A stretch of DNA of 64,000 nucleotides from IMG/VR virus record IMGVR_UViG_3300010149_000008; one strand, written 5' to 3'. The stretch is from a virus. Taxonomy: Duplodnaviria > Caudoviricetes. Under the pieces are notes generated by a model that saw nothing but the letters and a program-made list of their open reading frames with translations, searched no databases and had not been told where the DNA came from. The number at the start of each line of letters is the position of its first letter. The stretch's first letter is position 1. This document shows positions 1 to 64,000 of the stretch, in pieces. The position numbers were made by a program, and so were the translations under genes.

Positions 1-1
1 C

Positions 2-679
2 TATTCAAGTTACGCTGTAACTTATAATTTGCAAGAAAAACAGTTTGACTGTGTTGAAGGACCTTGTGCTTGTGTAAAAGAAGGTGATGCACATACTTTA
101 TGTAGTGATAAGCCGTTAGCTGAAGATTTGTGGTCGCAACAAGAAAGCATACAACCACATAATAATCAAGTAATAGAAATACCTTATTATAATCAATATG
201 ACAACGCTAACTACCCGCATTCAACATGTCAAAATACTAGTATTGCAATGGTATTAAGCTACTTTCAATATAACATTCAACCAGATGAGATATTTTATAG
301 GTGGGGTAAAGATATTGCACAGTCGCCTTCCGGATTAAATCAAGTATATACAAGCTATTCTGCAAACAGTGAAATTAATACTTATACTAATGCTACTCCT
401 GAAGACTTGCGATCTGCGTTAGATAAAGGTTACATTGCAATTGTTCACGGATATTTTACATCATCAGGACATGTAATTGTCGTTAGGGGCTATGATAAGC
501 AGCATTACTACGTTAATGATCCTGCAGGCAAATGGGATGGTTGCTTTAAATGTGGATACACTACAGGCAATTACAATGGTATTACTAAATACTCAAAAAT
601 ATCATTTGAAAACGCAGTATTCACTTCAAATGGCAGCTCTTATTTACCCGGTTGGATCCATCTTATAAAAGGTAGTTAA
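2..679 (+). CDS. C39-like (papain-fold) cysteine peptidase; 5' partial
   Basis: PYYNQYDN...STCQNTSIAMVL (Gln + catalytic Cys), SSGHVIVVRGYD (His), YYVNDP. Frame is open from base 2, so the real start is left of the window. Confidence 0.8.
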   Translation, partial: YSSYAVTYNLQEKQFDCVEGPCACVKEGDAHTLCSDKPLAEDLWSQQESIQPHNNQVIEIPYYNQYDNANYPHSTCQNTSIAMVLSYFQYNIQPDEIFYRWGKDIAQSPSGLNQVYTSYSANSEINTYTNATPEDLRSALDKGYIAIVHGYFTSSGHVIVVRGYDKQHYYVNDPAGKWDGCFKCGYTTGNYNGITKYSKISFENAVFTSNGSSYLPGWIHLIKGS

Positions 680-680
680 A

Positions 681-1355
681 ATGAAGATTTTATTTAATGT
701 CTGTTTAATTTTTATTATGTTCATGATTAATTTATCATACGGTCAAAGTTATGAATGCGACAATAATTTTGGTGATTGTGGAACACCAAATCAAAGTGGT
801 GGAGGAGGTGGAGGTGGATCGATACTAATTGCAAATACTGATTTAGGCGACACCTACCAGCATGCTGACGACTATGATGATGACGGTATTGAAGATCCTT
901 CTGACAATTGTCCTAGGATTATGAATCCTGATCAGCTTGATCGAGACGGTGATGGAGTAGGTGATAGCTGTGATAATTGTCTTTCTATATGGAATAAAAA
1001 GCAAGAAAACACAGATGGCGATGACAAAGGAGACTTTTGCGACGAAGACATTGATAACGACAGCATATTAAACTATTATGACGAATGTCCTTATCACTGG
1101 GGTAACGATACATGTTTCGCATTAAATGTTTTAGAAAATTTTAATAACAATAGTGATTACGAAGATGAACACGCTGAAATAGGAAATACAAAAAGTTTTA
1201 AAGAAAATGACATGTTTATCAAAGCAAGTGATAAACATGTCAAATTAAATCAAAGCTGTAATTCATCGAGATATCCAGATTTTTTCAATGTTTTTGCTTT
1301 AATCTCTATAATAATGCTAGTTATTAAAAAGAAATGTAATGAACGAAAAATTTAA
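681..1355 (+). CDS. Secreted thrombospondin type-3 (Ca-binding) repeat protein with C-terminal TM/basic tail
   Basis: Signal peptide; DxDxDGIxDxxDNCP, DRDGDGVGDSCDNC and DIDNDSILNYYDECP repeats; ends SCNSS-x-hydrophobic-KKK. Confidence 0.8.
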   Translation: MKILFNVCLIFIMFMINLSYGQSYECDNNFGDCGTPNQSGGGGGGGSILIANTDLGDTYQHADDYDDDGIEDPSDNCPRIMNPDQLDRDGDGVGDSCDNCLSIWNKKQENTDGDDKGDFCDEDIDNDSILNYYDECPYHWGNDTCFALNVLENFNNNSDYEDEHAEIGNTKSFKENDMFIKASDKHVKLNQSCNSSRYPDFFNVFALISIIMLVIKKKCNERKI

Positions 1356-1689
1356 TGTAGGTGACTTTGTCTATGTTAAGTCTTACTATATTAAAAACAA
1401 TTTTAGTAAGCATGAGATACTTTATCTTAATAAAAGTTATGCGCTGATAAAAAACAAAAAAAATGGTGAACTTTATAAAAAAGTTGCAATAAAGGATATC
1501 ACAAAAAGTAAAGAAACAGCAGTAATAACTGAAGATATTGTAAAAGGTGATCTTGTAAAATGCATTGTTGACAACAGCAGAATAGAACAAGGTATCGTAA
1601 TTGATGCATATGAAAACTTTGTTCTTGTACTTATATCAACTAAAAAAAAGAAAGTTTCTAAAAACAGAGTTATTGTTGTTAATAATTAA
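1339..1689 (+). CDS. Hypothetical protein (possible SH3/KOW-like repeats)
   Basis: Overlaps the previous stop; FNVGDFVYV and IVKGDLVKC patterns. Confidence 0.55.
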   Translation: MNEKFNVGDFVYVKSYYIKNNFSKHEILYLNKSYALIKNKKNGELYKKVAIKDITKSKETAVITEDIVKGDLVKCIVDNSRIEQGIVIDAYENFVLVLISTKKKKVSKNRVIVVNN

Positions 1690-1765
1690 CCCAATTCTAA
1701 GTACTTAATCTGTATAGTAAAATATACATGCAATAGCTGCGGCTTGACGAAGCAGAAGGTATACT

Positions 1766-1975
1766 GTGAAAGTAAGAAACAAGTTAACAGGTAAAATTGG
1801 TATAATAAAAGACTGGAATAAAAGTTTAAACGGTAAAGTCTGTATTGTTGTTTATGAAATAAACATATCATACAACAAAAAGTATGACATATGTAAAGTA
1901 TTAATTGACAATAAAATACACACGGTTCCAAAACACTTTATAAAAATTTGTACAAGTTTGAGCGCTGACTTATAA
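1766..1975 (+). CDS. Hypothetical protein
   Basis: Co-oriented ORF, GTG start. Confidence 0.5.
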   Translation: MKVRNKLTGKIGIIKDWNKSLNGKVCIVVYEINISYNKKYDICKVLIDNKIHTVPKHFIKICTSLSADL

Positions 1976-2147
1976 TTACACATTAATATTTAAAAAGAAA
2001 GAGTGAACGAGCAATGAAAAATAAAAAAGAAGATAAAGATTTAAAAACAGTACTAATAATATCGTTTTCATATTTTGCATGTTTTTTAATACCTGCAATT
2101 ACAAATTGTATCCAGTAATAAGAAAAGTTTCTATCAAACCATACTAA

Positions 2148-2170
2148 AAAACCAGCTTAAAGCTGGTTTT
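2148..2170. terminator. Bidirectional intrinsic terminator
   Basis: AAAACCAGCT-TAA-AGCTGGTTTT perfect 10-bp stem between convergent units. Confidence 0.75.
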
Positions 2171-2217
2171 GTTTTATAGATTATTTGTTAATGTTACTGC
2201 GGAATACTTATACTGAA

Positions 2218-2592
2218 TTAAAAGTTAATATCAAATCCTGACTTACTTTTTTGCAAAGGAAGAATTATAGTCAATACTCCCTTTTCTAATGAAGCTTTAA
2301 CTTCTTTTTTTTCTATGTTTTCACCTACGTAAATTTTATGATTTAAGTTTGAAACAAATTGAGAATTACTTTCCTTGCTTTTACTTGTCACACTAAGATG
2401 TTTGTCTTTAAAAGTCATTTGAATTTCGTTTTGAGAAAGTCCCATAGCTTCAGCAGCAAATACAACTTTATCTTTTTCGTTTTTAATACTATAGCTAGAA
2501 CTTGATGCTAACCCATGCTTTAACATAACTACGTCTCTTTTTAATAGCGGCGAGCTCGCTTCAAGTATTTCTTCGATAAAAGATCTGTTCAT
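2218..2592 (-). CDS. Hsp20/alpha-crystallin small heat-shock protein
   Basis: GLSQNEIQMTFKDKHLSV and VKASLEKGVLTIILP alpha-crystallin signatures. Confidence 0.85.
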   Translation of the reverse strand: MNRSFIEEILEASSPLLKRDVVMLKHGLASSSSYSIKNEKDKVVFAAEAMGLSQNEIQMTFKDKHLSVTSKSKESNSQFVSNLNHKIYVGENIEKKEVKASLEKGVLTIILPLQKSKSGFDINF

Positions 2593-2668
2593 TTATAAAT
2601 TACCTTTCTAGTTTGTTTTTGTTAGTGTGTATAATATAAACACCAAAATTTAAATTGTAACCCTTTTA

Positions 2669-2908
2669 CTAAAATAAAATATTTTTATAGTAACTTTCAA
2701 TTAATGTTTTAACTGGTATCGATCTAATTTTACCTCCCCAGCTATTTACTAAAGTTTCTAGTTCTCTCATAGGCATCGTGTTTTTTTCAAGTAAAGAATA
2801 AACTTCTTCTTCATAGCTAGATATGTTTTCAAATATATAAATTATACTTGAATTTCCAATGTCTGTAATCTCTTTGTTTTCGTTAATAGTAATAATAAAC
2901 TTTTTCAT
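2669..2908 (-). CDS. Hypothetical protein
   Basis: ORF with GGAGG RBS. Confidence 0.6.
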   Translation of the reverse strand: MKKFIITINENKEITDIGNSSIIYIFENISSYEEEVYSLLEKNTMPMRELETLVNSWGGKIRSIPVKTLIESYYKNILF

Positions 2909-2938
2909 AACATAACCTCCTATATTAATAGGTAGGCA

Positions 2939-3193
2939 TTAATTTAAAAATTCTATACTGTTGTAACTTTTTAACCTCAATAAAACAATTTTGTCTTGAA
3001 CAAGTATGTCCATAAAAATATTGTTACTACTTTCGTCAATAAAATAGTCTGTGACAAGATAAAAACCTTTGCTTACTTCAACATTTATTGCTGTTACATC
3101 TGAAGGTGTAATTACTCCTATAAAGTTTTTATGTAAACAAAGAAGCTTGCCTATATATTTCAATTTAATAGTTCTTTGTATATACGTCTGCAA
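2939..3193 (-). CDS. Hypothetical protein
   Basis: Overlaps upstream gene end; co-oriented. Confidence 0.5.
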   Translation of the reverse strand: MQTYIQRTIKLKYIGKLLCLHKNFIGVITPSDVTAINVEVSKGFYLVTDYFIDESSNNIFMDILVQDKIVLLRLKSYNSIEFLN

Positions 3194-3638
3194 TACCTGA
3201 AGCTACAAAAGAATCTGGTTTTACTTTGCACACAAATCCACAACCTGTAATGTAACCTTTTATCATGCTTTCGTATCTAGAAGAATTGTGCTGTTTATTA
3301 GTATTAATATCAGCATGTATTTCTATGTTTGCACAATTAATTTTTTTTCTGATTTTAAAAGCAATGTCTATAGAATCAGTTGTTTCTTTAAGTAGTCTTT
3401 TTGATAAATCATAATACGAATCGTCAGAAACTTTTCTCTTAGTATAAAAAAATCTTCTATCATAAAAGCTGTTGTCATTTATTACGCATATTGCGTTTGC
3501 AAAAACAAATTTTCCTCCGAGCTTAACACTATCAGTACCTACAATAATTTTATGATTTTTGTTTTTTACAACTTTTTTTAATATTTGTATTACTTCTGTT
3601 TGAGTAAATATTTGTTTTTTGCTGTTTTTCCATTTCAT
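3165..3638 (-). CDS. RNase H-fold protein, DUF458/YkuK-like
   Basis: IIVGTDS, RLLKETTDSI, IEIHADIN, VKPDSFVASGIAD match the family pattern. Confidence 0.8.
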   Translation of the reverse strand: MKWKNSKKQIFTQTEVIQILKKVVKNKNHKIIVGTDSVKLGGKFVFANAICVINDNSFYDRRFFYTKRKVSDDSYYDLSKRLLKETTDSIDIAFKIRKKINCANIEIHADINTNKQHNSSRYESMIKGYITGCGFVCKVKPDSFVASGIADVYTKNY

Positions 3639-3917
3639 TTTATCACCTATATGATTGATAATTGACTTCGTTTGTTTTTAAACTAAACTTTAAACAAGTA
3701 TTACAGCTCGAGCTTTTTGTTTTTATTGATTTCATACGTTATATATAACGCTAACATATATGATTTTAATTGTAAAAGCTTATTGTTAAATAAACTGTAA
3801 TGAAAACAAGCAATATTGAAGCTAAGTATTTACCTAAAAAAACATAAAAAGGTTCTTTATGATAGTAGTAGTAAAAAAAAGAAAAACATATTGTTAGAAA
3901 AAAAGAGTATATTAAAT

Positions 3918-4484
3918 TTACCAATTATCTTTAACCTTTACTACTGTATAGCCGTGTGGAAATAAAACTTTTCTTTTGTACTCTTCATGAGTAAGACCTG
4001 AGCTTTTTATTTCTTCATGCCATTCTTTATACATTTGATAACCCAACTCAGTCAGCTCTTCTTCAATTGGAATATCTGAGTTTGAAGGATCTACGAAACC
4101 ATCATTAGGTTTAACCCATTTACCTTTATTACTTTTATTCTCGTTCTTGAAAAGCTTTAAGCTTTTTGGTGTTCCTTCTAATAAGGAAGCATTTAAAATA
4201 AATTCGCAGCTTACTTCTGTTTTTATTTTTGAGTTTTTTCTTGTAATAACTTCACATAAACAAAAAAGGTTTTTTCTGCCTTTAACTGATATTAATTTGA
4301 TCCATGCTTTTTTGTTTCTCTTAAAAGCTTTTATAAGATCAATTGCGTCTGCTGAAGAAGTTTCACCTTTCTGTATAGAAGTTGTTATGTTGTCCAGAAT
4401 GTCTGAAAATACTTTTGACTTTAAAGAAACATACATCCACTTTTGTTTTACGTCAAAAAACTTTAATTTAATTTTTTCTCTCAT
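3918..4484 (-). CDS. Hypothetical protein
   Basis: 188-aa ORF. Confidence 0.65.
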   Translation of the reverse strand: MREKIKLKFFDVKQKWMYVSLKSKVFSDILDNITTSIQKGETSSADAIDLIKAFKRNKKAWIKLISVKGRKNLFCLCEVITRKNSKIKTEVSCEFILNASLLEGTPKSLKLFKNENKSNKGKWVKPNDGFVDPSNSDIPIEEELTELGYQMYKEWHEEIKSSGLTHEEYKRKVLFPHGYTVVKVKDNW

Positions 4485-4533
4485 GATATTTCCTTTTTTT
4501 ATTATTATACATTTAAAAAGAAAATATTACACG

Positions 4534-4758
4534 CTAGTCAACATACTCCCATTTAGCTGCTTCAAATCCAAAGTTTTCAAATAAATAGCTTTCGATTTCA
4601 TCTTCATCTTCATCAAAAAGCTCTATTGATAAAGTCTTAGGCAAGCCAGCATTTACTCTAGCTTCTTCGTATTGCAAGTAATCAAACTCTGTGTCTTTAA
4701 AACACCAAGTAACTTTAATTGTATTTGTTTCTGTATTACTTTCTTGAGACATTTTCAA
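4534..4758 (-). CDS. Hypothetical acidic protein, similar to N-terminus of 32748..33722
   Basis: IKVTW...GLPKTLSI...EIESYLFENFG...W vs IQIIW...GIPIVVDL...QITDALSDEHG...W. Confidence 0.65.
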   Translation of the reverse strand: MKMSQESNTETNTIKVTWCFKDTEFDYLQYEEARVNAGLPKTLSIELFDEDEDEIESYLFENFGFEAAKWEYVD

Positions 4759-4785
4759 ACCTTTCTGTTTTTTGTCTATATATGT

Positions 4786-5010
4786 CTATGATTTTTGTTT
4801 TTTTGCTTTTTTGTCTATTTCGAATTGAATAAACCATAAAGCCTTACTCAAATCTTCTTCTGTTTTTTCTTTGTTTTTTTTGCCTGCTCGAGCAATATAT
4901 TTTATAGCACTTCCTAACTCAAAATTTAAAGACCATGCATTTATAACATCAATTACTTCGTGACCAGTATCTTTTAAATAATGTGTAGGATGATCCACGT
5001 TTTCTTTCAT
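4786..5010 (-). CDS. DUF3310-like phage protein
   Basis: VDHPTHY...EVIDVI...FELGSAIKYIARAGKK...EDLSKALWF. Confidence 0.85.
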   Translation of the reverse strand: MKENVDHPTHYLKDTGHEVIDVINAWSLNFELGSAIKYIARAGKKNKEKTEEDLSKALWFIQFEIDKKAKKQKS

Positions 5011-5047
5011 CTTTTTCCTTTTTAATTTATTATATGTAAATCTTAAA

Positions 5048-5662
5048 TTAAATTAAGTCTTCTATCTTTTGTATGCCAAAACTTCTTAACTCTTCCGGTT
5101 GAACTTCAATATCAATAAACTCTTTTTTAGCTTTATGCTCTTTAAAGTCACCACTTTCTAGACCTAACTTATGAGGTACACCTTCTAAATTAGCAATATT
5201 TCCGTTAAGTAAATCAGATTGATCAATATAGATTTTTACATGATGATCGAGTTTAGAACCTTTTGTTCTCAAATGAAATCTTACTTTGTCTTTAGAAGCA
5301 GAGCCAAATCTCATCCATGCAATACCTGTGCTGTTAAAAGTATCTAAAAGATTTGAACATTCCATAAAATTTTCTGAATTTGTATCAGAAGATAATATTT
5401 CTTCGTTTAAAGTATTGAGTATGTTAAGCCACACTATATTATCTTCTGACACTTTTGTTTTTGCCCATGCTCTTCCTCTGCCTGAAAACATTGCTTTTAT
5501 ACTTGCATTGCTTGTATGACTAATGTTTAGATGACAATTGATTGCTTCGTTAAATATTTCGCGAAGTAATGTAAGTTTAATTTCGTGCTGATCTTCTTCA
5601 AGCTTAGAAATAATATTATGTACACCAGGAAAAATAATTTCTTTGATTAATTGAATGTCCAT
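5048..5662 (-). CDS. Hypothetical protein, GRG/AW(I/M)R paralogue family copy 1
   Basis: FSGRGRAW, GIAWMRF, FHLRTKGSKLDH, LEGVPHKLGLE. Confidence 0.75.
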   Translation of the reverse strand: MDIQLIKEIIFPGVHNIISKLEEDQHEIKLTLLREIFNEAINCHLNISHTSNASIKAMFSGRGRAWAKTKVSEDNIVWLNILNTLNEEILSSDTNSENFMECSNLLDTFNSTGIAWMRFGSASKDKVRFHLRTKGSKLDHHVKIYIDQSDLLNGNIANLEGVPHKLGLESGDFKEHKAKKEFIDIEVQPEELRSFGIQKIEDLI

Positions 5663-5728
5663 TTGTTAATCACCTCCATAGAAATATTATATTTAAAAAT
5701 TAAACTTTTTACATGCATAAACAACTAA

Positions 5729-5911
5729 TTAATTTTTTCCAGAAATTAAATTTTCTGCATATTCTTTGTTGCATTTCATACATAGATTATCGCAATTATT
5801 ACAACCGTAATACTCATGAAAAGCATATTTGCATTCATGAAAATAAAAGTCATATTCCTTTTTACACTTATCACACTTAAGATTGTTTTTCATTTTTCTT
5901 AACACTTTCAA
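5729..5911 (-). CDS. Small Cys-rich (Zn-finger-like) protein
   Basis: CxxC, CxxC, CxxC motifs. Confidence 0.55.
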   Translation of the reverse strand: MKVLRKMKNNLKCDKCKKEYDFYFHECKYAFHEYYGCNNCDNLCMKCNKEYAENLISGKN

Positions 5912-6068
5912 TTATGTTTTCTTCTAAATCTAAAATTTGAACTTCATCAATGTAAGTTACTATTTCATAGTCGTTGTTTTTAGTTCTAAACAAAGAAGTT
6001 ATTTGAATGTCTAGGTCTAAGACTAGTTGTGCAAATTTTTTTAACTTTAAACTTTCTTTTTCAATCAT
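5877..6068 (-). CDS. Hypothetical protein
   Basis: Overlapping operon packing. Confidence 0.5.
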   Translation of the reverse strand: MIEKESLKLKKFAQLVLDLDIQITSLFRTKNNDYEIVTYIDEVQILDLEENIIESVKKNEKQS

Positions 6069-6331
6069 CTTTTATTTCTCAATAGCTCTCTAACTTCTTT
6101 TTGTGTCTGTGACATTTTGCCAACCATTCTTGCACCCGGCTTTTCTATTACATTTGATACTTGGCCAGATCTTAAACCACCATTAACTAAACAATAAAAA
6201 TCAAAATAATCTATCTTAGTCTCTTCATCTCTCCATAGATTTACAACCTCACCAAATCCATAGTTTTGATCTGCCCCTTTTAGTGAAACCCATAACATAT
6301 CGCCTAGTTTAATTTCAGTAGTTTTCGACAT
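6065..6331 (-). CDS. Hypothetical protein (SH3-like)
   Basis: IKLGDMLWV...GFGEVV; 4-nt overlap with next gene. Confidence 0.55.
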   Translation of the reverse strand: MSKTTEIKLGDMLWVSLKGADQNYGFGEVVNLWRDEETKIDYFDFYCLVNGGLRSGQVSNVIEKPGARMVGKMSQTQKEVRELLRNKR

Positions 6332-6647
6332 AAGGCAAATGATTTTCTGGTTTTGAAAAATATTTATGCAAGTGATATTCGTTTACAATACAAGCTTGAT
6401 TTGTCTTAAGTCTTGTCAAGCTAATCCTGACCATCCTTGTCGCACCTTTAGTTTCTAGTACTTCGCTTCCTAGATAAACAAAAGGTTCGTTTAACTTAAT
6501 AGGTAACTTTTGCCCGTCTAATCTTAGCTCTCTTTTTGCCGGCATAAAATAATTACCTTTGTTCCTAAGATAAACAAAGGATCCAGAGCCTGATTTGCTA
6601 TTAAAAATAATAATGTCGCCTTTTCTTATTTCAACGTATTTAACCAT
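6315..6647 (-). CDS. Hypothetical protein
   Basis: AAGGAG RBS and own promoter at 6667-6696. Confidence 0.65.
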   Translation of the reverse strand: MVKYVEIRKGDIIIFNSKSGSGSFVYLRNKGNYFMPAKRELRLDGQKLPIKLNEPFVYLGSEVLETKGATRMVRISLTRLKTNQACIVNEYHLHKYFSKPENHLPYVENY

Positions 6648-6666
6648 TATTGTCTCCTTTTTATAT

Positions 6667-6696
6667 ATTATAACAAAAATTTTTACTATTTACACG
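6667..6696 (-). promoter_or_regulatory. Early-type promoter CGTGTAA-N17-TATAAT
   Basis: One of at least 36 copies. Confidence 0.75.
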
Positions 6697-7615
6697 TATT
6701 AACTAACTCATTCGTTGCCCAATCAACATTTCTATATTTATTTGAAAAATATACACCGTATCCTGAACTGTTAGGTTGCTGGATTTTCTTATCCAATACT
6801 TCCTCTTTTGCAAAACCGATAAACATAGTAAGTAAATTATCTGGCAGCCTAACAGTCTTATGCAGCCTTTTAACATTTACTTTAAAGATTTCTTCTTTGA
6901 TGTTGTAATGGCTTGGCCAGTTGTTTTCAACAGCTTTGTAAAGGCATTCTAAAAATATGCTTTGTGTTTTTTTGTCTTCTGATATATTTTCTAAATTTCT
7001 ATACTTTAAATATTTTATTATCCTTGCTATTGTAAAAGGAGAGTCTGAAGAGCTTAGTTTAAGTATTTTTTTTGCATCACACTCTAATGCTTCTTCTTCA
7101 TAATAAACTATGTAATCATTTTTTTCTTTTAAAATTCCATACTTACAGTTTAATACGTCAAAAGAGTTAAAACATTCTTCGATATTTTTGAAGAAAAATT
7201 TATTTACCAACTGTACTTTTATATCTTTTATTTCTGAAATGTTATCATCGAAATAGTCAAAATTTAATGCAAAGTCGCTAGTGTAACAATTTAATTTTGG
7301 ATGTTCAAAAACGTTATCATAGTGACTTAAATTTTTCATATGTCCTGATATTTTTTTATATGCAAGATCATATTCGTTTTTTGAGTTGCAAAATAAGTCT
7401 ATGTCCCCTGAGCTGTAATATTCTGATAGGTAATTTATAATTCTATTAGTCTTTTTATTATTGCTATTTATATCAAAATGTGCATGACAAACTTCTCTTG
7501 CAAAACCTCCAGCTATCCAAAAGTTTGAGTCAAATGCTATTTCAATAACTGGGTTTCTAAATATATTATTTAACTGTTCTTTGTGTATACCTTCGACAAT
7601 AAAAGACTTGATCAT
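6686..7615 (-). CDS. Nucleotidyltransferase (pol-beta superfamily, CCA/poly(A)-polymerase head-like)
   Basis: WIAGGFAR...GDIDLF metal-binding motif, KVQLV, FNSFDVLNCK. Confidence 0.7.
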   Translation of the reverse strand: MIKSFIVEGIHKEQLNNIFRNPVIEIAFDSNFWIAGGFAREVCHAHFDINSNNKKTNRIINYLSEYYSSGDIDLFCNSKNEYDLAYKKISGHMKNLSHYDNVFEHPKLNCYTSDFALNFDYFDDNISEIKDIKVQLVNKFFFKNIEECFNSFDVLNCKYGILKEKNDYIVYYEEEALECDAKKILKLSSSDSPFTIARIIKYLKYRNLENISEDKKTQSIFLECLYKAVENNWPSHYNIKEEIFKVNVKRLHKTVRLPDNLLTMFIGFAKEEVLDKKIQQPNSSGYGVYFSNKYRNVDWATNELVNTCK

Positions 7616-7664
7616 TTTTTCTCCAGAAAAGTGTTAGAAAGAAAAGAGTTTTACTATGAAAAGT

Positions 7665-8213
7665 TTAATAAGTATACTCAAGCAATCCTTCAAGCTTTAG
7701 AAATTTCTCCCATTCTTTAAGCTCGAGCTCAGTACAGCTTGAAAGCTTAGCCTCTTTTATTATCTCATTTGTTTGTCTAACAATTTCTTCAGCTTCTCCA
7801 TTATTAATTGTACTGTTTTTTGTTTTTCTTCTTTTAGGCAAAGGCTTTTCTTGCTTTTTCTTTCTATCTTCTGGATTGATTTCTAACTGCATCTTTACTG
7901 GTGTATTTCCAAGCAAAGGTAAATCCTTGACTTGATTATCATTTATAATTAATACACAGTCTGGGTGATCAATTTTTGAACCTCTTTTCCTTACTTCGAA
8001 AATAACTTGAGGATTATCTTCGCTTCCTGTAGGTTTTGAAAATCTTATCCAGGCAAAACCTTCTCTTTCAACATGCCTTACATACTCAATACCATCAGGA
8101 GAATTTGCAATTGTCATTACTTTATTATACACATTAGAATCATTAGGTACCTTTACCCAACAATTACCTCTGCCTTTATATCGATCTCTTATTGTATTTT
8201 TAAAATTTGACAT
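7665..8213 (-). CDS. Hypothetical protein, GRG/AWIR paralogue family copy 2
   Basis: YKGRGNCW, GFAWIRF, FEVRKRGSKIDHP, LGNTPVKMQLE. Confidence 0.75.
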   Translation of the reverse strand: MSNFKNTIRDRYKGRGNCWVKVPNDSNVYNKVMTIANSPDGIEYVRHVEREGFAWIRFSKPTGSEDNPQVIFEVRKRGSKIDHPDCVLIINDNQVKDLPLLGNTPVKMQLEINPEDRKKKQEKPLPKRRKTKNSTINNGEAEEIVRQTNEIIKEAKLSSCTELELKEWEKFLKLEGLLEYTY

Positions 8214-8288
8214 ATTAAAGTTACCTTTTTAAGTTTTGTTGATGTTGTTTTGTATATTATAAATTAAAGTTTATCTAATATACACGCA

Positions 8289-8546
8289 TTAAGAAATTAA
8301 CTTTGATTTTCCTTGCCCAGGACCTACTGTTTGACCAGTCTGTGCAGCAGGTGTTCCTGCTGTTGCAACAGGAATTCCGGGAAGAACGTCTATTAAAATA
8401 TCTGCAGATGTTACAAACTCGTGTATTGCTTTAGCAACTGCATCACATCTTTGCTTTACTTTAGCTTTAGCTTCGCTTGTCATTTCAGTATCTTTTGTTT
8501 CTGCTTCAAAGAGTTCACTTGACAATTTTTCTTTTTTTAAAGCCAT
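8289..8546 (-). CDS. Hypothetical small protein (possibly virion-associated)
   Basis: C-terminal IPVATAGTPAAQTGQTVGPG motif; the function is a guess. Confidence 0.55.
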   Translation of the reverse strand: MALKKEKLSSELFEAETKDTEMTSEAKAKVKQRCDAVAKAIHEFVTSADILIDVLPGIPVATAGTPAAQTGQTVGPGQGKSKLIS

Positions 8547-8549
8547 TAT

Positions 8550-8831
8550 CTATTCCGTTTCTATAATATTGTAGCTGAAAATGATGAAGCTTTCTTTTGT
8601 ATTAGTATCTTTTACTTCAAGCATAACATCACAATCTGTAGTTACTGTGACTTCTTCAACTATTCCAGTTTTAACGTTTTCTTTAATTACATCATCAACG
8701 ACTACAGGCACATTAAATTTTATTTGTTTGTTTAGCAAGTAAGACTTTGAAATTTTATTGACATCTAAATAGTACAGTTCATGTTTACTTTTTATTTCTT
8801 TTAACAGATTTTCTAATAAGTCTTTGTTCAT
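8550..8831 (-). CDS. Hypothetical protein
   Basis: Operon packing. Confidence 0.55.
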   Translation of the reverse strand: MNKDLLENLLKEIKSKHELYYLDVNKISKSYLLNKQIKFNVPVVVDDVIKENVKTGIVEEVTVTTDCDVMLEVKDTNTKESFIIFSYNIIETE

Positions 8832-8834
8832 TTT

Positions 8835-9080
8835 TTATTTACCTTTTTTAAATAAGTTTTCAATAACTACTAAAAACTTTAGCATTGTTATTTCAACGTA
8901 AATTAAAGTTTTTAATACTAAAGAAGGATTGTTTGAAACTACATACATTTTTTGAAATTGTTTGTTTTGTTTTTTTGTTGGTTTACCTGAAACGATCCAT
9001 GATAGTTCTCCTTCTTCACTAACAATAGCTAACATAATGCTACCAGATAAAATTTGTTTTTCTAAGTTTTCATCTAACAA
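8835..9080 (-). CDS. Hypothetical protein
   Basis: Operon packing, TTG start. Confidence 0.5.
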   Translation of the reverse strand: MLDENLEKQILSGSIMLAIVSEEGELSWIVSGKPTKKQNKQFQKMYVVSNNPSLVLKTLIYVEITMLKFLVVIENLFKKGK

Positions 9081-9145
9081 TTTATTTCCTCATATTTATT
9101 ATTATATTATTTATATGAAAATTTACAACACAGAAACGAAATAAA

Positions 9146-9985
9146 ATGAAATTTATAGTATTTTTTTTGAGTTTATTATTATTAGCTTTTGACATTCCAA
9201 TTGAAAAGATAAAGTCTTCTTACGGTCATATAGAAGCTTATTATAAAGTTCAACCGAAACAAAGTTTGGATTGTGAAAATTGCTTTACATCGATGGAGGC
9301 TTTTCAAGAGATAAGATCAATAAACAAAAAGCTAATGCAAATGGCGTATGTCAAAGCTTCTTCTTTTATAGTTAAAAAGAAAAAATCAGAAACTATTTCT
9401 ATTACTTCTGAACATGTTTGCAAAGAATTAAGCGTCTTTTTAAGAGATCAAAAGTTCAAAGCTTTAGCAAAAGATTTGATGAAGACAATGGCAAAAACAT
9501 ATGCAGACAGTGCTTTATATTCAGAGATATACAGAACTTATGAAATCGTTCCAAAAGCTTATATATATTCTTTTGAAGGAGTAAAGCATGAAATAACATC
9601 GATAATACTCTCAGACAGTAAAATTGATACATGTGCAATTAAATCTTTAGGCGTCTGGGGAAAAGAAGTAACTTTTGCAAAGAGTGGTTGTTTATATGAA
9701 AAAATATTTAATATGTCTAGCTCAGGGGGATATTATCATAAAGGATCAGTAGCTCTAAGAGAAGGATATGTTAACGGAAGAGTTGAAGAGTTAAGAATAC
9801 AAGAAAGAAAGTTTAAAGAAGTAAATCTGTATACTTTGCTAGTTAAACCAGGCGCATCAGGATCTGCTGTATTCAATGTTAAAGGAGAAGTATGTGGATC
9901 AGTTAATATATCTTTTATAAAAGTTGATTTAAGTGCTGGTGCTTCTTATTCTGATCTAACTCAATTTTATAAACAATTGCGTTAA
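9146..9985 (+). CDS. Secreted trypsin-like (S1) serine protease
   Basis: Signal peptide; ITSEHVC (His), KIDTCAI (Asp), PGASGSAV (Ser). Confidence 0.8.
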   Translation: MKFIVFFLSLLLLAFDIPIEKIKSSYGHIEAYYKVQPKQSLDCENCFTSMEAFQEIRSINKKLMQMAYVKASSFIVKKKKSETISITSEHVCKELSVFLRDQKFKALAKDLMKTMAKTYADSALYSEIYRTYEIVPKAYIYSFEGVKHEITSIILSDSKIDTCAIKSLGVWGKEVTFAKSGCLYEKIFNMSSSGGYYHKGSVALREGYVNGRVEELRIQERKFKEVNLYTLLVKPGASGSAVFNVKGEVCGSVNISFIKVDLSAGASYSDLTQFYKQLR

Positions 9986-10133
9986 AATATTCTTCAACGT
10001 TCCAGTTATGTCTAGAAGATAAAAGATTTCCTTTTCTATCATAAACTGAGCTGCAAATCTTGCATTGAACAATATCACTATGAAACTTTAAAATAACAGC
10101 ACCACACTTACATTTTGTTAACATACTTTTCAC
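9915..10133 (-). CDS. Zn-ribbon hypothetical protein
   Basis: CKCG...CKIC. Confidence 0.5.
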   Translation of the reverse strand: MKSMLTKCKCGAVILKFHSDIVQCKICSSVYDRKGNLLSSRHNWNVEEYFNAIVYKIELDQNKKHQHLNQLL

Positions 10134-10217
10134 TCTTCCTTAGGATTAAATATTTCGTATAGATTGTTATCTATGTCACAGTCTTCATTGCTTATGAAAA
10201 AACACCATAAAAACATG

Positions 10218-10469
10218 TTATTTTACCTTTCTTGCGCAATTTTTTGAATTCTGTATTTGACTAACATTATGTCCATGAAGAACTAAAAGTCTGCATACTT
10301 TTATTAGACTACTAGCTTGATACTTTGATTTAATTTTACAGCTTTTCTTTACATTATGTATGCACTTATGATACGCTGGTTTTCTTTTTAAATTATTCGT
10401 ATTTAATCCATACTCAGCCAAAGCAGTTGCTGATATTGACAACGATAAAAAAACTATTAATTTCATCAT
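10218..10469 (-). CDS. Small secreted Cys-containing protein
   Basis: Signal peptide, 4 Cys. Confidence 0.55.
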   Translation of the reverse strand: MMKLIVFLSLSISATALAEYGLNTNNLKRKPAYHKCIHNVKKSCKIKSKYQASSLIKVCRLLVLHGHNVSQIQNSKNCARKVK

Positions 10470-10729
10470 TCTATATTCCAGTTTTTACCGGGTAGATTAT
10501 ATTCACCGTCATCTTCCTTAAATCTATTTTTAATATCAAACCTTTCAGCAACTGTCTGAGAAACATTGACAGCGACTTTGTGACTAGAAAAAGTTTTTGT
10601 AATTACTTTGTTTCTAAAAGTTACAGTAAGAAGATGATCATTACTTAAGTGCATTGTACCCCAATTTACGTTTGACCTTTTATGTAAATTATATCCTTCT
10701 TCTGTTTTCATCCAGATTAATCTTTTCAT
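10466..10729 (-). CDS. Hypothetical protein
   Basis: AAAGG RBS, 4-nt overlap. Confidence 0.55.
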   Translation of the reverse strand: MKRLIWMKTEEGYNLHKRSNVNWGTMHLSNDHLLTVTFRNKVITKTFSSHKVAVNVSQTVAERFDIKNRFKEDDGEYNLPGKNWNIE

Positions 10730-10775
10730 ATTATGAAACCTTTCACATTAATATTATTATAAAAACTAGCTGAGA

Positions 10776-11117
10776 TTAATAGTGTTCTTTAAAAAGACTG
10801 TCTACTAGCCCAGGCATAAAAAATTGTTTTGCATGTGTTAAACATGTAATTTCTTTATTGTATAAAGCTTTTTGTCTTGTTTTTTCTGAATATGCGTAAA
10901 ATGTTTTGCTTGACACATTAAAGCATATACTTTTGTAAGCCCCTCTACAATAGTTGTCTGATATTGTCCAGACATCATCATCCACATTGAATTTAACAAA
11001 AATACATTTATCACCTTGACTAAAAGATTTTCCGTGATTAAAAGCTAATTTTGCTAATTCTTTTATTCTTTGTGGTGGGCTTCCGAATTCTTTTATAGAC
11101 TTATTTTCAAAAATCAA
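10776..11117 (-). CDS. Hypothetical protein
   Basis: Downstream of promoter 11147-11176. Confidence 0.6.
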   Translation of the reverse strand: MIFENKSIKEFGSPPQRIKELAKLAFNHGKSFSQGDKCIFVKFNVDDDVWTISDNYCRGAYKSICFNVSSKTFYAYSEKTRQKALYNKEITCLTHAKQFFMPGLVDSLFKEHY

Positions 11118-11206
11118 ATTATTCTCTTTTTTGTTTAAGAAGATTAATTATATCAAAATTAAAACAATTCTACACGCTTAAATACTTTTAATTAAAACTA
11201 ATTATC

Positions 11207-11803
11207 TTAGCCCCAAGCACTTCCTTGTTTGTTTTTAAATGACTTTTTACTTTTTGAAGTAGCTGAATTACGTACGTCAGGCCATAAATAATATACTGTA
11301 TAACCATGTTCAGACTTATATACAGCTTTTTGTTTTCTACCGTTAATATCAATTTCTCCATAGTAATATTTTTGCGGGTCTCCTTGATAAGGTCCAGCTG
11401 GCCATGGTACGTCGAAGCTTCCATCATTACTGACACCTATGCCATTATTTATTCCAGCTTCGTATATTAAATCGTCTTCTGTCATTACAATATCACCAAC
11501 ATCAACATCACTGGGGAAGCCAGACATACCTTTGATATGCTTTGTTAGACTTTCAATTTCAATTTGATAACCATATTCTTCATTAATCATTTCTTCATCA
11601 CCATGCTGATCAAACCTGTCGTAGCAATAAAAAATATCTTTACCATGAATATCTTCTAACTCTTTCAACAAATCTTTTGCTTTTTTTGTAGGATTGTGTC
11701 TAGTTCTTGTTATAGATCCTCCTTGAGATTCGTTAACTTTACTTTTAAATTCGAACTTTCGCCATTCTTTTAAGATTTTTTTTGTCTCATTAGTTTTTTT
11801 CAT
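11207..11803 (-). CDS. Putative internal head protein with ILKEW leader and C-terminal FKNKQGSAWG tag
   Basis: N-term TKKILKEWRKF...VNES; C-term ...GSAWG-stop; upstream ATATTTATTATAGAAAG. Confidence 0.7.
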   Translation of the reverse strand: MKKTNETKKILKEWRKFEFKSKVNESQGGSITRTRHNPTKKAKDLLKELEDIHGKDIFYCYDRFDQHGDEEMINEEYGYQIEIESLTKHIKGMSGFPSDVDVGDIVMTEDDLIYEAGINNGIGVSNDGSFDVPWPAGPYQGDPQKYYYGEIDINGRKQKAVYKSEHGYTVYYLWPDVRNSATSKSKKSFKNKQGSAWG

Positions 11804-11820
11804 GTTGCATCCTTTATTTG

Positions 11821-11837
11821 CTTTCTATAATAAATAT
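11821..11837 (-). promoter_or_regulatory. Candidate late promoter element
   Basis: ATATTTATTATAGAAAG, identical to 39997-40013. Confidence 0.55.
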
Positions 11838-11840
11838 AAT

Positions 11841-12071
11841 CTATATATATAAAATTACGTATTTACCAAACCATATATCAAAAGTACTAATTAAATCTTC
11901 ATAGTTACTCATCTTCATTGTTTTGATAATATCTTCTATTATTATTTTGTCATAACCTAGCTGTTTTCCCAGGCTTTCAGCAAGTGACATCAAGTAATAT
12001 GCATTACCATTAGGCCCACTAAGGTCAACTTCTATGTGTCTGGCAGGTTTTTCTTCTATACTTTTAATCAT
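11841..12071 (-). CDS. Conserved phage hypothetical protein
   Basis: IEVDLSGPNGNAYYLM motif recalled from phage proteins. Confidence 0.65.
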   Translation of the reverse strand: MIKSIEEKPARHIEVDLSGPNGNAYYLMSLAESLGKQLGYDKIIIEDIIKTMKMSNYEDLISTFDIWFGKYVILYI

Positions 12072-12074
12072 ATT

Positions 12075-12338
12075 TCATTCCTTAAAGCTTATAAGTTTAA
12101 ACATGTCATTTGATTTGCTGCTAAATAACTCACTTGCATACACTGACTTAAATTTAATCTTTCTGTTATTTATTAAGAATACTAAAGACCTTTCTTTATA
12201 GGTTGCTCCAAAGTTATTATCTAAAACTAAAAGTATACTTCCTTCTTTTATTACTTTATGATTAAAATGATCTTGCCAAAAGTTAAAAGTTTTTTTAACA
12301 AACAACAAGTCGTTTTCTTTTACTTCGTTTATGATCAT
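12075..12338 (-). CDS. Hypothetical protein
   Basis: Operon packing. Confidence 0.55.
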   Translation of the reverse strand: MIINEVKENDLLFVKKTFNFWQDHFNHKVIKEGSILLVLDNNFGATYKERSLVFLINNRKIKFKSVYASELFSSKSNDMFKLISFKE

Positions 12339-12346
12339 AAAATTAT

Positions 12347-12613
12347 CTATTTAACTATAAAACTATTCTTGCCTTTTTTAAAGCTTTGATAAACTGATTT
12401 TTCTACTAAAGCCCAGTATTTTTTACAACTTACATTAGCAAACATTTTTTCTCTATTTCTATAATGATCTATACCATTAAGAAACTTAATGCAGCCTAAA
12501 GTTTTTACTTCTTTTTCAAAGACACCTATACATACAGCATAAACATAATCTTCTAACTCTAGACAGCTTTTTAGATAGTTTATTTCTCGAGAAAGCTGTT
12601 TATAATTATTCAA
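12347..12613 (-). CDS. Hypothetical protein
   Basis: AAGGAG RBS. Confidence 0.55.
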   Translation of the reverse strand: MNNYKQLSREINYLKSCLELEDYVYAVCIGVFEKEVKTLGCIKFLNGIDHYRNREKMFANVSCKKYWALVEKSVYQSFKKGKNSFIVK

Positions 12614-12699
12614 TACATATCTCCTTAATGTTATGTCAAATCTAATTAAACCTAAAATAGATAGTTATAGATATACTATGAAAAAGGTAATAGACGATT

Positions 12700-13443
12700 A
12701 TGAGAAAAGTCATTCAGACAAAAGAAGTTTTAAAAGAATGGAATTCTTTTTTAATAAAAGAATCAAATGCTGATAGAGTAAAAAGGATGATTGATGATCT
12801 AGAAAGCTTTGGAAAACAAATTCATATTACAGAGCCAAGTAAAAGCGTTATTGTAATTACTTATGGAAAAAATTACACTAGCGGTAATCGAGATGCATCA
12901 AAAAACTTATTTGGACAGATACGCTGTTCAGACACTTCAGCGTCATATGATGATAAACAAAAAGGCATTGGAGCAGGAGAAACAAACTCTTGTTGGGAAG
13001 TTGATTTAACTAGTCACACTACTAAGGGAATGGGTCCTTTGCTTTATGAAGTGCTTATTGAATATATTAGCAATATAAAAAGAGCTTCGCTTAAACCAGA
13101 TGCATCCTCAGTTTCTGATTTAGCAAAAAATGTGTGGAATAAGTTTAACGATAGACCGCAGAACGATGTTAAAAAAATTCAGTTAGATGTTGGTGAAAAA
13201 ACTGTATATAGATTTAAGAGATACAAAAACCAAGATGTTAAACAACTAACACCTGACAATGTTGAAGATGATACGATGCAGGATTCATCAATAAGAGACA
13301 AAGGTTTTGATGCTTGGGAAGAAAGTGCTTTAAGTAAAGCCTATAAAAAACTAGATATGCCGATTATAGATGAACTTAAAGCTAGAAATCTAATTATAAT
13401 GCCTAAAACATTTAAAAGCAAACTAGGCAGTGCATGGGGTTAA
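12700..13443 (+). CDS. GNAT-like putative internal head protein, paralogue 1, with C-terminal FKSKLGSAWG tag
   Basis: VLKEWNSFLIKES leader; KGMGPLLYEVLIEY (GNAT motif-A-like); QLD...LTP...DD shared with 45610 and 46323. Confidence 0.7.
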   Translation: MRKVIQTKEVLKEWNSFLIKESNADRVKRMIDDLESFGKQIHITEPSKSVIVITYGKNYTSGNRDASKNLFGQIRCSDTSASYDDKQKGIGAGETNSCWEVDLTSHTTKGMGPLLYEVLIEYISNIKRASLKPDASSVSDLAKNVWNKFNDRPQNDVKKIQLDVGEKTVYRFKRYKNQDVKQLTPDNVEDDTMQDSSIRDKGFDAWEESALSKAYKKLDMPIIDELKARNLIIMPKTFKSKLGSAWG

Positions 13444-13461
13444 TTTTAAGTGATATGAGAA

Positions 13462-14298
13462 TTAGTAATTTGTGATATAAAGATGATTAACTTTTCTTTG
13501 AACTTTATTTCTATCTTTAAAAGCAATATTGTAATTAAACTTATTGCTTTTAATGTTAAATTTCTGGTAAAGACTCTCATATAAAACATCTTCGCAGTGC
13601 ACAATCATCCAATTTGCATGCTTTATATTAGCTACCTCATGAAACAATTCAACGTGATGTCTATCATTCCACTCTTCAACAGGATATCCTGCCCTATTTC
13701 TGTAGGGAGGATCTATAAATATAAAGTTGTCTTTTTTGTCGTTTGCCCTAATACACTTTTTATAGTCTTCACAAGTTATAACTGTTTTGTTCTTTAGAAA
13801 GTCATGATGCTTTTGTGTTAGATTATTAGTAAACTTTTTATACCATCCATAGGGTACATTAAAGTTTTTTGTTTTTTCGTTGACTCTTAACATTCCGCTA
13901 AAGCATAGCTGTCTGATTATGAAAAAAGCGTATGCAGCTTCTGCTCTTTTAGAGTAATCTTTATTGTTTAAAATATCACGCTGCTTATAGAACTCGTCTT
14001 CCAGAGAATGTAGATTAGCTCTGTTTGGGTCATCTTTTCTAGCAAAGGGTATATTAGAATATGCATTTCTAATTAAACTGTCAATCTTTGAGTAATCGCT
14101 AGGGTCTGCTATCGCTTCGTAAAAATTACTAATGTCTTTGTCTAGATCGTTAATAACAGATTTTTTTTCCAAGTGAAAAGCAATTGCAGCGCTTCCTGCA
14201 AAAGGCTCTACTACAGTATCAATAGTTTGAGGAAGCAATTCTACAATTCTTTTAGTCTCTTGCTTTTTTCCACCTGGCCACTTAAACAACTTCTTCAT
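13462..14298 (-). CDS. N6-adenine DNA methyltransferase (Dam/D12, alpha class)
   Basis: KWPGGK, VEPFAGSAA, INDLD, FIDPPY. Confidence 0.92.
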   Translation of the reverse strand: MKKLFKWPGGKKQETKRIVELLPQTIDTVVEPFAGSAAIAFHLEKKSVINDLDKDISNFYEAIADPSDYSKIDSLIRNAYSNIPFARKDDPNRANLHSLEDEFYKQRDILNNKDYSKRAEAAYAFFIIRQLCFSGMLRVNEKTKNFNVPYGWYKKFTNNLTQKHHDFLKNKTVITCEDYKKCIRANDKKDNFIFIDPPYRNRAGYPVEEWNDRHHVELFHEVANIKHANWMIVHCEDVLYESLYQKFNIKSNKFNYNIAFKDRNKVQRKVNHLYITNY

Positions 14299-14992
14299 TT
14301 AATAAGCTTTCTAAAACACTTATGTGTTTTTTAATATTTGAAGTTAACTTAGTTTTTCCGTCTTTTTTAGTACGAGAAGCAAAATTATCTGTATCAAATC
14401 CCGGAAACATTTCTAAGAATTCTTTTGAACCAATCCTTACACAATCTTTATGAGTAATTTGATTTGAAATGTTTAATTCAACAAATGTTTTCCAATAACT
14501 TTGACTTTGATCACCAACAGTCAATATAACAAATTTATTACAACCAGACTTTTTAAATCTTTGAATATAATCGTCAGCTTTAAATTTACTGTCAAAAGTA
14601 CCATTTTCACCACCATTTTTAACTTCACAGTAAGTCTTGATGCCTGTTTCATTGTGTATTACTAAAACGTCAATATATGATTTTTTTTCTTTAGTTTTAC
14701 CATTACTATCTTTCATTGTATATTTGTTTAATACATGAGAAGTAGCTGTAAAATCTTTACAATATGTGTTTATTGTTTCTTCGATAATACTTTCTAAAGT
14801 AAAAGAGTTAGAAATATTTGAACCATGTATAAGTCCTCTTAAAGCATTACATAATTCAAGATCATTTGTTTCACTTAAGTAACATGAAAGAGAATTAAAC
14901 ATATCAATTCTCTTTTGTAGGTTTTCATTTGATATGTCGTAGTAACTTTTAACTTTAGTGTCGCTAGATGATGTTTTATTCCATTTATTCAT
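14282..14992 (-). CDS. Putative PD-(D/E)xK restriction endonuclease
   Basis: YIDVLV...YCEVKN motif; overlaps MTase start by 17 nt; own promoter. Confidence 0.5.
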   Translation of the reverse strand: MNKWNKTSSSDTKVKSYYDISNENLQKRIDMFNSLSCYLSETNDLELCNALRGLIHGSNISNSFTLESIIEETINTYCKDFTATSHVLNKYTMKDSNGKTKEKKSYIDVLVIHNETGIKTYCEVKNGGENGTFDSKFKADDYIQRFKKSGCNKFVILTVGDQSQSYWKTFVELNISNQITHKDCVRIGSKEFLEMFPGFDTDNFASRTKKDGKTKLTSNIKKHISVLESLLNEEVV

Positions 14993-15030
14993 GTTGTTTC
15001 CTTAAATATGTAGGTTTGTTGTTATGATTT

Positions 15031-15060
15031 ATTATATTACAATATTGATTATTTTACACG
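15031..15060 (-). promoter_or_regulatory. Early-type promoter for REase/MTase unit
   Basis: CGTGTAA-N17-TATAAT. Confidence 0.75.
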
Positions 15061-15183
15061 CAATTGTTTTTAAAAAGGATGTTTACTATAACAATTAAAT
15101 GCATGAGATAAATAGCATATTAACTTAGAGAAAATGTGTATTGCAGATAAAGAAAAACATAATAATGAGTTAGTAATCAAAAA

Positions 15184-15266
15184 TACCACCAGCCGGGATC
15201 GAACCGGCACGACATAATGTCGGGGGATTTTAAGTCCCCTGCGTCTACCTATTCCGCCATGATGGT
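15184..15266 (-). tRNA. tRNA-Leu(TAA)
   Basis: ACCATCA/TGGTGGT acceptor, GGGGA-CTTAAAA-TCCCC anticodon arm, long variable arm, GGTTCGATCC; no CCA. Confidence 0.95.
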
Positions 15267-15270
15267 GTAA

Positions 15271-15343
15271 AGCTAATAAAGGGACTCGAACCCTTAACCT
15301 GCTGATTACAAATCAGCTGCTCTGCCAATTGAGCTATATTAGC
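15271..15343 (-). tRNA. tRNA-Thr(TGT)
   Basis: GCTGA-TTTGTAA-TCAGC anticodon arm, GGTTCGAGTCC; no CCA. Confidence 0.95.
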
Positions 15344-15350
15344 GATATAG

Positions 15351-15422
15351 TACACCCGGTAGGATTTGAACCTACGACCAATGGCTTAGAAGGCCACTGC
15401 TCTTCCACTGAGCTACGAGTGC
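15351..15422 (-). tRNA. tRNA-Arg(TCT)
   Basis: GTGGC-CTTCTAA-GCCAT anticodon arm, GGTTCAAATCC; no CCA. Confidence 0.95.
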
Positions 15423-15449
15423 TTATTGAGCATTATATGATACTGTATT

Positions 15450-15614
15450 TTAAGTAAATAATTTATTTATAATGTAAATTAAAAAAATAGAAACAAACCC
15501 AGGAGTATAAAAAACAATGCAAAATCTGAAGGATAGGTTTAATACTTCAAGATAAGTTAACTTTTTATCTTTTATAATATAGTCTTTAATGTCATTTATT
15601 GTTTTTTTATACAT
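15450..15614 (-). CDS. Small hypothetical membrane protein (start shifted from track 15740)
   Basis: MYKKTIND... with hydrophobic C-terminus; the longer track version overlaps the next ORF. Confidence 0.45.
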   Translation of the reverse strand: MYKKTINDIKDYIIKDKKLTYLEVLNLSFRFCIVFYTPGFVSIFLIYIINKLFT

Positions 15615-15996
15615 GCTTTTTTTTCGGTATATGCTGAAATATAATGTATGGATACCACTGGTCTGCATATGAAGTACCAATTCTAAGCCATATGTGCTCA
15701 TCTTCAATATCTCTAAGAACGTAACCAGAAAATTCATCATCTATATCAGAATTAATATTTTCCATTCGTACTTTTGCTAAGTTTTTTTGCGCAATAAAAC
15801 TTTTGTTTTGATTAGCATCAGCGTAAAGCACGTAATCAAGCATGCTCCTGTATCCATCCATCTCATCTTCTACAGCTAACCACAATATATTGTCAAATTT
15901 AAAGGTATGTTCTTGTTCGTTTGCACCTTCGTAGTCTCCTACAACGCCAACGAGATTATGAAAGTGGTATAAAATTGATTTTTCTATACATTCCAT
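15607..15996 (-). CDS. Hypothetical protein
   Basis: 129-aa acidic ORF. Confidence 0.6.
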   Translation of the reverse strand: MECIEKSILYHFHNLVGVVGDYEGANEQEHTFKFDNILWLAVEDEMDGYRSMLDYVLYADANQNKSFIAQKNLAKVRMENINSDIDDEFSGYVLRDIEDEHIWLRIGTSYADQWYPYIIFQHIPKKKHV

Positions 15997-16317
15997 TTAA
16001 AGTGTTTCTTCGCTTTCTAGAGTAATTCTTTCAATCTCTTTTTTAAATGCATTGTTATATGAAATAGTATTGGTTTGCGGCATATTATCTATCAGCTGTA
16101 AAGACAATTCAGCATACTCAGTAGTTGCAATTACTGGAAATGTTAAAATTAGATTGTCATCTTCTATAAAAGACTGACAAAATCTACAAGTTAGTTTATC
16201 AAAAAATTGTTCAGGATCTATTTTTGTTTTATGCTTTTTATTAATAGCACTTATTGTTGAGTATATGATATTGTCAGAAAGTGTTGGATGTCTGTTGATC
16301 TTTAAACTTTTATTCAT
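15997..16317 (-). CDS. Hypothetical protein (true start 16317)
   Basis: GAGG RBS before MNKSLKIN; the track's extension runs through the tRNA. Confidence 0.6.
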   Translation of the reverse strand: MNKSLKINRHPTLSDNIIYSTISAINKKHKTKIDPEQFFDKLTCRFCQSFIEDDNLILTFPVIATTEYAELSLQLIDNMPQTNTISYNNAFKKEIERITLESEETL

Positions 16318-16346
16318 ATTTACCTCGTAAAATTTAAAATTATAAA

Positions 16347-16419
16347 TGGGCCCGGTGGGGATTGAACCCACGACCGGCCGATTATGAGTCGGATGCTCTA
16401 ACCACTGAGCTACAGGCCC
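16347..16419 (-). tRNA. tRNA-Ile2(CAT) (lysidine type; elongator Met less likely)
   Basis: GGGCCTGTAGCTCAGTGGTTAGAGCA-TCCGA-CTCATAA-TCGG, typical Ile2 body; no CCA. Confidence 0.9.
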
Positions 16420-16555
16420 GTAAGATATTGAGGTTCCCAACTTCCTCAACTAGACACAGCCTAAATGATCATTACTTCGATCACGCTTCCGCAACCACAA
16501 AATAGCATTCTGCTAGTAATGCATGCTAACTATAATGATGGTCTGTGTCCCCCAC
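16420..16555 (-). ncRNA. Candidate structured ncRNA upstream of tRNA-Ile2
   Basis: Nested complementary stems: GACACAG/CTGTGTC, TAGCAT/ATGCTA, TGATC/GATCA, TTGAGG/CCTCAA in an otherwise AT-rich spacer. Confidence 0.35.
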
Positions 16556-16568
16556 ATATTATATTTAA

Positions 16569-16949
16569 TTATCGAGGTGTTACTAAAATAGTATTTTCTC
16601 CGTTTGTATACACATTAGTAATTTCAGAGCTATCATAGTTTTCTGCTACTTGCTGAATTCTACGAAGTTGATCATTTAGTCTAAACAAAGGAGTAAACTG
16701 TGATGTTCCGTTTTGACGATAGTTGACCTTAGTATATCGGGTCTTTTTATGAGTTGTTGTTACTGTTGTTTCATTAGATCCTGTTTTGACGTTTTGCTCT
16801 GTTGTCTTAATAATTCTATGAACGTTTCCATTTCTATTAGCTGAGTAGTATACTCCTGGGTTTAGTGTATCCATAAACATTGTTGTTCCGTTTTCAATTT
16901 GTCTTGCAGTTGAATTTTCAATAAATCTATTAGTATTAAAGTTGCTCAT
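16569..16949 (-). CDS. Hypothetical protein
   Basis: AAAGGA RBS; TTGTAA-N17-TATAAT upstream. Confidence 0.7.
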   Translation of the reverse strand: MSNFNTNRFIENSTARQIENGTTMFMDTLNPGVYYSANRNGNVHRIIKTTEQNVKTGSNETTVTTTHKKTRYTKVNYRQNGTSQFTPLFRLNDQLRRIQQVAENYDSSEITNVYTNGENTILVTPR

Positions 16950-17021
16950 AAATAATTCCTTTTGTTTAATTGGTTAATGTTTCCATTATAACTGTGTTGT
17001 GTTTAATTTACAAAATTTAAT

Positions 17022-17240
17022 TTAACATACCATATCAGTAATATAGTACCACGGATATACGCTAGAACTCTCAAAAAGTTTGTGATCAATAAACTTAGCA
17101 GTCTCTTCTTCACTTAAACCTTTAGGCACTTCGATATACTCATTCTTTTGTAAAGCGTTGACGTTAATGATTTCTTCTTTGTTTGTTTCTTGCCAACAAA
17201 TAGATGAAATATAATAAAGTGATTGTTTTGAATTTTCCAT
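17022..17240 (-). CDS. Hypothetical protein
   Basis: Own promoter 17274-17303. Confidence 0.65.
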   Translation of the reverse strand: MENSKQSLYYISSICWQETNKEEIINVNALQKNEYIEVPKGLSEEETAKFIDHKLFESSSVYPWYYITDMVC

Positions 17241-17321
17241 TGTAAAATCCTTGTTGGTTGGTGTTGATATAGTATTATATAATTAATTTAATCTAAATTA
17301 CACTTGATAAGACATATTATA

Positions 17322-17618
17322 TTATAATACATCTAACCATCGAGAACAAACTATAAAGAATTCTTTATCTTTTGTTTTCATTAAGATTGCTCTTTTTTTA
17401 TTTCTATTATGTATACACATAATTATTTGAGCAGTCTTATCTTTTGTTTTAACTGACGCAATGTTTATAAAACTTTTTCTCAGTTCAGACTTACAAAAAT
17501 CGATGTTTTCTTGAGACTTATCGAGACAATACAAGTCTTTACTACTTAAAGCAATTTCAGCTGAAGTCAATTGACTTTTTGTAAGATCAGATGTTGATAA
17601 TTTTTTAAACTTGCACAA
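17322..17618 (-). CDS. Hypothetical protein
   Basis: Co-oriented ORF. Confidence 0.55.
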   Translation of the reverse strand: MCKFKKLSTSDLTKSQLTSAEIALSSKDLYCLDKSQENIDFCKSELRKSFINIASVKTKDKTAQIIMCIHNRNKKRAILMKTKDKEFFIVCSRWLDVL

Positions 17619-17902
17619 TGTTGTTGCCTAGCTTTTCAATTTTTGTTTTTTACGTTGATAAATATAACATGATCAGACATGTCATAATGTTGTACTTTAA
17701 CATCTTTATTACTGTTTAAATCATTTTTATCATAAACGTAAATAGAATTTAAACATAAAAATGCTGTTAGCGTTGTTATGACGCAATAAAAAGTTTTCAT
17801 ATTTCCCTCTTTTAAATTTTCATAATGAACTTTAATTATATTATACCACAGTTTTTTAAAACAATTTTTAAAATATACTGATTTTTTAAAGCTTAGCTTT
17901 TA

Positions 17903-18211
17903 TCAAGCGTTAAGCTGAGAGCCATTGTGAATTAAAAACTTATTGTCAATATGTCTGACTAATACTTCATTATAATAAAACTCTTCTATCTCAGATTTTG
18001 GATTTAAAATCTTCAATTCACAAGATCCTTCTTCTACTTCGAAGTTAAAAACCAAGCTACATTCAACAACCCCCACTGCTCTACTATTGTAAACAAAATT
18101 AAAATAATTTGAAAGATCATTTGAAAACATATCAGAAAGATTCATATCTATTTCTATCATGTCTTCTATTTCAATTGCGTAATCTGCAATTTCGTGGTCT
18201 GAATTGAACAT
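17903..18211 (-). CDS. Hypothetical acidic protein
   Basis: AAGGA RBS. Confidence 0.6.
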   Translation of the reverse strand: MFNSDHEIADYAIEIEDMIEIDMNLSDMFSNDLSNYFNFVYNSRAVGVVECSLVFNFEVEEGSCELKILNPKSEIEEFYYNEVLVRHIDNKFLIHNGSQLNA

Positions 18212-18247
18212 ACTTTATCCTTTAATTGCTTTATATTAAAAAAATGT

Positions 18248-18391
18248 TTAGTAGTTTTTTTTATTTATGAAGTCTATAAAGCTATATAAAATAGCAAATG
18301 TAATAGGAATAATTATTGTTATAGCACTATAGCGAGTTAAGGCTAAAAAAACAATAATTAAAAAAACATACAATATAGTTTCTGCTTTCAT
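18248..18391 (-). CDS. Small hydrophobic membrane peptide (47 aa, not in track)
   Basis: MKAETILYVFLIIVFLALTRYSAITIIIPITFAILYSFIDFINKKNY read manually. Confidence 0.5.
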   Translation of the reverse strand: MKAETILYVFLIIVFLALTRYSAITIIIPITFAILYSFIDFINKKNY

Positions 18392-18400
18392 GTTGTATTT

Positions 18401-18628
18401 CTAGTAGTCTTTATTATTAGAAATTTTATTTAAATAGTTTATGTTTATACTATCACCATCATCAAATTGTTCGTGATCTTCGTGTACACATCCGTAATCT
18501 TCATTTTCATCTTGAAAACTTAAAACTTCTTCTTTAAAAGCTTTATTTCTCGTATTGTTAGTAGTATCGAATATAAAGCCTGTAACTAATGTTATTGATA
18601 ATAAGGTTACTAAAATTAAACGAAGCAT
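18401..18628 (-). CDS. Small exported protein
   Basis: AGGAG RBS; N-terminal hydrophobic segment. Confidence 0.6.
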   Translation of the reverse strand: MLRLILVTLLSITLVTGFIFDTTNNTRNKAFKEEVLSFQDENEDYGCVHEDHEQFDDGDSININYLNKISNNKDY

Positions 18629-18655
18629 AATATCTCCTAATAAGTTTTTAAAAAT

Positions 18656-18727
18656 TGGGTCGCCCGGGACTCGAACCCGGAACCAATGGATTAAAAGTCC
18701 ACTGCTCTACCATTGAGCTAGCAACCC
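18656..18727 (-). tRNA. tRNA-Lys(TTT)
   Basis: GGGTTGC/GCGACCC acceptor, GTGGA-CTTTTAA-TCCAT anticodon arm; no CCA. Confidence 0.95.
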
Positions 18728-18867
18728 ATATGTTTTACTTTTCGTAGTTAATGATGTTATGTTTAAATAAATTAATTAATTCGCTATGCTTTTTATATTA
18801 GACCTATATAACTTGAAGATTTATATACATGATTATATTATGTTATTTACATTTGTATAAATTATAT

Positions 18868-19170
18868 TTAAAAACATTCAGGAAAAGTCTCATTAAAAGT
18901 TTCTGACCAATAATGCTTCTTGTTCGAATGCAAATTACCTTTAATACAGTCTACTTTAGGTTCATTACCACCTACATACTTTGAGCAAGAAATAATAATA
19001 TCTTTTTCTTTATATCTGCAAAACAAACTGTAAGTATTGATTTCGTAATAAGCATGATACCCAGTCTTTTTATTAATATACTCTATGCTTGAACCAATTG
19101 GTATATCAATTAACCCTGTATCATTATTTGTTCTTGCGCATAATTCAATTTTGTTAGTTAAAACTGTCAT
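18868..19170 (-). CDS. Hypothetical protein
   Basis: GGAGG RBS. Confidence 0.6.
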   Translation of the reverse strand: MTVLTNKIELCARTNNDTGLIDIPIGSSIEYINKKTGYHAYYEINTYSLFCRYKEKDIIISCSKYVGGNEPKVDCIKGNLHSNKKHYWSETFNETFPECF

Positions 19171-19206
19171 TTTAAAAACCTCCTGTAAATGGAATTCCGT
19201 AGTACC

Positions 19207-19437
19207 TTAATTAAATTGATTTGTTGTAATCATAAGATACGTTTCTTTTTCTCCAGTATTACAAACTGAATTATCGGCATCTGTTAAGTCTGGGTACAAC
19301 TCTTTTGTTTGAACTTCATCTTCTTTGACAAGTTCATAAAAAGCACCTTCAGGAGAAATAACTTGCATTGTCGGGTCATACGTCTCTAGGAGTTTAATAA
19401 GTTCTAAAACTGTCATTTTTTTCCTTTGTAAAAACAA
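19207..19437 (-). CDS. Hypothetical protein, MTVxELIxxL family
   Basis: MTVLELIKLLETYD, similar to 24790 and the N-terminus of 23561. Confidence 0.6.
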   Translation of the reverse strand: MFLQRKKMTVLELIKLLETYDPTMQVISPEGAFYELVKEDEVQTKELYPDLTDADNSVCNTGEKETYLMITTNQFN

Positions 19438-19476
19438 ATAATATATCCAACTCTTTTATTATAATAAATAATAGAT

Positions 19477-19881
19477 CTAATTTACACGCTTTGTAAAATC
19501 TTTTTCATATTCTTTATCAACTGAAATGTATAAAACTCTATGATCTATAAATTCTTTGAATTCTTTAAACACATAGTCTCCTTTGTAATCTTTTACTATA
19601 GAAGAAATATATCTTTGACATACAATTTTTTTTCTTTTAATTTCTAAGTTTAGCAAACAACTGTCTTTGTCAAAGCATCTAGCTACAAGATAAGATTTTA
19701 ACTCATGCAAGTTTTTGTTTACTTCTACAACTGTAGAACTTTTATTTTTATATCTTGTTACTTCGTCACATGTTACTTCTTTATATCCACTTTCTTTTAA
19801 GTAAATTATGTCCAAGACTTTTTCGTTATCACAAGAAAAAAGCAAAGATAAAGAAAAAATTAACAATAGCACTTTACTCAT
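19477..19881 (-). CDS. Putative lipoprotein
   Basis: MSKVLLLIFSLSLLFSC lipobox-like. Confidence 0.6.
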   Translation of the reverse strand: MSKVLLLIFSLSLLFSCDNEKVLDIIYLKESGYKEVTCDEVTRYKNKSSTVVEVNKNLHELKSYLVARCFDKDSCLLNLEIKRKKIVCQRYISSIVKDYKGDYVFKEFKEFIDHRVLYISVDKEYEKDFTKRVN

Positions 19882-19938
19882 TTAAACCCTTACAATATTG
19901 ATATTGTTTTTCATATAATTTTAAAGCCTGTTTAAAAT

Positions 19939-20322
19939 TTAGCCTCCGTATATATCGTTATATCTTCTAGCTTCAGCAAAACCTGGAGTCATCCATGCCA
20001 TTTTACTACTAATAGATCTAGCTGCTGCAACATGCCCATCATGCCAACCAGCATTTTCTGGATACTGTTCAACAATCATTTTGTGAATAGCTTTTAAAAA
20101 TGGTCTCATTGAGCCACATTTTTCATCCCAATTTTTCTTGATTACGCTATTAACAATAGGATCGTATCTATAAGAAGAGCTGTAGTCTTTGTTGCTGCAC
20201 TCTTTAACTAGATCATCAACAATATGCTGCAGTTTAGATCTACTAAATGATATTTCAACATAGTTGTTAAACCAAGGTGACTGTTCTGTATCGAATTTAA
20301 TTGTGAATAAATCTTTGCTCAT
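19939..20322 (-). CDS. Hypothetical protein
   Basis: AAAGG RBS. Confidence 0.65.
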   Translation of the reverse strand: MSKDLFTIKFDTEQSPWFNNYVEISFSRSKLQHIVDDLVKECSNKDYSSSYRYDPIVNSVIKKNWDEKCGSMRPFLKAIHKMIVEQYPENAGWHDGHVAAARSISSKMAWMTPGFAEARRYNDIYGG

Positions 20323-20484
20323 TTTTTTACCTTTTGAAATGAAATTTAAAGAAAGAAGTTAAAAGATAGAGATTAATCAAATATGATAACCCAGAGTAAA
20401 AGTAATATTGCTAATAAAAACATAGTTTGTTCCTTTGTTGTTGTTTCCCCTTATATCATTATTATAATATATAATAATTCCAAA

Positions 20485-20718
20485 TTACACGCATGTATTA
20501 ACTACACCGTTCTTTATAACATTTGAAGCATAACATGAAAGCGGTATTGCTTGAGATCTATAACCGTTATATTTATCTATTCCGACTTCTAGCTTTTGTT
20601 CTTCAGTAAACTTGTGGACATCATCTAAGCCTAAACAGAACATGCTTTTGCCTTTGTTTTTTCCTGAAAGTATTATTTCAACCTTAAACATTATTAGTGG
20701 GTATTTGTTTGTTTTCAT
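20485..20718 (-). CDS. Hypothetical protein
   Basis: AAGGA RBS. Confidence 0.6.
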   Translation of the reverse strand: MKTNKYPLIMFKVEIILSGKNKGKSMFCLGLDDVHKFTEEQKLEVGIDKYNGYRSQAIPLSCYASNVIKNGVVNTCV

Positions 20719-20749
20719 ATTTGCTGTCCTTATTACTTAGTCATATAAA

Positions 20750-20914
20750 TTAGCCATAAATACTTCTTGCTGTAATAGCTAAAGAAATTTGCAAAAAAAG
20801 ATATACGAATACTGACAAGGAAATATACGCTGTTTTTTCGTAAACATAAAAACATATTACTAAAGGCACAATGAATAATATTGCAAACTGCGGCGGTACA
20901 TAAACTGTTTCCAT
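20750..20914 (-). CDS. Small membrane peptide (54 aa, not in track)
   Basis: METVYVPPQFAILFIVPLVICFYVYEKTAYISLSVFVYLFLQISLAITARSIYG; AGGA RBS. Confidence 0.55.
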   Translation of the reverse strand: METVYVPPQFAILFIVPLVICFYVYEKTAYISLSVFVYLFLQISLAITARSIYG

Positions 20915-20926
20915 ATCTTTATCCTG

Positions 20927-21103
20927 CTATTTGAAAGTGATTAAAATGATCGATAAATAAATTAAAAATGAATATAAAATTGTTTTAAAAATAGATAAAT
21001 TGTAATTTGAAAAAACTGTAACAGGAATCATAATAAATAAAACATTAAGCATTGATGGAACAATAAAGCTAGCTGATAACATTATATCTAATCCACTTTT
21101 CAT
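20927..21103 (-). CDS. Small membrane peptide (58 aa, not in track)
   Basis: MKSGLDIMLSASFIVPSMLNVLFIMIPVTVF...; AAAGGA RBS, promoter 21137-21167. Confidence 0.55.
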   Translation of the reverse strand: MKSGLDIMLSASFIVPSMLNVLFIMIPVTVFSNYNLSIFKTILYSFLIYLSIILITFK

Positions 21104-21174
21104 TATTATTTCCTTTTTCCGATTGCCTTATGAGTTATTATACCATTAATTAATTTCATGTTGCACGCTTTAAA

Positions 21175-21357
21175 TTACTCTGGTATATCAATCTTAAATG
21201 CTGCTGCTATACATGAAAATATTGTTGCAGTCAAAGTAGTACATAAGATTTGATCTATAAAGTTTGTTATACTAAGAGCTTCGATTAATTGAACGTTAAC
21301 AATAAAACCTGATAATAGTGCTATTACAAACGTTAAAGGTGTTATAACTTTTTTCAT
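21175..21357 (-). CDS. Small 2-TM membrane protein
   Basis: Two hydrophobic segments. Confidence 0.6.
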   Translation of the reverse strand: MKKVITPLTFVIALLSGFIVNVQLIEALSITNFIDQILCTTLTATIFSCIAAAFKIDIPE

Positions 21358-21361
21358 TTTT

Positions 21362-21511
21362 CTAACTCAACAAGTGAAAAGTAAAGATACCAATTAAGAT
21401 TCCTAACAATTGTTCAGGAAACATAAAAGATAAAATCATGCATAAAGCAATTGCTGTTAACCAATAAAAAGCTAACAAAAAACAAATTAATTCTCTAGTA
21501 ATAATGTTCAT
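21362..21511 (-). CDS. Small 2-TM membrane peptide (49 aa, not in track)
   Basis: MNIITRELICFLLAFYWLTAIALCMILSFMFPEQLLGILIGIFTFHLLS. Confidence 0.55.
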   Translation of the reverse strand: MNIITRELICFLLAFYWLTAIALCMILSFMFPEQLLGILIGIFTFHLLS

Positions 21512-21513
21512 CA

Positions 21514-21753
21514 TTAAAAAGTGTCCATATCTTTAATTAAACCTGCACTACGACATGCAACCCAATATATCGAGTAGATAAAAATTACTGTTGACATTAT
21601 AACAGGAAAAGAAGCACCTAATGTTTCAAGATATACTCCTAAAATCCACGGTAACATAAAAGCTGAAATGCAGAGGATAACTGACATCATTAACATAGTT
21701 ACACTAAAAAGCAAAACAAAAAACTCTTTTAAATAAATTAAAGCCACAAGCAA
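21514..21753 (-). CDS. Small membrane protein
   Basis: Highly hydrophobic; start uncertain. Confidence 0.55.
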   Translation of the reverse strand: MLVALIYLKEFFVLLFSVTMLMMSVILCISAFMLPWILGVYLETLGASFPVIMSTVIFIYSIYWVACRSAGLIKDMDTF

Positions 21754-21980
21754 TTTCCTAACTCCATACCAACACTTTTAATCTCTTCATCTCTTGTTTC
21801 ATGTAATGATCTATATGCAAGTTTTGATGCAATTGCATAGTCATCATGATCTGGGCTGCTATTTAAATCAATGTATATATTACAATGCTTTTTAAATTGT
21901 TTTAAAGTAAACCCATCTTCTATTGACTTTGATTGCCAGTAATTGTATATTTCAATATATTTTGATATGCTCATTTTCAT
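21738..21980 (-). CDS. Hypothetical protein
   Basis: AAGGA RBS, promoter 22010-22040. Confidence 0.6.
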   Translation of the reverse strand: MKMSISKYIEIYNYWQSKSIEDGFTLKQFKKHCNIYIDLNSSPDHDDYAIASKLAYRSLHETRDEEIKSVGMELGNCLWL

Positions 21981-22057
21981 CCTTGTTTGTTGGTTGGATT
22001 ATATGGTTTATTATAAGACAATATTAAACTATTTTACACGCAATTAGAAGTAAAACT

Positions 22058-22546
22058 TCACCTATCTTCCGGTTTTACGAAAGCCATTCCTAAAAGCATG
22101 TAGATTTCTTCTTCAGACTTGTTTTTAGATATATTGTTTTTTTCGCTATCTATCAGACCGTTTTGACTTAATTTAAGGCCCAGCTTGTTTGCTTTTTTTC
22201 TAAGCCTTACATTTTCTTTAGTCGAACCTGTCCAGTGTAAAAGGTAAGAACCTTTAATTTCAGAATTGCAAATGTTTAAGTCAATCTGTACATCTTCAAA
22301 AAGAAAACTGCATGACTTTCTCTTGCTCAGATCTTTACCCGTCAATGTCTCAAGCTTTTTGTCCAAACCAATTTCAGCTTCTTCTCTTACTACTATCAAG
22401 TCTAAATCACCTACTTCTTTTTTCTTCCTCCTTAGACTTCCTGCTACGTAAACTCCTTTTTCTCCAATAACTTTTTTTACTTTACAGATTATCTTGTTTG
22501 CATTTGCTGAAGATATTTTTTTGCCATTTGATAGTTTGCCGCCCAT
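22058..22546 (-). CDS. Minimal family-X DNA polymerase (palm + C-terminal domain only)
   Basis: AGSLRRKKKEVGDLDLIV, QIDL, LLHWTGS..EN..LR..A.K.GLKLSQNGL; 162 aa. Confidence 0.88.
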   Translation of the reverse strand: MGGKLSNGKKISSANANKIICKVKKVIGEKGVYVAGSLRRKKKEVGDLDLIVVREEAEIGLDKKLETLTGKDLSKRKSCSFLFEDVQIDLNICNSEIKGSYLLHWTGSTKENVRLRKKANKLGLKLSQNGLIDSEKNNISKNKSEEEIYMLLGMAFVKPEDR

Positions 22547-22582
22547 AATTTATCCTTTTTTGGTTGGTATGTATTATGTTTT

Positions 22583-22613
22583 ATTATAAATAATTAATTA
22601 ACTTTTTTACACG
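22583..22613 (-). promoter_or_regulatory. Early-type promoter for PolX
   Basis: CGTGTAA-N18-TATAAT. Confidence 0.75.
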
Positions 22614-22621
22614 AATAGTGT

Positions 22622-22909
22622 CTAGTCTACAACATAAATAATATCACAATCGCTAGATAGCGTTGCAGGTGTTACGTCACCTTTTTTTGCATGAATATAG
22701 TCAGGAGCTTCAACAACCTTCCACTTTGCGTAATAACCATCACTATTTTTTTCATTACTCACTTTTCCTGTTGATATACCATGAAAAGTTATTTTGCCTC
22801 CACTTCTACATATAATCTCAGCACGTTGGCCAAACGTTGTATACTTACTCCATTCAGCATCTGTACAAGAGAAAAATAAAGCTGTAATTAAAATTAAGTA
22901 TTTCTTCAT
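22622..22909 (-). CDS. Putative lipoprotein
   Basis: MKKYLILITALFFSC lipobox-like. Confidence 0.65.
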   Translation of the reverse strand: MKKYLILITALFFSCTDAEWSKYTTFGQRAEIICRSGGKITFHGISTGKVSNEKNSDGYYAKWKVVEAPDYIHAKKGDVTPATLSSDCDIIYVVD

Positions 22910-23001
22910 ATTGTGTCCTTTTAAATGAATGATTGTTAATGCCTTATGGATTATTATAATATAGTATTAATCTAATTTACACTTAATAAGTTCTGACATT
23001 T

Positions 23002-23316
23002 TTATTTACTATAGTCATTTAAATAATTCTCTGTTATTAATATCATTTCTTTTAATGTAGCTACACTATTTGCTAAAGGTAAAACAAACTTATCACGGTC
23101 AGAAACGCCTAACCTGTTCATCTTATTAACTACTCTTATCATACGTGTTTCTACCTCTTTTAAAGAAACAGTCATGTGCGCTATATTTTGATGCAAAGTT
23201 TCTACTAAAGGTACATCATCAGAATTTTCAGCGTTTTTTACAGCTGTATCTAGAATTTTGTAGTGATCAATACTTTCTTTTATAAATACTTCTAACATTA
23301 CAGGCTTTTTAATCAT
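23002..23316 (-). CDS. Hypothetical helical protein
   Basis: GAGGA RBS. Confidence 0.6.
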   Translation of the reverse strand: MIKKPVMLEVFIKESIDHYKILDTAVKNAENSDDVPLVETLHQNIAHMTVSLKEVETRMIRVVNKMNRLGVSDRDKFVLPLANSVATLKEMILITENYLNDYSK

Positions 23317-23379
23317 AATACTTATCCTCTTTACTATATAAGATATATATTATCTATGTCTATAACAAAAGCACTAACA

Positions 23380-23526
23380 CTACTTTGACCAAACAACCTT
23401 TATATTACTCATTTCTTGATGCCACTTTGCCTCCTGCTTTTCACAAAGTCCGATAGCCATTGATGAAAAGCTTATTAGACACTCATTTGTTTCTAAACAG
23501 ATTAGACTGACTGTGTATACTTTCAC
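23380..23526 (-). CDS. Small hypothetical protein (48 aa, not in track)
   Basis: AAAGG RBS + GTG; MKVYTVSLICLETNECL... Confidence 0.45.
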   Translation of the reverse strand: MKVYTVSLICLETNECLISFSSMAIGLCEKQEAKWHQEMSNIKVVWSK

Positions 23527-23560
23527 GTAATACCTTTCTTTACTTTGTATATAAAAATTA

Positions 23561-24091
23561 TTATATGTATGATACTTCTAATAAAACTGCAGTATTCTGC
23601 AGCCTTGCTGAAACTGAGTACTTGAAGTCGTATACTTCACTAAACTCGTCTACATAAAAGTTAACGTCTTTCTTTTTCATAGAGTCCTGTGCCCACTGTT
23701 TAATATCTGATGTTATTAAACCCATCAAACTATCAGGCCCATTAGGATCGACGCCTTTAATTTTTCTTGTTAGCTCTTCTTTAAGATCAGATGCGTTAAC
23801 TCCTGTAAAGGGTTCATCATGTGGAATCTTCCAACAAAAAGCATGTGTATAATCGATTAAACCTTTAATGAATCTCTTGCTAGATGCTTTATGCATCTCA
23901 CCACGTGCTGTAAACAAAGCTGAATAGTTTTCTGTATTCAATGTCAACTCCGGGTTTTTAAGAGTAGCTTTAGGTAGTTTATTCTTTTTCATTTGTTTTA
24001 ACTGCTGTAGATTAACAGGCAAATCATCAGGTAGATTATTTAAAAGAGCTTTAAGCTCGCCTATGGTTTTAGCTTCTTTAAATATTGACAT
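23561..24091 (-). CDS. Hypothetical protein
   Basis: 176-aa ORF. Confidence 0.65.
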   Translation of the reverse strand: MSIFKEAKTIGELKALLNNLPDDLPVNLQQLKQMKKNKLPKATLKNPELTLNTENYSALFTARGEMHKASSKRFIKGLIDYTHAFCWKIPHDEPFTGVNASDLKEELTRKIKGVDPNGPDSLMGLITSDIKQWAQDSMKKKDVNFYVDEFSEVYDFKYSVSARLQNTAVLLEVSYI

Positions 24092-24094
24092 AAC

Positions 24095-24724
24095 CTACAC
24101 TTTAATATCTAAGAATTCTGTAATGAACTTAGCAAGCGTTAATTGATTTTTGAGAGTTGAAAACTTAACAATCTCTACATTGTTATTTAATAAAATTTGC
24201 TTGAGGACTTGATTGCTTAAGTTGGTATGTTCTCCTATGTCTAGAGGAATATGAATGCATGTATCTGGGTCTGTATCATATCGACTGTTATAAACCTCTG
24301 ACTGCGTTTGGCTATCCCAGACTTTGGTAATATCGCTAAGGTTGTCATCATAATCTTCACATATAATGTCATGTGTTATCATAATAACTTCAATACCCTT
24401 GTGCATTGAACCATCACTCATTTTTACAGTTTCTTGTTTATGTATTTCTCCTACTACACACTGATTGCTGTGATGGCCATGATAGTAAACAATCTTATCT
24501 GGTTCTTCTTCTTCTTGAACACCATTTAATTCAGGATCTTCATCAGGAAATGTTTCATAGTAATCATCAACAAAACACTGATCGTTATCAATATAGTGAT
24601 TGGTCAAACCTTGATAAGCTGATTGCCACATAGTATCAAAATCCATTTTCTCCAAAACTTTTCTAACAAGTTTTTCTACATATACTTCAGTATTAGGAAT
24701 GTATTTATCTCTTGAAAGTGTCAT
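24095..24724 (-). CDS. Hypothetical acidic protein
   Basis: 209-aa ORF, promoter 24771-24801. Confidence 0.7.
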   Translation of the reverse strand: MTLSRDKYIPNTEVYVEKLVRKVLEKMDFDTMWQSAYQGLTNHYIDNDQCFVDDYYETFPDEDPELNGVQEEEEPDKIVYYHGHHSNQCVVGEIHKQETVKMSDGSMHKGIEVIMITHDIICEDYDDNLSDITKVWDSQTQSEVYNSRYDTDPDTCIHIPLDIGEHTNLSNQVLKQILLNNNVEIVKFSTLKNQLTLAKFITEFLDIKV

Positions 24725-24770
24725 ATTTAATTTCCTTTTTGATTGAATGATTGAATGTACCTTATGATGT

Positions 24771-24801
24771 ATTATACCATGAAGTTGAACTAAATTGCAC
24801 G
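24771..24801 (-). promoter_or_regulatory. Early-type promoter, extended -10
   Basis: CGTGCAA-N18-TATAAT with TGG before -10. Confidence 0.75.
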
Positions 24802-24993
24802 TATAACAACTATATGCTTTACATCTTTATCTTCCTCAAATGCTCGAACTGTAGAGTTGTCAAATCTTACAAGTGAATTTTCTACAGCATTGTCATTTAT
24901 CTCTACTAACATATCATGATTTACTTCAATCAAAACTTCAGTATTAACATCATACTTTTTTAGCTTTTCAATCATCTCTATAACAGTCATCAT
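24790..24993 (-). CDS. Hypothetical protein, MTVxELIxxL family
   Basis: MTVIEMIEKLKKYD. Confidence 0.6.
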   Translation of the reverse strand: MMTVIEMIEKLKKYDVNTEVLIEVNHDMLVEINDNAVENSLVRFDNSTVRAFEEDKDVKHIVVIRAI

Positions 24994-25035
24994 ATTTTCC
25001 TTTTAAATAAGAATTGTTTATATTTGTTTATTACA

Positions 25036-25551
25036 CTACTTAACTACAGACTTGTCATCAAGTGTTCCTTTTGAATGTTTTAAAACTAGTTCAGAAAAAC
25101 CATTGAAATACAACTCATTTCCAGACAAAGTTTGTGAAGTGCCAAATATATAAGTTTCAGATCTAGCTTGTCTGCCTTTACTGTCTTTTGTATAGTCTAA
25201 AGAAAAGTCAAGATTTTGATTAAATACTAGAAAAACTTTACCAAATTCTAAATCACTTAAAGGCCTGTGTACTATAGTAACCCACATTCCTTTTTTATAA
25301 TCTTTAATCATACTTATTTCATCACAAATTTTCCTGCATTTGTCTATAATGTTTTGTTTGACGTTTCCCGATAGTAAAGGCAAAAGGTACTTTCTGTATT
25401 TAATTTTTTCATTTTCTAATGACTTAATAATATCGTAGAACTCATCCTCACAAATACCTATCCTATGCTTAAACTGGTTATTGTTCATCATTTTCTTCTT
25501 TTCAAATGTGATAATGTAAATTAAAAGTACTATAACAAGCTGTATAAACAA
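25036..25551 (-). CDS. Hypothetical protein
   Basis: Start uncertain (probably MMNNNQF). Confidence 0.55.
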   Translation of the reverse strand: MFIQLVIVLLIYIITFEKKKMMNNNQFKHRIGICEDEFYDIIKSLENEKIKYRKYLLPLLSGNVKQNIIDKCRKICDEISMIKDYKKGMWVTIVHRPLSDLEFGKVFLVFNQNLDFSLDYTKDSKGRQARSETYIFGTSQTLSGNELYFNGFSELVLKHSKGTLDDKSVVK

Positions 25552-25739
25552 TACTCTGTAATGTCACATGCGTTTGTTATCTCTTTAACAGTCTTTAGCT
25601 TTGTTTTAAGTGGCTTTACAATTTTAAGAGAAAAACTTTCACCTGGATTGCTTTGGATGTGTTTGCTTATCTTGAAAGCGTGCTCTTTTAAAACACCTTC
25701 GAAAACTTTTTTATCGTTGTGAGTAAATATAAAAAACAT
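25530..25739 (-). CDS. Hypothetical protein
   Basis: AAAGGA RBS, promoter 25784-25814. Confidence 0.6.
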   Translation of the reverse strand: MFFIFTHNDKKVFEGVLKEHAFKISKHIQSNPGESFSLKIVKPLKTKLKTVKEITNACDITEYCLYSLL

Positions 25740-25797
25740 ATTGTTTCCTTTTTGATTGTATGATTGAATGTATCTTATGATGTATTATAATACACTT

Positions 25798-26001
25798 TTA
25801 ATCTAGCTTACACGTTAATAACTTTATAAGCGTAATTTTACTTTTTGAATATAAAATGTTTAGTTGCCTAACATGATTACTTTTATTTAGAACTAATAAG
25901 TAAATAGAATTTATGTCATGTCGTTCTGAAACTATTAATCCATAATAGTCGTTGTCACGTGATATGATATCTCCAACTTTAAAATGTTTGTTAGCATTCA
26001 A
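25798..26001 (-). CDS. Hypothetical protein (SH3-like)
   Basis: FKVGDII...YYGLIV. Confidence 0.5.
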   Translation of the reverse strand: MNANKHFKVGDIISRDNDYYGLIVSERHDINSIYLLVLNKSNHVRQLNILYSKSKITLIKLLTCKLD

Positions 26002-26261
26002 TCATCATTTCCCACTTCCTCATTGCTTGCATCTAATGCATCATACTTTGCTTTATATTCAGCATTGGTTGCTACGTCATATTCATCCTGACTAAACTCA
26101 TATACATCATCTTCTGGTAGCCAATTTAAAAGACTGAACAGAACTTCTTTAGGATCTAATGTCTCGTTTTCTACTAAGTCTCTCATAATAATTGTATATT
26201 CTCTAGGCATTGGCATATTATTATTTCCTTTCTTTTTTAATGACTTGTTTGTTTCGATCAA
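25998..26261 (-). CDS. Hypothetical acidic protein
   Basis: Likely start at MPMPREY. Confidence 0.55.
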   Translation of the reverse strand: MIETNKSLKKKGNNNMPMPREYTIIMRDLVENETLDPKEVLFSLLNWLPEDDVYEFSQDEYDVATNAEYKAKYDALDASNEEVGNDD

Positions 26262-26406
26262 TAGCTTCTTCTAGTTTCAAAGCTTCAACATGAACACCTT
26301 CATAACCTTGATCAGTATAGTCTCGAGCATATTCTCTTGCTTCAATGATGCTGTCGAAATAGTAATCATTAACTTCTTGTCCACCAACCCAAACAGTATA
26401 CAGCAT
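26221..26406 (-). CDS. Hypothetical protein
   Basis: YTVWVGGQEVNDYY; 1-nt coupling. Confidence 0.6.
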   Translation of the reverse strand: MLYTVWVGGQEVNDYYFDSIIEAREYARDYTDQGYEGVHVEALKLEEAIDRNKQVIKKERK

Positions 26407-26636
26407 TAGTCTTCATCCTCTTCATCTTCTACATCATCGAACTCTTCCAAGGTATCTTGCATGCTACACATACTGCCGCCAAGATAGCCATGATCTTCAT
26501 CTAAAGCCATAGATATGTGTGCATACCAATAAGACTCAGCTCGAGCTCTTGCATGATCAGGAACAAGATCAAATGCCTCATCAAGTAGTTCTTTGATTTG
26601 CTCTTTTATTTCTTCAAATCTATATTTGTCTGACAT
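26406..26636 (-). CDS. Hypothetical acidic protein
   Basis: GGAGG RBS, TAATG coupling. Confidence 0.65.
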   Translation of the reverse strand: MSDKYRFEEIKEQIKELLDEAFDLVPDHARARAESYWYAHISMALDEDHGYLGGSMCSMQDTLEEFDDVEDEEDED

Positions 26637-27091
26637 TACTTGTCCTCCATTTCAACTAACTCTTTAATCAAGTCTAAATCAATTAGTCTATCATTAACTT
26701 TAACTTTTATATGTGTATACTGATTGTAAAGATTTACTTCACCTTTTTTCCAAAGCTCAACCTCTTCTTTAGAAGGATCATTAAAACTTTCTGTAACATT
26801 TCTCAATACAATAAAGTCACAGTCAGAATAACTAAAGTTTTCTTTTATAAACTCTTCAAAAGTATCGTATTGTGAATAGTTTTTTAACACATTTTCAATG
26901 GCAGCTTTTAGACCTGAGCTTAAAAAGTCAGGATTAGTATCAAATGATCTTTCGTAAAATGATGTAGTATGATAAACTTCTTCTAACTCTCCTTCTTCAT
27001 AAGTGTCTAGTATAGTAGATCTATCACAAACAATACTTACAGTATAGTCTTCACATATTGCATTGTTTAGTTTTTGAATTGTTGAATTCAT
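26636..27091 (-). CDS. Hypothetical protein
   Basis: Promoter 27138-27168. Confidence 0.65.
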   Translation of the reverse strand: MNSTIQKLNNAICEDYTVSIVCDRSTILDTYEEGELEEVYHTTSFYERSFDTNPDFLSSGLKAAIENVLKNYSQYDTFEEFIKENFSYSDCDFIVLRNVTESFNDPSKEEVELWKKGEVNLYNQYTHIKVKVNDRLIDLDLIKELVEMEDK

Positions 27092-27248
27092 ATATTATAT
27101 CCTTTTTGATTAAATGATTGAATGTACCTTATGATATATTATAATATGAAATTAATCTTACTTGCACGTAATTAAGCTAAAATAATTCTATCTTTTTTAA
27201 GATGACACAAACTATGAGACTGTTGACGATACAGGAGCTTAATACTTT

Positions 27249-27575
27249 CTAGTCACTTTGCTTTAAGTCATCTAAACATGTAATACTAAAGCATTTTTCG
27301 TTTTTGTAAACGCTTAAGCAATAAGTGTCGTTGTTTTTATCAATCCATAAGATCATTCCAGCTAAAAATCTTGGCATGCCAAAGTTTTTCGTATATTCAT
27401 CTATCATATTATTTACTTCTGTAAGGCTTAAATTCTTAAATAAGTTACTAGTGCCTAAATTGTTTTTACCTCTAACTATGTCAGAAGTAAAGTCTATGTC
27501 ATAGATGTTGTTCATTCTAATGTCACATGCTCCAATAAGTTTCTGAACTGGGTGAACAGTAATAAGGTAAATCAT
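27249..27575 (-). CDS. Hypothetical protein
   Basis: Start uncertain. Confidence 0.5.
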   Translation of the reverse strand: MIYLITVHPVQKLIGACDIRMNNIYDIDFTSDIVRGKNNLGTSNLFKNLSLTEVNNMIDEYTKNFGMPRFLAGMILWIDKNNDTYCLSVYKNEKCFSITCLDDLKQSD

Positions 27576-27834
27576 ATCTTTCTTGGTATTCTTTTCCAGA
27601 CATTAAGTTCTTTTTTGTCACATAAGTCTCATGAATTTCTGTAACAAACTTTAAACGTTCTGGATAACCAGTTCTACAAAGTTCTTCAAGCTCTTCTCGA
27701 GTCTTGCCTTCATAGTCTTGTTTTAAAACAAATCTTAATCCGGGCTTGTTGTTTCCCCATCTAACAGACTCAGAACGATTAGTAATACGCTTGTCTTTTT
27801 TGTAGACTTCAACAGTAAGATTTTTGTTACTCAT
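27523..27834 (-). CDS. Conserved phage hypothetical protein
   Basis: VEVYKKDKR...YCSPSSETYWSM C-terminal motif recalled from phage proteins. Confidence 0.65.
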   Translation of the reverse strand: MSNKNLTVEVYKKDKRITNRSESVRWGNNKPGLRFVLKQDYEGKTREELEELCRTGYPERLKFVTEIHETYVTKKNLMSGKEYQERYDLPYYCSPSSETYWSM

Positions 27835-27903
27835 TATATTTTCCTTATAAATGTTTGTTTTGTATACATCTTTTGTTTTATTATAACTATAAGTTTATAT
27901 AAA

Positions 27904-28356
27904 TTACATGCACTCAGTCCAATGCTCTCCTGTTTCCTCTCCCCAGAAATTTCTAGGTGCAAGTAGTTGTCCGCTACTATTGTAATCTGCTCTACACTTA
28001 CTACAAGTATTCGTAAAGCTGCCTAAACTCAACCATACATCACAACACTTAATTTGTGCTGATACTCTGTAAGAAAATTCGTTTTCATAATAACCTAACT
28101 TGTAATCTCCACTCTCTAACACCTCAAGATAATTCTGATAACCTAAATCGTTCTCTTCTTTCCACTTGCCTAAACCCATATCTTTAAAAAGCTGCTTGCG
28201 AGAAGCAACATAAGATTTATGAAAAACATCAACACTTTCAGAATAATCATCTCCATGCACCTCAAAGTTACAGATACCTTCGAAATCATGACTCATGTAA
28301 GTTGTTCTCTGATAACTCGTCTTTGTATGTGCAGGTATAAAATTATCGTTGCGCAT
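27904..28356 (-). CDS. Hypothetical protein with C-terminal Cys cluster
   Basis: KCC...TCSKCRADYNSSGQLLAPR..WGEETGE. Confidence 0.65.
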   Translation of the reverse strand: MRNDNFIPAHTKTSYQRTTYMSHDFEGICNFEVHGDDYSESVDVFHKSYVASRKQLFKDMGLGKWKEENDLGYQNYLEVLESGDYKLGYYENEFSYRVSAQIKCCDVWLSLGSFTNTCSKCRADYNSSGQLLAPRNFWGEETGEHWTECM

Positions 28357-28422
28357 TTTATTATCCTTTTGAATGAATGATTGTTTTACCTTATAATATA
28401 TTACAAAAGCTTCTTGATCTGT

Positions 28423-28662
28423 TTATTCTACACTCGCCCAAATATCTTGCTCAAGATCAAAAGACACATAGCCTTCTTGCAATAACTCATCAAGCGAATT
28501 AAAAACATGAGACTTGTTAATCTGAGCATGTTCTTCAGAGTCTTTCTTATTAAAAACTTTATCACATATTTCGCTTAGAGATATACCTTTTACTCCACCA
28601 GAGTTGATAGCATTAAATACTCTATTTTTAATCTCTTCTTTCATATTATTTAAAATTGCCAT
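28423..28662 (-). CDS. Small winged-HTH-like protein
   Basis: GISLSEIC...HVFNSLDELLQEGYV. Confidence 0.55.
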   Translation of the reverse strand: MAILNNMKEEIKNRVFNAINSGGVKGISLSEICDKVFNKKDSEEHAQINKSHVFNSLDELLQEGYVSFDLEQDIWASVE

Positions 28663-28746
28663 AATAAAAATCCTTTTTGTAAATGTTAATGCCTTATGGT
28701 ATATTATAATATGATATTAATCTAATTTACACGATGAGAGTTAATC

Positions 28747-29127
28747 CTATGATTTAATATCTCGAGCTTTAAACCAGTTTTGCAAAGTAAAGACATGTTG
28801 TTCCATACTTGATACAAGGTCTTCTCGTTCATAAGCAAGTTCAGTATCAATTACATATTCTACTTTATGAGTACATAGAATAGCTTTTAGAGCTGCTTGT
28901 CCTTCTTCCCAATATTCACCCATATGAAATGGAATGTTGTTAACTGAAGATGGCCAGCATTCTTCATTAAACATCTCTTTAGCTTCAGCAAGATCTTGTG
29001 GACCACTGCCTGCTTCTGTTACAAGAACAACATCACCACTTTCGTAGTTGATATGACCTATACCAGATGGAATTGATCGATAGTCAACTCTAAAATATGT
29101 AGAACTTAGTAGACGCTTAATAATCAT
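28747..29127 (-). CDS. Hypothetical protein
   Basis: AAGGA RBS. Confidence 0.65.
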   Translation of the reverse strand: MIIKRLLSSTYFRVDYRSIPSGIGHINYESGDVVLVTEAGSGPQDLAEAKEMFNEECWPSSVNNIPFHMGEYWEEGQAALKAILCTHKVEYVIDTELAYEREDLVSSMEQHVFTLQNWFKARDIKS

Positions 29128-29184
29128 TTAAAATCCTTTGCTTGTTGCTGTTGATGATGTATTTTAATATAAAGTTAATCTTAC

Positions 29185-29469
29185 TTACACGTTACTTAGT
29201 TCTCTCCAGACCCAACCAAATCTATTACTAAGATCTTCAATGTCTTCTCCTAAAAACAATTCAACACCACTGTTGTTAGGATATACTATAAACTTTATGC
29301 TGCTAATAGCTCTATAACTATTCAGCATATCAATCTCACGCATTAAAGTATCAGCTATTAGCGAGGCAAAGAAATAGTTTGATGATTTGTTTCTATTTGT
29401 TTTTACTTCTAATAACTTTTCTTTAAACTCTTCAACTGAAGAGACACTAAACAGTATATCCTTAATCAT
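29185..29469 (-). CDS. Hypothetical protein
   Basis: Co-oriented ORF. Confidence 0.55.
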   Translation of the reverse strand: MIKDILFSVSSVEEFKEKLLEVKTNRNKSSNYFFASLIADTLMREIDMLNSYRAISSIKFIVYPNNSGVELFLGEDIEDLSNRFGWVWRELSNV

Positions 29470-29523
29470 GTCTTTACTCTTTACTCATTTAATCTTAATT
29501 TAAACGAATTCATATTAAATTAA

Positions 29524-29904
29524 TTAGAATACGCTAGCATTTCCATTCATAACCCATTCACAGACTATTTCTTCTCCCATTTGACCACCGTACTCATTAA
29601 AGAAGTTTCGTGCAATCTGTTTTCCCTCTTCTAAGTTAATAGGAGCTCGAGCCATTTCAGACCCATTGTATACTGTAAGATTACCATACTCAGCGTTATC
29701 TGTGACAACGAAGTCTAGACCCGGAATATAATAACGATCGTAGTTGTCGTAGCAAAAGTAACGTTTTGAATTACCAGAGTTGTGCGAACCAATATAGAGA
29801 GTGTCGTCTGATTCGACTTGAGTACTTGGTGAGTTCTTTACTGTTTCAATAAGATCATTCCACTGTGTTAAAGTAATTTGATTATTTGTTGCTTCACCAT
29901 TCAT
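29524..29904 (-). CDS. Hypothetical protein
   Basis: AAAGGA RBS, promoter 29947-29977. Confidence 0.7.
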   Translation of the reverse strand: MNGEATNNQITLTQWNDLIETVKNSPSTQVESDDTLYIGSHNSGNSKRYFCYDNYDRYYIPGLDFVVTDNAEYGNLTVYNGSEMARAPINLEEGKQIARNFFNEYGGQMGEEIVCEWVMNGNASVF

Positions 29905-29978
29905 AAATTAATTCCTTTTGTACATTATATGATGCGTTGATATATTATTATAATAAATTAATAAACAAATATACACGC

Positions 29979-30293
29979 TTAATTAACTTCTTTAATCTTG
30001 CCTTCTATATTAACTCTTAACTTGTCGTTAGTATAACATCCCATGCTGTTCTCATGATAAATACCTTCTAAATCTCTAAATCTATATACACCACTTCTTG
30101 ATCCATAACTATTTCTCCAAGACTTACTACTAACTACATGTCTCATAACATGTCCTAAAGGATGCTTGCAAAAGATTACATAGTTAATAAACTCTTCTTC
30201 TTCCACTTCTTCAACATTAGAATCAGAATGATTGCATGCAGCTGTAAATAATAACATCAAAATAATAAAAACCTTACTCATCAAATACTCCAA
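29979..30293 (-). CDS. Putative lipoprotein
   Basis: MSKVFIILMLLFTAAC lipobox-like. Confidence 0.6.
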   Translation of the reverse strand: MEYLMSKVFIILMLLFTAACNHSDSNVEEVEEEEFINYVIFCKHPLGHVMRHVVSSKSWRNSYGSRSGVYRFRDLEGIYHENSMGCYTNDKLRVNIEGKIKEVN

Positions 30294-30307
30294 TCAGATT
30301 AGATACA

Positions 30308-30595
30308 CTATTTTAAACTACTAACACCATAATCCACAGATAACTTTTGCAAGTCATACTCGAGTCTATGCAAACCTAAACCATTAGAAGTCTCCATGAA
30401 AAGCTTAAGCAATCCTGCAACAGCAAAATCATTTGCTTGAACATCATCATATCCATCCTCTTCAGAATTATTCACTATCTGCATAACTACATCAGATAAC
30501 AAATCTTTAGACACTTCAATATGCTCATGTCCAGCATAAAGCCCTAATGCTCTATCTCCAACTTCATTGCTATATCTCATACTAAAACCTTTCAA
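30308..30595 (-). CDS. Hypothetical protein
   Basis: Co-oriented ORF. Confidence 0.55.
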   Translation of the reverse strand: MKGFSMRYSNEVGDRALGLYAGHEHIEVSKDLLSDVVMQIVNNSEEDGYDDVQANDFAVAGLLKLFMETSNGLGLHRLEYDLQKLSVDYGVSSLK

Positions 30596-30626
30596 AAGCT
30601 GTTAAAATAAAAATATATAAATTACT

Positions 30627-30851
30627 CTACTTCATCATCCTCTTAAGCTCATAATACTCGCTGTTAAACATACTATGCAAACTACACTTACCTAACTTCA
30701 ACCTATCACCAGGCTCCATCTTACCCACATACGTAGTCAATCCTCCACTCTCACAAACTGTTACCTTAACTTCATTATTCAAGTCTAACCAAACTAAAAA
30801 CACAACCAATAACAAAAAACATACTATACTAAATTTCTCGCTAAACATCAT
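30627..30851 (-). CDS. Small membrane-anchored protein
   Basis: N-terminal TM segment. Confidence 0.55.
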   Translation of the reverse strand: MMFSEKFSIVCFLLLVVFLVWLDLNNEVKVTVCESGGLTTYVGKMEPGDRLKLGKCSLHSMFNSEYYELKRMMK

Positions 30852-31352
30852 AATCTAATCTCCAATCATAAATAATTAAAATAACTAAATACACCTAACT
30901 CTCTCATTATAAACAAATATATGTCTACTTAACACGCACTCAATTCAAATCTCATATCCCTTCAATCCACAATATCAACGCTAAAAAACTAAACGTCACT
31001 AACATCACTTCTAAAAACTCATACATCACCTCATCTCAACCAGTAATGTAACTCTTCAAAACTCCTCAACTCAGGCTCAATACTTCCACTCATATCTCTT
31101 TATAACCCTTCTTCTTTATTACCACCTGTCAACAACAAGTGGCTGTATTTAATCTCTGTTAACGTTAATATATAAACACAACAGTTAATACATAAACGAC
31201 GTAAAATGTAAAACAGAATAAACCAGAGAATAACTGCAATATAATCTGACTAGCACACGGGACTTAGCTCTAGACACACTCTGATTTGATTAGACTTTTA
31301 TATATAAAATGACTGGGCGACGCGTGAGAGCGTGCGATGTCATGGCGGTGTG

Positions 31353-31628
31353 TCAGTGATGTGTTTTGTGGTATTCTTCGAAGTCGTAGTTTACGTTTTC
31401 AAAGCTTTCTTGAACGTGTACAGACTTTCCGCTATCGAAGTGTACCCAGCAGCTTTCATTGCTTGTTTCTGAATTGTTATTTTGTGTTTGTGGTGAAACA
31501 TGTTCGATAACGTGAGAGACGCTAGCCATTGATACTGTCATTCTGCTGCCGCTATTAACTGTGACGTATGAAGTAAGTGATGTCATATGTATAATCCTTT
31601 GATATGTATGTTTTGTTGTTTTGTACAA
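31353..31628 (-). CDS. Hypothetical protein
   Basis: Likely start MTSLTSY after AAAGGA. Confidence 0.6.
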   Translation of the reverse strand: MYKTTKHTYQRIIHMTSLTSYVTVNSGSRMTVSMASVSHVIEHVSPQTQNNNSETSNESCWVHFDSGKSVHVQESFENVNYDFEEYHKTHH

Positions 31629-31657
31629 ATAAGTTTTGTTTGTTATAGTATAATAGA

Positions 31658-31918
31658 TTAAAGAGATAGAAAAGATGTATTAGCTGTTTCTACAGTTTCG
31701 TTTGTTTCATTATCGATGACCGTCATTTCTATCTGTTTGTTTTCCAAGTCCCATCTTAAACAGTTGTGTTCGTCTGTTATAGGTGAAGTAAGTTCGCATA
31801 ACAAGTCAATTTTTTTATTAACAGCTTCTTTATTAACCCTAGGGTAATATTCAGTTTTAGGAAGTTGTTTTTTGTTTGCCGGTAATGAAGTGTGTATGAT
31901 GTATACTCTGTATTGCAT
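31658..31918 (-). CDS. Hypothetical protein
   Basis: Promoter 31961-31991. Confidence 0.6.
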   Translation of the reverse strand: MQYRVYIIHTSLPANKKQLPKTEYYPRVNKEAVNKKIDLLCELTSPITDEHNCLRWDLENKQIEMTVIDNETNETVETANTSFLSL

Positions 31919-32276
31919 ATAGTTAATATTCTTTTTGTAGATTTGTTTGAATGATGTTATATTATATAATGATGATTAAACAATGTGCACGTATTGTGCG
32001 AGGACGAAGCTGGAGGTGGCTGAGCCGAATAAGCTATTAGCCGGGCTCGGAGTGAGCATTGTGAATGTGTGCACTGAGAAGAAAAGCTGCTTTCTCGTTG
32101 TGGAGGTACAATAGAGCGTTTATTATTTTGTTTGCGCTCATACATAGCAAGCTTATAAAAGAATTCTTTTGCGTCACAGTTTAAAGAAAAAAGGTTCATT
32201 ATAATCTCTTTTAGCTAATATTACACGCCGCGCGACGACGCGAAAGGTTAGAAACACGGTTAACGTTGGCATAGTG

Positions 32277-32305
32277 AAGCAGCTCAGTTCGCGATAGAGC
32301 TGCTT
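32277..32305. other. Stable hairpin (terminator or RNase III-type site)
   Basis: AAGCAGCTC-N11-GAGCTGCTT 9-bp stem downstream of 32333 gene; no clear U-tract. Confidence 0.5.
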
Positions 32306-32332
32306 GATTACTGCTTTTTGCGGGGGCTGGAG

Positions 32333-32680
32333 TCAATTATTGTTTAGATACATATTGCTGAACTTTATCTGCATCTCTGTAGGGACATCGTACGAGTCTT
32401 TACTGACTGCGAGCGGGATATCGCCGAACGTGTCGAAAGCTTGGATGACTGATAAGACTGTTGCGACATTGGGGATAACGCGCGTTCCGTCTTTAAGATA
32501 GTGAGGAATGATAAAGCGATAATGTTGAGCACGTTCTATGATGTTATCTTTTTTAGAAGCTGATAGACCTTGTGGTATTGACCACGTTGCGAAGTCAGAC
32601 ATAGATATATCCTTTGTGTGTTGGTATGTATAGCCTAGAGAGTATATTATACTTCTAGGTAGTGTCACTGTGCACGTCAC
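32333..32680 (-). CDS. Hypothetical protein (likely start near 32602, MSDFAT)
   Basis: AAAGGA RBS before MSDF; the track start lies inside promoter 32646-32676. Confidence 0.55.
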   Translation of the reverse strand: MTCTVTLPRSIIYSLGYTYQHTKDISMSDFATWSIPQGLSASKKDNIIERAQHYRFIIPHYLKDGTRVIPNVATVLSVIQAFDTFGDIPLAVSKDSYDVPTEMQIKFSNMYLNNN

Positions 32681-32747
32681 GTGACGACGCAGCGGGTGGT
32701 AGTTATGCCGGGAAGATGAGTTATATTAAAGGCCGTAGCCTTAAGAC

Positions 32748-33722
32748 TTAGCTGTTAGCGAAGATGTCTTCATCCATGTCTTCGATATCAAAGTCGTTTA
32801 AGTCATCGGCAAGATCTTCAAGAGTTAATACTTCTTCAGTTTCGGTCGCGACGTCTTCAGTTGTTTGATCAGCTTCAGCTTCTGTTTCTTTTGCTTCAGG
32901 CTTCGCGATGACTTCTAGCTTTTTTGAGTGAGGAGTCCCATCTAGAGTTTCGATAACATTTTCTAGGTCAGCTGTTGGGATATAATGTAGATGTTTCGGG
33001 TGATCATCAGTTGCGCCGTTAATGCGAACTTCAAATGCAGCGGATTGAACTCCATTATCTAGACGAGGGCCTGAAAATCTGATCCATGCATAACCAGCTT
33101 CTTTAATGAATGCTCTGTAATTAGATGTATCTGAGTTTTCTTCATCAAACTTATTTAGAGTTTCTTCGATATCGCTGATTTGTAGCTTTACCCATTTAGC
33201 TCCGCGTCCTCCGAACTGAGCTTTGAGGACTGATCGCCAATCTGTACCATCAGCTGCCTTAGCTGTTCGACCGCAGAGATGTTTGATATCAGATTTGATT
33301 AGATTATCTAGATGACGTTTGAATTCAGTTACCTTTGGAGATCCGCCGTCTTGAGTGAACTGATTGAAAAGTTGAATGATAAGATCTTGTGAGCTCATGT
33401 TAACCTCATTGTTATTAGGAGTTGAATTAATTGAGTTATCCATGTTATTGTCCTCAGGATTGATTGGTTGGGGTTGTTGAGTTATTGTATCATTGTTGTT
33501 TTCTGTTTTACACGCTTCGATTATTTCCCAGTCATATACCAGCCAACCATGTTCATCACTCAGTGCGTCAGTGATTTGATAGCTGTCAACTGCAGTTGGA
33601 TCTTCGAAGTATTCAGTAAGGTCTACTACGATTGGGATACCGTTTTCTTCAGCAAACTTATCATGTTCCTCAGTGTTATCAGGGTTAGGTAAGTCAAAGT
33701 CCCAGATGATTTGAATATGCAT
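32748..33722 (-). CDS. GRG/AWIR paralogue family copy 3 with extra N-terminal domain and acidic tail
   Basis: GGSPKVTEFKRH, FGGRGAKW, GYAWIRFSGPR, FEVR, GTPHSKKLE; internal RBS+ATG at 33443 and 33398. Confidence 0.8.
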   Translation of the reverse strand: MHIQIIWDFDLPNPDNTEEHDKFAEENGIPIVVDLTEYFEDPTAVDSYQITDALSDEHGWLVYDWEIIEACKTENNNDTITQQPQPINPEDNNMDNSINSTPNNNEVNMSSQDLIIQLFNQFTQDGGSPKVTEFKRHLDNLIKSDIKHLCGRTAKAADGTDWRSVLKAQFGGRGAKWVKLQISDIEETLNKFDEENSDTSNYRAFIKEAGYAWIRFSGPRLDNGVQSAAFEVRINGATDDHPKHLHYIPTADLENVIETLDGTPHSKKLEVIAKPEAKETEAEADQTTEDVATETEEVLTLEDLADDLNDFDIEDMDEDIFANS

Positions 33723-33759
33723 ATTGTATCCTTTATTGGATGAGTGGTGGTGATGGTTT

Positions 33760-33790
33760 ATTATAATATGTGTTTTATCTAAGTTACACG
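33760..33790 (-). promoter_or_regulatory. Early-type promoter with upstream CGACGAC motif
   Basis: CGTGTAA-N18-TATAAT; CGACGACCC at 33800. Confidence 0.75.
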
Positions 33791-34063
33791 CACAAAGTGC
33801 GACGACCCCTAGGGTTGTAACCCCTAATCATTTAAAGTGCTCCTCTTTTAAAGTCATAGATAGCTGAGATTATTGCAAAAACGCCGATGCAAATTGCTCC
33901 TTGAATTGGGTAAGCAAGAATAAACCCAATTGCAAAAGAAATGAAAATATATATTAAGATCGATGCTAAAAGTAATGCCGGCATAATATATGCTCCTTAT
34001 AATGATTGGGTGGGGTAGATGGTTTATTATAATATAGGTATTAACTTACTTACACGCTTAGAG

Positions 34064-34261
34064 TTAGCTATCGTCGAGATGTGCCATAAGATCGTTCATG
34101 TTTGGCTGTTCTTCTTCAACTTCAGAATCGAAGTAAATAATACCTTCGTTTTCTTCAAACTCCATCCCGTCGTTAATTGATCGTTGAATGAATTTGATAG
34201 ACGATAGATTGTTGACCTTAATAGTCATATTGACATTAACAAAGAATGCTTTGTTTTTCAT
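34064..34261 (-). CDS. Hypothetical acidic protein
   Basis: Own promoter 34304-34334. Confidence 0.6.
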   Translation of the reverse strand: MKNKAFFVNVNMTIKVNNLSSIKFIQRSINDGMEFEENEGIIYFDSEVEEEQPNMNDLMAHLDDS

Positions 34262-34294
34262 AATTTAAAGTCCTTATTGGATGAGTGGTTGTGG

Positions 34295-34336
34295 TGATGG
34301 TTTATTATAATATGGATTGTATCTTATTTACACGCT
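34295..34336 (-). repeat. 42-bp promoter cassette, copy 1
   Basis: Identical to 34629-34670. Confidence 0.9.
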
Positions 34337-34343
34337 AAATGAA

Positions 34344-34604
34344 TTAGCCAATAGCTTCCATTTCAGCCATCAATCTTTCTGAACAGATTACTGATCCAGT
34401 AGCTTTAACTGTAGCAACTTCTTCAGGTCCTCCATCTTCCATTTCATACGTTATATAAGCTTCAGTATTGTCATCATTAAAACCCATTGAGCTCCAATAA
34501 CCTGAAAGATTTGAATGTGTTTCAGAAAGAATATCATTAACAGTAAAATAATTTAAGGGTTGAGGTAGGGGAGAAAGTTTTTTATTAGGACTTAAATCTT
34601 CCAT
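34344..34604 (-). CDS. Hypothetical acidic protein
   Basis: Own promoter 34638-34668. Confidence 0.6.
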   Translation of the reverse strand: MEDLSPNKKLSPLPQPLNYFTVNDILSETHSNLSGYWSSMGFNDDNTEAYITYEMEDGGPEEVATVKATGSVICSERLMAEMEAIG

Positions 34605-34628
34605 AATAATTCCTTTAATTAGTGCCGT

Positions 34629-34670
34629 TGATGGTTTATTATAATATGGATTGTATCTTATTTACACGCT
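34629..34670 (-). repeat. 42-bp promoter cassette, copy 2
   Basis: Identical to 34295-34336. Confidence 0.9.
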
Positions 34671-34912
34671 GATAGTTTCTTCTTTATTTTATCTTCGATA
34701 CGCCTGAGATCTTCTAGTTTTCCAGATAAGCCGTTGTTAGCTTGTTCTACAACTTGTGCAACAATAGTCACGTTAAGATATCTTTTCAGATCTGATCTAG
34801 ACATTTTATCAATATTCATATTGTATCCTTTTAGTTGATTGGTTGTTATGTTTTATTATACTACATAGTTAAATGTATTACACGTCGTTTGTTATCTACC
34901 ATTCCATTCTTA

Positions 34913-35257
34913 TTACCTAGACAAATGATATTGAAGATCCTCGAGGGTGGTGTGAAACATCTTAGCCTCTGCAGACATACCTTCTTGCGCAAACTTCCTT
35001 AACACAGCAGACGTAGAACGTGCCATACCAACATAGTCTGTGTAACCAAGAGAGAAGTCTTCGCACTTCCTCACATCGCCGAGGAGTGAAGTCTTTGCTG
35101 AGTGCAAGTCAATCATACCGTTATTAAAGGACATCTCTAACTCAAGATAACCACCGAAGAAAGGCAACTTGACCGTCTTAGACTTGTTGTAGTTACTAAG
35201 CTTCAGGTCATGAAAGAATTGCTGGAGTCGCTTGTCAAAGTCAGGAAAGTTTCTCAT
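34913..35257 (-). CDS. Hypothetical protein
   Basis: Own promoter 35290-35320. Confidence 0.65.
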   Translation of the reverse strand: MRNFPDFDKRLQQFFHDLKLSNYNKSKTVKLPFFGGYLELEMSFNNGMIDLHSAKTSLLGDVRKCEDFSLGYTDYVGMARSTSAVLRKFAQEGMSAEAKMFHTTLEDLQYHLSR

Positions 35258-35700
35258 TTTGAATCCTTGTTGGTTAGTGGTTATGGTTTATTATACACTA
35301 ATAATGAAACTTTATACACGCATCGCGATGAGGTCTGTCGTCGCGACTAGTTCTATATATTATATTATAGATGGTTATATACCACCTACCTTGAACCGAA
35401 GCGGGCACGACGACGCAGGCCTAGACCTAGACAAGTCAGTTATTATTCTCATTATTATTTAAATTGTTAACTGTAATAACTAAAGGTTCTTCGAAAGTAA
35501 TAAACTCTACTTTCGGTTGCGTCTCGTTATTAGCAGCAACAAATGCAAATGTAGAAAGAAGTGCTGAAGCGATTAGTGTCATGATGTCGTATCGATCGAA
35601 CATGTATCTCCTAGTTTACAGATTAATGTATGTTTTATTTGAGTTGTTAGTATGAATGTTATAACTTAGTTGCACAGTAACTCGATAATCGACCCAGGGT

Positions 35701-36225
35701 CTATGTCATCTGAGTAAGATCCTCGTTGCGCGACTTAACATCCTCGAGAAAAGAAAGGATCATCTTCTCATGATCATCGATATGAGATGTATCGAGACCA
35801 CCAGCAGCTTGAACGTCTCTCATCTTATCAAGTCGAATATCGAACCACTTAAAACCATCAAGCAAGATTTGCTTCGGAGCGACGTCAGCTGGCTTGAACT
35901 CCTCACTCATGTCGAATCCGTCACCATTGATGTGATCCCACTTACTGACACCATGATAGTGACCCAAGATATCGTCGTAGTCTGTGCAGTTCGACCATCC
36001 TGAGTTCCAGTAGACGTAGCCATGCTCATTCTTCATGAAATCCTTCGCATCGCTGAAAGCCTTACTAAGCTCAGGATCGAGAGACTCGATGTAGCTGTCG
36101 CGGATGTTTCGGAGCTCTTCTGTCTCGCGGAAACGCTCGCTAAAAGCCTCGATGCTGTTCCACATTTCGTGGTAAGCATTGTGGTTATGCGTGATAGTGT
36201 CTCTAACTTGTTGTCTTGTTGGCAT
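35701..36225 (-). CDS. Hypothetical protein
   Basis: AAAGGA RBS; GC-richer codon usage. Confidence 0.7.
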   Translation of the reverse strand: MPTRQQVRDTITHNHNAYHEMWNSIEAFSERFRETEELRNIRDSYIESLDPELSKAFSDAKDFMKNEHGYVYWNSGWSNCTDYDDILGHYHGVSKWDHINGDGFDMSEEFKPADVAPKQILLDGFKWFDIRLDKMRDVQAAGGLDTSHIDDHEKMILSFLEDVKSRNEDLTQMT

Positions 36226-36276
36226 GCCAGTTTCCTTTAACGTAGGTGTTATGATGATAGGTAAAGTATTTAAACG

Positions 36277-36498
36277 TCAGTCAATAGGCAAACCAAATCT
36301 AGACTTTGCCTTTCGGATATTGTAGTCTAATGTTGATCTAGAAGTTGCGCTTCCTGCGTAAGTTTTAATTTCTGTTCCTTTAACACCCGCGAATATAAGA
36401 AAGCCGCCTTTCTTGTCACTTTCAAACCAAACGCTATGTTGAGGTTTGTTAGCTAAACGTTTACGGAATGGACGTCCTTTTCTTTGTTCGTTGATCAT
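36277..36498 (-). CDS. Hypothetical basic protein
   Basis: AAGGAG RBS, promoter 36538-36568. Confidence 0.65.
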   Translation of the reverse strand: MINEQRKGRPFRKRLANKPQHSVWFESDKKGGFLIFAGVKGTEIKTYAGSATSRSTLDYNIRKAKSRFGLPID

Positions 36499-36593
36499 AA
36501 TGATCTCCTTGTGTTGTTTGTTATGCCTTGTGAATGTATTATACCATGATTAATATCTAGTTTGCACGCATCGGGTCGACGCTGCGGGTAGTA

Positions 36594-37010
36594 TTAACTT
36601 CTGTTCTTGCTGTTTGCAATCCTTACAAGTTGTGCTGAATGTTTGAGTGTAATCTTTCTTGCTCTATCCATTACTGTTCCTCCATTTTGTGCATATCTAC
36701 CAAGAACAGCTGCACATGCGTAATGACTTAAAGACTTCTTGGGGAAAACTTTCATGTTTCTATCATTAAGACCGAGAATCCATCTAGCCATTCTAGTTCC
36801 AGCTTTAGCATCTGCAGCAGAGAAACCTATGCTATTAAGATTATTTGTATTCGCAGTTTTCTGCTCGTCTCTAGTTTGCATCTCGAACAGTCGCACGATG
36901 CCTCTCATCACTGCATCATCATTAGTCATTAATAGCTGATCGATGTCTTCTCGCGTCCATATCTTTATTTTCATTGGAGTGTTCTCTTTGTTTGTTGGTT
37001 TGTTGTTCAA
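36594..37010 (-). CDS. Conserved phage hypothetical protein
   Basis: AVMRGIVRLFEMQTRDEQ...NSIGFSAADA motif recalled from phage proteins. Confidence 0.7.
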   Translation of the reverse strand: MNNKPTNKENTPMKIKIWTREDIDQLLMTNDDAVMRGIVRLFEMQTRDEQKTANTNNLNSIGFSAADAKAGTRMARWILGLNDRNMKVFPKKSLSHYACAAVLGRYAQNGGTVMDRARKITLKHSAQLVRIANSKNRS

Positions 37011-37223
37011 TGAAGTTCTCTATGTTTTATTGATGTTGATGAGTAGTTATTGCGTCGTTAAACGTCGTCATTATTCATTTTGCTTAACTCTTTTTCTTCA
37101 TCCCATGTATACTCGACGTATATATTTCCAATAACAAACCCGAGTGATAATGTAACGATTGAAGCCACGATCATTTGTTCCTCCTTATGTTTTATTATAC
37201 ATTGTCTTTCGTCGTCTTACACG

Positions 37224-37493
37224 TTACGGGTTCTCTGGGAAATGTTCCTCCTTTATATCTTGTGTTCGAACTTCACATTCATCTCGGAAGAGAACGTATC
37301 CGACTTCGTGATTTGTAACCTTGTCATTCGTCACCAAGATAAACGTATATCTTGTTTCGTCACCGTCTAGACCTCGATCTAGATCATCAGTCACTAATCG
37401 TTTCCCCTCTTTGATCGAGGTAAAAGGACCAAACAATTCTGTTGAATCAGTATATCCTCGTTGAGTAACTGTGATAAATATCTGATCTGTCAT
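37224..37493 (-). CDS. Hypothetical protein
   Basis: GAGG RBS, promoter 37542-37572. Confidence 0.65.
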   Translation of the reverse strand: MTDQIFITVTQRGYTDSTELFGPFTSIKEGKRLVTDDLDRGLDGDETRYTFILVTNDKVTNHEVGYVLFRDECEVRTQDIKEEHFPENP

Positions 37494-37607
37494 ATTAAAC
37501 CTCTCGTCGTATCGTTAATGATTGTTTGTCCTTACATCTATATTATACCACCGGTCCAAAACTATTTACACGTCGATGACGACGCTACTGGCCGTAGCCA
37601 CTGCGAA

Positions 37608-37997
37608 TTAGTAACCCATAACTTCGTTATAAGCATCGCATCCACCCATCATGCCAGCCTCCATCGCGATCTCACGACGCCAATCTTCCATCCACTCATC
37701 GTCATCAGCTGCATCATCTGCTTCACGGATTAACTTGACATCGTCAGTGTCCCATGGATGGAAGAGCATGTCGTAAACCATTGTTCCACTTGCAAGACGT
37801 CGCCCACAAAGCTTGTCCTCGTAATCGTCTCCTTCGTAAAACCAGATCGCATAACCTTCAGCTCTTAGCTTTTCGTCGCACATCGCGATCATCTCTTCTT
37901 CAGACATGTCACTCTCCTCAGAAAGGATCATCTCATCTGACCAGTCATCTTCGTTGCGAGGATCATTGTTGCTGCCTGTAATAAATAATGCTTTCAT
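37608..37997 (-). CDS. Hypothetical highly acidic protein
   Basis: AAGGA RBS; ends EAGMMGGCDAYNEVMGY. Confidence 0.7.
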   Translation of the reverse strand: MKALFITGSNNDPRNEDDWSDEMILSEESDMSEEEMIAMCDEKLRAEGYAIWFYEGDDYEDKLCGRRLASGTMVYDMLFHPWDTDDVKLIREADDAADDDEWMEDWRREIAMEAGMMGGCDAYNEVMGY

Positions 37998-38293
37998 ACT
38001 GTTTCCTTAATCGTTAAGTTGTAAAGTTAAATTGAGATTGAGACGCTTATCGGGTCATAGCCAAATAACGAATGCGATAAACGCGAGATAAGTGATAATA
38101 TCAGGTATCATATAAACTTCCAAGTGAAACCTCCTTACCGAGTGAATGGATTGTAGATATATATTGTTTGCCTTACATCTATATTATAGATTAAGATATA
38201 AATTATTTACACGTATCGTCACGACGCGACCAAGGCTGGTCACGCCAAGTCACCTTAGATCAGGTCACTTATCGAAGCTTCGCGACCAGAGGA

Positions 38294-39109
38294 TTAGCCC
38301 TCGTAAGTGCCAAAGAGATCTTCATCGCCATCTTCGTCGAATTGATCAGCGCCAAGTCCTTCACTCGCGAGGAAGTCTTCCCAGTCTTCAGGATTATCAG
38401 TTGTTGGAGGCTCAGCGTGAGCTGAACCACCGTCGTCGTAAGGATTCAGCTCGGATGCGCTAAGCTCTTGAACTTCATAGTTCTCATCAGTCTCGTCGCT
38501 CACTGGATCATCGCTCACTGGATCATCGCTAGGCTTTACTTCGTCTTTCGTCGCGATTACCTCGAGCTTTAGGGAATGAGGAGTACCTTTGAGAGGACTA
38601 ATCTTATCATCAAGCTCCTCATCTAAGATGTAATGGAGAGACTTAGGGCAGTCATAAGTAGATCCAACTGTTCGAACTTCGAAAGCTGCCATGTTCTTTT
38701 GTTCTTTGTTCTTTCCCGTCGTGACGCGAGGTCCCGCGTAGCGTATCCAAGCATGGCCGGCTTCTTCAGTCCAAGATCGATAATCAGCTGTATCAAAGCC
38801 TTCATCATCAAGTCGATCAAGAGTTAATGAAAGCTCATCATTTGAAACTTCCTGCCACTTAGCTCCTCTGCCGGCAAAACGAGCTTTCTGAACTGAACGC
38901 CAAGATGATCCATCGACAGCAGATGATCCTCGACCTGAACAGAGTGGCTTGATCTTGTCCTTGATAAGACGATCAATGTGACGCTTGAACTCTGTTACTT
39001 TTGGCGATCCACCTGCAGCAATAAAGTCGTTGAACAGGTTTTCGATTAAACTGTAATGATCCATAGGAGTCTCCTGGACTTGAGTTTGGGTTTGAGTTGC
39101 GTTAGACAT
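38294..39109 (-). CDS. GRG/AWIR paralogue family copy 4 with acidic tail
   Basis: GGSPKVTEFKRH, FAGRGAKW, GHAWIRYAGPR, FEVR, GTPHSLKLE; GGAG RBS, promoter 39150-39180. Confidence 0.8.
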   Translation of the reverse strand: MSNATQTQTQVQETPMDHYSLIENLFNDFIAAGGSPKVTEFKRHIDRLIKDKIKPLCSGRGSSAVDGSSWRSVQKARFAGRGAKWQEVSNDELSLTLDRLDDEGFDTADYRSWTEEAGHAWIRYAGPRVTTGKNKEQKNMAAFEVRTVGSTYDCPKSLHYILDEELDDKISPLKGTPHSLKLEVIATKDEVKPSDDPVSDDPVSDETDENYEVQELSASELNPYDDGGSAHAEPPTTDNPEDWEDFLASEGLGADQFDEDGDEDLFGTYEG

Positions 39110-39149
39110 GTTTTTCTCCTCAGAGATGATTGATTGGGGATGATGAGAT

Positions 39150-39180
39150 ATTATAAAACTGTTTAAACAAGTTATGCACG
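39150..39180 (-). promoter_or_regulatory. Early-type promoter with upstream CGACGAAGC
   Basis: CGTGCAT-N18-TATAAT; motif at 39190. Confidence 0.75.
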
Positions 39181-39644
39181 CCGATGACCCGACGAAGCCG
39201 AGGCTATAATCACCAGTACTTAATCAAAGCTACTGGTATAGCGAGCATAAACAACGATAACATTATCGGTATGAAGCCTTCCATGTTACTCCTTTCTTCA
39301 GATATATGTTGTGGGATGAGGTGTTGCCTTATATCTACATTATAGACTAAGGCCAAACTAGTTTACACGTGGCCCGACGAAGCGGACCGTGGTTAACTGA
39401 GATTATCTTTATCGATGCGGATCGGAACCTTTCCTACCCTACATCTTTATTATACCAAAACTGTCAGCACGTTACACGCCAGATCTCCTCCACCAGAACT
39501 TCTCACTACCTCAGCCCGACGTGTAAAAGGACTGATGTTCTGTGGATGATAACCTACATTGTCAAAGAATTCTTGGGAGGAGACCGGTTAAACCCCGATC
39601 ATCCAGTGGAACCACCTCTGGGTTCCTTTCCCTCCTTATGTTTT

Positions 39645-39675
39645 ATTATACAACAGTCTCGTCGAGAGATACACG
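39645..39675 (-). promoter_or_regulatory. Rightmost early-type promoter
   Basis: CGTGTAT-N18-TATAAT adjoining the GC-rich repeats. Confidence 0.7.
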
Positions 39676-39800
39676 TACGCCCCCTACGGGCCCCGGCCCT
39701 CTAAAGGGCCCCTCTAGAGCCCCCCTCTAGGAGCCCTCTGAAACTCAGTGTGCACGCCCGCGGGGGCCGGCTAAGTTAACTACCCGAAATTTCTTCGCGG
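39676..39800. repeat. GC-rich degenerate tandem repeats (CCCTCT[A/G]) at the strand-switch point
   Basis: GGCCCTCTAAAG-GGCCCCTCTAGAG-CCCCCCTCTAGGAG-CCCTCTGAAA followed by GCCCGCGGGGGCCGG. Confidence 0.7.
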
Positions 39801-39996
39801 GACTTTTCGAAAAAGTTTTAGGGTACACACTTGACCACACCATCTGAATATTTTGTGTATACGATTAAGTTGTGTAATACTATCAATGAGCGTTTGCGGC
39901 ACTTATTTGGAATAGTAATTTTTCAGTTTTGTGCAAAAAACTTCGGGAGAAATTTCCGAAAACTTTTACATTTTTATTGATAAATAAATTTAACTA

Positions 39997-40013
39997 ATAT
40001 TTATTATAGAAAG
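39997..40013 (+). promoter_or_regulatory. Candidate late promoter element
   Basis: ATATTTATTATAGAAAG, identical to 11821-11837 (minus). Confidence 0.55.
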
Positions 40014-40017
40014 AGTT

Positions 40018-40341
40018 TTGAATATGAGAATAACCGAGAGAAGATTGAGAAGACTGATAAGAAGTGTAATCAAAGAAACTGTTAGCGATTATCGTTTAAG
40101 CGTTGATTTTAGTCAAAAAGTTGAAAGTATGATTGACGAAGTTAAACCAGGGTTTATTAAAAATTGTCGAATGTTAAGAATTTTTGATGAAAGTGACTTA
40201 GATGATTATAAAGTTAGCGATTTTTTAAGAAAGTATTTAGGTGAGGTTATTCATCTTATGGGAGAAGAAACAGCCAAGAGGCGATTTGCCGGCAACTATC
40301 ATAGTGTTACTCAAGATTTTAAAAGATACTTGGGAATGTAA
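40018..40341 (+). CDS. Putative internal head protein
   Basis: MRITERRLRRLIRSVIKE leader; upstream ATATTTATTATAGAAAG. Confidence 0.65.
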   Translation: MNMRITERRLRRLIRSVIKETVSDYRLSVDFSQKVESMIDEVKPGFIKNCRMLRIFDESDLDDYKVSDFLRKYLGEVIHLMGEETAKRRFAGNYHSVTQDFKRYLGM

Positions 40342-40483
40342 AAGATCTTTGTGTGAGATCGAGAGAATATTTTTATCTCGAGCTGGGTGTCGCCTGTGTC
40401 ACGACGTTTATGTGCGTTTTGTGTTTTTTATTTTTTTTATGAAATATATAGTATGTGTATAAAAGAATGAATAGAGAAAAAAC

Positions 40484-41323
40484 ATGTTATTAAAAGAATA
40501 CGTTTCGTTTTACATAAAAGAAGCTATTTCACATAAAAAGATAAGTTTAGTTGTAAATGAGTTGAATAAAATAACTATGAATTATAGAGCTAGTAGTAGT
40601 AGCTATTCATTGTATTATGACTTAGTTAAAGTTGTTGACAAGTTTGGATTAAAAAAGCTAGGAGCAGGTGTTTCTAGAAAAGCATATTCTTTAGAAAACG
40701 AAGACTGGGTTTTAAAGTTTGCATATGGACATAATGACGTTGATTACTTAGACGCTTTAGACACAAACGCTGAAGAGGTAGAAATTAGTCAAGGGTTTCA
40801 TGGAATGGGATCTCGAGACATGTTTGTTAAAGTTTATGACTGGGATAAGTTGAGCGAGAAGCCTGCTTGGATAATTGCTCAAAAAGTAATAACATTGTCA
40901 GAAGCTTGGCGTACAATGACTTTTTTAGATCTGCAAAAAATATTTCCTACTTTTTGGAATGCTTTGTACAAAGATGCAAAAGAAAAGACATCAAAAAACT
41001 TTTTTTGTGATTTTGTTGCGGATACTATGTTTGAAATTAGTATTGAGTCTTCACTTCGTGGAAAAAATTCAAGTGGTTTAAAAGAAGAAGGTTTTTACAT
41101 AGCTATGAAAGAAGCTGCGATAAGCGAACTGAGTTTAATGCCTATTGAAGCCATCAGGTTTGACTTAGACTTTCTTAGAATTGCTCGAGCATGTGCATAC
41201 AGTAGACCTGATGATATGCACAGTGGCAATATAGGGATAATTCCTTCACGTGATGTTAGCCCAAAAGATATAGTTATATTAGATTATATGTTAGACTTTG
41301 GTTCAGATACTTATACAGTATAA
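40484..41323 (+). CDS. Protein-kinase-like fold protein, paralogue 1
   Basis: LGAGVSRKAY Gly loop, WVLK Lys, EEVE, DMHSGN catalytic loop, VILDY. Confidence 0.75.
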   Translation: MLLKEYVSFYIKEAISHKKISLVVNELNKITMNYRASSSSYSLYYDLVKVVDKFGLKKLGAGVSRKAYSLENEDWVLKFAYGHNDVDYLDALDTNAEEVEISQGFHGMGSRDMFVKVYDWDKLSEKPAWIIAQKVITLSEAWRTMTFLDLQKIFPTFWNALYKDAKEKTSKNFFCDFVADTMFEISIESSLRGKNSSGLKEEGFYIAMKEAAISELSLMPIEAIRFDLDFLRIARACAYSRPDDMHSGNIGIIPSRDVSPKDIVILDYMLDFGSDTYTV

Positions 41324-41379
41324 TTACTTATAATATTATATTATAAAATTTTAATAGACAGAAATAGGGAAAATAAAAA

Positions 41380-41973
41380 ATGGACAACAAAGAATTTAAA
41401 TTGTTAATTGAAGGTTTTGACAAGTTTTTGTTAAGTGAGCATATAGGTCATACAGCACAGCGTACAAAATTATTCGATGAAATTCCGAGTGAGTTTAAGC
41501 CTTATATAAATGACACAATGAGCTGGTATAATGGTGATGCATGGATGGCTGAAACTGATCATGATAGTTTAGACGAAGAAGAAGATGAAAAATTGCTTTT
41601 TGAAGAAGTAGCAAAAGCATGTGGCTGTAGTGTCAAAGATTTGCTAGTTCATTTTGTTGACAACTTTACTTACGAAATTGACTATGGTTCTTCAGCAGGT
41701 AGTGTTAACTCGCAAGACTTTTTAAACTCTTATAGATCAAATGGAACTTTATGTGGATCTTTTGAAATTGATGGAGTTTCTTTGAAAGGGTTTTATTTTA
41801 TGCTTGGAACAGATGAAACACAATTTGGAATACAATTTGATGGTGCTATGAGTAGTAGAAATTTAAAAGGACTGATTTTTGTTGCACCATCATGTTCAGG
41901 TTTAAGTTCACAACAAAAAAGTGTAGAGCCTAAAAAGCAATTTAAGTCTAGCCTAGGTGGAGCTTGGGGTTAA
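41380..41973 (+). CDS. Putative internal head protein with C-terminal FKSSLGGAWG tag
   Basis: FKLLIEGFDKFLLSE leader; ...GGAWG-stop. Confidence 0.7.
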   Translation: MDNKEFKLLIEGFDKFLLSEHIGHTAQRTKLFDEIPSEFKPYINDTMSWYNGDAWMAETDHDSLDEEEDEKLLFEEVAKACGCSVKDLLVHFVDNFTYEIDYGSSAGSVNSQDFLNSYRSNGTLCGSFEIDGVSLKGFYFMLGTDETQFGIQFDGAMSSRNLKGLIFVAPSCSGLSSQQKSVEPKKQFKSSLGGAWG

Positions 41974-42004
41974 TATATAATAATAGTAAAGGTGAACTTT
42001 TATT

Positions 42005-42817
42005 ATGATTTTAGAGAAATATGTTAAAAATTATTTAATAGAAAATCTTAAAATTGATGATATTTCTATAATTGACAGTGTTATTGAAAGATTAAATGAC
42101 GCCGGAAAAGTTCTTCTGGATGATTTATATTCTCAAGGTGATGAAAAGTACTATCATCATTACGCTTTCGAAGTTTTTGATAATGTTGCTTATTCAAATA
42201 GCCCTAAGCTTGAGGAATTAGGGAAAGGTGCTTTTCGAAGAGTATATTCAATACCAGGTGAAGAATGGGCATTGAAATTATCGTATAATACTGAAGCTGC
42301 AAAGATAAACAAGGAAGAAGTAAATATTAGTCAAGGAAAGCATGGTTTGGCAGCAAGAGATATTTTTATAAAAGTATACGACTATGATAAGTTGACTGAG
42401 TATCCTTGCTGGATTATATGCCAAAAAGTATTTCCGATGGAAGACATTGCTGATTTAAATATTTTAAAAAAAGTTTTTCCTACATTTTGGAACATGATCA
42501 AAGAAGGTGACATACACAAGACAGCGGGTCATCATTTTATCAGTATGATTAGTTCAGCATTAACTATGTTTGGTTATTATTTAAGCAAAAACAATCGAGA
42601 AACAAAAAAAGCTTTTTTCCAAGCAGTTGAAGATCTATGTGAAACATATGATTTCAATGATATTGTTTTCTATGATGACTTTAAAAGAATAAGTTCAGCG
42701 TACAATTATATCAGTACTACAGACATGCATGAAGGAAATTTTGGTTTAGTAAGTTTAATTAATCCAAGCCCAGAGTCTTTTGTTATTATAGACTTTGATG
42801 TAGATTCTCATGTTTGA
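42005..42817 (+). CDS. Protein-kinase-like fold protein, paralogue 2
   Basis: LGKGAFRRVY, WALK, EEVN, DMHEGN, VIIDFD. Confidence 0.78.
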   Translation: MILEKYVKNYLIENLKIDDISIIDSVIERLNDAGKVLLDDLYSQGDEKYYHHYAFEVFDNVAYSNSPKLEELGKGAFRRVYSIPGEEWALKLSYNTEAAKINKEEVNISQGKHGLAARDIFIKVYDYDKLTEYPCWIICQKVFPMEDIADLNILKKVFPTFWNMIKEGDIHKTAGHHFISMISSALTMFGYYLSKNNRETKKAFFQAVEDLCETYDFNDIVFYDDFKRISSAYNYISTTDMHEGNFGLVSLINPSPESFVIIDFDVDSHV

Positions 42818-42973
42818 TATTTCTGCTATTTAACTTTTCAATAGTTTTGTAGATATTTTCTATTTCACTTTCAGAAAAAGTTTTTCTATTAATTGCTTCT
42901 TGTAAAGTTCTAATTAAAATATTTATGCACGTTAATTCTGTTTGTGTAATTTCATATTTCATTATAACTTACC

Positions 42974-43783
42974 TTACCAGATGACTGCTATTCCAGTTTT
43001 AAAAATAATATCTGATTTTTTTATTTTTACTGCAGGTTCTGAGTCATGTAAATAAGCAAACGATGTATTTATTCCAAGCTTAAACAATTTTGATTTTAGT
43101 ATAGATGATCTTAGATTGACTTCGTTATTAACTCTATAGTCTTTATAATTTAACAATAACGGTTGATAATAAGATGTAATAGAGATAAAACTGCTGTTAT
43201 CATTTACAAAGCTTTTTATTATTGTCATGTATGAAGTAATTCTAGCATTCATTGTAGTTTCATAAGAAATTTGTTCATAATCTGACATTATACCTGTACC
43301 AAATGCAAATTTAAAAATTTTTGTTTTTGTAATTACTTTTTCAATTCTTATTCCAACGCCATTTAACTGACGCAAACTTAAGTCTTTAAACTCATCATAT
43401 TGAGTTTGAGTAAATATTTCATACCCTATGAAATTGTGAAGCATAATAGTATATCTAAAGTGAGAAAAAGCATTGTTTCTGTACAATATTTTGTCTTGAT
43501 ATCCTTTGCTAACTGAACTTTTTAATAAAATATGATGTTTATTATATTTATAGTGAAGATCTTTTTTTAATTCATAAGCCTGCGAATTAACGTTTCCTTT
43601 TTGTAGTTGAATTCCACAGTTTAAAGATCCATAAAAACCTTCTTTCTTTGCTTCTTCTCTAAAGCTTTCTATATTTACTTGAGAAAAAGAATTGTTTAAA
43701 TTAAACAAACAAACAAACATAATTGCTAAAAATTTTGTTTTCAAATTATTGTCTCCTTTAACTAAAAAGTATTTTATAAGCAT
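42974..43783 (-). CDS. Outer-membrane beta-barrel protein, DUF481-like
   Basis: Signal peptide then QVNIESFR, KGNV, HFRY, FTQTQYDEFKDLSLRQLNGVGIR, YYQP, DYRV; aromatic C-terminus (W). Confidence 0.72.
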   Translation of the reverse strand: MLIKYFLVKGDNNLKTKFLAIMFVCLFNLNNSFSQVNIESFREEAKKEGFYGSLNCGIQLQKGNVNSQAYELKKDLHYKYNKHHILLKSSVSKGYQDKILYRNNAFSHFRYTIMLHNFIGYEIFTQTQYDEFKDLSLRQLNGVGIRIEKVITKTKIFKFAFGTGIMSDYEQISYETTMNARITSYMTIIKSFVNDNSSFISITSYYQPLLLNYKDYRVNNEVNLRSSILKSKLFKLGINTSFAYLHDSEPAVKIKKSDIIFKTGIAVIW

Positions 43784-45203
43784 TTTTTAAAGAGTACACA
43801 TTTTCTTTTAAACTATTTTTTGCTCTTTCGTAAGCTTGATTTAGCAATGTTGTATTTTTTTCTGCTCTTCTATTTGAAGATTGTTGTTTATGATAGTCGG
43901 GAGATCTGTCTTTAATTTCTTCATACATGTTTTTTAAAGCTTCAATTTCTTTTTGACTATCATCGCTTTTAATTGATTCTATATACTCTTCAACAAAACC
44001 ATTAAAACTAGGGAATTCTTTTTCTAAAAAATACATTCCTACGTTATAAGACATGTCAATAACTACATCTTGTACTTCATCGTCCATTTTAAACAAATAA
44101 CCGTCTGATAGACCTTTATGATAATCTATTGAATTACTAATATATCCTTCCAAGCACCTTTCAGCAAGTTTTAATGATATTAATCCTCTAGACTCAGCTA
44201 CTTCTTTTTCTAAGTCTAATTCTGACTTTTGATCTTCTAAAGAAGCTTTTCTTTTATCTAGTCTTTTAATTTCTGTCTCAACTGTTTCAGTATAATTTTT
44301 TCTTTTCTTTGCATCTCTTATCTTTTTCCATTTTTTCAGTTCAGCATTCTTTAACTTAATTTTACTTTCAACTTTAGAAATTATTTTATCAAGATTTGCT
44401 TTTTTACTTTCAATAGACTTGCTGAATTTAGCTAATAATTCTTTTTGACTTTCTTGTTCATACTGACTTTTTTCTTCTTCAGATATACCACATTTTGCGT
44501 ACAAATCATCAATCCATGCTTCAGGCAAACTATCAGGGCCTATATTGTCAGCAAAAAAAGTGCCGTATCCTATTGAAACACCAGTTCTATCTTTGTAAGG
44601 GTACGGCTTGAATCCTTCAAATACTTTTATTCTACTTTTAGCTCTTTCTAATAACTTTGTTTTGTTACTTGAAGCAACAGGAACAGACTTTTCTTTTGGC
44701 TTGACTTTAGCTTTCAATGTTGTATTGATATCTTTATTGTCGTCTACTACTATATTTGCTGATGTGTTATATTGAGCTAGAGGTTGTTTCACAATTTGAT
44801 TGCTTGTTTTTTCTATTACTTCTTGTACTTCAACATTATTATCATTAGCAATTTTCTGTAAAGCTTTAAGCTCTTCGGCTGAATTGTCTCCTCCAAAAAA
44901 AATTGCAGCTGCAATCGCTGATATTTTTAAGCCTTTTTTAAGACCTTTTAGTAGTTTATTCATTTTAGGTTTTATTATTGAAGCTTTTTCTAAGTCAACT
45001 TTATTTACTATTGTTTCTGGTTGATCTGTTATTATTGGATTATCAACAACAGTATCATTAAAGTCTAGCGCGCTAATGTCTAACGCAGTGTGCTCTCCTG
45101 CCTGATTCTGTTTAAAACTTTCGTTCAATCTTATACTAGATATTTCTTTAAAAAAATGCTTAAGTAAATAATGATTCTGTTTATTTTCAGCAATTATAAT
45201 CAT
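43758..45203 (-). CDS. Large virion-type protein with T4-like (GH24) lysozyme domain
   Basis: IKVFEGFKPYPYKDRTGVSIGYG (E-x8-D), VIDMSYNVG, S.YHKQ...RA; coiled-coil insert; RLNES leader. Confidence 0.72.
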   Translation of the reverse strand: MIIIAENKQNHYLLKHFFKEISSIRLNESFKQNQAGEHTALDISALDFNDTVVDNPIITDQPETIVNKVDLEKASIIKPKMNKLLKGLKKGLKISAIAAAIFFGGDNSAEELKALQKIANDNNVEVQEVIEKTSNQIVKQPLAQYNTSANIVVDDNKDINTTLKAKVKPKEKSVPVASSNKTKLLERAKSRIKVFEGFKPYPYKDRTGVSIGYGTFFADNIGPDSLPEAWIDDLYAKCGISEEEKSQYEQESQKELLAKFSKSIESKKANLDKIISKVESKIKLKNAELKKWKKIRDAKKRKNYTETVETEIKRLDKRKASLEDQKSELDLEKEVAESRGLISLKLAERCLEGYISNSIDYHKGLSDGYLFKMDDEVQDVVIDMSYNVGMYFLEKEFPSFNGFVEEYIESIKSDDSQKEIEALKNMYEEIKDRSPDYHKQQSSNRRAEKNTTLLNQAYERAKNSLKENVYSLKNAYKILFS

Positions 45204-45279
45204 GTTTAAATGTACCTTTTTGTATTTTTATCATAAGATAAATATGAAATATATTGATTAATTTTAAGAAAGTATAACA

Positions 45280-45573
45280 ATGAAAAGTGATGATTTATAT
45301 ATCATACAATCAGACGTAACAGGAATGATTAAAGTTGGTAGGTCAAAAAACCCTGACAAACGTTTAAAGCAGCTACAAACTGGCAATCCAAACAAGCTTA
45401 GACTTATTGCTTTTTTTAAAGGCGAAGGGTGGAAAGAAAAACTAATTCATGAAGAACTTAAACGTTGGAGAAAAGAAGGTGAGTGGTTTAGCTATGATTG
45501 TGTAGGTAGTATACCCGTAAGTCTTTATGAAAAAATTGATTTTGGTTCATTTGATGATTGGTGGGATAAGTAG
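45280..45573 (+). CDS. GIY-YIG nuclease, T5orf172/MUG113-like
   Basis: LYII...IKVGRSKNPDKRLKQLQTGNP...EKLIH...EGEWF. Confidence 0.85.
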   Translation: MKSDDLYIIQSDVTGMIKVGRSKNPDKRLKQLQTGNPNKLRLIAFFKGEGWKEKLIHEELKRWRKEGEWFSYDCVGSIPVSLYEKIDFGSFDDWWDK

Positions 45574-45609
45574 TTTTATAAAAATAAAATCTATATAAAA
45601 GGAGTTTAA

Positions 45610-46311
45610 ATGAATAAAAATAATAATAAAGAAATTTTTAAAGAATGGGTTTACTTTATTAGAAATACAAATTCCAACATTTTAAAAGAAAGTCTAAACA
45701 TAGAAAATCAAATTGAAAAAGCAAAAAAAAAGATATGCGAAGTAGAAAACCAAAAGTTAAGTATAAGAATAACTAAAGAAGTAAACGAATTCGTATTAAT
45801 TTCTGAAATTGTTGATTCACAAAACACTAGCTTTATTATTGACGATGTAGCTTATATTAGCTTTAAAAAATTTAAATATAGTAATGTTATTGATGAAGAA
45901 AGCAACATTAGAAATTGTTATGTAATTGATTTTACAGAGTTTGTAAAGTATGATTTAGGCCCATTGATGTACGATATCATGATAGAATATGTCTCAAAAG
46001 ATAATTCTGTTTTATGTCCAGATAGATTTGAGATATCTAATGAAGCCAAATCTTTATGGGAAAATTATTTTTACGAAAGAAATGATATAAAAACTGTGCA
46101 GCTAGATATTGAAAATGATTCTTTGGATAATAAAAAATTTCCTAACTTAACTCCGCAGTTAGAGGATGACTTTTATCAGAATGTTTCTATATCACATAAA
46201 GGAACTAGTTGGTATGAAAGCCCGTTTTCAAAAGGATATTATAAAAACAATGCATATGTTATTGAAAAGTTATCATATGATCCATTGTTTATATTAAAAG
46301 GAATTTTATAA
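45610..46311 (+). CDS. GNAT-like putative internal head protein, paralogue 2
   Basis: IFKEW...ILKES leader; LGPLMYDIMIEY, PDR..IS..A..LW, QLD, LTP. Confidence 0.7.
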   Translation: MNKNNNKEIFKEWVYFIRNTNSNILKESLNIENQIEKAKKKICEVENQKLSIRITKEVNEFVLISEIVDSQNTSFIIDDVAYISFKKFKYSNVIDEESNIRNCYVIDFTEFVKYDLGPLMYDIMIEYVSKDNSVLCPDRFEISNEAKSLWENYFYERNDIKTVQLDIENDSLDNKKFPNLTPQLEDDFYQNVSISHKGTSWYESPFSKGYYKNNAYVIEKLSYDPLFILKGIL

Positions 46312-46322
46312 AAGGAAAATAT

Positions 46323-47258
46323 ATGTTAATAAATAGAAAAGAATATAAAAAAATAGTCAAAGAATGGAATAGGTTTAATTCAATTCAAGAAGCATTTAAT
46401 CTTGTAAAAAAGCCTGATCATGTTGATGAAGATGACTGGAAGTTTGATTTTGGTTACGAAGATGAGACTGAAGATAATTACAATCAAGTTTCTTCTAAAA
46501 GTAAAGAATTCTACAATGAATTTGATCCTATTAAAGATAAAGCTAAAATAGAAAAATTTAATTCTAATAACGCTACATACGGTGTTAACTCCAAAATATT
46601 TAGTATAATTAATAAACTTGAGAACTACGTTCAGCAAGAAAGAGAATTAAAAAATGACAACAGCATTGTTGGTAAAATTTTACTTTATGAAGACGAGTAT
46701 GAAGGTTTTGTAAAGTTTGATTTTTCTAATTTTACATCTGCTTGGCCTAACAGCAACAGTCCTGTTTCTAGTACGATTGACTTTGAGTCAACAGACAAAG
46801 ATTGGTCTCCTGGATACGGCAAAGGAGCATATAGACATATGCTTACACATAAGTCAACTATTGGAGTAAGTTCTGTACTTTTTGAAATAATGCTTGAGTT
46901 TGTTTCTGTTGTTAGAGAAAAAGGAATATGCTCTGATCGTTATTCTTCAACTGTTGAGGCACAAAAAAAATGGCAAATATATGCTAATAGAAGTGACGTA
47001 GAAACAGAACAGCTTGACATTAACAAAGACGACTCAGAAAAACATAAATTACCACAACTTACACCAGATGACCCTACAGACGATGCAGCGCAGGGACTTG
47101 CAATAAAACATAAAGGAAACGAGTGGTATAATTCAATTTTTTCTAAAATAATAAAAAAGAAAGATATGAATACAATTAAATACATATGTAATCATTCAAA
47201 TCATTTAGACCTAATAATATCAATAACAAATGAAAGCCAGTTTACTTCAAAAATATAA
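46323..47258 (+). CDS. GNAT-like putative internal head protein, paralogue 3
   Basis: IVKEWNRF..IQEA leader; VSSVLFEIMLEF, SDR, QLD, LTP, DD. Confidence 0.7.
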   Translation: MLINRKEYKKIVKEWNRFNSIQEAFNLVKKPDHVDEDDWKFDFGYEDETEDNYNQVSSKSKEFYNEFDPIKDKAKIEKFNSNNATYGVNSKIFSIINKLENYVQQERELKNDNSIVGKILLYEDEYEGFVKFDFSNFTSAWPNSNSPVSSTIDFESTDKDWSPGYGKGAYRHMLTHKSTIGVSSVLFEIMLEFVSVVREKGICSDRYSSTVEAQKKWQIYANRSDVETEQLDINKDDSEKHKLPQLTPDDPTDDAAQGLAIKHKGNEWYNSIFSKIIKKKDMNTIKYICNHSNHLDLIISITNESQFTSKI

Positions 47259-47277
47259 AACTTTATTATTAAATAAA

Positions 47278-47763
47278 TTAATTATTGTCTATTTTAGGCA
47301 TCCATTCGTCTACTTCTGGATGTAGAACAACTTGATCTTGTCTTTTTGTTTTTATTGGTTTTTCACCGCTGAAAAGTGAAAGCTTATCTATAACAGCTGT
47401 TTGCAACTCAAATATTTGTTCTCTTGCAAGCTGAAGTTGTATTTGAGAGTCTCTTAGCCTACCTATTAAAGCTGCTCGGTCAGCATTTGCAGATGAAAGT
47501 TTGTCTTTAAGCTCTTCAACCTCAGATGGATCTCTTCCTGCAGCTATTGAAAGCATTGAAGATATAGCACCTGTAATCATACCAATCATTCCTACTATTA
47601 TGTCTCGATTGTCTTTCTGGAGAGGAGTAAATGCTAGAAACATTATTAAGCTTATAACAAGAACCATGAAAATAACAGAAAACCACCAACCTCTTTTTGC
47701 TTTTTCTGTCTGCGTAAACTGTTTATTTGATTTTTCTTCTTTTTCATTAATATTTTTTTTCAT
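47278..47763 (-). CDS. 2-TM membrane protein with C-terminal coiled coil
   Basis: Two hydrophobic segments followed by EELKDKLSSAN...LQLAREQIFELQ. Confidence 0.7.
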   Translation of the reverse strand: MKKNINEKEEKSNKQFTQTEKAKRGWWFSVIFMVLVISLIMFLAFTPLQKDNRDIIVGMIGMITGAISSMLSIAAGRDPSEVEELKDKLSSANADRAALIGRLRDSQIQLQLAREQIFELQTAVIDKLSLFSGEKPIKTKRQDQVVLHPEVDEWMPKIDNN

Positions 47764-47782
47764 TTTTTATAGTCCTTTATTT

Positions 47783-48667
47783 TTATAGCACTTCGTTTAA
47801 AACGTTTTGTATAAATTTAATAGCAGGATGTAGCCATCCTAAAAAATACTTAAAGTCTATACCGGTAATGTCAAATATCAGACGGTTTAAACTATCTTTC
47901 ATAGATATATAAAAGACAAAGTAAACTATTATTAAAGCCTCAAAAAAAGCTATTCTGTAAACTAACCACCAAAATATTTCAGACATTTTTTTATGTTTTA
48001 ATCTAGTTTTTATTTTTTTATGTCCACCTATTCTTTTTGCTTTTTCGCTATCTTTAGGCGGCTGCAATTGCATTTCTATTAGGCCGATTGCATATAAAGA
48101 TTCAGGATCACGCACACCTTTAAACTTGTACAATCCTACTAAAGCAATTAACGCATTATCAGGTATATACCTGTTTCTATGCCCGAGTTCTTTGTACGTC
48201 TTATATGCTGAAGCGGAAAGCAGTATTTGCTCAGCAGCACATAAAGACATTGTTCTTGCAGCAATATTTTTACCTATGCCTTCAAGATTAATTCTTTTTC
48301 CGCCAGCTCTTACTATATGTTCTTCAGCTTTGACAATTAACATTTTATCCCAATGTATACCAACTCTACTTCTAAAAGGAAACTTTTTAATTCTTAAAAA
48401 TTTTTTATAATCAAAAGCAAAGGCTATAGCGTCTCCAACAGATCCAAAATACATTAAATGACCATCAGATGCGTCGACTAGACGACCGTTGTGTCTTTGT
48501 ATGAAATTCATGACTGCTTTGTCGTGTACACCAAACCATTGAGCTGCAATTCTAGAGCCATTTCTCTGCACAAATTTTGTACTACCTATTATATCTGTTA
48601 GAACAATTGCAATTTTAGCTTCTATAATATTTTCAGGAAGGCTGCTACTCATTTTTGTCACATACAC
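47783..48667 (-). CDS. Class III nucleotidyl (adenylate/guanylate-type) cyclase with C-terminal TM
   Basis: IVLTDIIGST, VDASDG, RVGIHW, EGIGKNIAARTMSL, EQILLS. Confidence 0.85.
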   Translation of the reverse strand: MYVTKMSSSLPENIIEAKIAIVLTDIIGSTKFVQRNGSRIAAQWFGVHDKAVMNFIQRHNGRLVDASDGHLMYFGSVGDAIAFAFDYKKFLRIKKFPFRSRVGIHWDKMLIVKAEEHIVRAGGKRINLEGIGKNIAARTMSLCAAEQILLSASAYKTYKELGHRNRYIPDNALIALVGLYKFKGVRDPESLYAIGLIEMQLQPPKDSEKAKRIGGHKKIKTRLKHKKMSEIFWWLVYRIAFFEALIIVYFVFYISMKDSLNRLIFDITGIDFKYFLGWLHPAIKFIQNVLNEVL

Positions 48668-48878
48668 AATCTATCTCTAAACAGACAGTACATAAACATT
48701 CAGGCCAAATACAGTTAATAGCTTCAATGTTGCAATGACAGTTTAACTTTTCACATTCACATAAACTATCTTTTTTTTCGCATAATGGACAAAAGCCTTG
48801 AGGTGGCATTTTTTTAGTTAGATCTCTAACAGTATTTTTATTATTATCTTTTATTTTTAATTTTCTAACTAATAACAT
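48645..48878 (-). CDS. Cys-rich metallothionein-like mini-protein
   Basis: 12 Cys in the last ~48 residues. Confidence 0.55.
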   Translation of the reverse strand: MLLVRKLKIKDNNKNTVRDLTKKMPPQGFCPLCEKKDSLCECEKLNCHCNIEAINCIWPECLCTVCLEIDCVCDKNE

Positions 48879-48893
48879 AATATTAACCTGTGA

Positions 48894-49151
48894 CTAACTT
48901 TTTTTCTTAGGCTTCTTACTTAAGAAAAGATGACTTCTAGGTATTTTATTAGGAGGTCCTGAATGGTTTAAAATATTACTAATGTCTTCAATTGATCTTA
49001 TTTTGTCTTTTTCAGATGAAATTTCTTTGGTTTTTAAGTTTTTTCTTTTTATTGTATGTTCATCTTCTATAGACTTCAATAAGTCAGAAAAGCTCTGACT
49101 TTGATTTGCAAAAGAAGATTCGAGAAATATTTTTATATACTTTTTAAGCAT
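48894..49151 (-). CDS. Hypothetical protein with IFLES-type leader
   Basis: GGAG RBS; MLKKYIKIFLES. Confidence 0.6.
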   Translation of the reverse strand: MLKKYIKIFLESSFANQSQSFSDLLKSIEDEHTIKRKNLKTKEISSEKDKIRSIEDISNILNHSGPPNKIPRSHLFLSKKPKKKS

Positions 49152-49216
49152 ATTGACTCCTTTTATTGTTCATTAAATAATTATCAATAAGTTAGACAAA
49201 TAAGGACAAATCAAAA

Positions 49217-49492
49217 ATGTTACTAGATAAAACACCTATGAAAAGTAAAAAATTTATTGCATATATGACTTCTGAACTTGGATGGAAGTGCGTTATTTTT
49301 TATTTGCTATTTCATTTACAAGGAAAATTAGACCATTATTCTTTAGCTATACTTATGACAGTTGTTATTACAAGTGGCTTTATTCAAATAGGATATATAC
49401 TAGGACAAGCAGCTTTAGACAAATATGTAAATGCTGCTGTAGAAATATTAGACAATGATAAAAAAAGGATAGACAGTGAAACAAAAAAATAA
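49217..49492 (+). CDS. Small 2-TM protein (holin-like)
   Basis: MKSKKFIAY start, two TM segments, charged C-terminus. Confidence 0.55.
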   Translation: MLLDKTPMKSKKFIAYMTSELGWKCVIFYLLFHLQGKLDHYSLAILMTVVITSGFIQIGYILGQAALDKYVNAAVEILDNDKKRIDSETKK

Positions 49493-49979
49493 AAATCAAA
49501 AAAGAATATTATCTAAAGCTTTATATAACAGTTATGGAATTATGTTAAAAGAATCAGAAGTAGCTTATTTTGATTTTTTGCTTGAAAAAAATAAATGTTT
49601 TGAAAAGTCTCTTTTGTCTTTTTTTGAAAGCTGTGAAACTAGATATTTTAAAAAAAACAAAATCAAAGAAATAGCAAGAAATATAAAAATAATAAGTGAA
49701 GTAGGAAGAAACATTCACACTCCTAGAGGTAAGGGTGCAGCTCCTGACGGTAAGGGTGCAGCTGGAAATATTACAGATCAGCAACTAGTTGCTGATATTG
49801 AAGGACTTTACTTGGAAGACAGCGTTAACACAATGTCAGGTAAAGAGTCACTGTATATTGAAGACAGAGAAAGTCAGGGTAAAGAAGAAAAAGATAAAAA
49901 CAATATCCATGTAGATATGGAAGAAGACTATATGCATATTTTTACAAGAAATTTAAGGACAAAAAATATTAATAATTAA
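49476..49979 (+). CDS. Hypothetical protein
   Basis: Contains GKGAA twice (15-bp direct repeat 49728/49749). Confidence 0.6.
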   Translation: MKQKNKNQKRILSKALYNSYGIMLKESEVAYFDFLLEKNKCFEKSLLSFFESCETRYFKKNKIKEIARNIKIISEVGRNIHTPRGKGAAPDGKGAAGNITDQQLVADIEGLYLEDSVNTMSGKESLYIEDRESQGKEEKDKNNIHVDMEEDYMHIFTRNLRTKNINN

Positions 49980-50014
49980 TTTTGTAAATTTATTGTAAAT
50001 TAATTATAATAATA

Positions 50015-50290
50015 CTAAAGTTTAAGACGGTTGCGAATTATATCTTTTTGTCGATAAAACATCTCATGATATTTTTGCATCATATCTTTAAAAATATCTT
50101 CTATTGTTTTATCGAAATTTTTATCAATATCACTTAGACGCATACTGCTAGTATGTTTAGAAACATATTTTTCTATTTCTTTTTTTAGTTCGTTTCTTTG
50201 ATATTTTTCTATTTCTTTTTTGACAATAGACTTGATTTTTGAAATTTCTGTCTTGTTAAACTTTTCTTTTAATAATTTTTTATTGCTCAT
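50015..50290 (-). CDS. Hypothetical helical protein with LLKE leader
   Basis: MSNKKLLKE...IVKKEI. Confidence 0.6.
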   Translation of the reverse strand: MSNKKLLKEKFNKTEISKIKSIVKKEIEKYQRNELKKEIEKYVSKHTSSMRLSDIDKNFDKTIEDIFKDMMQKYHEMFYRQKDIIRNRLKL

Positions 50291-50311
50291 TTAAATACTC
50301 AAGGTTGTAAT

Positions 50312-51979
50312 TTGACTTCTTCTACTAACAATAATATATATAATCCTAAAAAGGATATTAATACTTTGAATTGGAAAAGTAGCTTTCCATATTCTTCACC
50401 AAGAGACCAACAAGAAAATTCTATTAATAAAGTTTTAAACGCATTTAAAAACGGTAAAAAATATGCAATAATAGATTGCGGTACTGGAGTAGGAAAGTCT
50501 GCGATTGGTTTAACTATAGCTAAATACATTTCAGACAACGAATATCAATTTAAAGGTGTATATGAAGAAGGTTGCTACTTTTTAACTACACAGAAAGTGT
50601 TACAAGAGCAATATGAAAAAGACTTTAGCAGTAAAGGTTTAGTCTCTTTATCCTCTTCATCAAATTACCAGTGTAATATAGATAAAAAAGCATCATGCAA
50701 AGATATATTAACAGCAAATAGATCTGGAAGTAATAGCAAAAAATTTGAAAAATGTAATTACGAATGTGTGTATAAAGCTAAAAAGAAGAAATTTATAGAA
50801 AAAAGACTTGGAATAACAAATTTTAGTTATTTCTTAACAGAAAAAAACTATAGTCAAAAACTGCCTAATAAAAGAGTTTTAGTTGTAGACGAAGCTCACA
50901 ACTTAGAAAATGAGCTAACAAGATTTATAGAGATATCGGTTTCAAGTTATTTTTCAGAAAAAATCTTAGGCCTTAAAGTTCCTAGAGGGTTAGATACACA
51001 ATTTAAAGTTTACAACTGGATAAAAAATACTTATCACACTTCTCTTAGCAATAAAATAAATTTTATCTCTGCACAAATGAAGAAATTTGGTATTACAAGC
51101 ACTAAACTAGAAGAATTTAAAAAAATCACAAAAAGATATGATTTGCTAAAGAGTCATGAACAAAAAATACTGCAGTTTATACAGCTTTACAGTAAAGATA
51201 ATTGGGTTTTTGACATAGAAAAAACAAACCAAAAGTATATTAAATTTGTTTTTAAACCTATTGACATATCAAAATACGCACATCAATATTTAATGAAGTT
51301 TGCTGACTATATCATTTTTATGTCAGCAACTATTATATCACATGAAGGCTTTAGTCTGACAATTGGTCTGCCTTCAGACGAAATTATATCTATAAAAGAA
51401 GCATCACCTTTCCCGCCAGAAAACAGGCCAATTATATACTCGCCTGCTGGTAGCATGTCAGCAAAAAATATTGACAAAACATTGCCCACAATGGTAAGCA
51501 TGATTAAAGAAATCATGGGAAATCATAAAAACGAGAAAGGTATTGTTCATACACATAGTACTAAAATTGCAAAATATCTAAGTGAAAATATAAAAAGCAA
51601 CAGGATAATAGTTGCTTATGGAGAAAACAGAGACAAAGCTTTAAAGCAACACAATGAGTCTAAAAAGCCTACGATACTAATTTCACCTTCAATGTCAGAA
51701 GGTGTCGACTTAAAAGGAAAACTTTCAGAGTTCCAAATATTATGTAAAGTACCATTTCCTTATTTGGGTGACAAAGTTGTAAAGAAAAAAATGTCTAAGT
51801 GGAAGTGGTGGTATAATACACAAACAATTAGAACAATAATACAAAGTGTAGGTAGAAGTATAAGATCTGAAAAGGATAAAGCAGTTACATATATATTAGA
51901 TAGTGATTGGAAGAGAATTAAGTCTATGTGTAGAAATGATTTTCCAAAGGACTTTTTTGACAATTATCACGAATTCTAA
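50312..51979 (+). CDS. DinG/XPD-like SF2 DNA helicase
   Basis: GTGVGKS, VVDEAH, MSAT, SEGVD, QSVGRSIRS. Confidence 0.9.
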   Translation: MTSSTNNNIYNPKKDINTLNWKSSFPYSSPRDQQENSINKVLNAFKNGKKYAIIDCGTGVGKSAIGLTIAKYISDNEYQFKGVYEEGCYFLTTQKVLQEQYEKDFSSKGLVSLSSSSNYQCNIDKKASCKDILTANRSGSNSKKFEKCNYECVYKAKKKKFIEKRLGITNFSYFLTEKNYSQKLPNKRVLVVDEAHNLENELTRFIEISVSSYFSEKILGLKVPRGLDTQFKVYNWIKNTYHTSLSNKINFISAQMKKFGITSTKLEEFKKITKRYDLLKSHEQKILQFIQLYSKDNWVFDIEKTNQKYIKFVFKPIDISKYAHQYLMKFADYIIFMSATIISHEGFSLTIGLPSDEIISIKEASPFPPENRPIIYSPAGSMSAKNIDKTLPTMVSMIKEIMGNHKNEKGIVHTHSTKIAKYLSENIKSNRIIVAYGENRDKALKQHNESKKPTILISPSMSEGVDLKGKLSEFQILCKVPFPYLGDKVVKKKMSKWKWWYNTQTIRTIIQSVGRSIRSEKDKAVTYILDSDWKRIKSMCRNDFPKDFFDNYHEF

Positions 51980-51993
51980 GGAGTTGATATTAT

Positions 51994-52473
51994 ATGGAAA
52001 AATGTACAGGCGCTGGAATAATAGTTTTTTTTGATAATAGAGGAATTAGACATGAAAAAGTTAAAGGCTTAGAAGAAAATATTCTTTATCTTTTCATGAA
52101 AGGCCTAGACGGTTTTTACGACTTTCCAAAAGGATCTATAGATGAAGGAGAATTTCCTTTAGATTGCGCAATAAGAGAAACATATGAAGAAATAAATTTA
52201 AAAAGTGATGACTATGTTTTTGTCGACAATGTAGGAAAGTCTTTTTTCTCAGAAAAACAAATAAATAATCACGTTTTGAGAATGTATATTGCTGAGATTA
52301 AAAAAGACTGTCTATATAAGCCAATGATACGAAAAAATCCTCATACAGGTATATTAGAACACAAATCTTTTACTTTATCAAGTAAAGAAAAAAAATATGA
52401 AATGCTTCTGCCTTACTTAAAAAATCCTCTTGACTGGGCTGAAAATGTTATTTTACAAAGTTTTAAAACCTAA
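51994..52473 (+). CDS. Nudix hydrolase
   Basis: FPKGSIDEGEFPLDCAIRETYEE Nudix box. Confidence 0.9.
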   Translation: MEKCTGAGIIVFFDNRGIRHEKVKGLEENILYLFMKGLDGFYDFPKGSIDEGEFPLDCAIRETYEEINLKSDDYVFVDNVGKSFFSEKQINNHVLRMYIAEIKKDCLYKPMIRKNPHTGILEHKSFTLSSKEKKYEMLLPYLKNPLDWAENVILQSFKT

Positions 52474-52505
52474 ACTTTTAATTACTATTTGTTATAATTT
52501 ACACT

Positions 52506-53711
52506 ATGATAAACAAAAATATTTTAAATACAGCTGCTAGGCTTTCTAGACTAAATAAAGACTTTTTTTATAACAAGTGCAGAATTGTTGATAAAGATGT
52601 TTACAATAGTAAATTTCTTTTTTATCATTACTTTTATTGGTCATCTGACTTTTACAATGATCACTATAGAAATCTTTTAATTGACTATTTTGACAAGTCA
52701 GAAAAAAGCTATCCAGGTAGCAGCCACATGCTCTCTGTTAAGCTTTGCAATAAAATCTATGGTGTTAATAAAGAAAAGCAAAACCAAAAAACAGATAAAA
52801 ACTTTGAAAGTATTCTTTGCCATTTAAAACAGCTTTCAAATAAAAGTGCATATGAATTATTTGAAAGCGTAATACATTTTTCAGGAGCAGATGCTTCTAT
52901 AATTTGCAAAAGCTCAGATAATGAGAAAATTGAAGTTAGTAAAACTTGCAAGCCTGTATTTGACTTTTCTATTGATAACAGCTTTAAAGAAATATATTTT
53001 AAAAATATAAACAAAACAACAAAAGATTTTTTTGTTTCAATTTTAGATTGTTATATTGAAAGAGAATCTGAAATATTTTCTTTAGTTGAACATGCTAAGG
53101 TTAATAACACGCCAGTAATTATAATTTGCAGAGGCTTAAGCGATAATGCAAAAAGAAACCTTAAAAATATTTTATTAAAAAATAATATTCTAGTTTACCC
53201 TTATGTTGAAAAGTACAATAACGAAGACCCTTTTAAAATGAAAGATTTTGCAGAAATGATTGGAGCAAAAATAGTTTCTGCAGAGTCTGGTGATAACATA
53301 AACAATTCTTTAGTGGAGAAAGCTGTGTATACAAAATGCACAATTTCTAGTCACGACATTTCAACTAATCCAAAAAATAAAAGTCTAATAAATTCAATTA
53401 ATAAACAAATTACAGAAAATTCTTCAAATTCTGAACTGTTAGATTATCTAAGAACAAGAAAAACTAGATGCTCGCCTAACAATACAATAGTTAGAATTCC
53501 AAAAAAAGATATAACTTTGCTCAATGAATTAAAAAACTTAATAAAGTGTTATAACTTTTGTGCAATTAAAGGTGTATATACAAGAAGTGACAATATTATA
53601 CAATCAATACAATGCGAAAAGATAACTGATATTCTTGCTGAAAAGTTATATAAAAACATTAAAAGTATATCTTATAAAATAAAATTAGGAGAAAAAAATG
53701 CCAGTAGCTAA
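52506..53711 (+). CDS. Degenerate GroEL/Cpn60-like protein
   Basis: Apical-domain-like stretch PVIIICRGLSDNA...DFAEMIGAKIVS; no GDGTT ATP motif; 401 aa. Confidence 0.55.
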   Translation: MINKNILNTAARLSRLNKDFFYNKCRIVDKDVYNSKFLFYHYFYWSSDFYNDHYRNLLIDYFDKSEKSYPGSSHMLSVKLCNKIYGVNKEKQNQKTDKNFESILCHLKQLSNKSAYELFESVIHFSGADASIICKSSDNEKIEVSKTCKPVFDFSIDNSFKEIYFKNINKTTKDFFVSILDCYIERESEIFSLVEHAKVNNTPVIIICRGLSDNAKRNLKNILLKNNILVYPYVEKYNNEDPFKMKDFAEMIGAKIVSAESGDNINNSLVEKAVYTKCTISSHDISTNPKNKSLINSINKQITENSSNSELLDYLRTRKTRCSPNNTIVRIPKKDITLLNELKNLIKCYNFCAIKGVYTRSDNIIQSIQCEKITDILAEKLYKNIKSISYKIKLGEKNASS

Positions 53712-53958
53712 AAAATCAAATACACAAACAACAAAAAGTCAAGAGCCAAAAGTTAATATAGCTGAGGTTGGTAGGAAATATTATGATGTTTTAGATGTAT
53801 ATTCAAGCAAAGTAATTTCAAAAATTGTAGAAAGTTCTAATGATCTTAGAATTGACAAAAAAACAATGTTAGAAATTAATAAAATTATACATGAAGAAAC
53901 AGCTAGCGCTAAAAGTTGGGGAATTGATCAACTAATAAAAGCTGTTAAAGGAAATTAA
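53698..53958 (+). CDS. Hypothetical protein
   Basis: AGGAG RBS. Confidence 0.65.
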   Translation: MPVAKKSNTQTTKSQEPKVNIAEVGRKYYDVLDVYSSKVISKIVESSNDLRIDKKTMLEINKIIHEETASAKSWGIDQLIKAVKGN

Positions 53959-53973
53959 AAGAAAGAATTTAAT

Positions 53974-54453
53974 TTGTTTAAAACTAATTTTACAAGACAC
54001 TTGTTAGAATGTCATTGCATATTAAAATTATTTCAAAATAAATCAAAACCTTTGTATCACAAATTCCCAGTATTTTCAGTTTCAGAAGATAACGGGAATA
54101 TTGAAAAAAAATATGTTAAATGTAATAATTGTGCAGTAATACACGAAGTTACAGACTTTTGCAAAAGTAACATTAAGTGGGGAGATGATATGTACGAAGG
54201 ATTAGTTACTACAAAAGATGATATAATATTTAACTTTAAGCAAAAAGAGTTATTCAATGTTGTTGAAATATTAGAAAAATATGAATGTGATGTATCAATA
54301 TGGGAATTAGTTGAGCATTGTTTAGATAACAAAATTGATTATTCAATAGTTTTAGAAAAAAAAGACATACAAGACAATACAGTGTATAATTGCCTTAACA
54401 TATCTTCAGGAAATGTTAAAATTAAAAAAGAAATATCACAAAGGTACATTTAA
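53974..54453 (+). CDS. Hypothetical protein with Cys motifs
   Basis: ECHC...VKCNNCAVIHEV.DFCKS. Confidence 0.65.
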   Translation: MFKTNFTRHLLECHCILKLFQNKSKPLYHKFPVFSVSEDNGNIEKKYVKCNNCAVIHEVTDFCKSNIKWGDDMYEGLVTTKDDIIFNFKQKELFNVVEILEKYECDVSIWELVEHCLDNKIDYSIVLEKKDIQDNTVYNCLNISSGNVKIKKEISQRYI

Positions 54454-54674
54454 TGTTAGATCCAAAAAATGTTGATGATTTAAAATCTTTAGAAAAATGT
54501 CGCGACATTACTCAGGAAATATTGAGATATGGTGCAAGTAACAATGAAATTATAAAAATAATTGATTTGCTTTCTTTAGAGTTAGAAGATACATTTGTTA
54601 TGAAAAAAATACAGAGTGTACTGAAAAATGATATTATCGAAGAGACAGAAGAAAAACCTAAATTTGAAATTTAA
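54453..54674 (+). CDS. Hypothetical protein
   Basis: TAATG coupling. Confidence 0.65.
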   Translation: MLDPKNVDDLKSLEKCRDITQEILRYGASNNEIIKIIDLLSLELEDTFVMKKIQSVLKNDIIEETEEKPKFEI

Positions 54675-54688
54675 AAAGGAGACAGAAA

Positions 54689-54922
54689 ATGTCACAAGAA
54701 GAACTAGATCAACTTGAACAAGTAGATGAAGTATTAGAGCCTAGCACTAACCAAGAGTTTTACAGTTATATTAAGCTCATGATTGAAAGTATGGAGTCAG
54801 ACGTAATTAAGTCTGGAAATGGCAATAAAGCAGCTGGAACAAGGCTTCGAAAGAGTTTAAGACTCCTAAAATCAACATCAGGAGACTTTGTCAAATTTAC
54901 TCTAGGAAAGTTGGATCGATAA
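54689..54922 (+). CDS. Histone-H1-like (Hc1-type) small DNA-binding protein
   Basis: GNKAAGTRLRKSL motif; AAGGAG RBS. Confidence 0.65.
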   Translation: MSQEELDQLEQVDEVLEPSTNQEFYSYIKLMIESMESDVIKSGNGNKAAGTRLRKSLRLLKSTSGDFVKFTLGKLDR

Positions 54923-54923
54923 T

Positions 54924-55160
54924 TTATTGAGACTTTGCCTTTAACTTGTTTATGGCAGACTTTTCAATTTGACATACCCTCATTCGAGTTATATCAAACA
55001 AATCACCTACTTCTTGAAGAGTATAAATTCTTTTTTGAGAAGCGTTAATAATGCAGTTATTGTCACTTTTTAATTTGTGCCAGTACCTGCATTTTTTATT
55101 TTTGCAAGACACGCTGTTTTTTTTATGTTCATTAAAACAAGTTGTTGTATGTTCACTCAT
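54924..55160 (-). CDS. Sigma70 region-4-like HTH protein with Cys-rich N-terminus
   Basis: YTLQEVGDLFDITRMRVCQIEKSAINKL; C..H..C...KC..W...NC. Confidence 0.75.
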   Translation of the reverse strand: MSEHTTTCFNEHKKNSVSCKNKKCRYWHKLKSDNNCIINASQKRIYTLQEVGDLFDITRMRVCQIEKSAINKLKAKSQ

Positions 55161-55231
55161 AGTATAATTTTCCTTTCATTAACTTTATGATAATTACAAA
55201 TATAGTTTAATAGTTATTAGGAGGATTTACA

Positions 55232-56596
55232 ATGAGTAACAAATCGAAAGATAATAGAAAGTTATTTGTAATTGATACAAGTGTACTGTTATATGACAAA
55301 AATGCCATGTTTAATATGGAAGGCAATGATATTGTAATACCTTTAGTAGTATTAGAGGAAATAGATAAGTTCAAGTCAAGAGAAGGTTTACTAGGAGAAT
55401 ATGCTAGATTTATTAACAGATTTCTTGATGAGTTAAGAGAAGAAGGTAGTCTAAATGAAGGTGTTTACTACGAAAAATCTGACATCAATATAAAAGTTAG
55501 TTCAGATAGTTGTTGGGCAGGGTTAGAAGGTTTAGATAGAAACTATAATGATAATGTAATTATTGCTAACGCAAACTACTATAAAAAACATCATAAAAAA
55601 ATTGGTAAACATGATTACGAAAAGTATAGTAAAATCACAGTAATAACAAAAGACATAAATCTTAGAGTCAAGTGTGACGCTGTAGGTATACCTGCAGGAG
55701 ATTATTATGCTGATTATGAGTTTATCCAGGAAGACAATCTTTTTCAAGGACATGTTGAACTAATAGTTGACCCAGATATTATAAACAGAGCTTATTCTGG
55801 TAATCATTTGAAAATAGAAAGTGACCTTTCAGAATTAGAAGATTTTCATTTAAGTGAAAACGAATTTGTTGCCTTGAAGTCAAACAATGGAAACAGCCAG
55901 TCTTGTCTAATGATGAGAAAAGACAAAAACTTGATCATACTTGAAAGCAAGCAGGAGCTTTTAAAGCAAAGTGGTATAGAAGCAAAAAACAAAGAGCAGA
56001 TTTATGCTTTGGAGTTGTTATTAGATGAAAATATTCCCTTAGTAACTTTAACTGGAATCCCTGGTAGCGGTAAAACTTATCTAGCTTTGATGACAGCATT
56101 AAAATTTATTGAAAGAGAAAGTAAAAAAAGAATTATTTTTACAAGACCTATGGAGACTGTAGGTAAAGATATAGGCTTTCTTCCTGGAACTGTTAATGAA
56201 AAAATGGCACCATGGCTAGCTCCGATTGTCGACAATTTTAGAAATCAATTTGGAGACTTAACTTACTTCGATATGATGATGGAAAGAGGACAGATTGATG
56301 TTGCACCTTTGTCACATATAAGAGGTAGAAGTTTTAATGATTCTGTTATTATTGTTGATGAAGCTCAAAATGCAACAGTTCATGAGTTAAAGACAATAAT
56401 AACTAGAACAGGTAAAAATTCTAAAGTTGTTTTATTAGGAGACATTGAACAAGTCGACTTGCCTTACGTTAGTAAATTTTCTAACGGCTTAACAATAGTA
56501 ATTGAAAAATTAAAAGAAGAAAGCTTAACAGGCCACATTAATTTTAAAAAAGGCTACAGATCAGAATTGGCAAACATTGTAGCTGGTAAATTATAA
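55232..56596 (+). CDS. phoH: PIN-PhoH family ATPase (YlaK-like)
   Basis: VIDTSVLL PIN motif, TKDINLRVK, GIPGSGKT, IRGRSF, VDEAQN, GDIEQVD. Confidence 0.92.
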   Translation: MSNKSKDNRKLFVIDTSVLLYDKNAMFNMEGNDIVIPLVVLEEIDKFKSREGLLGEYARFINRFLDELREEGSLNEGVYYEKSDINIKVSSDSCWAGLEGLDRNYNDNVIIANANYYKKHHKKIGKHDYEKYSKITVITKDINLRVKCDAVGIPAGDYYADYEFIQEDNLFQGHVELIVDPDIINRAYSGNHLKIESDLSELEDFHLSENEFVALKSNNGNSQSCLMMRKDKNLIILESKQELLKQSGIEAKNKEQIYALELLLDENIPLVTLTGIPGSGKTYLALMTALKFIERESKKRIIFTRPMETVGKDIGFLPGTVNEKMAPWLAPIVDNFRNQFGDLTYFDMMMERGQIDVAPLSHIRGRSFNDSVIIVDEAQNATVHELKTIITRTGKNSKVVLLGDIEQVDLPYVSKFSNGLTIVIEKLKEESLTGHINFKKGYRSELANIVAGKL

Positions 56597-56614
56597 TAAA
56601 AAAGGTTATACACA

Positions 56615-56941
56615 ATGTCAAGAAAAATATATGATCTCAACAGATTTAGAAAAACTTATCCTTTGATAAGAAGAAAACCTGTTTTTGCAGACTTAGACTT
56701 AAACATAATAGAGACTGTAAAATTACAGTATCTATCTGGAGAGTTTAGTAAAACTTACACGTTTAAAAAGTTATACACAGAATCACCTATTTGTGTAGCT
56801 ACAGCAGAAAATGAAAACTTAAACGCTTATATTATAAGCGTTGATAGAGGACAAGTAACAATAGAAATTTCAGCTCCAGCTCCTTCTAATCCAGATGTTT
56901 TTGTTCATTTGCAAATAATTAGTAGAAACAGTGAGGAATAA
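56615..56941 (+). CDS. Hypothetical protein (H-type-lectin/fibre-like beta domain)
   Basis: YDLNRFRKTYP..R; F.K.YTESPICVAT. Confidence 0.6.
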   Translation: MSRKIYDLNRFRKTYPLIRRKPVFADLDLNIIETVKLQYLSGEFSKTYTFKKLYTESPICVATAENENLNAYIISVDRGQVTIEISAPAPSNPDVFVHLQIISRNSEE

Positions 56942-56947
56942 AATAAT

Positions 56948-59554
56948 ATGTCAATTTATTTATCAATAATTGCAGCAGCTGGTAATGAAGTTCAACAAAG
57001 TCAAGTCGGTGCTAGCTTAACAAAGTCTTTGACAATATCAGAAATACATGATACAGATAGTGGTGCTTTAAATGTTGCGGACTTCAATTATGAGTGGTAT
57101 TTTGTTGACAAACCTACAGGATCTTCTGTATCTATTGATGATTCTAGTTCTCCTGCAAACAAAAGCACTGTACTGATTAACTCAATTGATACTTGGGGTA
57201 CATATAGAATATTTGTAATAGCAACTAATATTGCTATACCTTCAACAAAGTCTGGTACTAATCCTCTAAGTGCAGATGAAAGAAATTTCGTAAACATATC
57301 AGTTAAAAGTACTAATAACAGTCTAGAAAAGCCTGCAGCTTTCCAGAGAAACTGGAAAGAAAAATACGATAAATTAGTTGATGTTGTTGACAATACACAA
57401 AAGTCAATTAACAGTATTAAAATATCTAATTCTTTAACCCTTACATTACCAAGTACAGATGGCACTTCAGGTCAAATTTTAATAACAGATGGGCAAGGGA
57501 ACTTATCTTTTAATAGCGTTAGCGCTGCTGAGTTAAGTAATGTATCACTTGAAAGCTTAACTAATGTAAGCAGTACCTCTCCTACAAGTGGTCAAGTTTT
57601 GTCTTGGGACTCTTCTATAAGCTCTTGGAAACCAGAAACTCTTGGTTCTTTTAGTTTCAATCTAGTTGATGATACAACACCTCAATTAGGAGGAAACTTA
57701 GATTGCCAAGCATTTAATTTAACTACAACAGGAAAAATTCTTTTTTCAAATGTATATGCAACTGAAGCAGACCTACCATCAGCAGCAACATATCATGGTA
57801 TGTTTGCACACGTCCATGCTACAGGAAAGGCATATTTTGCACATGGAGGCAGTTGGATTAAATTAGTTGCGGAGTCAGCATCAACTACTGATAATTTGTC
57901 TGAAGGTTCATCTAACTTGTATTATACTAATGCTCGTGCAGATGCACGCATTGGTGCAGCTAATCTTAATAGTTTGTCTAATGTATATAGTAGTATAGCT
58001 CCTACAGACGGTCAAGTTCTTAAGTGGGATGACAGTGAGAGTCGTTGGGACGCTGGAGATGACAATAGTGGTGGCAGTAGTTTAAGCGGTCTATCTTCGT
58101 CTAATAGCATACTAACAATAGCAAATAATTATAGTTTAGTTCCTGAAAATACTGCTAATGTAGAATTGGGCTCTGATTCTAATAGATTTTTAAAATTGTG
58201 GATAGGATCAGGCAGCGCTTTTGATGTAGGTATAAAGTGTGACAACACTATAAACACTAATAGACTAGAAGTTAATGATAGTGTAACAACAAATTCAATA
58301 ATAATTGGTAGCGCTGATCCTTATATATTACCTGTCGATGGAGGTTCAGAGAATAACAACAAATACTTAAAGTTTTCTTATGACAGTGTAGACGGAAGTT
58401 CTGTAGAATATTCTAATATTACAGCAAGTGAAATATCAGATCTTGGAACAAGTGCTACTTTAAATGTAGGCACTAGCGCTAATAATATTGTACAATTAGA
58501 TTCAACAGGGAAATTACCTGCAATTGATGGAAGTCTTCTTACTGGAATATCAGGAGGAGGATCAGCTGCTGATAATATTAGTGAGGGCAATTCAAAAGTT
58601 GAAACAGTAGATACAGGATCTGATGGTAGTGTAAATTTTTATACAGAGGTTTCATCAGATAGCTCTGTTTTTTCATCTATACCTACACCTGTATGGAAAA
58701 TTGATGAAAGCGGAAACTTAACACCAGGTAAAACAGATACATTTAATTTAGGCTTTTATGATAGTATGGGAAATGCTAGTGATAATCGTCAAATAAATAA
58801 AATTCACGTAAACAAAGTATATACTAACGGAAACTATTTTAGAATTCCTCCTGCAATGAGTTCTTCAGACTTTAAGTTAAATGCAGTACATGATGCTATG
58901 AGTCAGACTTATGACATTCCTTTTTACGACAGCAGCACTTCTCCAAGTTCAACTACAGGTCATATTTTAGTTAAGAATTTAAATGAAAGTGTTGGACCTC
59001 ACAATTGGATTCCATGGAAACTTAAGCTGCCTTCAAGTTTTAGTTACAACTCAAATAGTGTAATGGTTTCAAATAGCGCTGTTGATGAACTTGCTTGGGA
59101 AAAAACTGATCTTTATAAGACAAAAGAATGGTCAAATATGCATTCAGATGAATGGACTACAGAAACTACTTACGCATCTTCGTATACTGCTGGTGTAGTG
59201 GGTAAGTCAATTTTTATTTTTGCGTTTAAAAATATTACAGGAAAAACAATAAACATTACAAAAGCTTCACTTTCTTGTTTAGAAATGTATTCTTCTAAAA
59301 TTTATTGGACACTAGTTGGTGCATCTGATACTAATTTTAAGACTAACAAGGGCACTTCTTTAATTAGCGAGCAAACAATTTCTATAGTAAATCAAGATAG
59401 CAGCTCACCTTATAGTGGGATTGGTCAATCAGAAGCTAATTTAAGTGAAACAATTAGTGACGGTTTATGGACAGCATTTTTAATAACAAACATGACATCA
59501 GGATCAAGTAGTAATAAAAACTTTGTTGCTAATTTGACTTATACATTAAGCTAG
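56948..59554 (+). CDS. Tail-fibre-like structural protein
   Basis: TLPSTDGTSGQILITDGQGNLSF, two L..L.NV...PT.GQVL.WD...W units, DTTPQLGGNLD, LSEGSSNLYYT.ARA, VQLD..GKLPA.DGS.LTG. Confidence 0.8.
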   Translation: MSIYLSIIAAAGNEVQQSQVGASLTKSLTISEIHDTDSGALNVADFNYEWYFVDKPTGSSVSIDDSSSPANKSTVLINSIDTWGTYRIFVIATNIAIPSTKSGTNPLSADERNFVNISVKSTNNSLEKPAAFQRNWKEKYDKLVDVVDNTQKSINSIKISNSLTLTLPSTDGTSGQILITDGQGNLSFNSVSAAELSNVSLESLTNVSSTSPTSGQVLSWDSSISSWKPETLGSFSFNLVDDTTPQLGGNLDCQAFNLTTTGKILFSNVYATEADLPSAATYHGMFAHVHATGKAYFAHGGSWIKLVAESASTTDNLSEGSSNLYYTNARADARIGAANLNSLSNVYSSIAPTDGQVLKWDDSESRWDAGDDNSGGSSLSGLSSSNSILTIANNYSLVPENTANVELGSDSNRFLKLWIGSGSAFDVGIKCDNTINTNRLEVNDSVTTNSIIIGSADPYILPVDGGSENNNKYLKFSYDSVDGSSVEYSNITASEISDLGTSATLNVGTSANNIVQLDSTGKLPAIDGSLLTGISGGGSAADNISEGNSKVETVDTGSDGSVNFYTEVSSDSSVFSSIPTPVWKIDESGNLTPGKTDTFNLGFYDSMGNASDNRQINKIHVNKVYTNGNYFRIPPAMSSSDFKLNAVHDAMSQTYDIPFYDSSTSPSSTTGHILVKNLNESVGPHNWIPWKLKLPSSFSYNSNSVMVSNSAVDELAWEKTDLYKTKEWSNMHSDEWTTETTYASSYTAGVVGKSIFIFAFKNITGKTINITKASLSCLEMYSSKIYWTLVGASDTNFKTNKGTSLISEQTISIVNQDSSSPYSGIGQSEANLSETISDGLWTAFLITNMTSGSSSNKNFVANLTYTLS

Positions 59555-59563
59555 GATAAATAA

Positions 59564-60091
59564 ATGAAAAATATTGTCAATTATTCAGACGTAGGATTTG
59601 GTGACACAAATATTAATTTTTTAAGTTCTCCTTTTGATCAAATTGGTAATACTTCAATTGTTTTAAATGGTTTTGGAAATCCTGAATTTGCATCGTTAGA
59701 AAGCAATACGTATTTTAATAATAAAAATTTAAACTTTGGTTCAGTTAATCCTGTTTTGTCAAAAGTACTTGTCAAATATGAGTATGAAGAAATATATGAA
59801 AAAAGCAAAGTTTTAATCAAAAAAAATAGTTCAGAAATTGTAGCAATAAAAAACAAAAACATACACGACCCAGTATTTTTATGTACTGCAAATAAACAAA
59901 ACATAGCTGTTGATGTTGTTTTGTTTGTAGAAAAATTAAGTGCTAGTAAGTTTAAAATTACTAATTCATCAAGTATAGACTTGTTAGCAGACTATATTGC
60001 TTCTGGTGTTAACATAAAAAAAACAGCAATTTATTACAATCAATCAACTGTTGATAAATTAAACAATAACATTAATAAGTTTTTAGAATAG
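59564..60091 (+). CDS. Hypothetical protein
   Basis: AGGA RBS; in structural unit. Confidence 0.65.
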   Translation: MKNIVNYSDVGFGDTNINFLSSPFDQIGNTSIVLNGFGNPEFASLESNTYFNNKNLNFGSVNPVLSKVLVKYEYEEIYEKSKVLIKKNSSEIVAIKNKNIHDPVFLCTANKQNIAVDVVLFVEKLSASKFKITNSSSIDLLADYIASGVNIKKTAIYYNQSTVDKLNNNINKFLE

Positions 60092-60199
60092 ATTAAAGCG
60101 CTATAACTCTATATGTTTGATATTTATCTTTAGATTAGATTTTTAAATCGTTTTAAAATTAGATTTATAATTATTAAAGTAAATAAATAGGATTAAAAC

Positions 60200-63100
60200 A
60201 TGTCTAGAGACTTCTTAGCATCAAGAGTGAGATCAAATGCTTTAATTGGCAGCAATAATGGAACACAGCCTAGCTTGCTTATGTACCCATCAAGCCAAGC
60301 TACAAACAACAATGGCGGACAGTCAGCTTCTTTGCAAAACTTTTTAAGTGATGCAAGTAATTACTCAGGTACAGCATTTTTATATGTCCACGGCACGCCA
60401 ACAACTTCATCAGCACAAAGCGGTGTATCACCTTCTTTGAATTATACAATATTTGGAGGTGATGTTTTATTAAAAGGAACACTTTTTGCTGATTATTTGA
60501 GAACAACATCAGGAACTTTAATCAGCTTTAACACTTTAGGATATATTGCCCCTGTTGGTACGAATTACATAAGTGACCCATCTGGTCCGACTTCTTCACC
60601 TTCTGCAGATAAACTCTTAGATGCTCAGATAAAGATAAACGAAACTGGCATTTCAACAAATTTATCTAGCATAAACAATATAAGCACTCTCATTAATACA
60701 CATGAGACATCAATAGGTCTTGATGATGACGGTGGTTTCTTACAAAAGACAACATCTAATTATTTAAATTCAGCATCTTCAATTACAAATGAAACGTTTT
60801 TACTTGATGCACAAATAAAAGTAAATGAAGATGCTATTTCTTTAAAAGCTAATACTTCTTCTTTAACAGCCATACAAACAGAAGTTGATGCGATTGAAAC
60901 AGGCGCAGGCCTTGATGCTGACGGTTCATACTCTGCTAATTCTAATACGAACTATTTAAATACAGCTACTTCATTGTTTGATGCTGATGTTAAATTAGAT
61001 ACTCAATTAAAAACAAATACTGATGCAATTGCAGCTCTAGGATCAGGAAACGTATCAAATTTACAAACAGAAGTTAATGCAATTGAAACTGCAATAGGTC
61101 TAAACGATGACGGTTCATATTCTGCACATGACAGCTCAAACTATTTAGATGCTTCAACTTCTACAAAAGATGCATTAAGTAAACTTGATGTAAAAATAAA
61201 AGAAAACTTAGACAATATAGCGCTAAAAGCTTCATCATCTGAATTTAGTGACTTACAAACAGAAGTTAATGCAATAGAAACTGCAGTAGGTCTAAATGCA
61301 GATGGTTCTTACTCAGCTCATGATGATTCAAACTATATAGACACAGCAATATCTTCTAAAGATGCTTTAAGCAAGCTAGACACACAGCTCAAATCAACGC
61401 AGTCAGACTTAGACACAGCTGAGATTAGCATATCAACATTGCAAGGTGAAATGACTGCAGTTGAAACTCTTTCTGCATCCAATGCTTCACAGATAGAAGT
61501 CAATGCAATAGAAACAGCAGTAGGACTAAACGCTGATGGTACATATTCTGCGCACGCAGGGTCAAATTATATAGACACAGCATCTTCAACAAAAGATGCT
61601 TTAAGTAAATTAGACACACAGCTCAAATCAACGCAGGCAGAATTAGATACAGAAGAAGCAGCAAGAGCAAATGCAGATGCAGACTTACAATCTGAGTTAA
61701 ATTCAATAGAAAGCAGCTTAGGTCTTACAGCGACAGGTTTGCGACCAAATTACTCTAGCACAAACTTTGTTGAGAATACACAAAACCACCATGAAGCGAT
61801 TGGAGAACTAGATAAAGAATTAAAGACTACAAATGATGATATATTATCTATACAAACTGAAATGTTGGGTTTGGCATCCTCAGCTAGTCTAAGTACATTA
61901 CAAACAGAAGTTGATGCTGTTGAAACTGCAATAGGTCTAAACGCTGATGGTACATACTTAGCTCATAATGATTCAAACTATATAGACACAGCAATATCTT
62001 CTAAAGATGCTTTAAGTAAATTAGACACACAGCTTAAATCAACTCAAACAGACTTAGACACAGCTGAAAGTGATATTGAAAATCTACAATCAAATATTTT
62101 ACTTAAAGCATCTTCAGCTAGTTTAAGTACATTACAAACAGAAGTTGATGCTGTTGAAACTGCAGTAGGTTTAAACCCAGACGGTTCTTATTCAGCTCAT
62201 AATAATTCAAACTATATAGACACAGCATCTTCAACAAAAGATGCATTAAGCAAGCTAGACACACAGCTCAAATCAACGCAGTCAGACTTAGACGCAGTCG
62301 AAGCTGATATGTTGACGTTGCAAGGAGAAATGACTGCAGTTGAAACTCTTTCTGCATCCAATGCTTCACAGATAGAAGTTGATGCAATTGAAACTGCAGT
62401 AGGTTTAAACGCTGATGGTACATACTCAGCTCATGCAGGGTCAAATTATATAGACACAGCATCTTCAGCAAAAGATGCTTTAAGCAAGCTAGACACACAG
62501 CTCAAGTTAACTCAAGATGAAGTTGACAATGAAGAAACATTAAGATCTAGTCAGATTAGTGGAATCAATTCTGAAATTAATTCTATTGAAAACAGCTTGG
62601 GTCTAACACTTACAGGGCTTAGACCAAATTATGCTAATACAAACTTTATTGAAAATACAGATACACACCACTCTGCTATTGGAAGACTAGATGCTGCAAT
62701 AACAACGATTGAGGGTGGAAATGCTGGTCAGCTACAAAATCTTCAAAACATTAAAGACAGTATTGGTACAGATAATGACGGAAATCTTATTGCATTCGAT
62801 AATACTACAAACTTTTTAGAAAACATTTCTGTTGTCAAGACTGCTTTGATAGCTTTAGACACTGCAATTGCTAGCAAAGTTTCAGATATTTTTGAGCTAA
62901 CTGGGATAGATGATACAGATAAAGAAAGTGGCAAGATACTTCAGTACGTTAATGATGGCGTAAATCCTGAAAAGTTTGTTTATGTAGAAGCAACTACAGG
63001 ACCACAAGGACCACAAGGACAATCAGGTGCAGATGGAAGAGGAATATCTTCAGTAACTGAAAATAATGATGGAACTTTTACTTTAAACTTTATAGATGGA

Positions 63101-64000
63101 CTAAATCCTTTTACAACTATTGACTTAACCGGCCCTCAAGGTATACAAGGTGATATTGGTCCACAAGGTCCACAAGGAGAAGCAGGTGCTCAAGGTATTC
63201 AAGGTGAGCAAGGTCTACAAGGTGATGCTGGTCAACAAGGCCCACAAGGAGACTCTGCATATCAATCTTGGCTAGATGAAGGGAATGTAGGAGATGAAGC
63301 AGCATTTCTTTCTTCTTTACAAGGAGCGAAAGGCGATGCTGGTCCACAAGGTCCACAAGGTCCACAAGGTCCACAAGGAGAAGCAGGTGCTCAAGGTGAG
63401 CAAGGATCGCAAGGTGAGCAAGGTGAGCAAGGTATACAAGGTATACAAGGTGAGCAAGGTATACAAGGTGAGCAAGGTCTACAAGGTGCAGCTGGAGCAG
63501 CTGCACCATCAATATCAGGTGTTAGCATAAGCGGATCAACAATTACTACTTCGTTTAACGGCGCAAATGATGCTGTAGTTAATGATGCTTTTAGTGTTTC
63601 TATAGCAGAATTAGATAATGTCAATATTAACTTAGATACAATCGCAAATGGAAAAATTCTTAAATGGGACGATAATACAAATAATTTTATTGCTGCTGAT
63701 GATATTAATGGAGGAGGTGGTGGAGGAGTTAACCTAACAGTCACAGATAATACAACTTCAGTAGCACAATCAACAACTCTTGATGTGCAGCAACTTGCAA
63801 CTGTTACAGACTCAGGTAATAATGAGGCAACTCTAGTGGGTATTATAGGTAATGCTGAAGACAATTACGACGATGGACTATTTACAGACTTTACTCCTAA
63901 AACAACAATAGGCACTGCAATTGATAGATTTAATGAAGTTTTAAAGGCTTTAGCACCTTCACCTGCTCCAGATCTTGACCAATTTGATGTCGATACTGCA
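60200..64000 (+). CDS. Giant tail-fibre/collagen-like protein; 3' partial (at least 1267 aa; absent from track)
   Basis: [19 protein letters not shown]...; about 7 copies of [33 protein letters not shown]; Gly-X-Y runs; [17 protein letters not shown]. Confidence 0.88.
60870..62700 (+). repeat. Coding coiled-coil/fibre repeat units
   Basis: Unit starts near 60878, 61067, 61259, 61493, 61904, 62138, 62372. Confidence 0.85.
62995..63500 (+). repeat. Collagen Gly-X-Y coding repeats
   Basis: (GGT/GGA)-CCA-CAA and GGT-GAG/ATA-CAA 9-bp units. Confidence 0.9.

Follow-up and report, generated by a model that had tools for sequence, protein, structure and literature searches.

The locus examined here raises the question of why three proteins that differ through most of their length should end in nearly the same residues. 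They are carried by an uncultured marine jumbo phage, on a 64,000-nucleotide stretch of its DNA that we refer to, in its entirety, as the window. The original prediction had described a common C-terminal tag on three ORFs, and all three are found in place, with the ends FKNKQGSAWG (gene A), FKSKLGSAWG (gene B) and FKSSLGGAWG (gene C). The features considered below, including two paralogues of gene B that serve as comparison cases, are as follows.

11207..11803, minus strand: gene A, a 198 aa orphan protein composed of leader, body, Ser/Lys-rich linker and tag
11210..11245, minus strand: tag of A, K-S-F-K-N-K-Q-G-S-A-W-G, the last 12 codons, with TAA at 11207-11209
11729..11803, minus strand: leader of A, residues 1-25, ending ..ILKEWRKFEFKSKVNE
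12700..13443, plus strand: gene B, 247 aa, a predicted divergent GNAT-like body with leader and tag at its ends
13405..13440, plus strand: tag of B, K-T-F-K-S-K-L-G-S-A-W-G
12700..12762, plus strand: leader of B, residues 1-21, ending ..VLKEWNSFLIKE
41380..41973, plus strand: gene C, 197 aa, a predicted alpha/beta body without known fold
41935..41970, plus strand: tag of C, K-Q-F-K-S-S-L-G-G-A-W-G
41380..41439, plus strand: leader of C, residues 1-20, ending ..FKLLIEGFDKFLLSE
45610..46311, plus strand: gene D, paralogue of B, leader present, tag absent
46323..47258, plus strand: gene E, paralogue of B, leader present, tag absent

A six-frame scan of the window (493 stop-to-stop frames) found G.AWG at three places only, each immediately before a stop codon. 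Calculated from the amino-acid frequencies of the window itself, the chance expectation is 1.2e-4 such endings among its 98 genes, and the probability of three or more is about 3e-13. BLASTP among A, B and C returned matches confined to the first ~20 and last ~12 residues. Once leader and tag had been trimmed from the three family alignments, profile-profile comparison gave no significant match, and the DNA 3' of the three stop codons showed no relatedness. The tags themselves differ in synonymous codons (GGA/GGC/GGT, GCT/GCA and AAA/AAG), which, together with the unrelated DNA after the stops, upholds the earlier argument that selection acts on the peptide.

Across tagged homologues, the tag is a motif of 12 residues and about 34 bits, K-x-[FY]-K-S-[KSR]-L-G-[GS]-A-W-x, with the consensus K-x-F-K-S-K-L-G-G-A-W-G. 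It is kept in 52 of 87 metagenomic homologues of the A, B and C families, at body identities of 40-60%; the A family has 18 metagenomic homologues, and 14 of its 17 aligned members carry the basic form. G and W are invariant in the tagged homologues, and in 51 of the 52 tags the Trp is the last residue but one. Among 419 genes of the clade, 24 have Trp in the penultimate position, where about 5 would be expected; the neighbouring positions have it 5-7 times. Two homologues, P0060 and P0081, continue for another 16-21 residues past the motif. In the two confident AF2 models (B and C), tag and linker score below pLDDT 50, and the tag of B starts four residues past the last strand of its modelled fold. 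Among homologues, the codons for the tag residues K, L, G and A show synonymous variation, and Ser is encoded by both AGY and TCT codons. Because this variation leaves the peptide unchanged, we conclude that the tag is under purifying selection at the level of the peptide, not of the DNA.

Several readings of the motif fail on these data. A DNA-level element (terminator, promoter or recombination site) is ruled out by the synonymous codons and the unrelated flanks. A prohead-protease site inside or just before the tag is likewise ruled out, as no conserved [LI]-x-E stands in front of the tag in the family alignments of A, B and C. Double-glycine sites have a hydrophobic residue at -4. Read as such a site for the window's C39 peptidase (K-L-G-G|A-W-G), the tag has that residue at -3; GS and the other alleles are incompatible with it, and the peptidase is apparently exported. 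The original prediction had also raised conjugation through the terminal Gly, in which all three window copies end. Such a ubiquitin- or Pup-like modification handle would call for an invariant C-terminal Gly (or GG/GGQ), whereas the last residue of the 52 tagged homologues is G in 32, N in 9, S in 5, D in 3, E in 2 and absent in one. Nor is this residue coordinated within a genome, since A ends in N and B in S on the same contig (L017). No ligase-like gene was seen in the window either, and we regard a Gly handle as extremely improbable.

The bodies that carry the tag are of different kinds. Gene A matched no Pfam or PHROG family, and gene B no Pfam family at E <= 0.1. With the AF2 model of B (pLDDT 82; residues 1-22 and 238-247 below 50), the best 50 of 48,161 chains were all of the GNAT superfamily (Z 5.0-6.4 over residues ~30-224, VIA-align). 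Foldseek matches, though weak, were also GNAT-type, and the Atlas placed B among phage GNAT-like clusters whose neighbours are partly Acetyltransf_1. As modelled, the body of B is a divergent GNAT-like fold; the modest Z scores place it there at fold level only, and Pfam sequence membership does not follow. Paralogue D is 30% identical to B (E-value 6e-25). Gene C (AF2 pLDDT 79, residues 175-197 disordered) resembled no fold in PDB or AFDB (best Z 3.1) and falls in only 15 representative clusters among 1.84 billion proteins, and the ESM Atlas gave no leads for A or C. The three bodies had been called unrelated, which is secure for B against A and C. A and C, by contrast, may be very old paralogues, since A-type and C-type genes stand in tandem with an intermediate member in relatives (L042, L049 and L051). 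A full-length profile alignment of A with C reached 86% probability, but this match vanished without leader and tag, and we rejected it as a sign of homology.

An N-terminal leader of the (L/I)-x-E type had been ascribed to all three proteins. It is present in each (..KVNE in A, ..LIKE in B, ..LLSE in C), with V in A of this phage and L/I in most of its orthologues. Gene C is flanked by two kinase-like genes. In A, B, C, D, E and the two kinase-like proteins, the first 13-25 residues contain a leader that ends in [LIV]-x-E; every tag carrier has such a leader, and the leaders of A and B match each other in profile comparison with 93% probability. By analogy with the capsid-targeting sequence (CTS) of phage T4, which these leaders resemble, we infer that A, B and C are virion proteins packaged in the capsid as head cargo. 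No capsid gene was found in the window or in the relatives' loci examined, and some 100 kb separate the window from the head module.

Possession of the tag varies from gene to gene. As the original prediction noted when it described the tag as a modular add-on, the two other GNAT-like paralogues (D and E) are untagged. Furthermore, B of relative L040 has lost the tag, leaving no frameshift remnant, while the neighbouring A keeps it, which contradicts a loss coupled across genes. These comparisons support a tag that is gained and lost gene by gene.

Here, we show in addition that the tag exists as lineage-specific alleles common to different families on one contig. Four alleles were distinguished, namely the basic FKxKLGxAW, PLDFEGSAW, the acidic RFGDIEDGEGWD and PKINxxxGMWD, and all four keep the Gly and the penultimate Trp. 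At L042, PLDFEGS[AV]W is the tag of the A-orthologue, the C-orthologue and the intermediate member alike, encoded by near-identical DNA in the three genes (29/29 nt in two of them). At L049, three homologues of B (P0017/19/21) carry RFGDIEDGEGWD and C (P0081) carries RFGDIEDGDGWD, while the adjacent A (P0074) has a different acidic tail; the sequence of this A tail is unlike that of the B and C tails, yet its charge is shifted in the same direction. At L051, two adjacent ORFs end in PKIN...GMWD, and a sub-variant, FKLRLGGAWN, occurs in both A and C, with FKLRLG in B. Such variants, held in common by different families on the same contig, strengthen the original suggestion of a sorting or recognition signal.

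This sharing could arise in the absence of any common reader, if the tag were an inherited or recombination-spread end piece with a generic role such as solubility or capping of the fold. A, the intermediate member and C would then descend from a tandemly duplicated tailed gene, B would have gained its end by illegitimate recombination, and gene conversion would keep the copies alike. The tandem arrays of A-type and C-type genes with their intermediate member are in line with this course and suggest that the sharing may be partly inheritance from one ancestral gene. The near-identical tag DNA at L042 makes the concerted change there explicable by gene conversion or recent duplication, and both the restriction of the tag to families A, B and C/I and the full-length A-C alignment point the same way. 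However, that alignment owes its score to leader and tag, and the tags of the window, like those of L015 compared with L049, differ at synonymous sites and are therefore no recent conversion products. Moreover, invariant G and W at a fixed distance from the end in ~50 diverged sequences exceed the needs of a generic cap, and the A tail of the acidic lineage reached a like charge with a different sequence. We consider an explanation without a reader unlikely.

The alleles also bear on what kind of reader is conceivable, as the net charge of the tail runs from about +4 to -8 among orthologues with Gly and Trp retained. The basic allele (net charge +2 to +5; F, L and W at i, i+4 and i+8) resembles a MinD-type tail, an amphipathic membrane-targeting sequence, and might as a basic aromatic anchor bring ejected proteins to the host inner membrane or hold them on packaged DNA. 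Against such an anchor, the acidic orthologue tails have net charges of -6 to -8, the invariant G-[GS] falls in the middle of the would-be helix, the models of B and C have no helix there, and the conservation lies far above what amphipathicity requires. Measured against the MinD/FtsA type, the tag thus lacks the helix and the conserved charge and has a central G-[GS]. We hold an anchor to be very improbable, and the host-membrane targeting offered in the original prediction, which would suit the basic allele, has become unlikely with it.

A C-terminal degron or protease tail is a further alternative, in which a host or phage protease or unfoldase would read W-x-COOH and limit the lifetime of the enzyme, acting on unpackaged copies late in infection or on ejected copies early in the next one. 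Its position at the extreme C-terminus, the disorder and the fixed distance between Trp and carboxylate would suit this role; the GNAT-like carrier has toxin relatives, for which control of lifetime would be useful, and all relatives have a gene for a secreted Trypsin_2 protease in synteny with A and B. Yet the same gene occurs at L038 and L039, where B is untagged and A absent, and the signal peptide of its product implies action outside the cytoplasm. The reversal of tail charge would be unexpected for one conserved host protease, and at about 34 bits the tag is far more sequence-specific than any degron known to us. Formally, a degron would be a special case of a single protein reader; in its own right we judge it distinctly unlikely.

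Of the 419 genes on 18 clade contigs, those with the tag all belong to families A, B and C/I, apart from one mini-ORF. The original prediction had held that it would be refuted if the motif occurred in these three proteins only and full-length alignment showed them to be remote homologues; this is partly so, and a tag confined to three or four families is no general address label. Scans of two collections (IMG/VR and metagenome) with the tag pattern revealed no further tagged family. In IMG/VR, from which the clade is absent, two degenerate back-translations gave chance matches only, in short non-coding frames on contigs of unrelated GC content. A 38-bit pattern in the metagenome scan gave 6 true matches, all of family A or B, and 5 chance matches, which represent one repeated non-coding element. 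With A, B and C as queries, tblastn gave no match in 50,697 phage records; the window's helicase matches jumbo phages only, at about 30% identity. The original prediction had not recognised the motif as a described one, and it was not found in the indexed literature.

Overall, our preferred reading, at a probability of roughly 0.5, is that the tail is a docking motif on a leader-bearing, presumably packaged subset of proteins and is read by one protein partner. It would be a short linear motif displayed at a free C-terminus on a flexible linker, and its carriers a small subset of the phage's leader-bearing proteins, presumed to be capsid-packaged cargo. That there is a single reader, and that it is a protein, we infer. 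The recognition core would consist of the Gly and, 1-3 residues on, the Trp adjoining the last residue; because the Trp stands next to the end, the epitope probably includes the free carboxylate, although P0060 and P0081, with their extra residues, fit poorly with a strict dependence on a free C-terminus. The half before the core (F-K-x-K-L in this phage) would provide a lineage-specific, largely electrostatic fit. That the charge reverses while Gly and Trp stay speaks for a reader made of protein rather than for binding to DNA or membranes, since a co-evolving protein pocket could follow such a reversal and anionic DNA or membranes could not. No recognisable peptide-binding domain was found among the window's roughly 98 proteins. 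The clade also has a second class of acidic aromatic tails on other proteins, and the acidic allele, which resembles it, may be a separate tag that binds another partner.

As for where a docking partner would be met, we tentatively prefer to place the reader within the virion, at the shell interior, the portal or the inner body/scaffold, where the tag would keep proteins in place or in order within the head, or initiate their passage out through the tail; the main alternative is a host protein met after ejection. A fuller version, which we think doubtful, is a two-part address. A cleavable, T4-like N-terminal leader would bring the protein into the prohead, and a permanent C-terminal Gly...Trp-x-COOH would dock it at a defined site in the particle, at the shell interior, portal or inner body, or thread it first into the tail at ejection, the basic, PLDFE and acidic alleles marking co-evolution with the docking site.

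How the dozens of co-injected proteins of large phages are selected, arranged and delivered is poorly understood. To our knowledge, the N-terminal T4 CTS is the only well-defined address for such cargo. The tag, if our reading is true, would be a sharply defined second address on putative cargo, namely a GNAT-like protein and two orphans. As an address it would offer a direct handle, through peptide pull-down or reporter fusion, on sub-sorting in the head or on ejection, with the allele series (basic, PLDFE, acidic) as built-in specificity controls. Should the two-part address hold, it would give tailed phages their first described C-terminal cargo-loading peptide, comparable to that of encapsulins, and a ready-made handle to load foreign proteins into large phage heads; should the reader be a host protein, the tag would mark a set of injected effectors directed at a single host hub. 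The small number of tagged families and the uncultured state of the clade limit the value of the tag.

Known systems in which unrelated proteins share a terminal peptide resemble the tag in different respects. The clamp-binding tails of T4 and the acidic tails of T7 gp2.5/gp4, which end in Phe, place unrelated proteins under one hub reader. Like the tag, these replication tails are short, similar on unrelated proteins and have an aromatic residue near the carboxylate; however, they are acidic and sit on DNA-handling proteins, whereas the tag is mostly basic, has a Gly...Trp core and sits on putative head cargo. Type IV secretion effectors carry unstructured C-terminal translocation signals, basic in VirB/D4 and Glu-rich in Dot/Icm, which are read by the exporting machine. 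Here the likeness lies in C-terminal tails on unrelated proteins whose charge differs between systems, and it could serve as a model for an ejection signal. Composition alone defines the secretion signals, and only loosely, in contrast to the tag, a sharply defined motif.

Closer to the putative cargo, internal proteins of T4 reach the scaffolding core by means of N-terminal sequences that gp21 cleaves off after the Glu of I/L-x-E (PMC5694885, PMC3012670). As with the T4 CTS of IPI-III and Alt, a short peptide common to unrelated proteins would mark a head group. The leaders of A, B and C resemble it closely, being N-terminal, amphipathic and ended by I/L-x-E, a cleavage motif of the gp21 type. 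The tag does not, since it forms the last 12 residues; the CTS is N-terminal and removed, while the tag is C-terminal and carried besides the leader by only some of the leader-bearing proteins. The T4 CTS papers describe no second, C-terminal address on head cargo (PMC3012670, PMC5694885).

The cargo peptide of family 1 encapsulins is a C-terminal stretch of ~10 residues on a flexible linker, found on unrelated cargo enzymes, with the consensus SDGSLGIGSLKRS and a small core of the L-G-x-G-S-L type; it binds an HK97-fold shell from the luminal side (PMC8346489). The encapsulin pocket is built by an N-terminal helix generally missing in phage capsid proteins (PMC8346489). The tag matches neither SDGSLGIGSLKRS nor the G-S-L core; only L-G is common to both, and the invariant Trp has no counterpart. 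In placement, by contrast, the two agree, as each stands at the C-terminus after a disordered linker and on cargo proteins, putative in the case of the tag, that are otherwise unrelated.

Three genes of the window, referred to as A, B and C, carry the tag in their last 12 residues, and they lie on both strands with the positions and endings originally described:

11207-11803, minus strand: gene A, ending FKNKQGSAWG
12700-13443, plus strand: gene B, ending FKSKLGSAWG
41380-41973, plus strand: gene C, ending FKSSLGGAWG

A six-frame scan of the window (493 stop-to-stop frames) recovered G.AWG at three places only, each directly before a stop; the window's own amino-acid frequencies give 1.2e-4 expected endings of this type among 98 genes (P ~3e-13 for at least three). 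When A, B and C were compared by BLASTP, alignment was limited to the N-terminal ~20 and C-terminal ~12 residues. We show that the tail is kept in all three families at 40-60% body identity and that, anchored on Trp, K-x-[FY]-K-S-[KSR]-L-G-[GS]-A-W-x occurs in 52 of 87 homologues, carrying ~34 bits of information, with G and W invariant and L and A almost invariant. In 51 of the 52 tags the Trp is followed by exactly one residue, of a small or polar kind (G 32, N 9, S 5, D 3, E 2 across the 52 tagged members), a finding that disposes of the proposed conjugation through a terminal Gly, a reading that now has next to no likelihood. The window's tags differ at synonymous sites, and the sequence 3' of their stops is unrelated. 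The 13 genuine, distinct tag-coding sequences compared vary synonymously at K, L, G and A and encode Ser by both AGY and TCT codons, so selection acts on the peptide, as had been argued from the differing codons. The motif was not found in the indexed literature, in keeping with its not having been recognised as a described motif.

Penultimate Trp occurs in 24 of 419 genes on 18 clade contigs versus ~5 expected (5-7 at neighbouring positions), and the excess is made up wholly of families A, B and C/I plus one 54-aa ORF; a tag-pattern scan of the metagenome collection yielded A and B members only. The tag is therefore real, but a label for a small protein set, not a genome-wide one. The 54-aa ORF, known from a single 815-bp contig (L051, 641-805, plus strand), is little else than an A-like start (..ELEFKN..) joined by a low-complexity linker to the tail ..PKINNDFGMWD; it represents a minimal leader-plus-tag protein or else a gene in decay. 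In two homologues, P0060 (L042, 10001-10597) and P0081 (L049, 170-745), 16-21 further residues follow the tag with no stop, leaving the motif internal, which could be stop-codon loss or a tolerated extension.

The original prediction took the carriers to be unrelated, the opposing case being a few carriers that are simply remote homologues. Few they are, but once leader and tag were trimmed, profile comparison found no significantly similar pair among the three families; the full-length score of A versus C (86%) vanished on trimming and therefore came from the shared ends. B is unrelated to A and to C, and to that extent the prediction stands. A and C, however, may be very old paralogues, since relatives L042, L049 and L051 carry A-type and C-type genes in tandem plus an intermediate member weakly matching both. 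The AlphaFold model of B, built from the family alignment (pLDDT 82, pTM 0.80), places the leader (residues 1-22) and the tag (238-247) below pLDDT 50. Of 48,161 PDB representatives, the 50 that match best all belong to the GNAT superfamily (Z 5.0-6.4), with weak Foldseek matches and Atlas neighbours in agreement, so that B counts, by its predicted structure, as a divergent GNAT-like protein, and this only at the level of the fold; a Pfam search did not recognise it. C is modelled (pLDDT 79) as a compact alpha/beta body whose last 23 residues (linker plus tag) are disordered; its fold has no match in PDB or AFDB (best Z 3.1), and 1.84 billion proteins contain just 15 representative clusters of the family. 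A obtained neither a family assignment nor an Atlas lead.

The window's B paralogues, D (45610-46311) and E (46323-47258), have the leader and never carry the tag. B is untagged in L038 and L039, where the A gene is missing, and in L040 it has no tag and no remnant in other frames while the neighbouring A retains FKLRLGGAWN. The tag is gained and lost one gene at a time, which bears out the idea of a modular add-on and its noted absence from D and E. A Trypsin_2-like protease that carries a signal peptide (9146-9985, plus strand) is syntenic with A and B in all relatives examined (L017, L038, L039, L040), untagged ones included.

The window is AT-rich phage DNA (31% GC) with genes for a helicase, PhoH, collagen-like tail fibres and five tRNAs. 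It corresponds, in reverse orientation, to approximately the first 64 kb of a 256,231-bp contig from a marine metagenome, which encodes its proteins. Megablast against deposited phages gave no close relative, the sole match being a tRNA; tblastn of A, B and C against 50,697 phage records gave zero matches, and the IMG/VR collection scanned contained no member of the clade. The helicase matches jumbo phages Tunturi_5, XacN1 and Bacillus phage G at ~30% identity. Marine assemblies, Tara and GOS among them, are the source of the homologues of A, B and C. A Pfam survey covering 89 ORFs also matched an RNase H-like protein, Pol-beta-like palm/thumb domains, HSP20, NUDIX and an Hc1 histone-like protein. 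Other features are:

15184-18728, minus strand: five tRNA genes (Leu-TAA, Thr-TGT, Arg-TCT, Met-CAT, Lys-TTT), all decoding A/T-ending or common codons of the AT-rich genome
13462-14298: Dam-type methylase (Pfam survey)
45280-45573: T5orf172/MUG113 domain protein (Pfam survey)
window start: C39-like peptidase beside a TSP3-repeat protein (Pfam survey)
19477-19881, 22622-22909 and 29979-30281, minus strand: small proteins with lipoprotein signals ending ..F-S-C or ..A-A-C, then acidic/polar residues
42974-43783, minus strand: DUF481 outer-membrane beta-barrel with a signal peptide, ending ..GIAVIW

The style of these lipoprotein signals and the DUF481 signal, which we take to be typical of Bacteroidota, hint at the host.

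Every carrier has an amphipathic N-terminal leader ending [LIV]-x-E, the type of leader originally noted on all three, and such leaders also occur on D, E and both kinase-like proteins flanking C. T4 brings its internal head proteins to the scaffolding core by means of an N-terminal capsid-targeting sequence (CTS), and gp21 cuts this leader off after Glu at I/L-x-E, with sites ITE-6 and LTE-619 in Alt (PMC5694885; PMC3012670). Because the leaders resemble the CTS, we reasonably infer that the carriers would be head cargo. No conserved [LI]-x-E lies ahead of the tag in the three family alignments, so the tail should survive maturation. Around C are found:

40484-41323 and 42005-42817, plus strand: two kinase-like paralogues (33% identity) flanking C
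43758-45203, minus strand: 481-aa leader-bearing protein (..YLLKHFFKEISSIRLNE)
40024-40341, plus strand: protein with a second leader class, M-R-I-T-E-R-R-L-R-x-x-I-R-x-V-I-x-E (also L041 5842-13119 and L043 5809-11697)

The kinase-like pair, with [LI]-x-E leaders, motifs like those of protein kinases (a Gly-rich loop, V/A-L-K, D-M-H-x-G-N and a D-F/Y-D-like motif) and no Pfam match, are possibly packaged kinases; their orthologues adjoin C in L041 and L043. Also conserved in these two relatives are the DUF481 gene, which adjoins the cargo cluster, and the 481-aa protein, which has a hydrophobic segment and a lysozyme-like stretch (F-E-G-F-K-P-Y-P-Y-K-D..G..T-I-G-Y-G) and no Pfam or PHROG match. 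The second leader class heads many otherwise different proteins, none with the Trp tag, and is strongly expanded in relatives (at least 6 per 8 kb).

Our main new result is that tag alleles are specific to a lineage and common to different families:

(i) basic FKxKLG[GS]AW, in the window, L017, L040 and most relatives: on A, B and C
(ii) PLDFEGS[AV]W, in L042, a relative of 37% GC: on the A-orthologue, the intermediate member and the C-orthologue
(iii) acidic RFGDIEDG[ED]GWD, in L049 and L015: on C homologue P0081 and B homologues P0017/19/21
(iv) PKIN...GMWD, in L051: on two adjoining ORFs

A sub-variant, FKLRLGGAWN, is found in A (P0075, P0078, L033, L040) and C (P0053, P0056), with FKLRLG in B (P0015). 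Allele (ii) sits on three of four adjoining leader-bearing genes in L042, and in L049 the A homologue P0074, adjoining P0081, has a different acidic tail (..FDDEIDDQDDEVLGMFS). Common to all alleles is a Gly followed, 1-3 residues on, by a penultimate aromatic, nearly always Trp (Phe in A's tail in allele iii), and net charge over the last 16 residues ranges from ~+4 to -8. The last residue is uncoordinated within a genome: in L017, A ends in N and B in S. A second class of tails, strongly acidic with an aromatic end (e.g. ..DEDGDEDLFGTYEG), occurs on leaderless proteins (window 38294-39109 and 32748-33722, minus strand; also L042 and several genes in L015, L041 and L043). It resembles the acidic tails that one lineage has on A, B and C in place of the basic tag; allele (iii) may represent a switch to this class and not a variant of the tag.

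Different genes of one genome can come to have the same variant in two ways, by gene conversion or by co-evolving with a reader they share, a partner protein recognising the tag. The tag DNA of L042 is nearly identical (two genes agree at 29/29 nt and the third shows three differences): recombination evidently spreads the tag cassette there, which counts in favour of an inherited or conversion-spread end piece without a reader. Selection is favoured because the window's tags differ synonymously, as do the acidic tags of B and C (37/42 nt in common, three of five differences synonymous), and because A in the acidic lineage arrived at an acidic tail of other sequence. Probably both are at work; lasting retention under peptide-level selection needs a function whichever process acts. 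The readerless end piece is unlikely. Binding to DNA or to anionic membranes sits badly with a charge reversal that leaves the Gly...Trp core intact, which makes a membrane or DNA anchor, including the host-membrane targeting first proposed, a poor candidate; the reversal fits naturally a protein pocket changing in step with the tail.

We give roughly even odds (0.5) to the tag being a short linear docking motif at the C-terminus of some of the putative head cargo proteins, which one protein partner would read. The partner site might, as a weak and tentative preference, lie inside the particle or exit channel, a host protein being the alternative; no reader-like domain was found among the window proteins. 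Still more doubtful is a full two-address reading, in which N-terminal leader and C-terminal tag would act together, and a degron is slightly less probable than the readerless end piece.

Among the closest known systems is the T4 CTS; the tag would work in a similar way but lacks one of its defining features, and the same holds for encapsulin cargo-loading peptides, whose consensus is SDGSLGIGSLKRS (PMC8346489). Docking tails of phage replication proteins are also similar in their working, although the tag differs from them in charge, core and carriers.

Follow-up and report, generated by a model that had tools for sequence, protein, structure and literature searches.

Phage T7 carries strong host-type promoters, pointing inward, at the end of its DNA that enters the cell first, and its terminal repeat is only 160 bp long and free of genes. 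The host-takeover module of the Bacillus phage SPO1, whose role has been demonstrated genetically, sits in a terminal redundancy of approximately 13 kb. In T5, the long terminal repeat (LTR) measures 10,219 bp and holds the pre-early genes, those of first-step transfer. The long terminal repeat of BF23 is 9,743 bp in length (PMC10644984), and the Xanthomonas jumbo phage XacN1 has direct terminal repeats of 66 kb (PMC5852040).

Here, we analysed a window of 64,000 nucleotides from a phage genome in which a block of small leftward genes is richer in GC than its surroundings. This block is most likely a long terminal repeat in the style of T5 and SPO1 that carries the first-expressed genes and appears in the assembly as a collapsed direct repeat of 7,927 bp (Table 1). 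The linear virion genome would have the form R-U-R, R being positions 31,266-39,192, which the block matches within approximately 0.65 kb; about 264 kb would be packaged, and 256 kb would be left once assemblers collapse R.

R resembles the repeats of T5 and BF23 in its size, in being packed with small, mostly unannotated early genes, in being followed by further small early genes in an array and by a tRNA cluster, and in its sequence-specific interruptions, which here are candidates drawn from contig ends. As in T5, where it is the injection stop signal, a special non-coding region lies at the inner border, here a conserved non-coding element of approximately 230 nt and a C-depleted tract, but in T5 the stop signal is part of the repeat, and here these two features lie beyond it. 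The LTR of T5 likewise has a slightly raised GC (0.40 vs 0.37), with a step of 3 points against 10 here. The present phage further differs from T5 in its jumbo genome (~256 kb), in the motif at its candidate cuts (GA^CG[AC]N[AG]C, upstream of promoters, versus Pu^GCGC in T5) and in gene content, since no protein families are in common and Pfam and PHROG scans found no homologues of the T5 pre-early proteins A1, A2 and Dmp among the block genes. The likeness to SPO1 is one of organization: dense small genes, mostly with their own strong early promoter, a long terminal repeat (putative here) and no known families, and we count 15 promoter-like sites for approximately 17 genes in 7.9 kb. Phage lineage and host are different, and we know of no sequence relationship between the SPO1 module and the block. 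XacN1, also a jumbo phage, has long direct terminal repeats as well (predicted here), and among cultured phages its DNA helicase is one of the nearest relatives of the helicase in the window (30% identity). Its repeats contain 56 tRNA genes, however, whereas in the present phage the tRNA genes are located beyond the putative repeat, whose genes avoid the codons that these tRNAs read. The phage would be like T7 in having its first promoter within a few bases of the DNA end, with the early genes arrayed from there inward.

Table 1. Features of the block and its borders, in window coordinates (^ marks the position of a mapped end).
Feature	Coordinates	Strand	Basis
Putative direct terminal repeat R, 7,927 bp, assembled single-copy; core of GC-richer block	31266..39192		GC and contig L007
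Putative right terminus, minus-strand 5' end at 39,192, within GACCCGA^CGAAGC	39181..39198	-	Seven contig starts
Putative left terminus, plus-strand 5' end at 31,266, GGGACTT^AGCTCTAGAC	31255..31280	+	L033, L007
C-depleted tract (sense strand: 73 C vs 296 G)	30000..31130	-	Base counts; just outside R
Conserved non-coding boundary element, spanning putative left terminus	31083..31332	-	Alignment of 7 phages
GC-rich (0.48) non-coding stretch just outside R	39193..39900	-	Composition
Hallmark-family protein, 271 aa, first gene of R	38294..39109	-	Metagenomic homologues
Second gene of R, 129 aa, very acidic (pI 4.1)	37608..37997	-	ORF and composition
89-aa gene	37224..37493	-	L034 protein 91% identical
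138-aa basic protein, phrog_21015 (no assigned role)	36594..37010	-	PHROG match
73-aa basic protein	36277..36498	-	ORF and composition
174-aa helical protein, best-conserved R gene	35701..36225	-	62-83% identity among 25 clusters
AT-richer sub-block, five small genes (114, 53, 86, 65, 50 aa)	33832..35257	-	Repeat family D1-D5
Second hallmark-family paralogue, 324 aa, extra N-terminal domain	32748..33722	-	Profile search, E=1e-98
Last four R genes (115, 80, 86, 91 aa)	31353..32680	-	ORFs
Motif copy with recurrent minor contig end 32,004	32003..32010	+	L056, L059 both start there
Motif copy with contig end 32,687	32686..32693	+	L031
Motif copy with contig end 37,582	37581..37588	+	L020
Motif copy with opposite-side contig end 38,225	38223..38230	+	L013

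The ends of R were mapped on public assemblies of the same phage (256 kb, uncultured, marine), contig ends serving as a proxy. Seven contigs begin exactly at 39,192 with TCGGGTCATCGGCGTGCAT and run leftward into the block; they are 99.6-100% identical to the phage, stem from at least 3-5 independent datasets and from JGI, Logan, MEGAHIT, SPAdes and Tara assemblies, and include one strain variant. Five right-flank contigs stop at 39,160, 39,252, 39,747, 39,824 and 39,881, none of the five at 39,193. A strain-variation break in the same datasets has scattered ends (27,227/27,232/27,233), unlike 39,192. On the left, contig L007 covers exactly 31,266-39,192, and the Logan contig L033 descends from 32,647 to 31,266 and then enters the Illumina TruSeq adapter AGATCGGAAGAGCGTCGTGTAGGGAAAG, which indicates that several fragments terminate at 31,266. 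This left end is known from these two contigs, possibly of one library; the left-flank contigs (n=5) stop within 31,036-31,280, none of them at 31,265. Both fixed ends occur on one side only, with opposed polarities, and bound R, as R-U-R predicts, and contigs that cross these points (L006, L017-L021, L030, L009, L010, L014) are present, as internal R-U junctions require. The SPAdes coverage tags of the contigs, at 2-4x, are too noisy for reading depth over R. A first-pass annotation of the window had proposed a long terminal repeat with the genome end near 39.8 kb; the fixed ends support the repeat independently, and the putative terminus maps to 39,192, approximately 0.6 kb away.

The right end sits in an 8-bp motif, GA^CG[AC]N[AG]C, and the -35 box of the first promoter follows 9 nt downstream. 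The motif is in excess (21 copies vs 5.2 expected), with 15 copies on the plus strand, ten of them in or beside the block. Exact ends are seen at six copies: the major one at 39,192 and minor ones at 37,582, 32,687, 32,004, 38,225 and 27,227, the last two on the opposite side. Of the other end-bearing copies, most are found in R at 9-15 nt before an early -35 box, and no contig ends at the copy at 39,377. These motif-linked ends may be T5-like nicks or alternative cuts, double-strand cuts being indistinguishable from nicks in contigs, and the rarer ones suggest that one sequence-specific nuclease makes both the terminus and T5-like interruptions.

The same ends could also come from an early module that is present once, with no terminal repeat, and is nicked in the manner of T5 at the motif upstream of early promoters; 39,192 would then be the most often nicked site, and the genome would end elsewhere or be permuted. 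T5 and BF23 virion DNA is nicked at specific one-strand sites and breaks there (PMC10644984). End repair leaves an exact end only on the fragment with the 5' end of the nick, matching the one-sidedness seen here; a major nick in place of a terminus could therefore account for 39,192, which is the chief caveat on the terminal-repeat reading. However, 39,192 halts seven of the 12 contigs that reach it and the other motif copies only 0-14%. At 31,266 the polarity is reversed, the motif is absent and an adapter supports the end, and a single contig is bounded by exactly these two positions. Moreover, a module without an evolutionary regime of its own leaves the break in composition and skew and the conserved element at 31,266 unexplained. 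We regard this explanation as unlikely.

It is also possible, although quite unlikely, that packaging is by headful from pac-like sites, starting at 39,192 (less often at other motif copies) and running leftward. The block would then be the pac region plus the ~3% terminal redundancy of the first headfuls. At 3.1% of the genome, R has the size of a typical headful redundancy, but the end cuts of headful packaging are imprecise and two assemblies share the exact position 31,266, adapter junction included. Most exact ends do share one polarity, with DNA to the left; a headful ruler, however, does not predict that the boundary element is kept in relatives while block length ranges over 2.7-9.5 kb.

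Strain-variant branch points, low coverage and read trimming can all produce contig ends, and clear cases of such artefacts occur nearby as variable ends (31,036-31,280, 38,166-38,218 and 27,227-27,233). Several of the datasets may also re-assemble the same libraries. Even so, it is very improbable that the fixed ends are artefacts, since the same base is reached with k from 31 to 141, in trimmed and untrimmed data (Logan uses raw reads) and in the strain variant as well. In addition, a deletion variant would put the start at the edge of the short repeat GCTTCGTCGGG, which is not where 39,192 lies, and adapter is joined at 31,266. The start signature is found in other species too: TC-N5-14-CGTGYA begins six of 72 complete relative contigs against 0.09 expected, a 65-fold enrichment. 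Among relatives, L086, whose hallmark protein is 80% identical, begins 83 nt upstream of the hallmark gene, as here, and L038 begins 1 nt from the homologous site; the homologous left boundary coincides with no contig end seen.

The composition of the block was described correctly from the start. The hand counts of 30/60 G+C at 38341-38400 and 12/60 at 3301-3360 are exact, and GC over 31,266-39,192 is 0.399, against a mean of 0.295 (sd 0.012, max 0.342) in the other 7.9-kb windows (n=396). Maximum-likelihood change points fall at ~31,980 and 39,840-39,900, which offsets the compositional block by approximately 0.65 kb to the right of the end pair; the GC-rich zone extends 650 bp past 39,192, and GC is intermediate over the first 700 bp of R. 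GC-rich non-coding DNA separates the start of the last leftward gene (39,109) from the first rightward gene (40,018), so the right edge does coincide with a strand switch, as had been claimed. The claim that the left edge coincides with a skew inversion and a palindrome held as well: plus-strand GC skew switches from -0.7 to +0.2 at ~31.15-31.3 kb, after falling as low as -0.77 in the C-depleted tract, and palindromes are present at 31,296-31,309 (TTTTATATATAAAA) and 31,159-31,168 (TTAACGTTAA). Position 31,266 lies within ~100 bp of this discontinuity in GC and skew and adjoins a conserved non-coding element. Under the terminal-repeat reading, the DNA ends would adjoin conserved non-coding elements that stand just outside R; the stretch to the right of R carries three further leftward promoter-like sites and a segment (~39,620-39,840) that is near-invariant among relatives.

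This layout is conserved in relatives. At least seven related phage contigs, with proteins 45-57% identical, keep the GC-rich block, its gene order, the non-coding boundary element and the skew switch; relatives whose blocks measure 2.7-9.5 kb share their first and last genes with it, and the switch at the C-depleted tract recurs in L001, L005, L034, L075, L077 and L078. The boundary element consists of (A/G)GCT-NN-GTCCYG, 120-122 nt and then the invariant GCCACTTGTTG (31,133-31,142), and in 16 further related contigs it is found as one copy per contig. Recent horizontal acquisition of the block from a GC-richer phage or host, an alternative raised in the first-pass annotation and compatible with the sharp 10-point GC step and with genes that lack family annotation, is extremely improbable and was rejected, because these relatives share the block with its order and boundary elements, its promoters are of the phage's own class, hallmark paralogues also occupy AT-rich parts of the genome, and an old insert would drift to the genome composition unless its GC were actively maintained.

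R contains about 17 small genes, and every convincing block gene is on the minus strand, as first described. The description of the gene products as acidic applies to the larger proteins (pI 4.1-4.8) and not to five basic ones. No block gene has a significant match to a Pfam or PHROG family of known function, and no near-identical DNA match was found in 50,697 phage records. The second gene of R has syntenic homologues in L001, L005 and L034, the 91-aa family is the last before the boundary here and in relatives, and a model of the 174-aa protein (pTM 0.72) gave no match in a fold search. Each gene of the AT-richer sub-block is preceded by a near-identical promoter-leader cassette of ~65 nt, these repeats (D1-D5) being spaced 266-334 nt apart.

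The block contains 15 matches to the promoter motif GTG[TC]A[ATC]-N15-19-TA[TC]AAT, or 1 per 530 bp. The leftward genes on its left, which cover 26.8 kb, have 17 (1 per 1.6 kb), and the plus strand of the whole 64-kb window has a single one, so that the density of promoter-like sites in the block is approximately 3x that of the rest of the leftward array. The genes had been described as nearly all monocistronic, each with its own promoter; a promoter-like site of its own does precede ~13 of the 17, but intrinsic terminators in the block are no more frequent than expected by chance. The promoters of R belong to a phage-wide, putatively early class, CGTGTAA-N17/18-TATAAT. R and the 27 kb leftward of it have this promoter class in common, so that R carries no sign of earlier expression. 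At the right-hand copy, the first promoter of R would lie 9 nt from the DNA end with all genes pointing inward, into 27 kb more of early genes, an arrangement that would give transcription in the order of entry if the right end leads injection.

Codon usage is shifted in the same genes. ATC, TTC, CTC, GTC, CGN and AAG rise while TTA, AGA, AAA and ATA fall, and GC3 is 0.16-0.55 in block genes (mostly 0.3-0.5) vs ~0.22 elsewhere. The shift is codon-specific, NTC but not NCC being raised, and is strongest at phage-tRNA codons: TTA, AGA, AAA, ACA and ATA, which the five phage tRNAs read, show a larger drop in the block than the remaining codons ending in A (Mann-Whitney, p=0.0035). This supports in part the earlier proposal that codon usage here is tuned for expression before the phage tRNAs accumulate; R genes, with host-like codons, would rely less on the five tRNAs and could be translated before these are made. 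Host-like codon use would account for much of the GC excess of R. Codon selection is not its whole cause, however, since non-coding GC is also raised (0.374 in R, 31,266-39,192, vs 0.273 outside).

R would be a conserved immediate-early module that always opens with the acidic-tailed hallmark protein, whose gene is the first past the junction in relatives too. This protein has a conserved core of ~165 aa followed by an acidic tail with a terminal D/E-D/E-[LIM]-F, and its family counts ~500 metagenomic homologues, with no Pfam or PHROG family assigned by family scans. The two copies in R are 48% identical, and hallmark paralogues have a GC of 0.40-0.47 inside R vs 0.30-0.32 outside. Fold searches with the model of the core (pLDDT ~90) gave no confident match; a weak likeness (Z ~5) was to the RNA-polymerase-interacting domains of CarD, CdnL and Mfd.

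The GC-richer block of small leftward genes is probably the long terminal repeat (R, 31,266-39,192) of a linear genome with the arrangement R-U-R, U being the rest of the genome. The same phage was found in many public assemblies by exact-protein look-ups, including a 256,231-bp contig (ENA ERZ27249212), and seven of its contigs start exactly at 39,192 and run left into the block. Two of them come from JGI (L007, L030), two from Logan, which works from raw reads at k=31 (L008, L012), and one each from MEGAHIT at k=141 (L011), SPAdes (L015) and Tara at k=127 (L016), with L015 and L016 belonging to a slightly different strain. At the left end, the Logan contig L033 extends leftwards from 32,647 to 31,266, where it passes into 27 nt of Illumina TruSeq adapter, a junction that can only arise when several sequenced fragments end at 31,266, and L007 (7,929 bp) is bounded exactly by both positions. 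Five right-flank contigs end at 39,160, 39,252, 39,747, 39,824 and 39,881 and five left-flank contigs between 31,036 and 31,280, none of them at the base complementary to 39,192 or 31,266, respectively, and longer contigs cross both sites. As a control, a strain-variation break at about 27.23 kb in the same datasets gave ends scattered over 6 nt, against the seven identical ones at 39,192. An R-U-R genome whose R has been collapsed in assembly predicts exactly such a pattern: one exact end at each edge of the block, the two facing inwards with opposite polarity, and other reads crossing each position. At the left end predicted in the relative P0019, two short contigs cross or overshoot the position and give no support, and no match to the terminus sequence came from exact-pattern scans of IMG/VR and JGI contigs, though JGI contigs carrying it exist in another collection.

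The right end falls within GACCCGA|CGAAGC, with 9 nt between it and the downstream -35 box in the promoter of the first block gene (hereafter the hallmark gene, with its family), and further exact contig ends occur at the same position in other copies of the 8-bp motif GA^CG[AC]N[AG]C (see table). This motif was observed 21 times versus 5.2 expected; 15 copies lie on the plus strand, ten of those in or beside the block and mostly 9-15 nt upstream of a -35 box. The two ends with DNA to the right fall exactly at GA|CG as well (27,226/27,227 and 38,224/38,225), and since one of them is 4 kb away from the block, cutting or nicking is not limited to it. Of 72 complete contigs from other species of the group, six have TC-N5-14-CGTGYA at their start (0.09 expected), with no enrichment of the mirror-image end. 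In L086, a contig with an 80% identical hallmark protein, the sequence begins 83 nt upstream of the hallmark gene as in this phage, and L038 starts 1 nt from the base homologous to 39,192. From the motif-linked ends and the enriched contig starts we infer that this motif is the target of a sequence-specific nuclease throughout the phage group, and a small GIY-YIG-like protein encoded to the right of the junction is a candidate for it.

Positions of the hallmark copies, the motif-linked contig ends and other features of the block and its surroundings
Feature	Position	Strand	Remarks
Hallmark gene	38,294-39,109	-	first gene of block; 271 aa
Hallmark paralogue, shorter	5,048-5,662	-	far end of leftward array, AT-rich DNA
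Hallmark paralogue, shorter	7,665-8,213	-	far end of leftward array, AT-rich DNA
Boundary element (inner edge of R)	~31,083-31,332		conserved, non-coding
Motif-linked end, DNA to left	32,004		two contigs
Motif-linked end, DNA to left	32,687		one contig
Motif-linked end, DNA to left	37,582		one contig
Motif-linked end, DNA to right	38,225		one contig
Motif-linked end, DNA to right	27,227		one contig
T5orf172/MUG113 (GIY-YIG-like) protein, candidate nuclease	45,280-45,573	+	97 aa; conserved few kb right of junction in all relatives seen (L001, L005, L006)

The motif-linked ends elsewhere lower the confidence in a terminus at 39,192, since the exact ends could all be strand nicks at motif copies in a genome with no terminal repeat. 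After end repair of a nicked duplex, only the fragment bearing the 5' end of the nick would have an exact end, so one-sidedness cannot tell a terminus from a nick. Nevertheless, 39,192 is dominant, stopping seven of the twelve contigs that reach it versus 0-14% at the other copies, and its partner at 31,266 has the opposite polarity, lacks the motif, is supported by adapter sequence, coincides with an evolutionary discontinuity and bounds one contig jointly with 39,192. These points favour a true terminus at 39,192; nicks by themselves are an unlikely explanation. Packaging by a pac/headful mechanism is less likely still, and an artefact or horizontal transfer, taken together, very unlikely. 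As for artefacts at 39,192, adapter trimming was rejected as untrimmed Logan contigs end there too and the local sequence has no adapter k-mer match, and a deletion variant because the contigs start inside the short repeat GCTTCGTCGGG and not at its edge.

Recent horizontal acquisition, the alternative offered by the first-pass annotation, is ruled out by relatives that keep the layout with hallmark proteins only 45-57% identical, and the conservation of the block and its use of the phage's own promoters both argue against it. These relatives are L001, L005, L034, L075, L077 and L078, with L112 and L128 recognized by the boundary element. In these contigs a divergent junction with a GC-rich non-coding stretch is followed by the hallmark gene and a GC-richer block of about 2.7 to 9.5 kb, which finishes with a 91-aa family as the last gene and a sharp switch to a tract depleted in C on the sense strand. 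All listed relatives carry a ~230-nt non-coding element at the inner boundary; its core runs (A/G)GCT-NN-GTCCYG, 120-122 nt, and the invariant 11-mer GCCACTTGTTG, and it occurs once per contig in the 7 aligned relatives and 16 further contigs. The block itself had no match in a near-identity search of 50,697 phage records, and the closest cultured-phage relatives of the window helicase are jumbo phages such as XacN1 and phage G (~30% identity). The GC excess of the block must be actively maintained.

That excess was evident in the first-pass annotation, whose two hand counts (38341-38400 and 3301-3360) were exact on recount, and the full comparison confirms it: the GC content of 31,266-39,192 is 0.399, versus a mean of 0.295 (sd 0.012) and a maximum of 0.342 in 396 other windows of the same length. 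A two-boundary likelihood fit places the compositional edges at about 31,980 and 39,840-39,900. Every credible block gene is on the minus strand, as had been proposed, and the right edge does coincide with the strand switch, between the last leftward gene, which starts at 39,109, and the first rightward one, which starts at 40,018. At the left edge, described as a skew inversion with a palindrome, the plus-strand GC skew changes abruptly from -0.7 to +0.2 beside two palindromes; the left physical end lies within about 100 bp of this discontinuity in GC and skew and at the edge of the boundary element. GC is raised in coding DNA (0.41 vs 0.307) as well as non-coding DNA (0.374 vs 0.273), and the gain in block genes is mainly C on the sense strand. 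The window contains four hallmark copies; the two inside the block are 48% identical to each other, with GC of 0.47 and 0.40, and the two paralogues in AT-rich DNA far to the left (GC 0.32 and 0.30) form a natural control showing that composition tracks location and not protein family.

The codon shift between the block and the leftward genes outside it is codon-specific. The fractions rise from 0.10 to 0.49 for ATC, 0.14 to 0.50 for TTC, 0.02 to 0.18 for CTC, 0.08 to 0.25 for GTC, 0.01 to 0.15 for CGC and 0.25 to 0.48 for AAG, with no rise in ACC, GCC, TCC or CCC. A uniform mutational (or conversion) GC bias is therefore rejected as the sole cause, because it would lift NCC codons as well, and these are flat while NTC codons are up 3- to 9-fold. 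Five A-ending codons read by phage tRNAs (TTA, AGA, AAA, ACA and ATA, the last counted only if the CAT tRNA is of the Ile2 type) drop by 0.08-0.33 in the block, versus changes of -0.15 to +0.12 for the other A-ending codons (Mann-Whitney p=0.0035), and this specific drop supports the proposal that block genes are tuned for translation before the phage tRNAs. Codon selection was in turn rejected as the sole cause since non-coding GC is raised too, which is partly due to GC-rich conserved elements; recombination between repeats may also add to the excess.

Under the terminal-repeat model, virion DNA would be R-U-R, with the first promoter 9 nt from the right tip and early genes over about 35 kb pointing inwards, first those of R and after them the AT-rich array, which includes the tRNAs. 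If the right end leads injection, genes would be exposed in the order of their transcription. The left copy of R would point outwards, and transcription from three promoter-like sites within the GC-rich conserved stretch 39,193-39,900 would feed into it as well. Candidate signals for end formation are the conserved elements immediately beyond each end of R, and the C-depleted tract past the inner border might, speculatively, be an injection pause site or an R-loop origin. A reading that joins all of these features is doubtful as a whole. The motif copies 9-15 nt upstream of early -35 boxes would be programmed strand-interruption sites across these widespread uncultured marine jumbo phages, the outermost used copy being the genome end, so that a single nuclease would define the repeat and mark or activate the first promoters on incoming linear DNA. 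The boundary element and the C-free transcript tract would act as an injection-pause signal or R-loop replication origin, and repeat GC would be kept up by selection for translation without phage tRNAs, perhaps aided by repeat-to-repeat recombination.

Among cultured phages, a few have long terminal repeats with the first-expressed genes (T5, SPO1 and Kayvirus-type phages, XacN1). A terminal repeat with early genes is of a known kind, and its probable occurrence in abundant uncultured marine jumbo phages is new. A 10-GC-point difference of the repeat from the genome, repeat codon usage that avoids the phage's own tRNAs, and a terminus whose motif has more copies upstream of early promoters and is tied to other DNA ends have not been described in those models. 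T5 shows the same GC tendency, but only faintly (0.40 in its LTR vs 0.37 in the next 20 kb). In T5-like phages a ~10-kb repeat goes together with specific nicks confined to one strand, at which the DNA breaks (PMC10644984). If confirmed, our reading would set the true genome ends and size for this phage group and indicate which genes most probably act on the host before any others, and it would mean that public assemblies, through their exact contig ends and stray adapter junctions, can serve to locate phage termini without reads.

The dominant promoter-like motif of leftward genes is GTG[TC]A[ATC]-N15-19-TA[TC]AAT. The block has 15 copies, the leftward genes on its left (26.8 kb) have 17, the non-coding stretch 39,193-39,900 has three and the plus strand of the whole window one. 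These counts indicate that the block and the whole 35-kb leftward array use one promoter class, at about three times the density in the block. A generic sigma-70 and terminator scan did no better than shuffles, and with no terminators above chance, the description of the block genes as monocistronic was not borne out. Rfam gave five tRNAs and nothing else in the whole window. An AT-richer island within the repeat (33,458-34,900) holds five near-identical 65-nt promoter-leader cassettes, 266-334 nt apart and each ahead of a different tiny gene; its 82% DNA identity to part of L001, far above that of adjacent genes, suggests that the cassettes are exchanged between phages.

Searches of Pfam and PHROGs with all ~17 block proteins gave no family of known function, only two PHROGs without one. 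The larger proteins are acidic, as had been said of the whole set, while five are basic. The hallmark family comprises about 500 metagenomic proteins without a Pfam family, and in the protein encoded here ~165 aa form a core that was modelled with confidence, while the acidic tail closes with D/E-D/E-[LIM]-F, which we take to resemble SSB tail tips. Foldseek searches with the core against PDB, BFVD, AFDB clusters and ESM Atlas returned nothing significant. VIA-align gave only Z ~5, recurring in three libraries, to the Tudor-like domains by which CarD, CdnL and Mfd interact with RNA polymerase, a likeness that may serve as a weak lead. The most conserved block gene encodes a 174-aa protein with a helical model and no match in the fold search. 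Any role of the block genes in host takeover would be by analogy with T5 and SPO1.

Some observations concern the flanks of the block. At 30,000-31,130 the sense strand is C-poor (73 C vs 296 G) over three small genes and 280 nt of non-coding DNA, and such a tract, 1-1.5 kb long, follows the block in every relative examined; its transcripts would be G-rich and almost C-free, which would favour R-loops. On the other side, a GC-rich non-coding segment at the strand switch (39,620-39,840, minus-strand orientation) is nearly invariant in four phages whose neighbouring proteins are only ~50% identical, as in CACTGAGTTTCAGA and GGGGCC...TAGAGCCCCGGGGC. The outermost leftward promoter follows immediately downstream, and the segment may function as a packaging signal, origin, insulator or RNA. 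Nearby, 39,896 is the start of two contigs and 39,881 that of one from the opposite side, with a 16-nt overlap; no motif or repeat explains this break, and all three contigs are probably from one sample. Just right of the strand switch, a strain 98.9% identical (L014, ENA ERZ27286472) is longer than the window at 39,950-40,233 by ~735 bases, which include a 249-aa gene and have a ~130-bp duplication at their flanks, and the strand-switch junction is a hotspot for gene gain.

Follow-up and report, generated by a model that had tools for sequence, protein, structure and literature searches.

Box B and the early promoters of the window

The window, the whole 64,000-nt stretch of viral DNA that was analysed (Caudoviricetes; IMG/VR record IMGVR_UViG_3300010149_000008), carries 33 promoters of the class CGTG(T/C)A, 18–19 nt, TATAAT, all of which serve minus-strand genes. 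Seventeen of them lie inside a GC-rich early block (40–45% GC, with CpG-rich spacers) and 16 to the left of this block. Block promoters are frequently preceded by a CG-rich word which on the transcribed (minus) strand reads GC(G/T)TCGTC and is termed Box B. It is present at 9 of the 17 block promoters (32–40 kb), whereas all 16 left-hand promoters of the same class lack it. Every motif coordinate listed in the original prediction holds, and its description of plain AT-rich DNA upstream of the same-class promoters left of 31.3 kb is likewise borne out. The features are located as follows:

31962–39675, minus strand: 17 promoters of the class in the GC-richer early block, 9 of them with Box B
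39375–39383, minus strand: Box B (GCTTCGTCG), 10 nt to the −35 box of promoter 39340–39369
39190–39198, minus strand: Box B (GCTTCGTCG), promoter 39151–39180, followed by the 271-aa GRG/AWIR gene 38294–39109
38220–38227, minus strand: Box B (GCGTCGTG), promoter 38184–38213
37577–37585, minus strand: Box B (GCGTCGTCA), promoter 37543–37572, followed by the 89-aa gene 37224–37493
36575–36582, minus strand: Box B (GCGTCGAC), promoter 36539–36568
35337–35416, minus strand: orphan Box B at 35408–35416 (sense, no working promoter behind it) and inverted copy at 35337–35345
33800–33808, minus strand: Box B (GGGTCGTCG), promoter 33761–33790, followed by the 324-aa GRG/AWIR paralog 32748–33722
32682–32690, minus strand: Box B (GCGTCGTCA), promoter 32647–32676
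32233–32241, minus strand: Box B (GCGTCGTCG), promoter 32199–32227, with orthologous copies in loci L216 and L217
32002–32010, minus strand: Box B (GCTTCGTCC), last of the array, promoter 31962–31991

Read on the plus strand, GACGAMGC occurs at 32003, 32234, 32683, 35409, 37578, 39191 and 39376, accompanied by partial copies at 33800 (CGACGACCC), 36577 (CGACGC) and 38221 (ACGACGC) and by the inverted copy at 35337. GACGAMGC is absent from the opposite strand, and only two occurrences (1746 and 50888) lie outside the GC-rich block. Within the window, CGTC starts 10–15 nt ahead of the first −35 base. Of the eight block promoters which lack Box B, most directly adjoin the stop codon upstream or stand right where the array begins. 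The copy at 35408, correctly described beforehand as not promoter-adjacent, shares with the inverted copy a 178-nt spacer that precedes promoter 35291–35320, and its ortholog is conserved in locus L217.

The motif is enriched over local composition and in its position, the two properties by which the original prediction had proposed to be tested. Measured against the two-strand composition of the block itself, de novo k-mer analysis recovered CGTCG in 8 of 17 upstream windows (Bonferroni 3.5e-4) and GCGTCG in 5 of 17 (Bonferroni 2.5e-3). The pattern GC[GT]TCG[TA]C is observed in 7 of 17 spacers, where 0.04 are expected from letter permutation of each spacer and 0.15 from a dinucleotide model of each spacer, and none of 3000 simulations reached seven. 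Among promoters of relatives that were collected independently of the motif, TCGTC occurs at −1 to −25 in 17 of 80 IMG/VR promoters against 1.7% in the tiled background (P 4e-14), compared with 1 of 80 at −26 to −50 and 1 of 80 on the opposite strand. The GC content of the block and its CpG-rich spacers invite the reading that Box B is a chance product or a side effect of local composition, but this is ruled out with near certainty by the own-composition simulations, by the independent relatives and by the persistence of the motif in loci of ~30% GC.

A conserved module at the start of the early array

Rather than the free-standing 9-mer originally described, Box B is the strongest and best-kept box of a fixed-length module of ~45 nt, which starts 0–3 nt past the stop codon of the upstream early gene. 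The module consists of the stop codon, TGAYTYG (box A, at ~−76), ~20 nt often arranged around GTTAYAAC, CTTSG and GCGTCGTC, where the core of Box B is CGTC at ~−51 to −44. On the 3' side of Box B follow 6–9 unconserved nt, the −35 box CGTGTAA, 17–18 nt and TATAAT. Counted from the first C of CGTC, the −35 box is 13 nt away in 75 of 144 modules and 12–14 nt away in 109 (76%), a spacing of 12–14 nt being retained in 29 of 46 modules once clustered at 60% identity; since the module is nearly gap-free in 113 of the 144 rows, this fixed spacing is possibly in part inherited and not selected. The anticipated cis-element just upstream of the −35 box, oriented and positionally fixed, is thereby found. 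In the window, the full module at 38220, with its box A (GTGACTTGG), extends to ~38255 and has near-identical counterparts in L212 and L213, box A of the 33800 module (ATGATTAGG) comes after the TAA stop at 33832, and the module at 36575 is short, the stop codon of gene 36594–37010 lying just 25 nt from the −35 box.

Across related marine phage contigs, 117 sites with canonical spacing are found in 47 loci, and Box B accompanies 92 of 327 metagenome promoters of relatives, which were likewise collected independently of the motif. The core CGTC keeps the same orientation in these contigs, including those of ~30% GC, which retain (A/T)TCGTCAAC; the proposed restriction of the motif to a GC-rich block therefore holds for the promoters of the window but not for the lineage. 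Compared across five phages, the orthologous promoters of the 89-aa gene all retain CGTC unchanged within flanks that have diverged. Matches to the position weight matrix are followed by a strict promoter in 85 cases; a further 42 matches lie on the sense strand, many of them with an AGTGTAA variant of the −35 box next, and 19 are antisense. A few modules are promoterless, namely those ahead of tRNA genes in L261 and L270, one ahead of a leader in L216 and the orphan at 35408.

Five genomes (the window, L201, L230, L242 and L206) offer enough sequence to assess placement in the early array, and none of their Box B promoters lies beyond the first 5–8 kb past the divergence point. As originally suggested, a sub-set of one promoter class is thus marked, here at the start of the leftward early array. 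The composite pattern of box plus promoter has one chance-level match in 185,579 prokaryote genomes and matches in IMG/VR only in contigs of this lineage, which identifies it as a phage-lineage signal and not a borrowed host promoter. The lineage which carries the module is a widespread family of uncultured marine giant (jumbo) phages, and the helicase of the window has ~30% identity to those of assorted jumbo phages.

The Box B word contains two to three CpG within an AT-rich genome, and positions 54689–54922 code for a histone H1-like Hc1 protein. Both would suit a target of DNA modification, a trace of restriction avoidance or a loading site of a nucleoid protein, with no direct link to RNA polymerase. 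Such a role is very improbable: a modification target needs neither a single orientation nor a 13-nt register to the −35 box, the word lacks the symmetry of most methyltransferase sites, and the AT-rich relatives retain CGTC only.

Possible cassette exchange and RNA structure

The promoter-early stem-loops (PeSLs) of the T4-type phages RB49/phi1, PST/T4 and nt-1/KVP40 begin with a stable stem-loop, for which terminator activity was tested, and continue with an AT-rich tract and a near-consensus sigma70 promoter (PMC2839356; PMC4122927). Like PeSLs, the cassettes described here are repeated between small early genes of unknown function, in the order stop codon, upstream element, −35, −10, conserved leader, Shine-Dalgarno and ATG. 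They likewise repeat a sigma70-like early promoter, in 33 predicted copies on one strand, one per small gene, and they cluster in a variable region where they coincide with seams of gene gain, loss and reordering. The −10 box is at consensus. In contrast to PeSLs, the −35 box is CGTGTAA rather than TTGACA, the AT-rich tract is replaced by the CG-rich GCGTCGTC plus 6–9 mixed nt in a fixed 13-nt register, and a conserved stem-loop or T-run is not detectable. It is sequence boxes, not structure, that are conserved across this lineage.

L216, L217 and L230 show a gene order other than that of the window, rearranged in cassette-bounded units. The points at which related-strain contigs part from the window are 33790, 37223/37226, 37171 and 34629. 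In one contig 34057 is fused to 37245, promoter to promoter, and one holds ~750 extra nt between 37510 and 37580; this evidence from contig breaks is weak because the joints rest on single low-depth contigs of 90–95% likeness. Shuffled gene order, contig joints and the PeSL precedent (PMC2839356; PMC4122927) are what would be seen if the module were kept solely as a homology patch for cassette exchange, with no regulatory reader. This explanation is nevertheless improbable, as homology-driven exchange requires long identical stretches and not four invariant bases in diverged flanks. Furthermore, CGTC is kept within one genome as well as across phages whose neighbouring proteins are only 35–50% identical, and the promoter and leader provide longer and better conserved patches (88–95% identity).

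The main alternative to regulation at the DNA, a signal at the RNA level, is possible, although rather unlikely. The module would then be transcribed as the 3' end of the upstream message, which it would end, cut or stabilise, while box A and Box B, paired, would form the base of an irregular hairpin; transcription would restart at the next promoter. The module would correspond either to the terminator or attenuator part of a cassette of the PeSL type or to a processing site as in the early region of T7. The start of the module directly past the stop codon points in this direction, as do the few promoterless modules, some of them ahead of tRNA genes, and the published PeSL stem-loop, which lies just 5' of its promoter and works as a terminator (PMC2839356). 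Complementarity between TGAC of box A and GTCG of Box B reaches 78% of cells at register 0, with U-G wobbles common, compared to 18–30% off register and 58–61% at ±3 registers, the latter because GTC is repeated in CGTCGTC. Sense-strand modules fold with a mean z of −0.97 (P 0.0013) against −0.16 for the antisense strand (Wilcoxon P 0.008), and when modules are folded singly, pairing usually ends within or just past CGTC. Clear hairpins are seen in some copies (38228–38251, also in L201 and L206).

However, RNAalifold returned no consensus structure for the 144 modules and no secondary structure is held in a conserved register. The mean folding z of the modules is just −0.8 to −1.0, the best stems are no longer than in shuffles, the hairpin centres are scattered and the window's own nine sites on average fold no better than shuffles. 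Compensatory double changes between box A and Box B were not found, so the complementarity is that of two conserved words only, and an RNA-level signal would leave the fixed 13-nt distance to the −35 box without a reason. The RNase III sites between the early genes of T7 and T3 are long irregular hairpins of conserved structure. The Box B module resembles them in that one conserved element per early intergenic space is transcribed with the upstream gene, but differs from them in that no conserved structure was found.

Two specific assignments found no support. An intrinsic (Rho-independent) terminator is contradicted by the absence of hairpin plus T-run terminators from the transcribed strand in 31300–40000, where the four terminator-like sites all lie on the plus strand inside genes (5.2 in shuffles). 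No known structured RNA family was matched: Rfam 15 covariance models gave nothing better than E 0.92 in 31000–40500 and, over the whole window, only five tRNAs at gathering score.

A promoter-coupled element and its candidate readers

Box B is best explained, albeit tentatively, as a protein-read, promoter-coupled upstream element at ~−50 inside PeSL-like early-gene cassettes, and it probably marks the first early genes for common control. That the box exists, is enriched, conserved, evenly spaced and coupled to the promoter, that it is restricted to the start of the array and that gene order is shuffled are all shown, whereas we infer that a protein reads it on the DNA and in which direction, boost or shut-off, the control works. 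Box B would serve as a sequence-specific DNA recognition site working jointly with the promoter, which would place the cassettes of the first 5–8 kb of the early array, the immediate-early set, under one control. The putative reader may be phage-encoded, virion-delivered or a host factor. The modules are probably also the seams where related phages swap single early genes, as with PeSL cassettes.

UP elements are A/T-rich sequences at −40 to −60 which are read by the C-terminal domain of the RNA polymerase alpha subunit. Box B shares with them and with class I activator sites a location at ~−40 to −60 and a fixed orientation and register to the core promoter. Its position would thus fit a UP element, but its CG-rich sequence, as opposed to A/T tracts, excludes this assignment. 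An activator family whose half-site is CGTC at −50 could not be named. Promoters with and without Box B have the same −35 words, the same spacer lengths and equally good cores, and hence, unlike at class I activator sites, there is no visible dependence on a factor. Of the originally proposed activator or repressor site, a real and fixed cis-element is supported, whereas nothing points to activator dependence. Phage proteins such as phi29 p4 with p6, SPO1 TF1 on hydroxymethyl-uracil DNA and lambda Cro switch early promoters of their own phage from palindromic or bent-DNA sites that lie at these promoters or shortly upstream of them. One small phage protein acting at many early promoters would yield the same picture of a sub-regulon. 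In contrast to those sites, Box B is asymmetric and, with GA ahead of the −35 box in just 22% of cases, generally has no dyad partner.

A further and more doubtful proposal is that the tripartite module (TGAYTYG at ~−76, CTTSG and GCGTCGTC at ~−50) is the docking site of a dedicated immediate-early switch factor, which would be phage-encoded or virion-delivered. Candidates for this factor are a 78-aa protein that comprises little beyond a sigma region 4 helix-turn-helix (54924–55160, minus strand; Sigma70_r4 domain confirmed) and some member of the GRG/AWIR family of early proteins, a very large one in which no recognisable DNA-binding fold was found. The winged helix-turn-helix proposed at 28423 has sub-threshold Pfam matches only.

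The analysis yields a defined promoter class in uncultured marine jumbo phages, whose ordering of gene expression is barely known. Inside this class, a precisely placed, conserved box singles out the first few kb of early genes in all examined genomes of the lineage, and its presence or absence predicts which of hundreds of unknown small genes form the immediate-early, probably host-takeover, set. PeSL-like cassette architecture is thereby extended to a lineage with a different promoter, in which conserved boxes replace the conserved hairpin. Should the module indeed be the docking site of a dedicated switch factor, it would represent a regulatory system without a described counterpart.

An early promoter array and the word upstream of its -35 box

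All genes of the window between 4.5 and 39.7 kb are carried on the minus strand, and transcription diverges at about 39.9 kb. Reading and scanning revealed 33 promoters of one class, all serving minus-strand genes and consisting of CGTG(T/C)A, a spacer of 18–19 nt, TATAAT, and a conserved leader with a Shine-Dalgarno sequence. The window has a GC content of about 29%; 17 of these promoters lie in a block of 40–45% GC at 32–40 kb and 16 lie to its left, below 31.3 kb. The original prediction had placed a CG-rich motif just upstream of the -35 box in the block only. Every one of its motif coordinates is correct in the window sequence, and among these promoters the motif is indeed confined to the block, where it is carried by nine of 17 promoters as opposed to none of the 16 left-hand promoters. 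On the transcribed strand this motif, here termed Box B (core CGTC), reads GC(G/T)TCGTC.

Its enrichment over local composition was borne out by both a k-mer search without an assumed motif and simulations from each spacer's own composition. Relative to the block's own two-strand background, the leading words are CGTCG (8/17; Bonferroni 3.5e-4) and GCGTCG (5/17; 2.5e-3). The pattern GC[GT]TCG[TA]C is seen in seven of the 17 upstream windows, where each spacer's own letters or a dinucleotide model predict 0.04–0.15, and none of 3000 own-composition simulations reached this count. That Box B is a product of chance is considered exceedingly improbable.

Among the features of the window are a PIN-PhoH protein, a collagen-repeat protein, a helicase with about 30% identity to those of various jumbo phages, and five tRNA genes. 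Neither the block nor its neighbor had a nucleotide match when compared by blastn with 50,697 phage records. A promoter-only pattern scan of IMG/VR returned mostly chance single matches, and one contig with several matches became the first relative. Relatives were gathered by this promoter-pattern scan and by an alignment of the GRG/AWIR early-protein family, yielding ten IMG/VR loci and eighty metagenome loci (handles of the type L201). As a single query against IMG/VR, the 271-aa family member of the window gave no match, whereas a three-sequence alignment did; an 868-aa protein retrieved only distant marine phages via one shared domain. The relatives stem exclusively from marine viromes and metagenomes (contigs up to 255,678 bp), and all ten IMG/VR and eighty metagenome loci carry the same promoter class, only on the early-gene strand. 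At the divergence point, about 200 nt (39886-40087) match three to five separate places in L242, L205, L202 and L230 at 74–90% identity; because of these several matches, the segment is regarded as a repeated element preceding plus-strand genes in those phages.

Conservation, register and placement of Box B

The window-defined core TCGTC occurs at positions -1 to -25 of 17 of the 80 IMG/VR promoters, compared with 1.7% of tiled background (P 4e-14), and in one of 80 each at -26 to -50 and on the other strand. A further 92 of 327 distinct metagenome promoters carry it. The variant follows locus composition, with CGTCA in AT-rich loci and CGTCG in GC-richer ones; L201, at 30.6% GC, has Box B at eight promoters in the form (A/T)TCGTCAAC. 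An alignment of the promoters that drive the orthologs of an 89-aa gene shows the four bases CGTC unchanged across five phages, between flanks that have diverged. Because of this conservation in relatives, Box B is not a mere by-product of GC-rich DNA. Its register, taken as the distance between the C that opens CGTC and the base that opens the -35 box, is 13 nt in 75 and 12–14 nt in 109 of 144 distinct modules. After clustering at 60% identity, 29 of 46 modules retain a register of 12–14 (about 14% would be expected if registers were spread uniformly), and the 6–9 nt between Box B and the -35 box are unconserved. Taking TATAAT as -12 to -7, Box B lies at about -51 to -44.

Coupling to promoters was assessed with a weight matrix for CTTSG..GCGTCGTC, scanned on both strands of the lineage loci. 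Of the distinct sense-strand sites, 85 precede a strict promoter and 42 do not; the antisense strand has 19 matches. Many of the 42 precede an AGTGTAA variant of the -35 box, about ten lie inside a GRG/AWIR gene, and a handful either precede tRNA genes or lack a promoter. Box B modules directly precede tRNA genes at about 851 in L261 and about 1398 in L270, where no intervening promoter of the usual class is recognizable. The composite pattern GCGTCGTC-N5-7-CGTGYAA-N17-19-TATAAT has one chance-level match among 185,579 prokaryote genomes and four matches in IMG/VR, all of them in this lineage.

In five genomes (the window, L201, L230, L242 and L206), promoters with Box B are found only within the first 5–8 kb past the divergence point, and the box is absent from promoters of this class further along. 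This region is a GC-richer block in four of the five.

Extent of the GC-richer early region
31950-39750, window
9-17 kb, L230
7-13 kb, L242
6-12 kb, L206

In several lineage members, the first 5–8 kb of the early array exceed the remaining genome by 10–15 G+C points. Since several members share it, the GC-rich block represents a conserved trait of the region rather than a recent import into one phage.

Two further elements accompany the modules. In L200 (IMGVR_UViG_3300021378_000009), three tandem copies of a 28-nt unit (12815-12900) are located just upstream of Box B at the promoter of the 89-aa gene's ortholog, an arrangement also seen in L277, L281 and L284. Four relatives have an insertion between a Box B module and the promoter that follows it, namely a conserved element containing a perfect inverted repeat.

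Insertions of the AGATCTA..TAGATCT element
about 1055-1140, L207
about 4001, L229
about 10698, L242
about 5530, L243

A longer module and its possible readers

Alignment on CGTC revealed that conservation extends about 30 nt further upstream, with the consensus TGAcTcG-gg-GTtacaAC-gC-tTcG-t.g-CGTCGtC-(6-9 nt)-CGTGTAA in 113 gap-free rows. The distal part, box A (TGAYTYG), begins 0–3 nt past the upstream gene's stop codon; it is recognizable at four or five of the nine window copies, the remaining copies having shorter spacers. Several of these features would suit a signal for RNA ends or processing. The module starts right after a stop codon, and TGAC of box A and GTCG of Box B are complementary in 78% of cells, as opposed to 18–30% off register (58–61% at ±3). 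Folding is slightly better on the sense than on the antisense strand (mean z -0.97 vs. -0.16; Wilcoxon P 0.008), a few copies lack a promoter, and the promoter-early stem-loop (PeSL) cassettes of T4-type phages provide a precedent. Some copies do have good hairpins; the one at 38228-38251 has a stem of 10 bp, and L201 and L206 contain several more. Across 144 modules, however, RNAalifold found no consensus structure. The longest stems do not exceed those of shuffled sequences and their centers are scattered; neither compensatory covariation between module columns nor Watson-Crick covariation in the mutual information of column pairs was found in the gapless alignment. The nine window copies fold on average no better than shuffles, no hairpin followed by a T-run occurs on the transcribed strand, and the Rfam search returned no family. 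Given these tests, the lineage conserves sequence boxes at fixed distances, not structure. An RNA-level role is considered possible yet doubtful.

The reading we tentatively favor, with confidence just short of even, is that Box B may act on DNA as a promoter-coupled recognition site at about -50, placing the immediate-early cassettes under common control. The fixed register over an unconserved gap, the fixed orientation and the promoter coupling argue for this reading, as do the confinement to the array start and the lack of any structural conservation.

Several specific candidates were rejected. An ECF-sigma promoter (AAC at -35, CGTC at -10) does not fit, as the conserved ACAAC lies only 9–10 nt before CGTC instead of 16–17. 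An IHF site (WATCAANNNNTTR) would account for the TCATCAAC/TCGTCAAC variants of L201 and L206 alone; the majority form, GCGTCGTC, does not match it. A dyad operator across Box B and the -35 box (CGTC...GACG) would call for GA before the -35 box, which just 22% of the promoters carrying Box B have (7% of others). Nor does Box B compensate for a weak core promoter, since -35 words and spacer lengths are alike with and without the box. A trans-acting RNA or ribozyme from the short transcripts at 39.4–39.65 kb was discarded, with no Rfam match and no complementary word by eye. A 38-aa hydrophobic small ORF (37060-37174, minus strand) behind the promoter at 37195-37223 reads GACGACG..ACGACGC on the RNA across its end and 3' flank, which is the complement of Box B and probably a coincidence.

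Candidate binders encoded in the window
54924-55160, minus strand, Sigma70_r4 protein of 78 aa with a Cys-rich N-terminus (PF04545, E 4.7e-10)
54689-54922, plus strand, Hc1 histone H1-like protein of 77 aa (PF07432, E 7.7e-10)
28423, winged HTH candidate, sub-threshold Pfam matches only
38294-39109, minus strand, GRG/AWIR paralog of 271 aa with an acidic C-terminal tail
32748-33722, minus strand, GRG/AWIR paralog of 324 aa with an acidic C-terminal tail

The Sigma70_r4 and Hc1 genes form a convergent, tail-to-tail pair (54689-55160). That Box B is a modification or nucleoid-protein site, as also proposed originally, is very unlikely; readings beyond those discussed here are collectively quite unlikely.

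With at least 499 clusters at 90% identity, marine and all unnamed, GRG/AWIR is a very large family; it has no Pfam domain or PHROG match, and one copy is always located close to where the early array starts. In an AlphaFold model (pLDDT 75), the N-terminal part is helical and a small beta-barrel is predicted. For this model, Foldseek gave no match at E 0.001 or better, and the best VIA-align match reached Z 5.3. Several Tudor-like RNA-polymerase-interacting domains (Mfd, CarD, CdnL, UvrD C-terminus) score Z 3.3–4.9, below the usual noise level, and those of Mfd, CarD and CdnL are among the weak best matches of the beta-barrel (Z 4.2–4.9, likewise below noise). On this predicted model, the Tudor-like matches are no indication of function. 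In the 271-aa protein, the acidic tail contains a short tandem repeat (VSDDP twice) at 38414-38511, where related strains in RNA-library contigs replace 68–96 nt; the tail is length-variable.

Cassette exchange and likeness to PeSLs

Gene order in the block differs among relatives, the units running from the module through promoter and gene to the stop codon. Promoter-leader segments are the best conserved parts, at 88–95% identity between genomes about 70% identical. One such segment (37171-37226) is 89–95% identical in L203, L205 and L242, with surrounding DNA at about 70%, and its promoter (37195-37223) carries GACGACGA within the -35/-10 spacer. Contigs of related strains, assembled from four oligo-dT marine metatranscriptomes of one study, leave the window sequence exactly at 33790, 37223/37226, 37171 and 34629. 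In one of them 34057 is connected to 37245, and another carries some 750 additional nt between 37510 and 37580. As single low-depth contigs of strains 90–95% alike, they lend weak support to cassette exchange, and they are silent on transcription here since RNA starts, ends and strand are not visible in contigs.

PeSLs of T4-type phages follow the order stop codon, stem-loop, AT-rich tract, sigma70-like promoter, leader and start codon, cluster in hyperplastic regions and act as recombination seams (PMC2839356; PMC4122927). The present modules share this cassette architecture, and a recombination seam without any reader is an unlikely account of them. In contrast to PeSLs, a conserved stem-loop or terminator is not detectable, the tract before the -35 box is a conserved CG-rich word in fixed register instead of AT-rich, and the -35 box is CGTGTAA. 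Because the architecture is shared while these three defining points differ, the module is best filed as a variant that behaves as a PeSL-like cassette and carries, in addition, a conserved upstream box with a putative reader.
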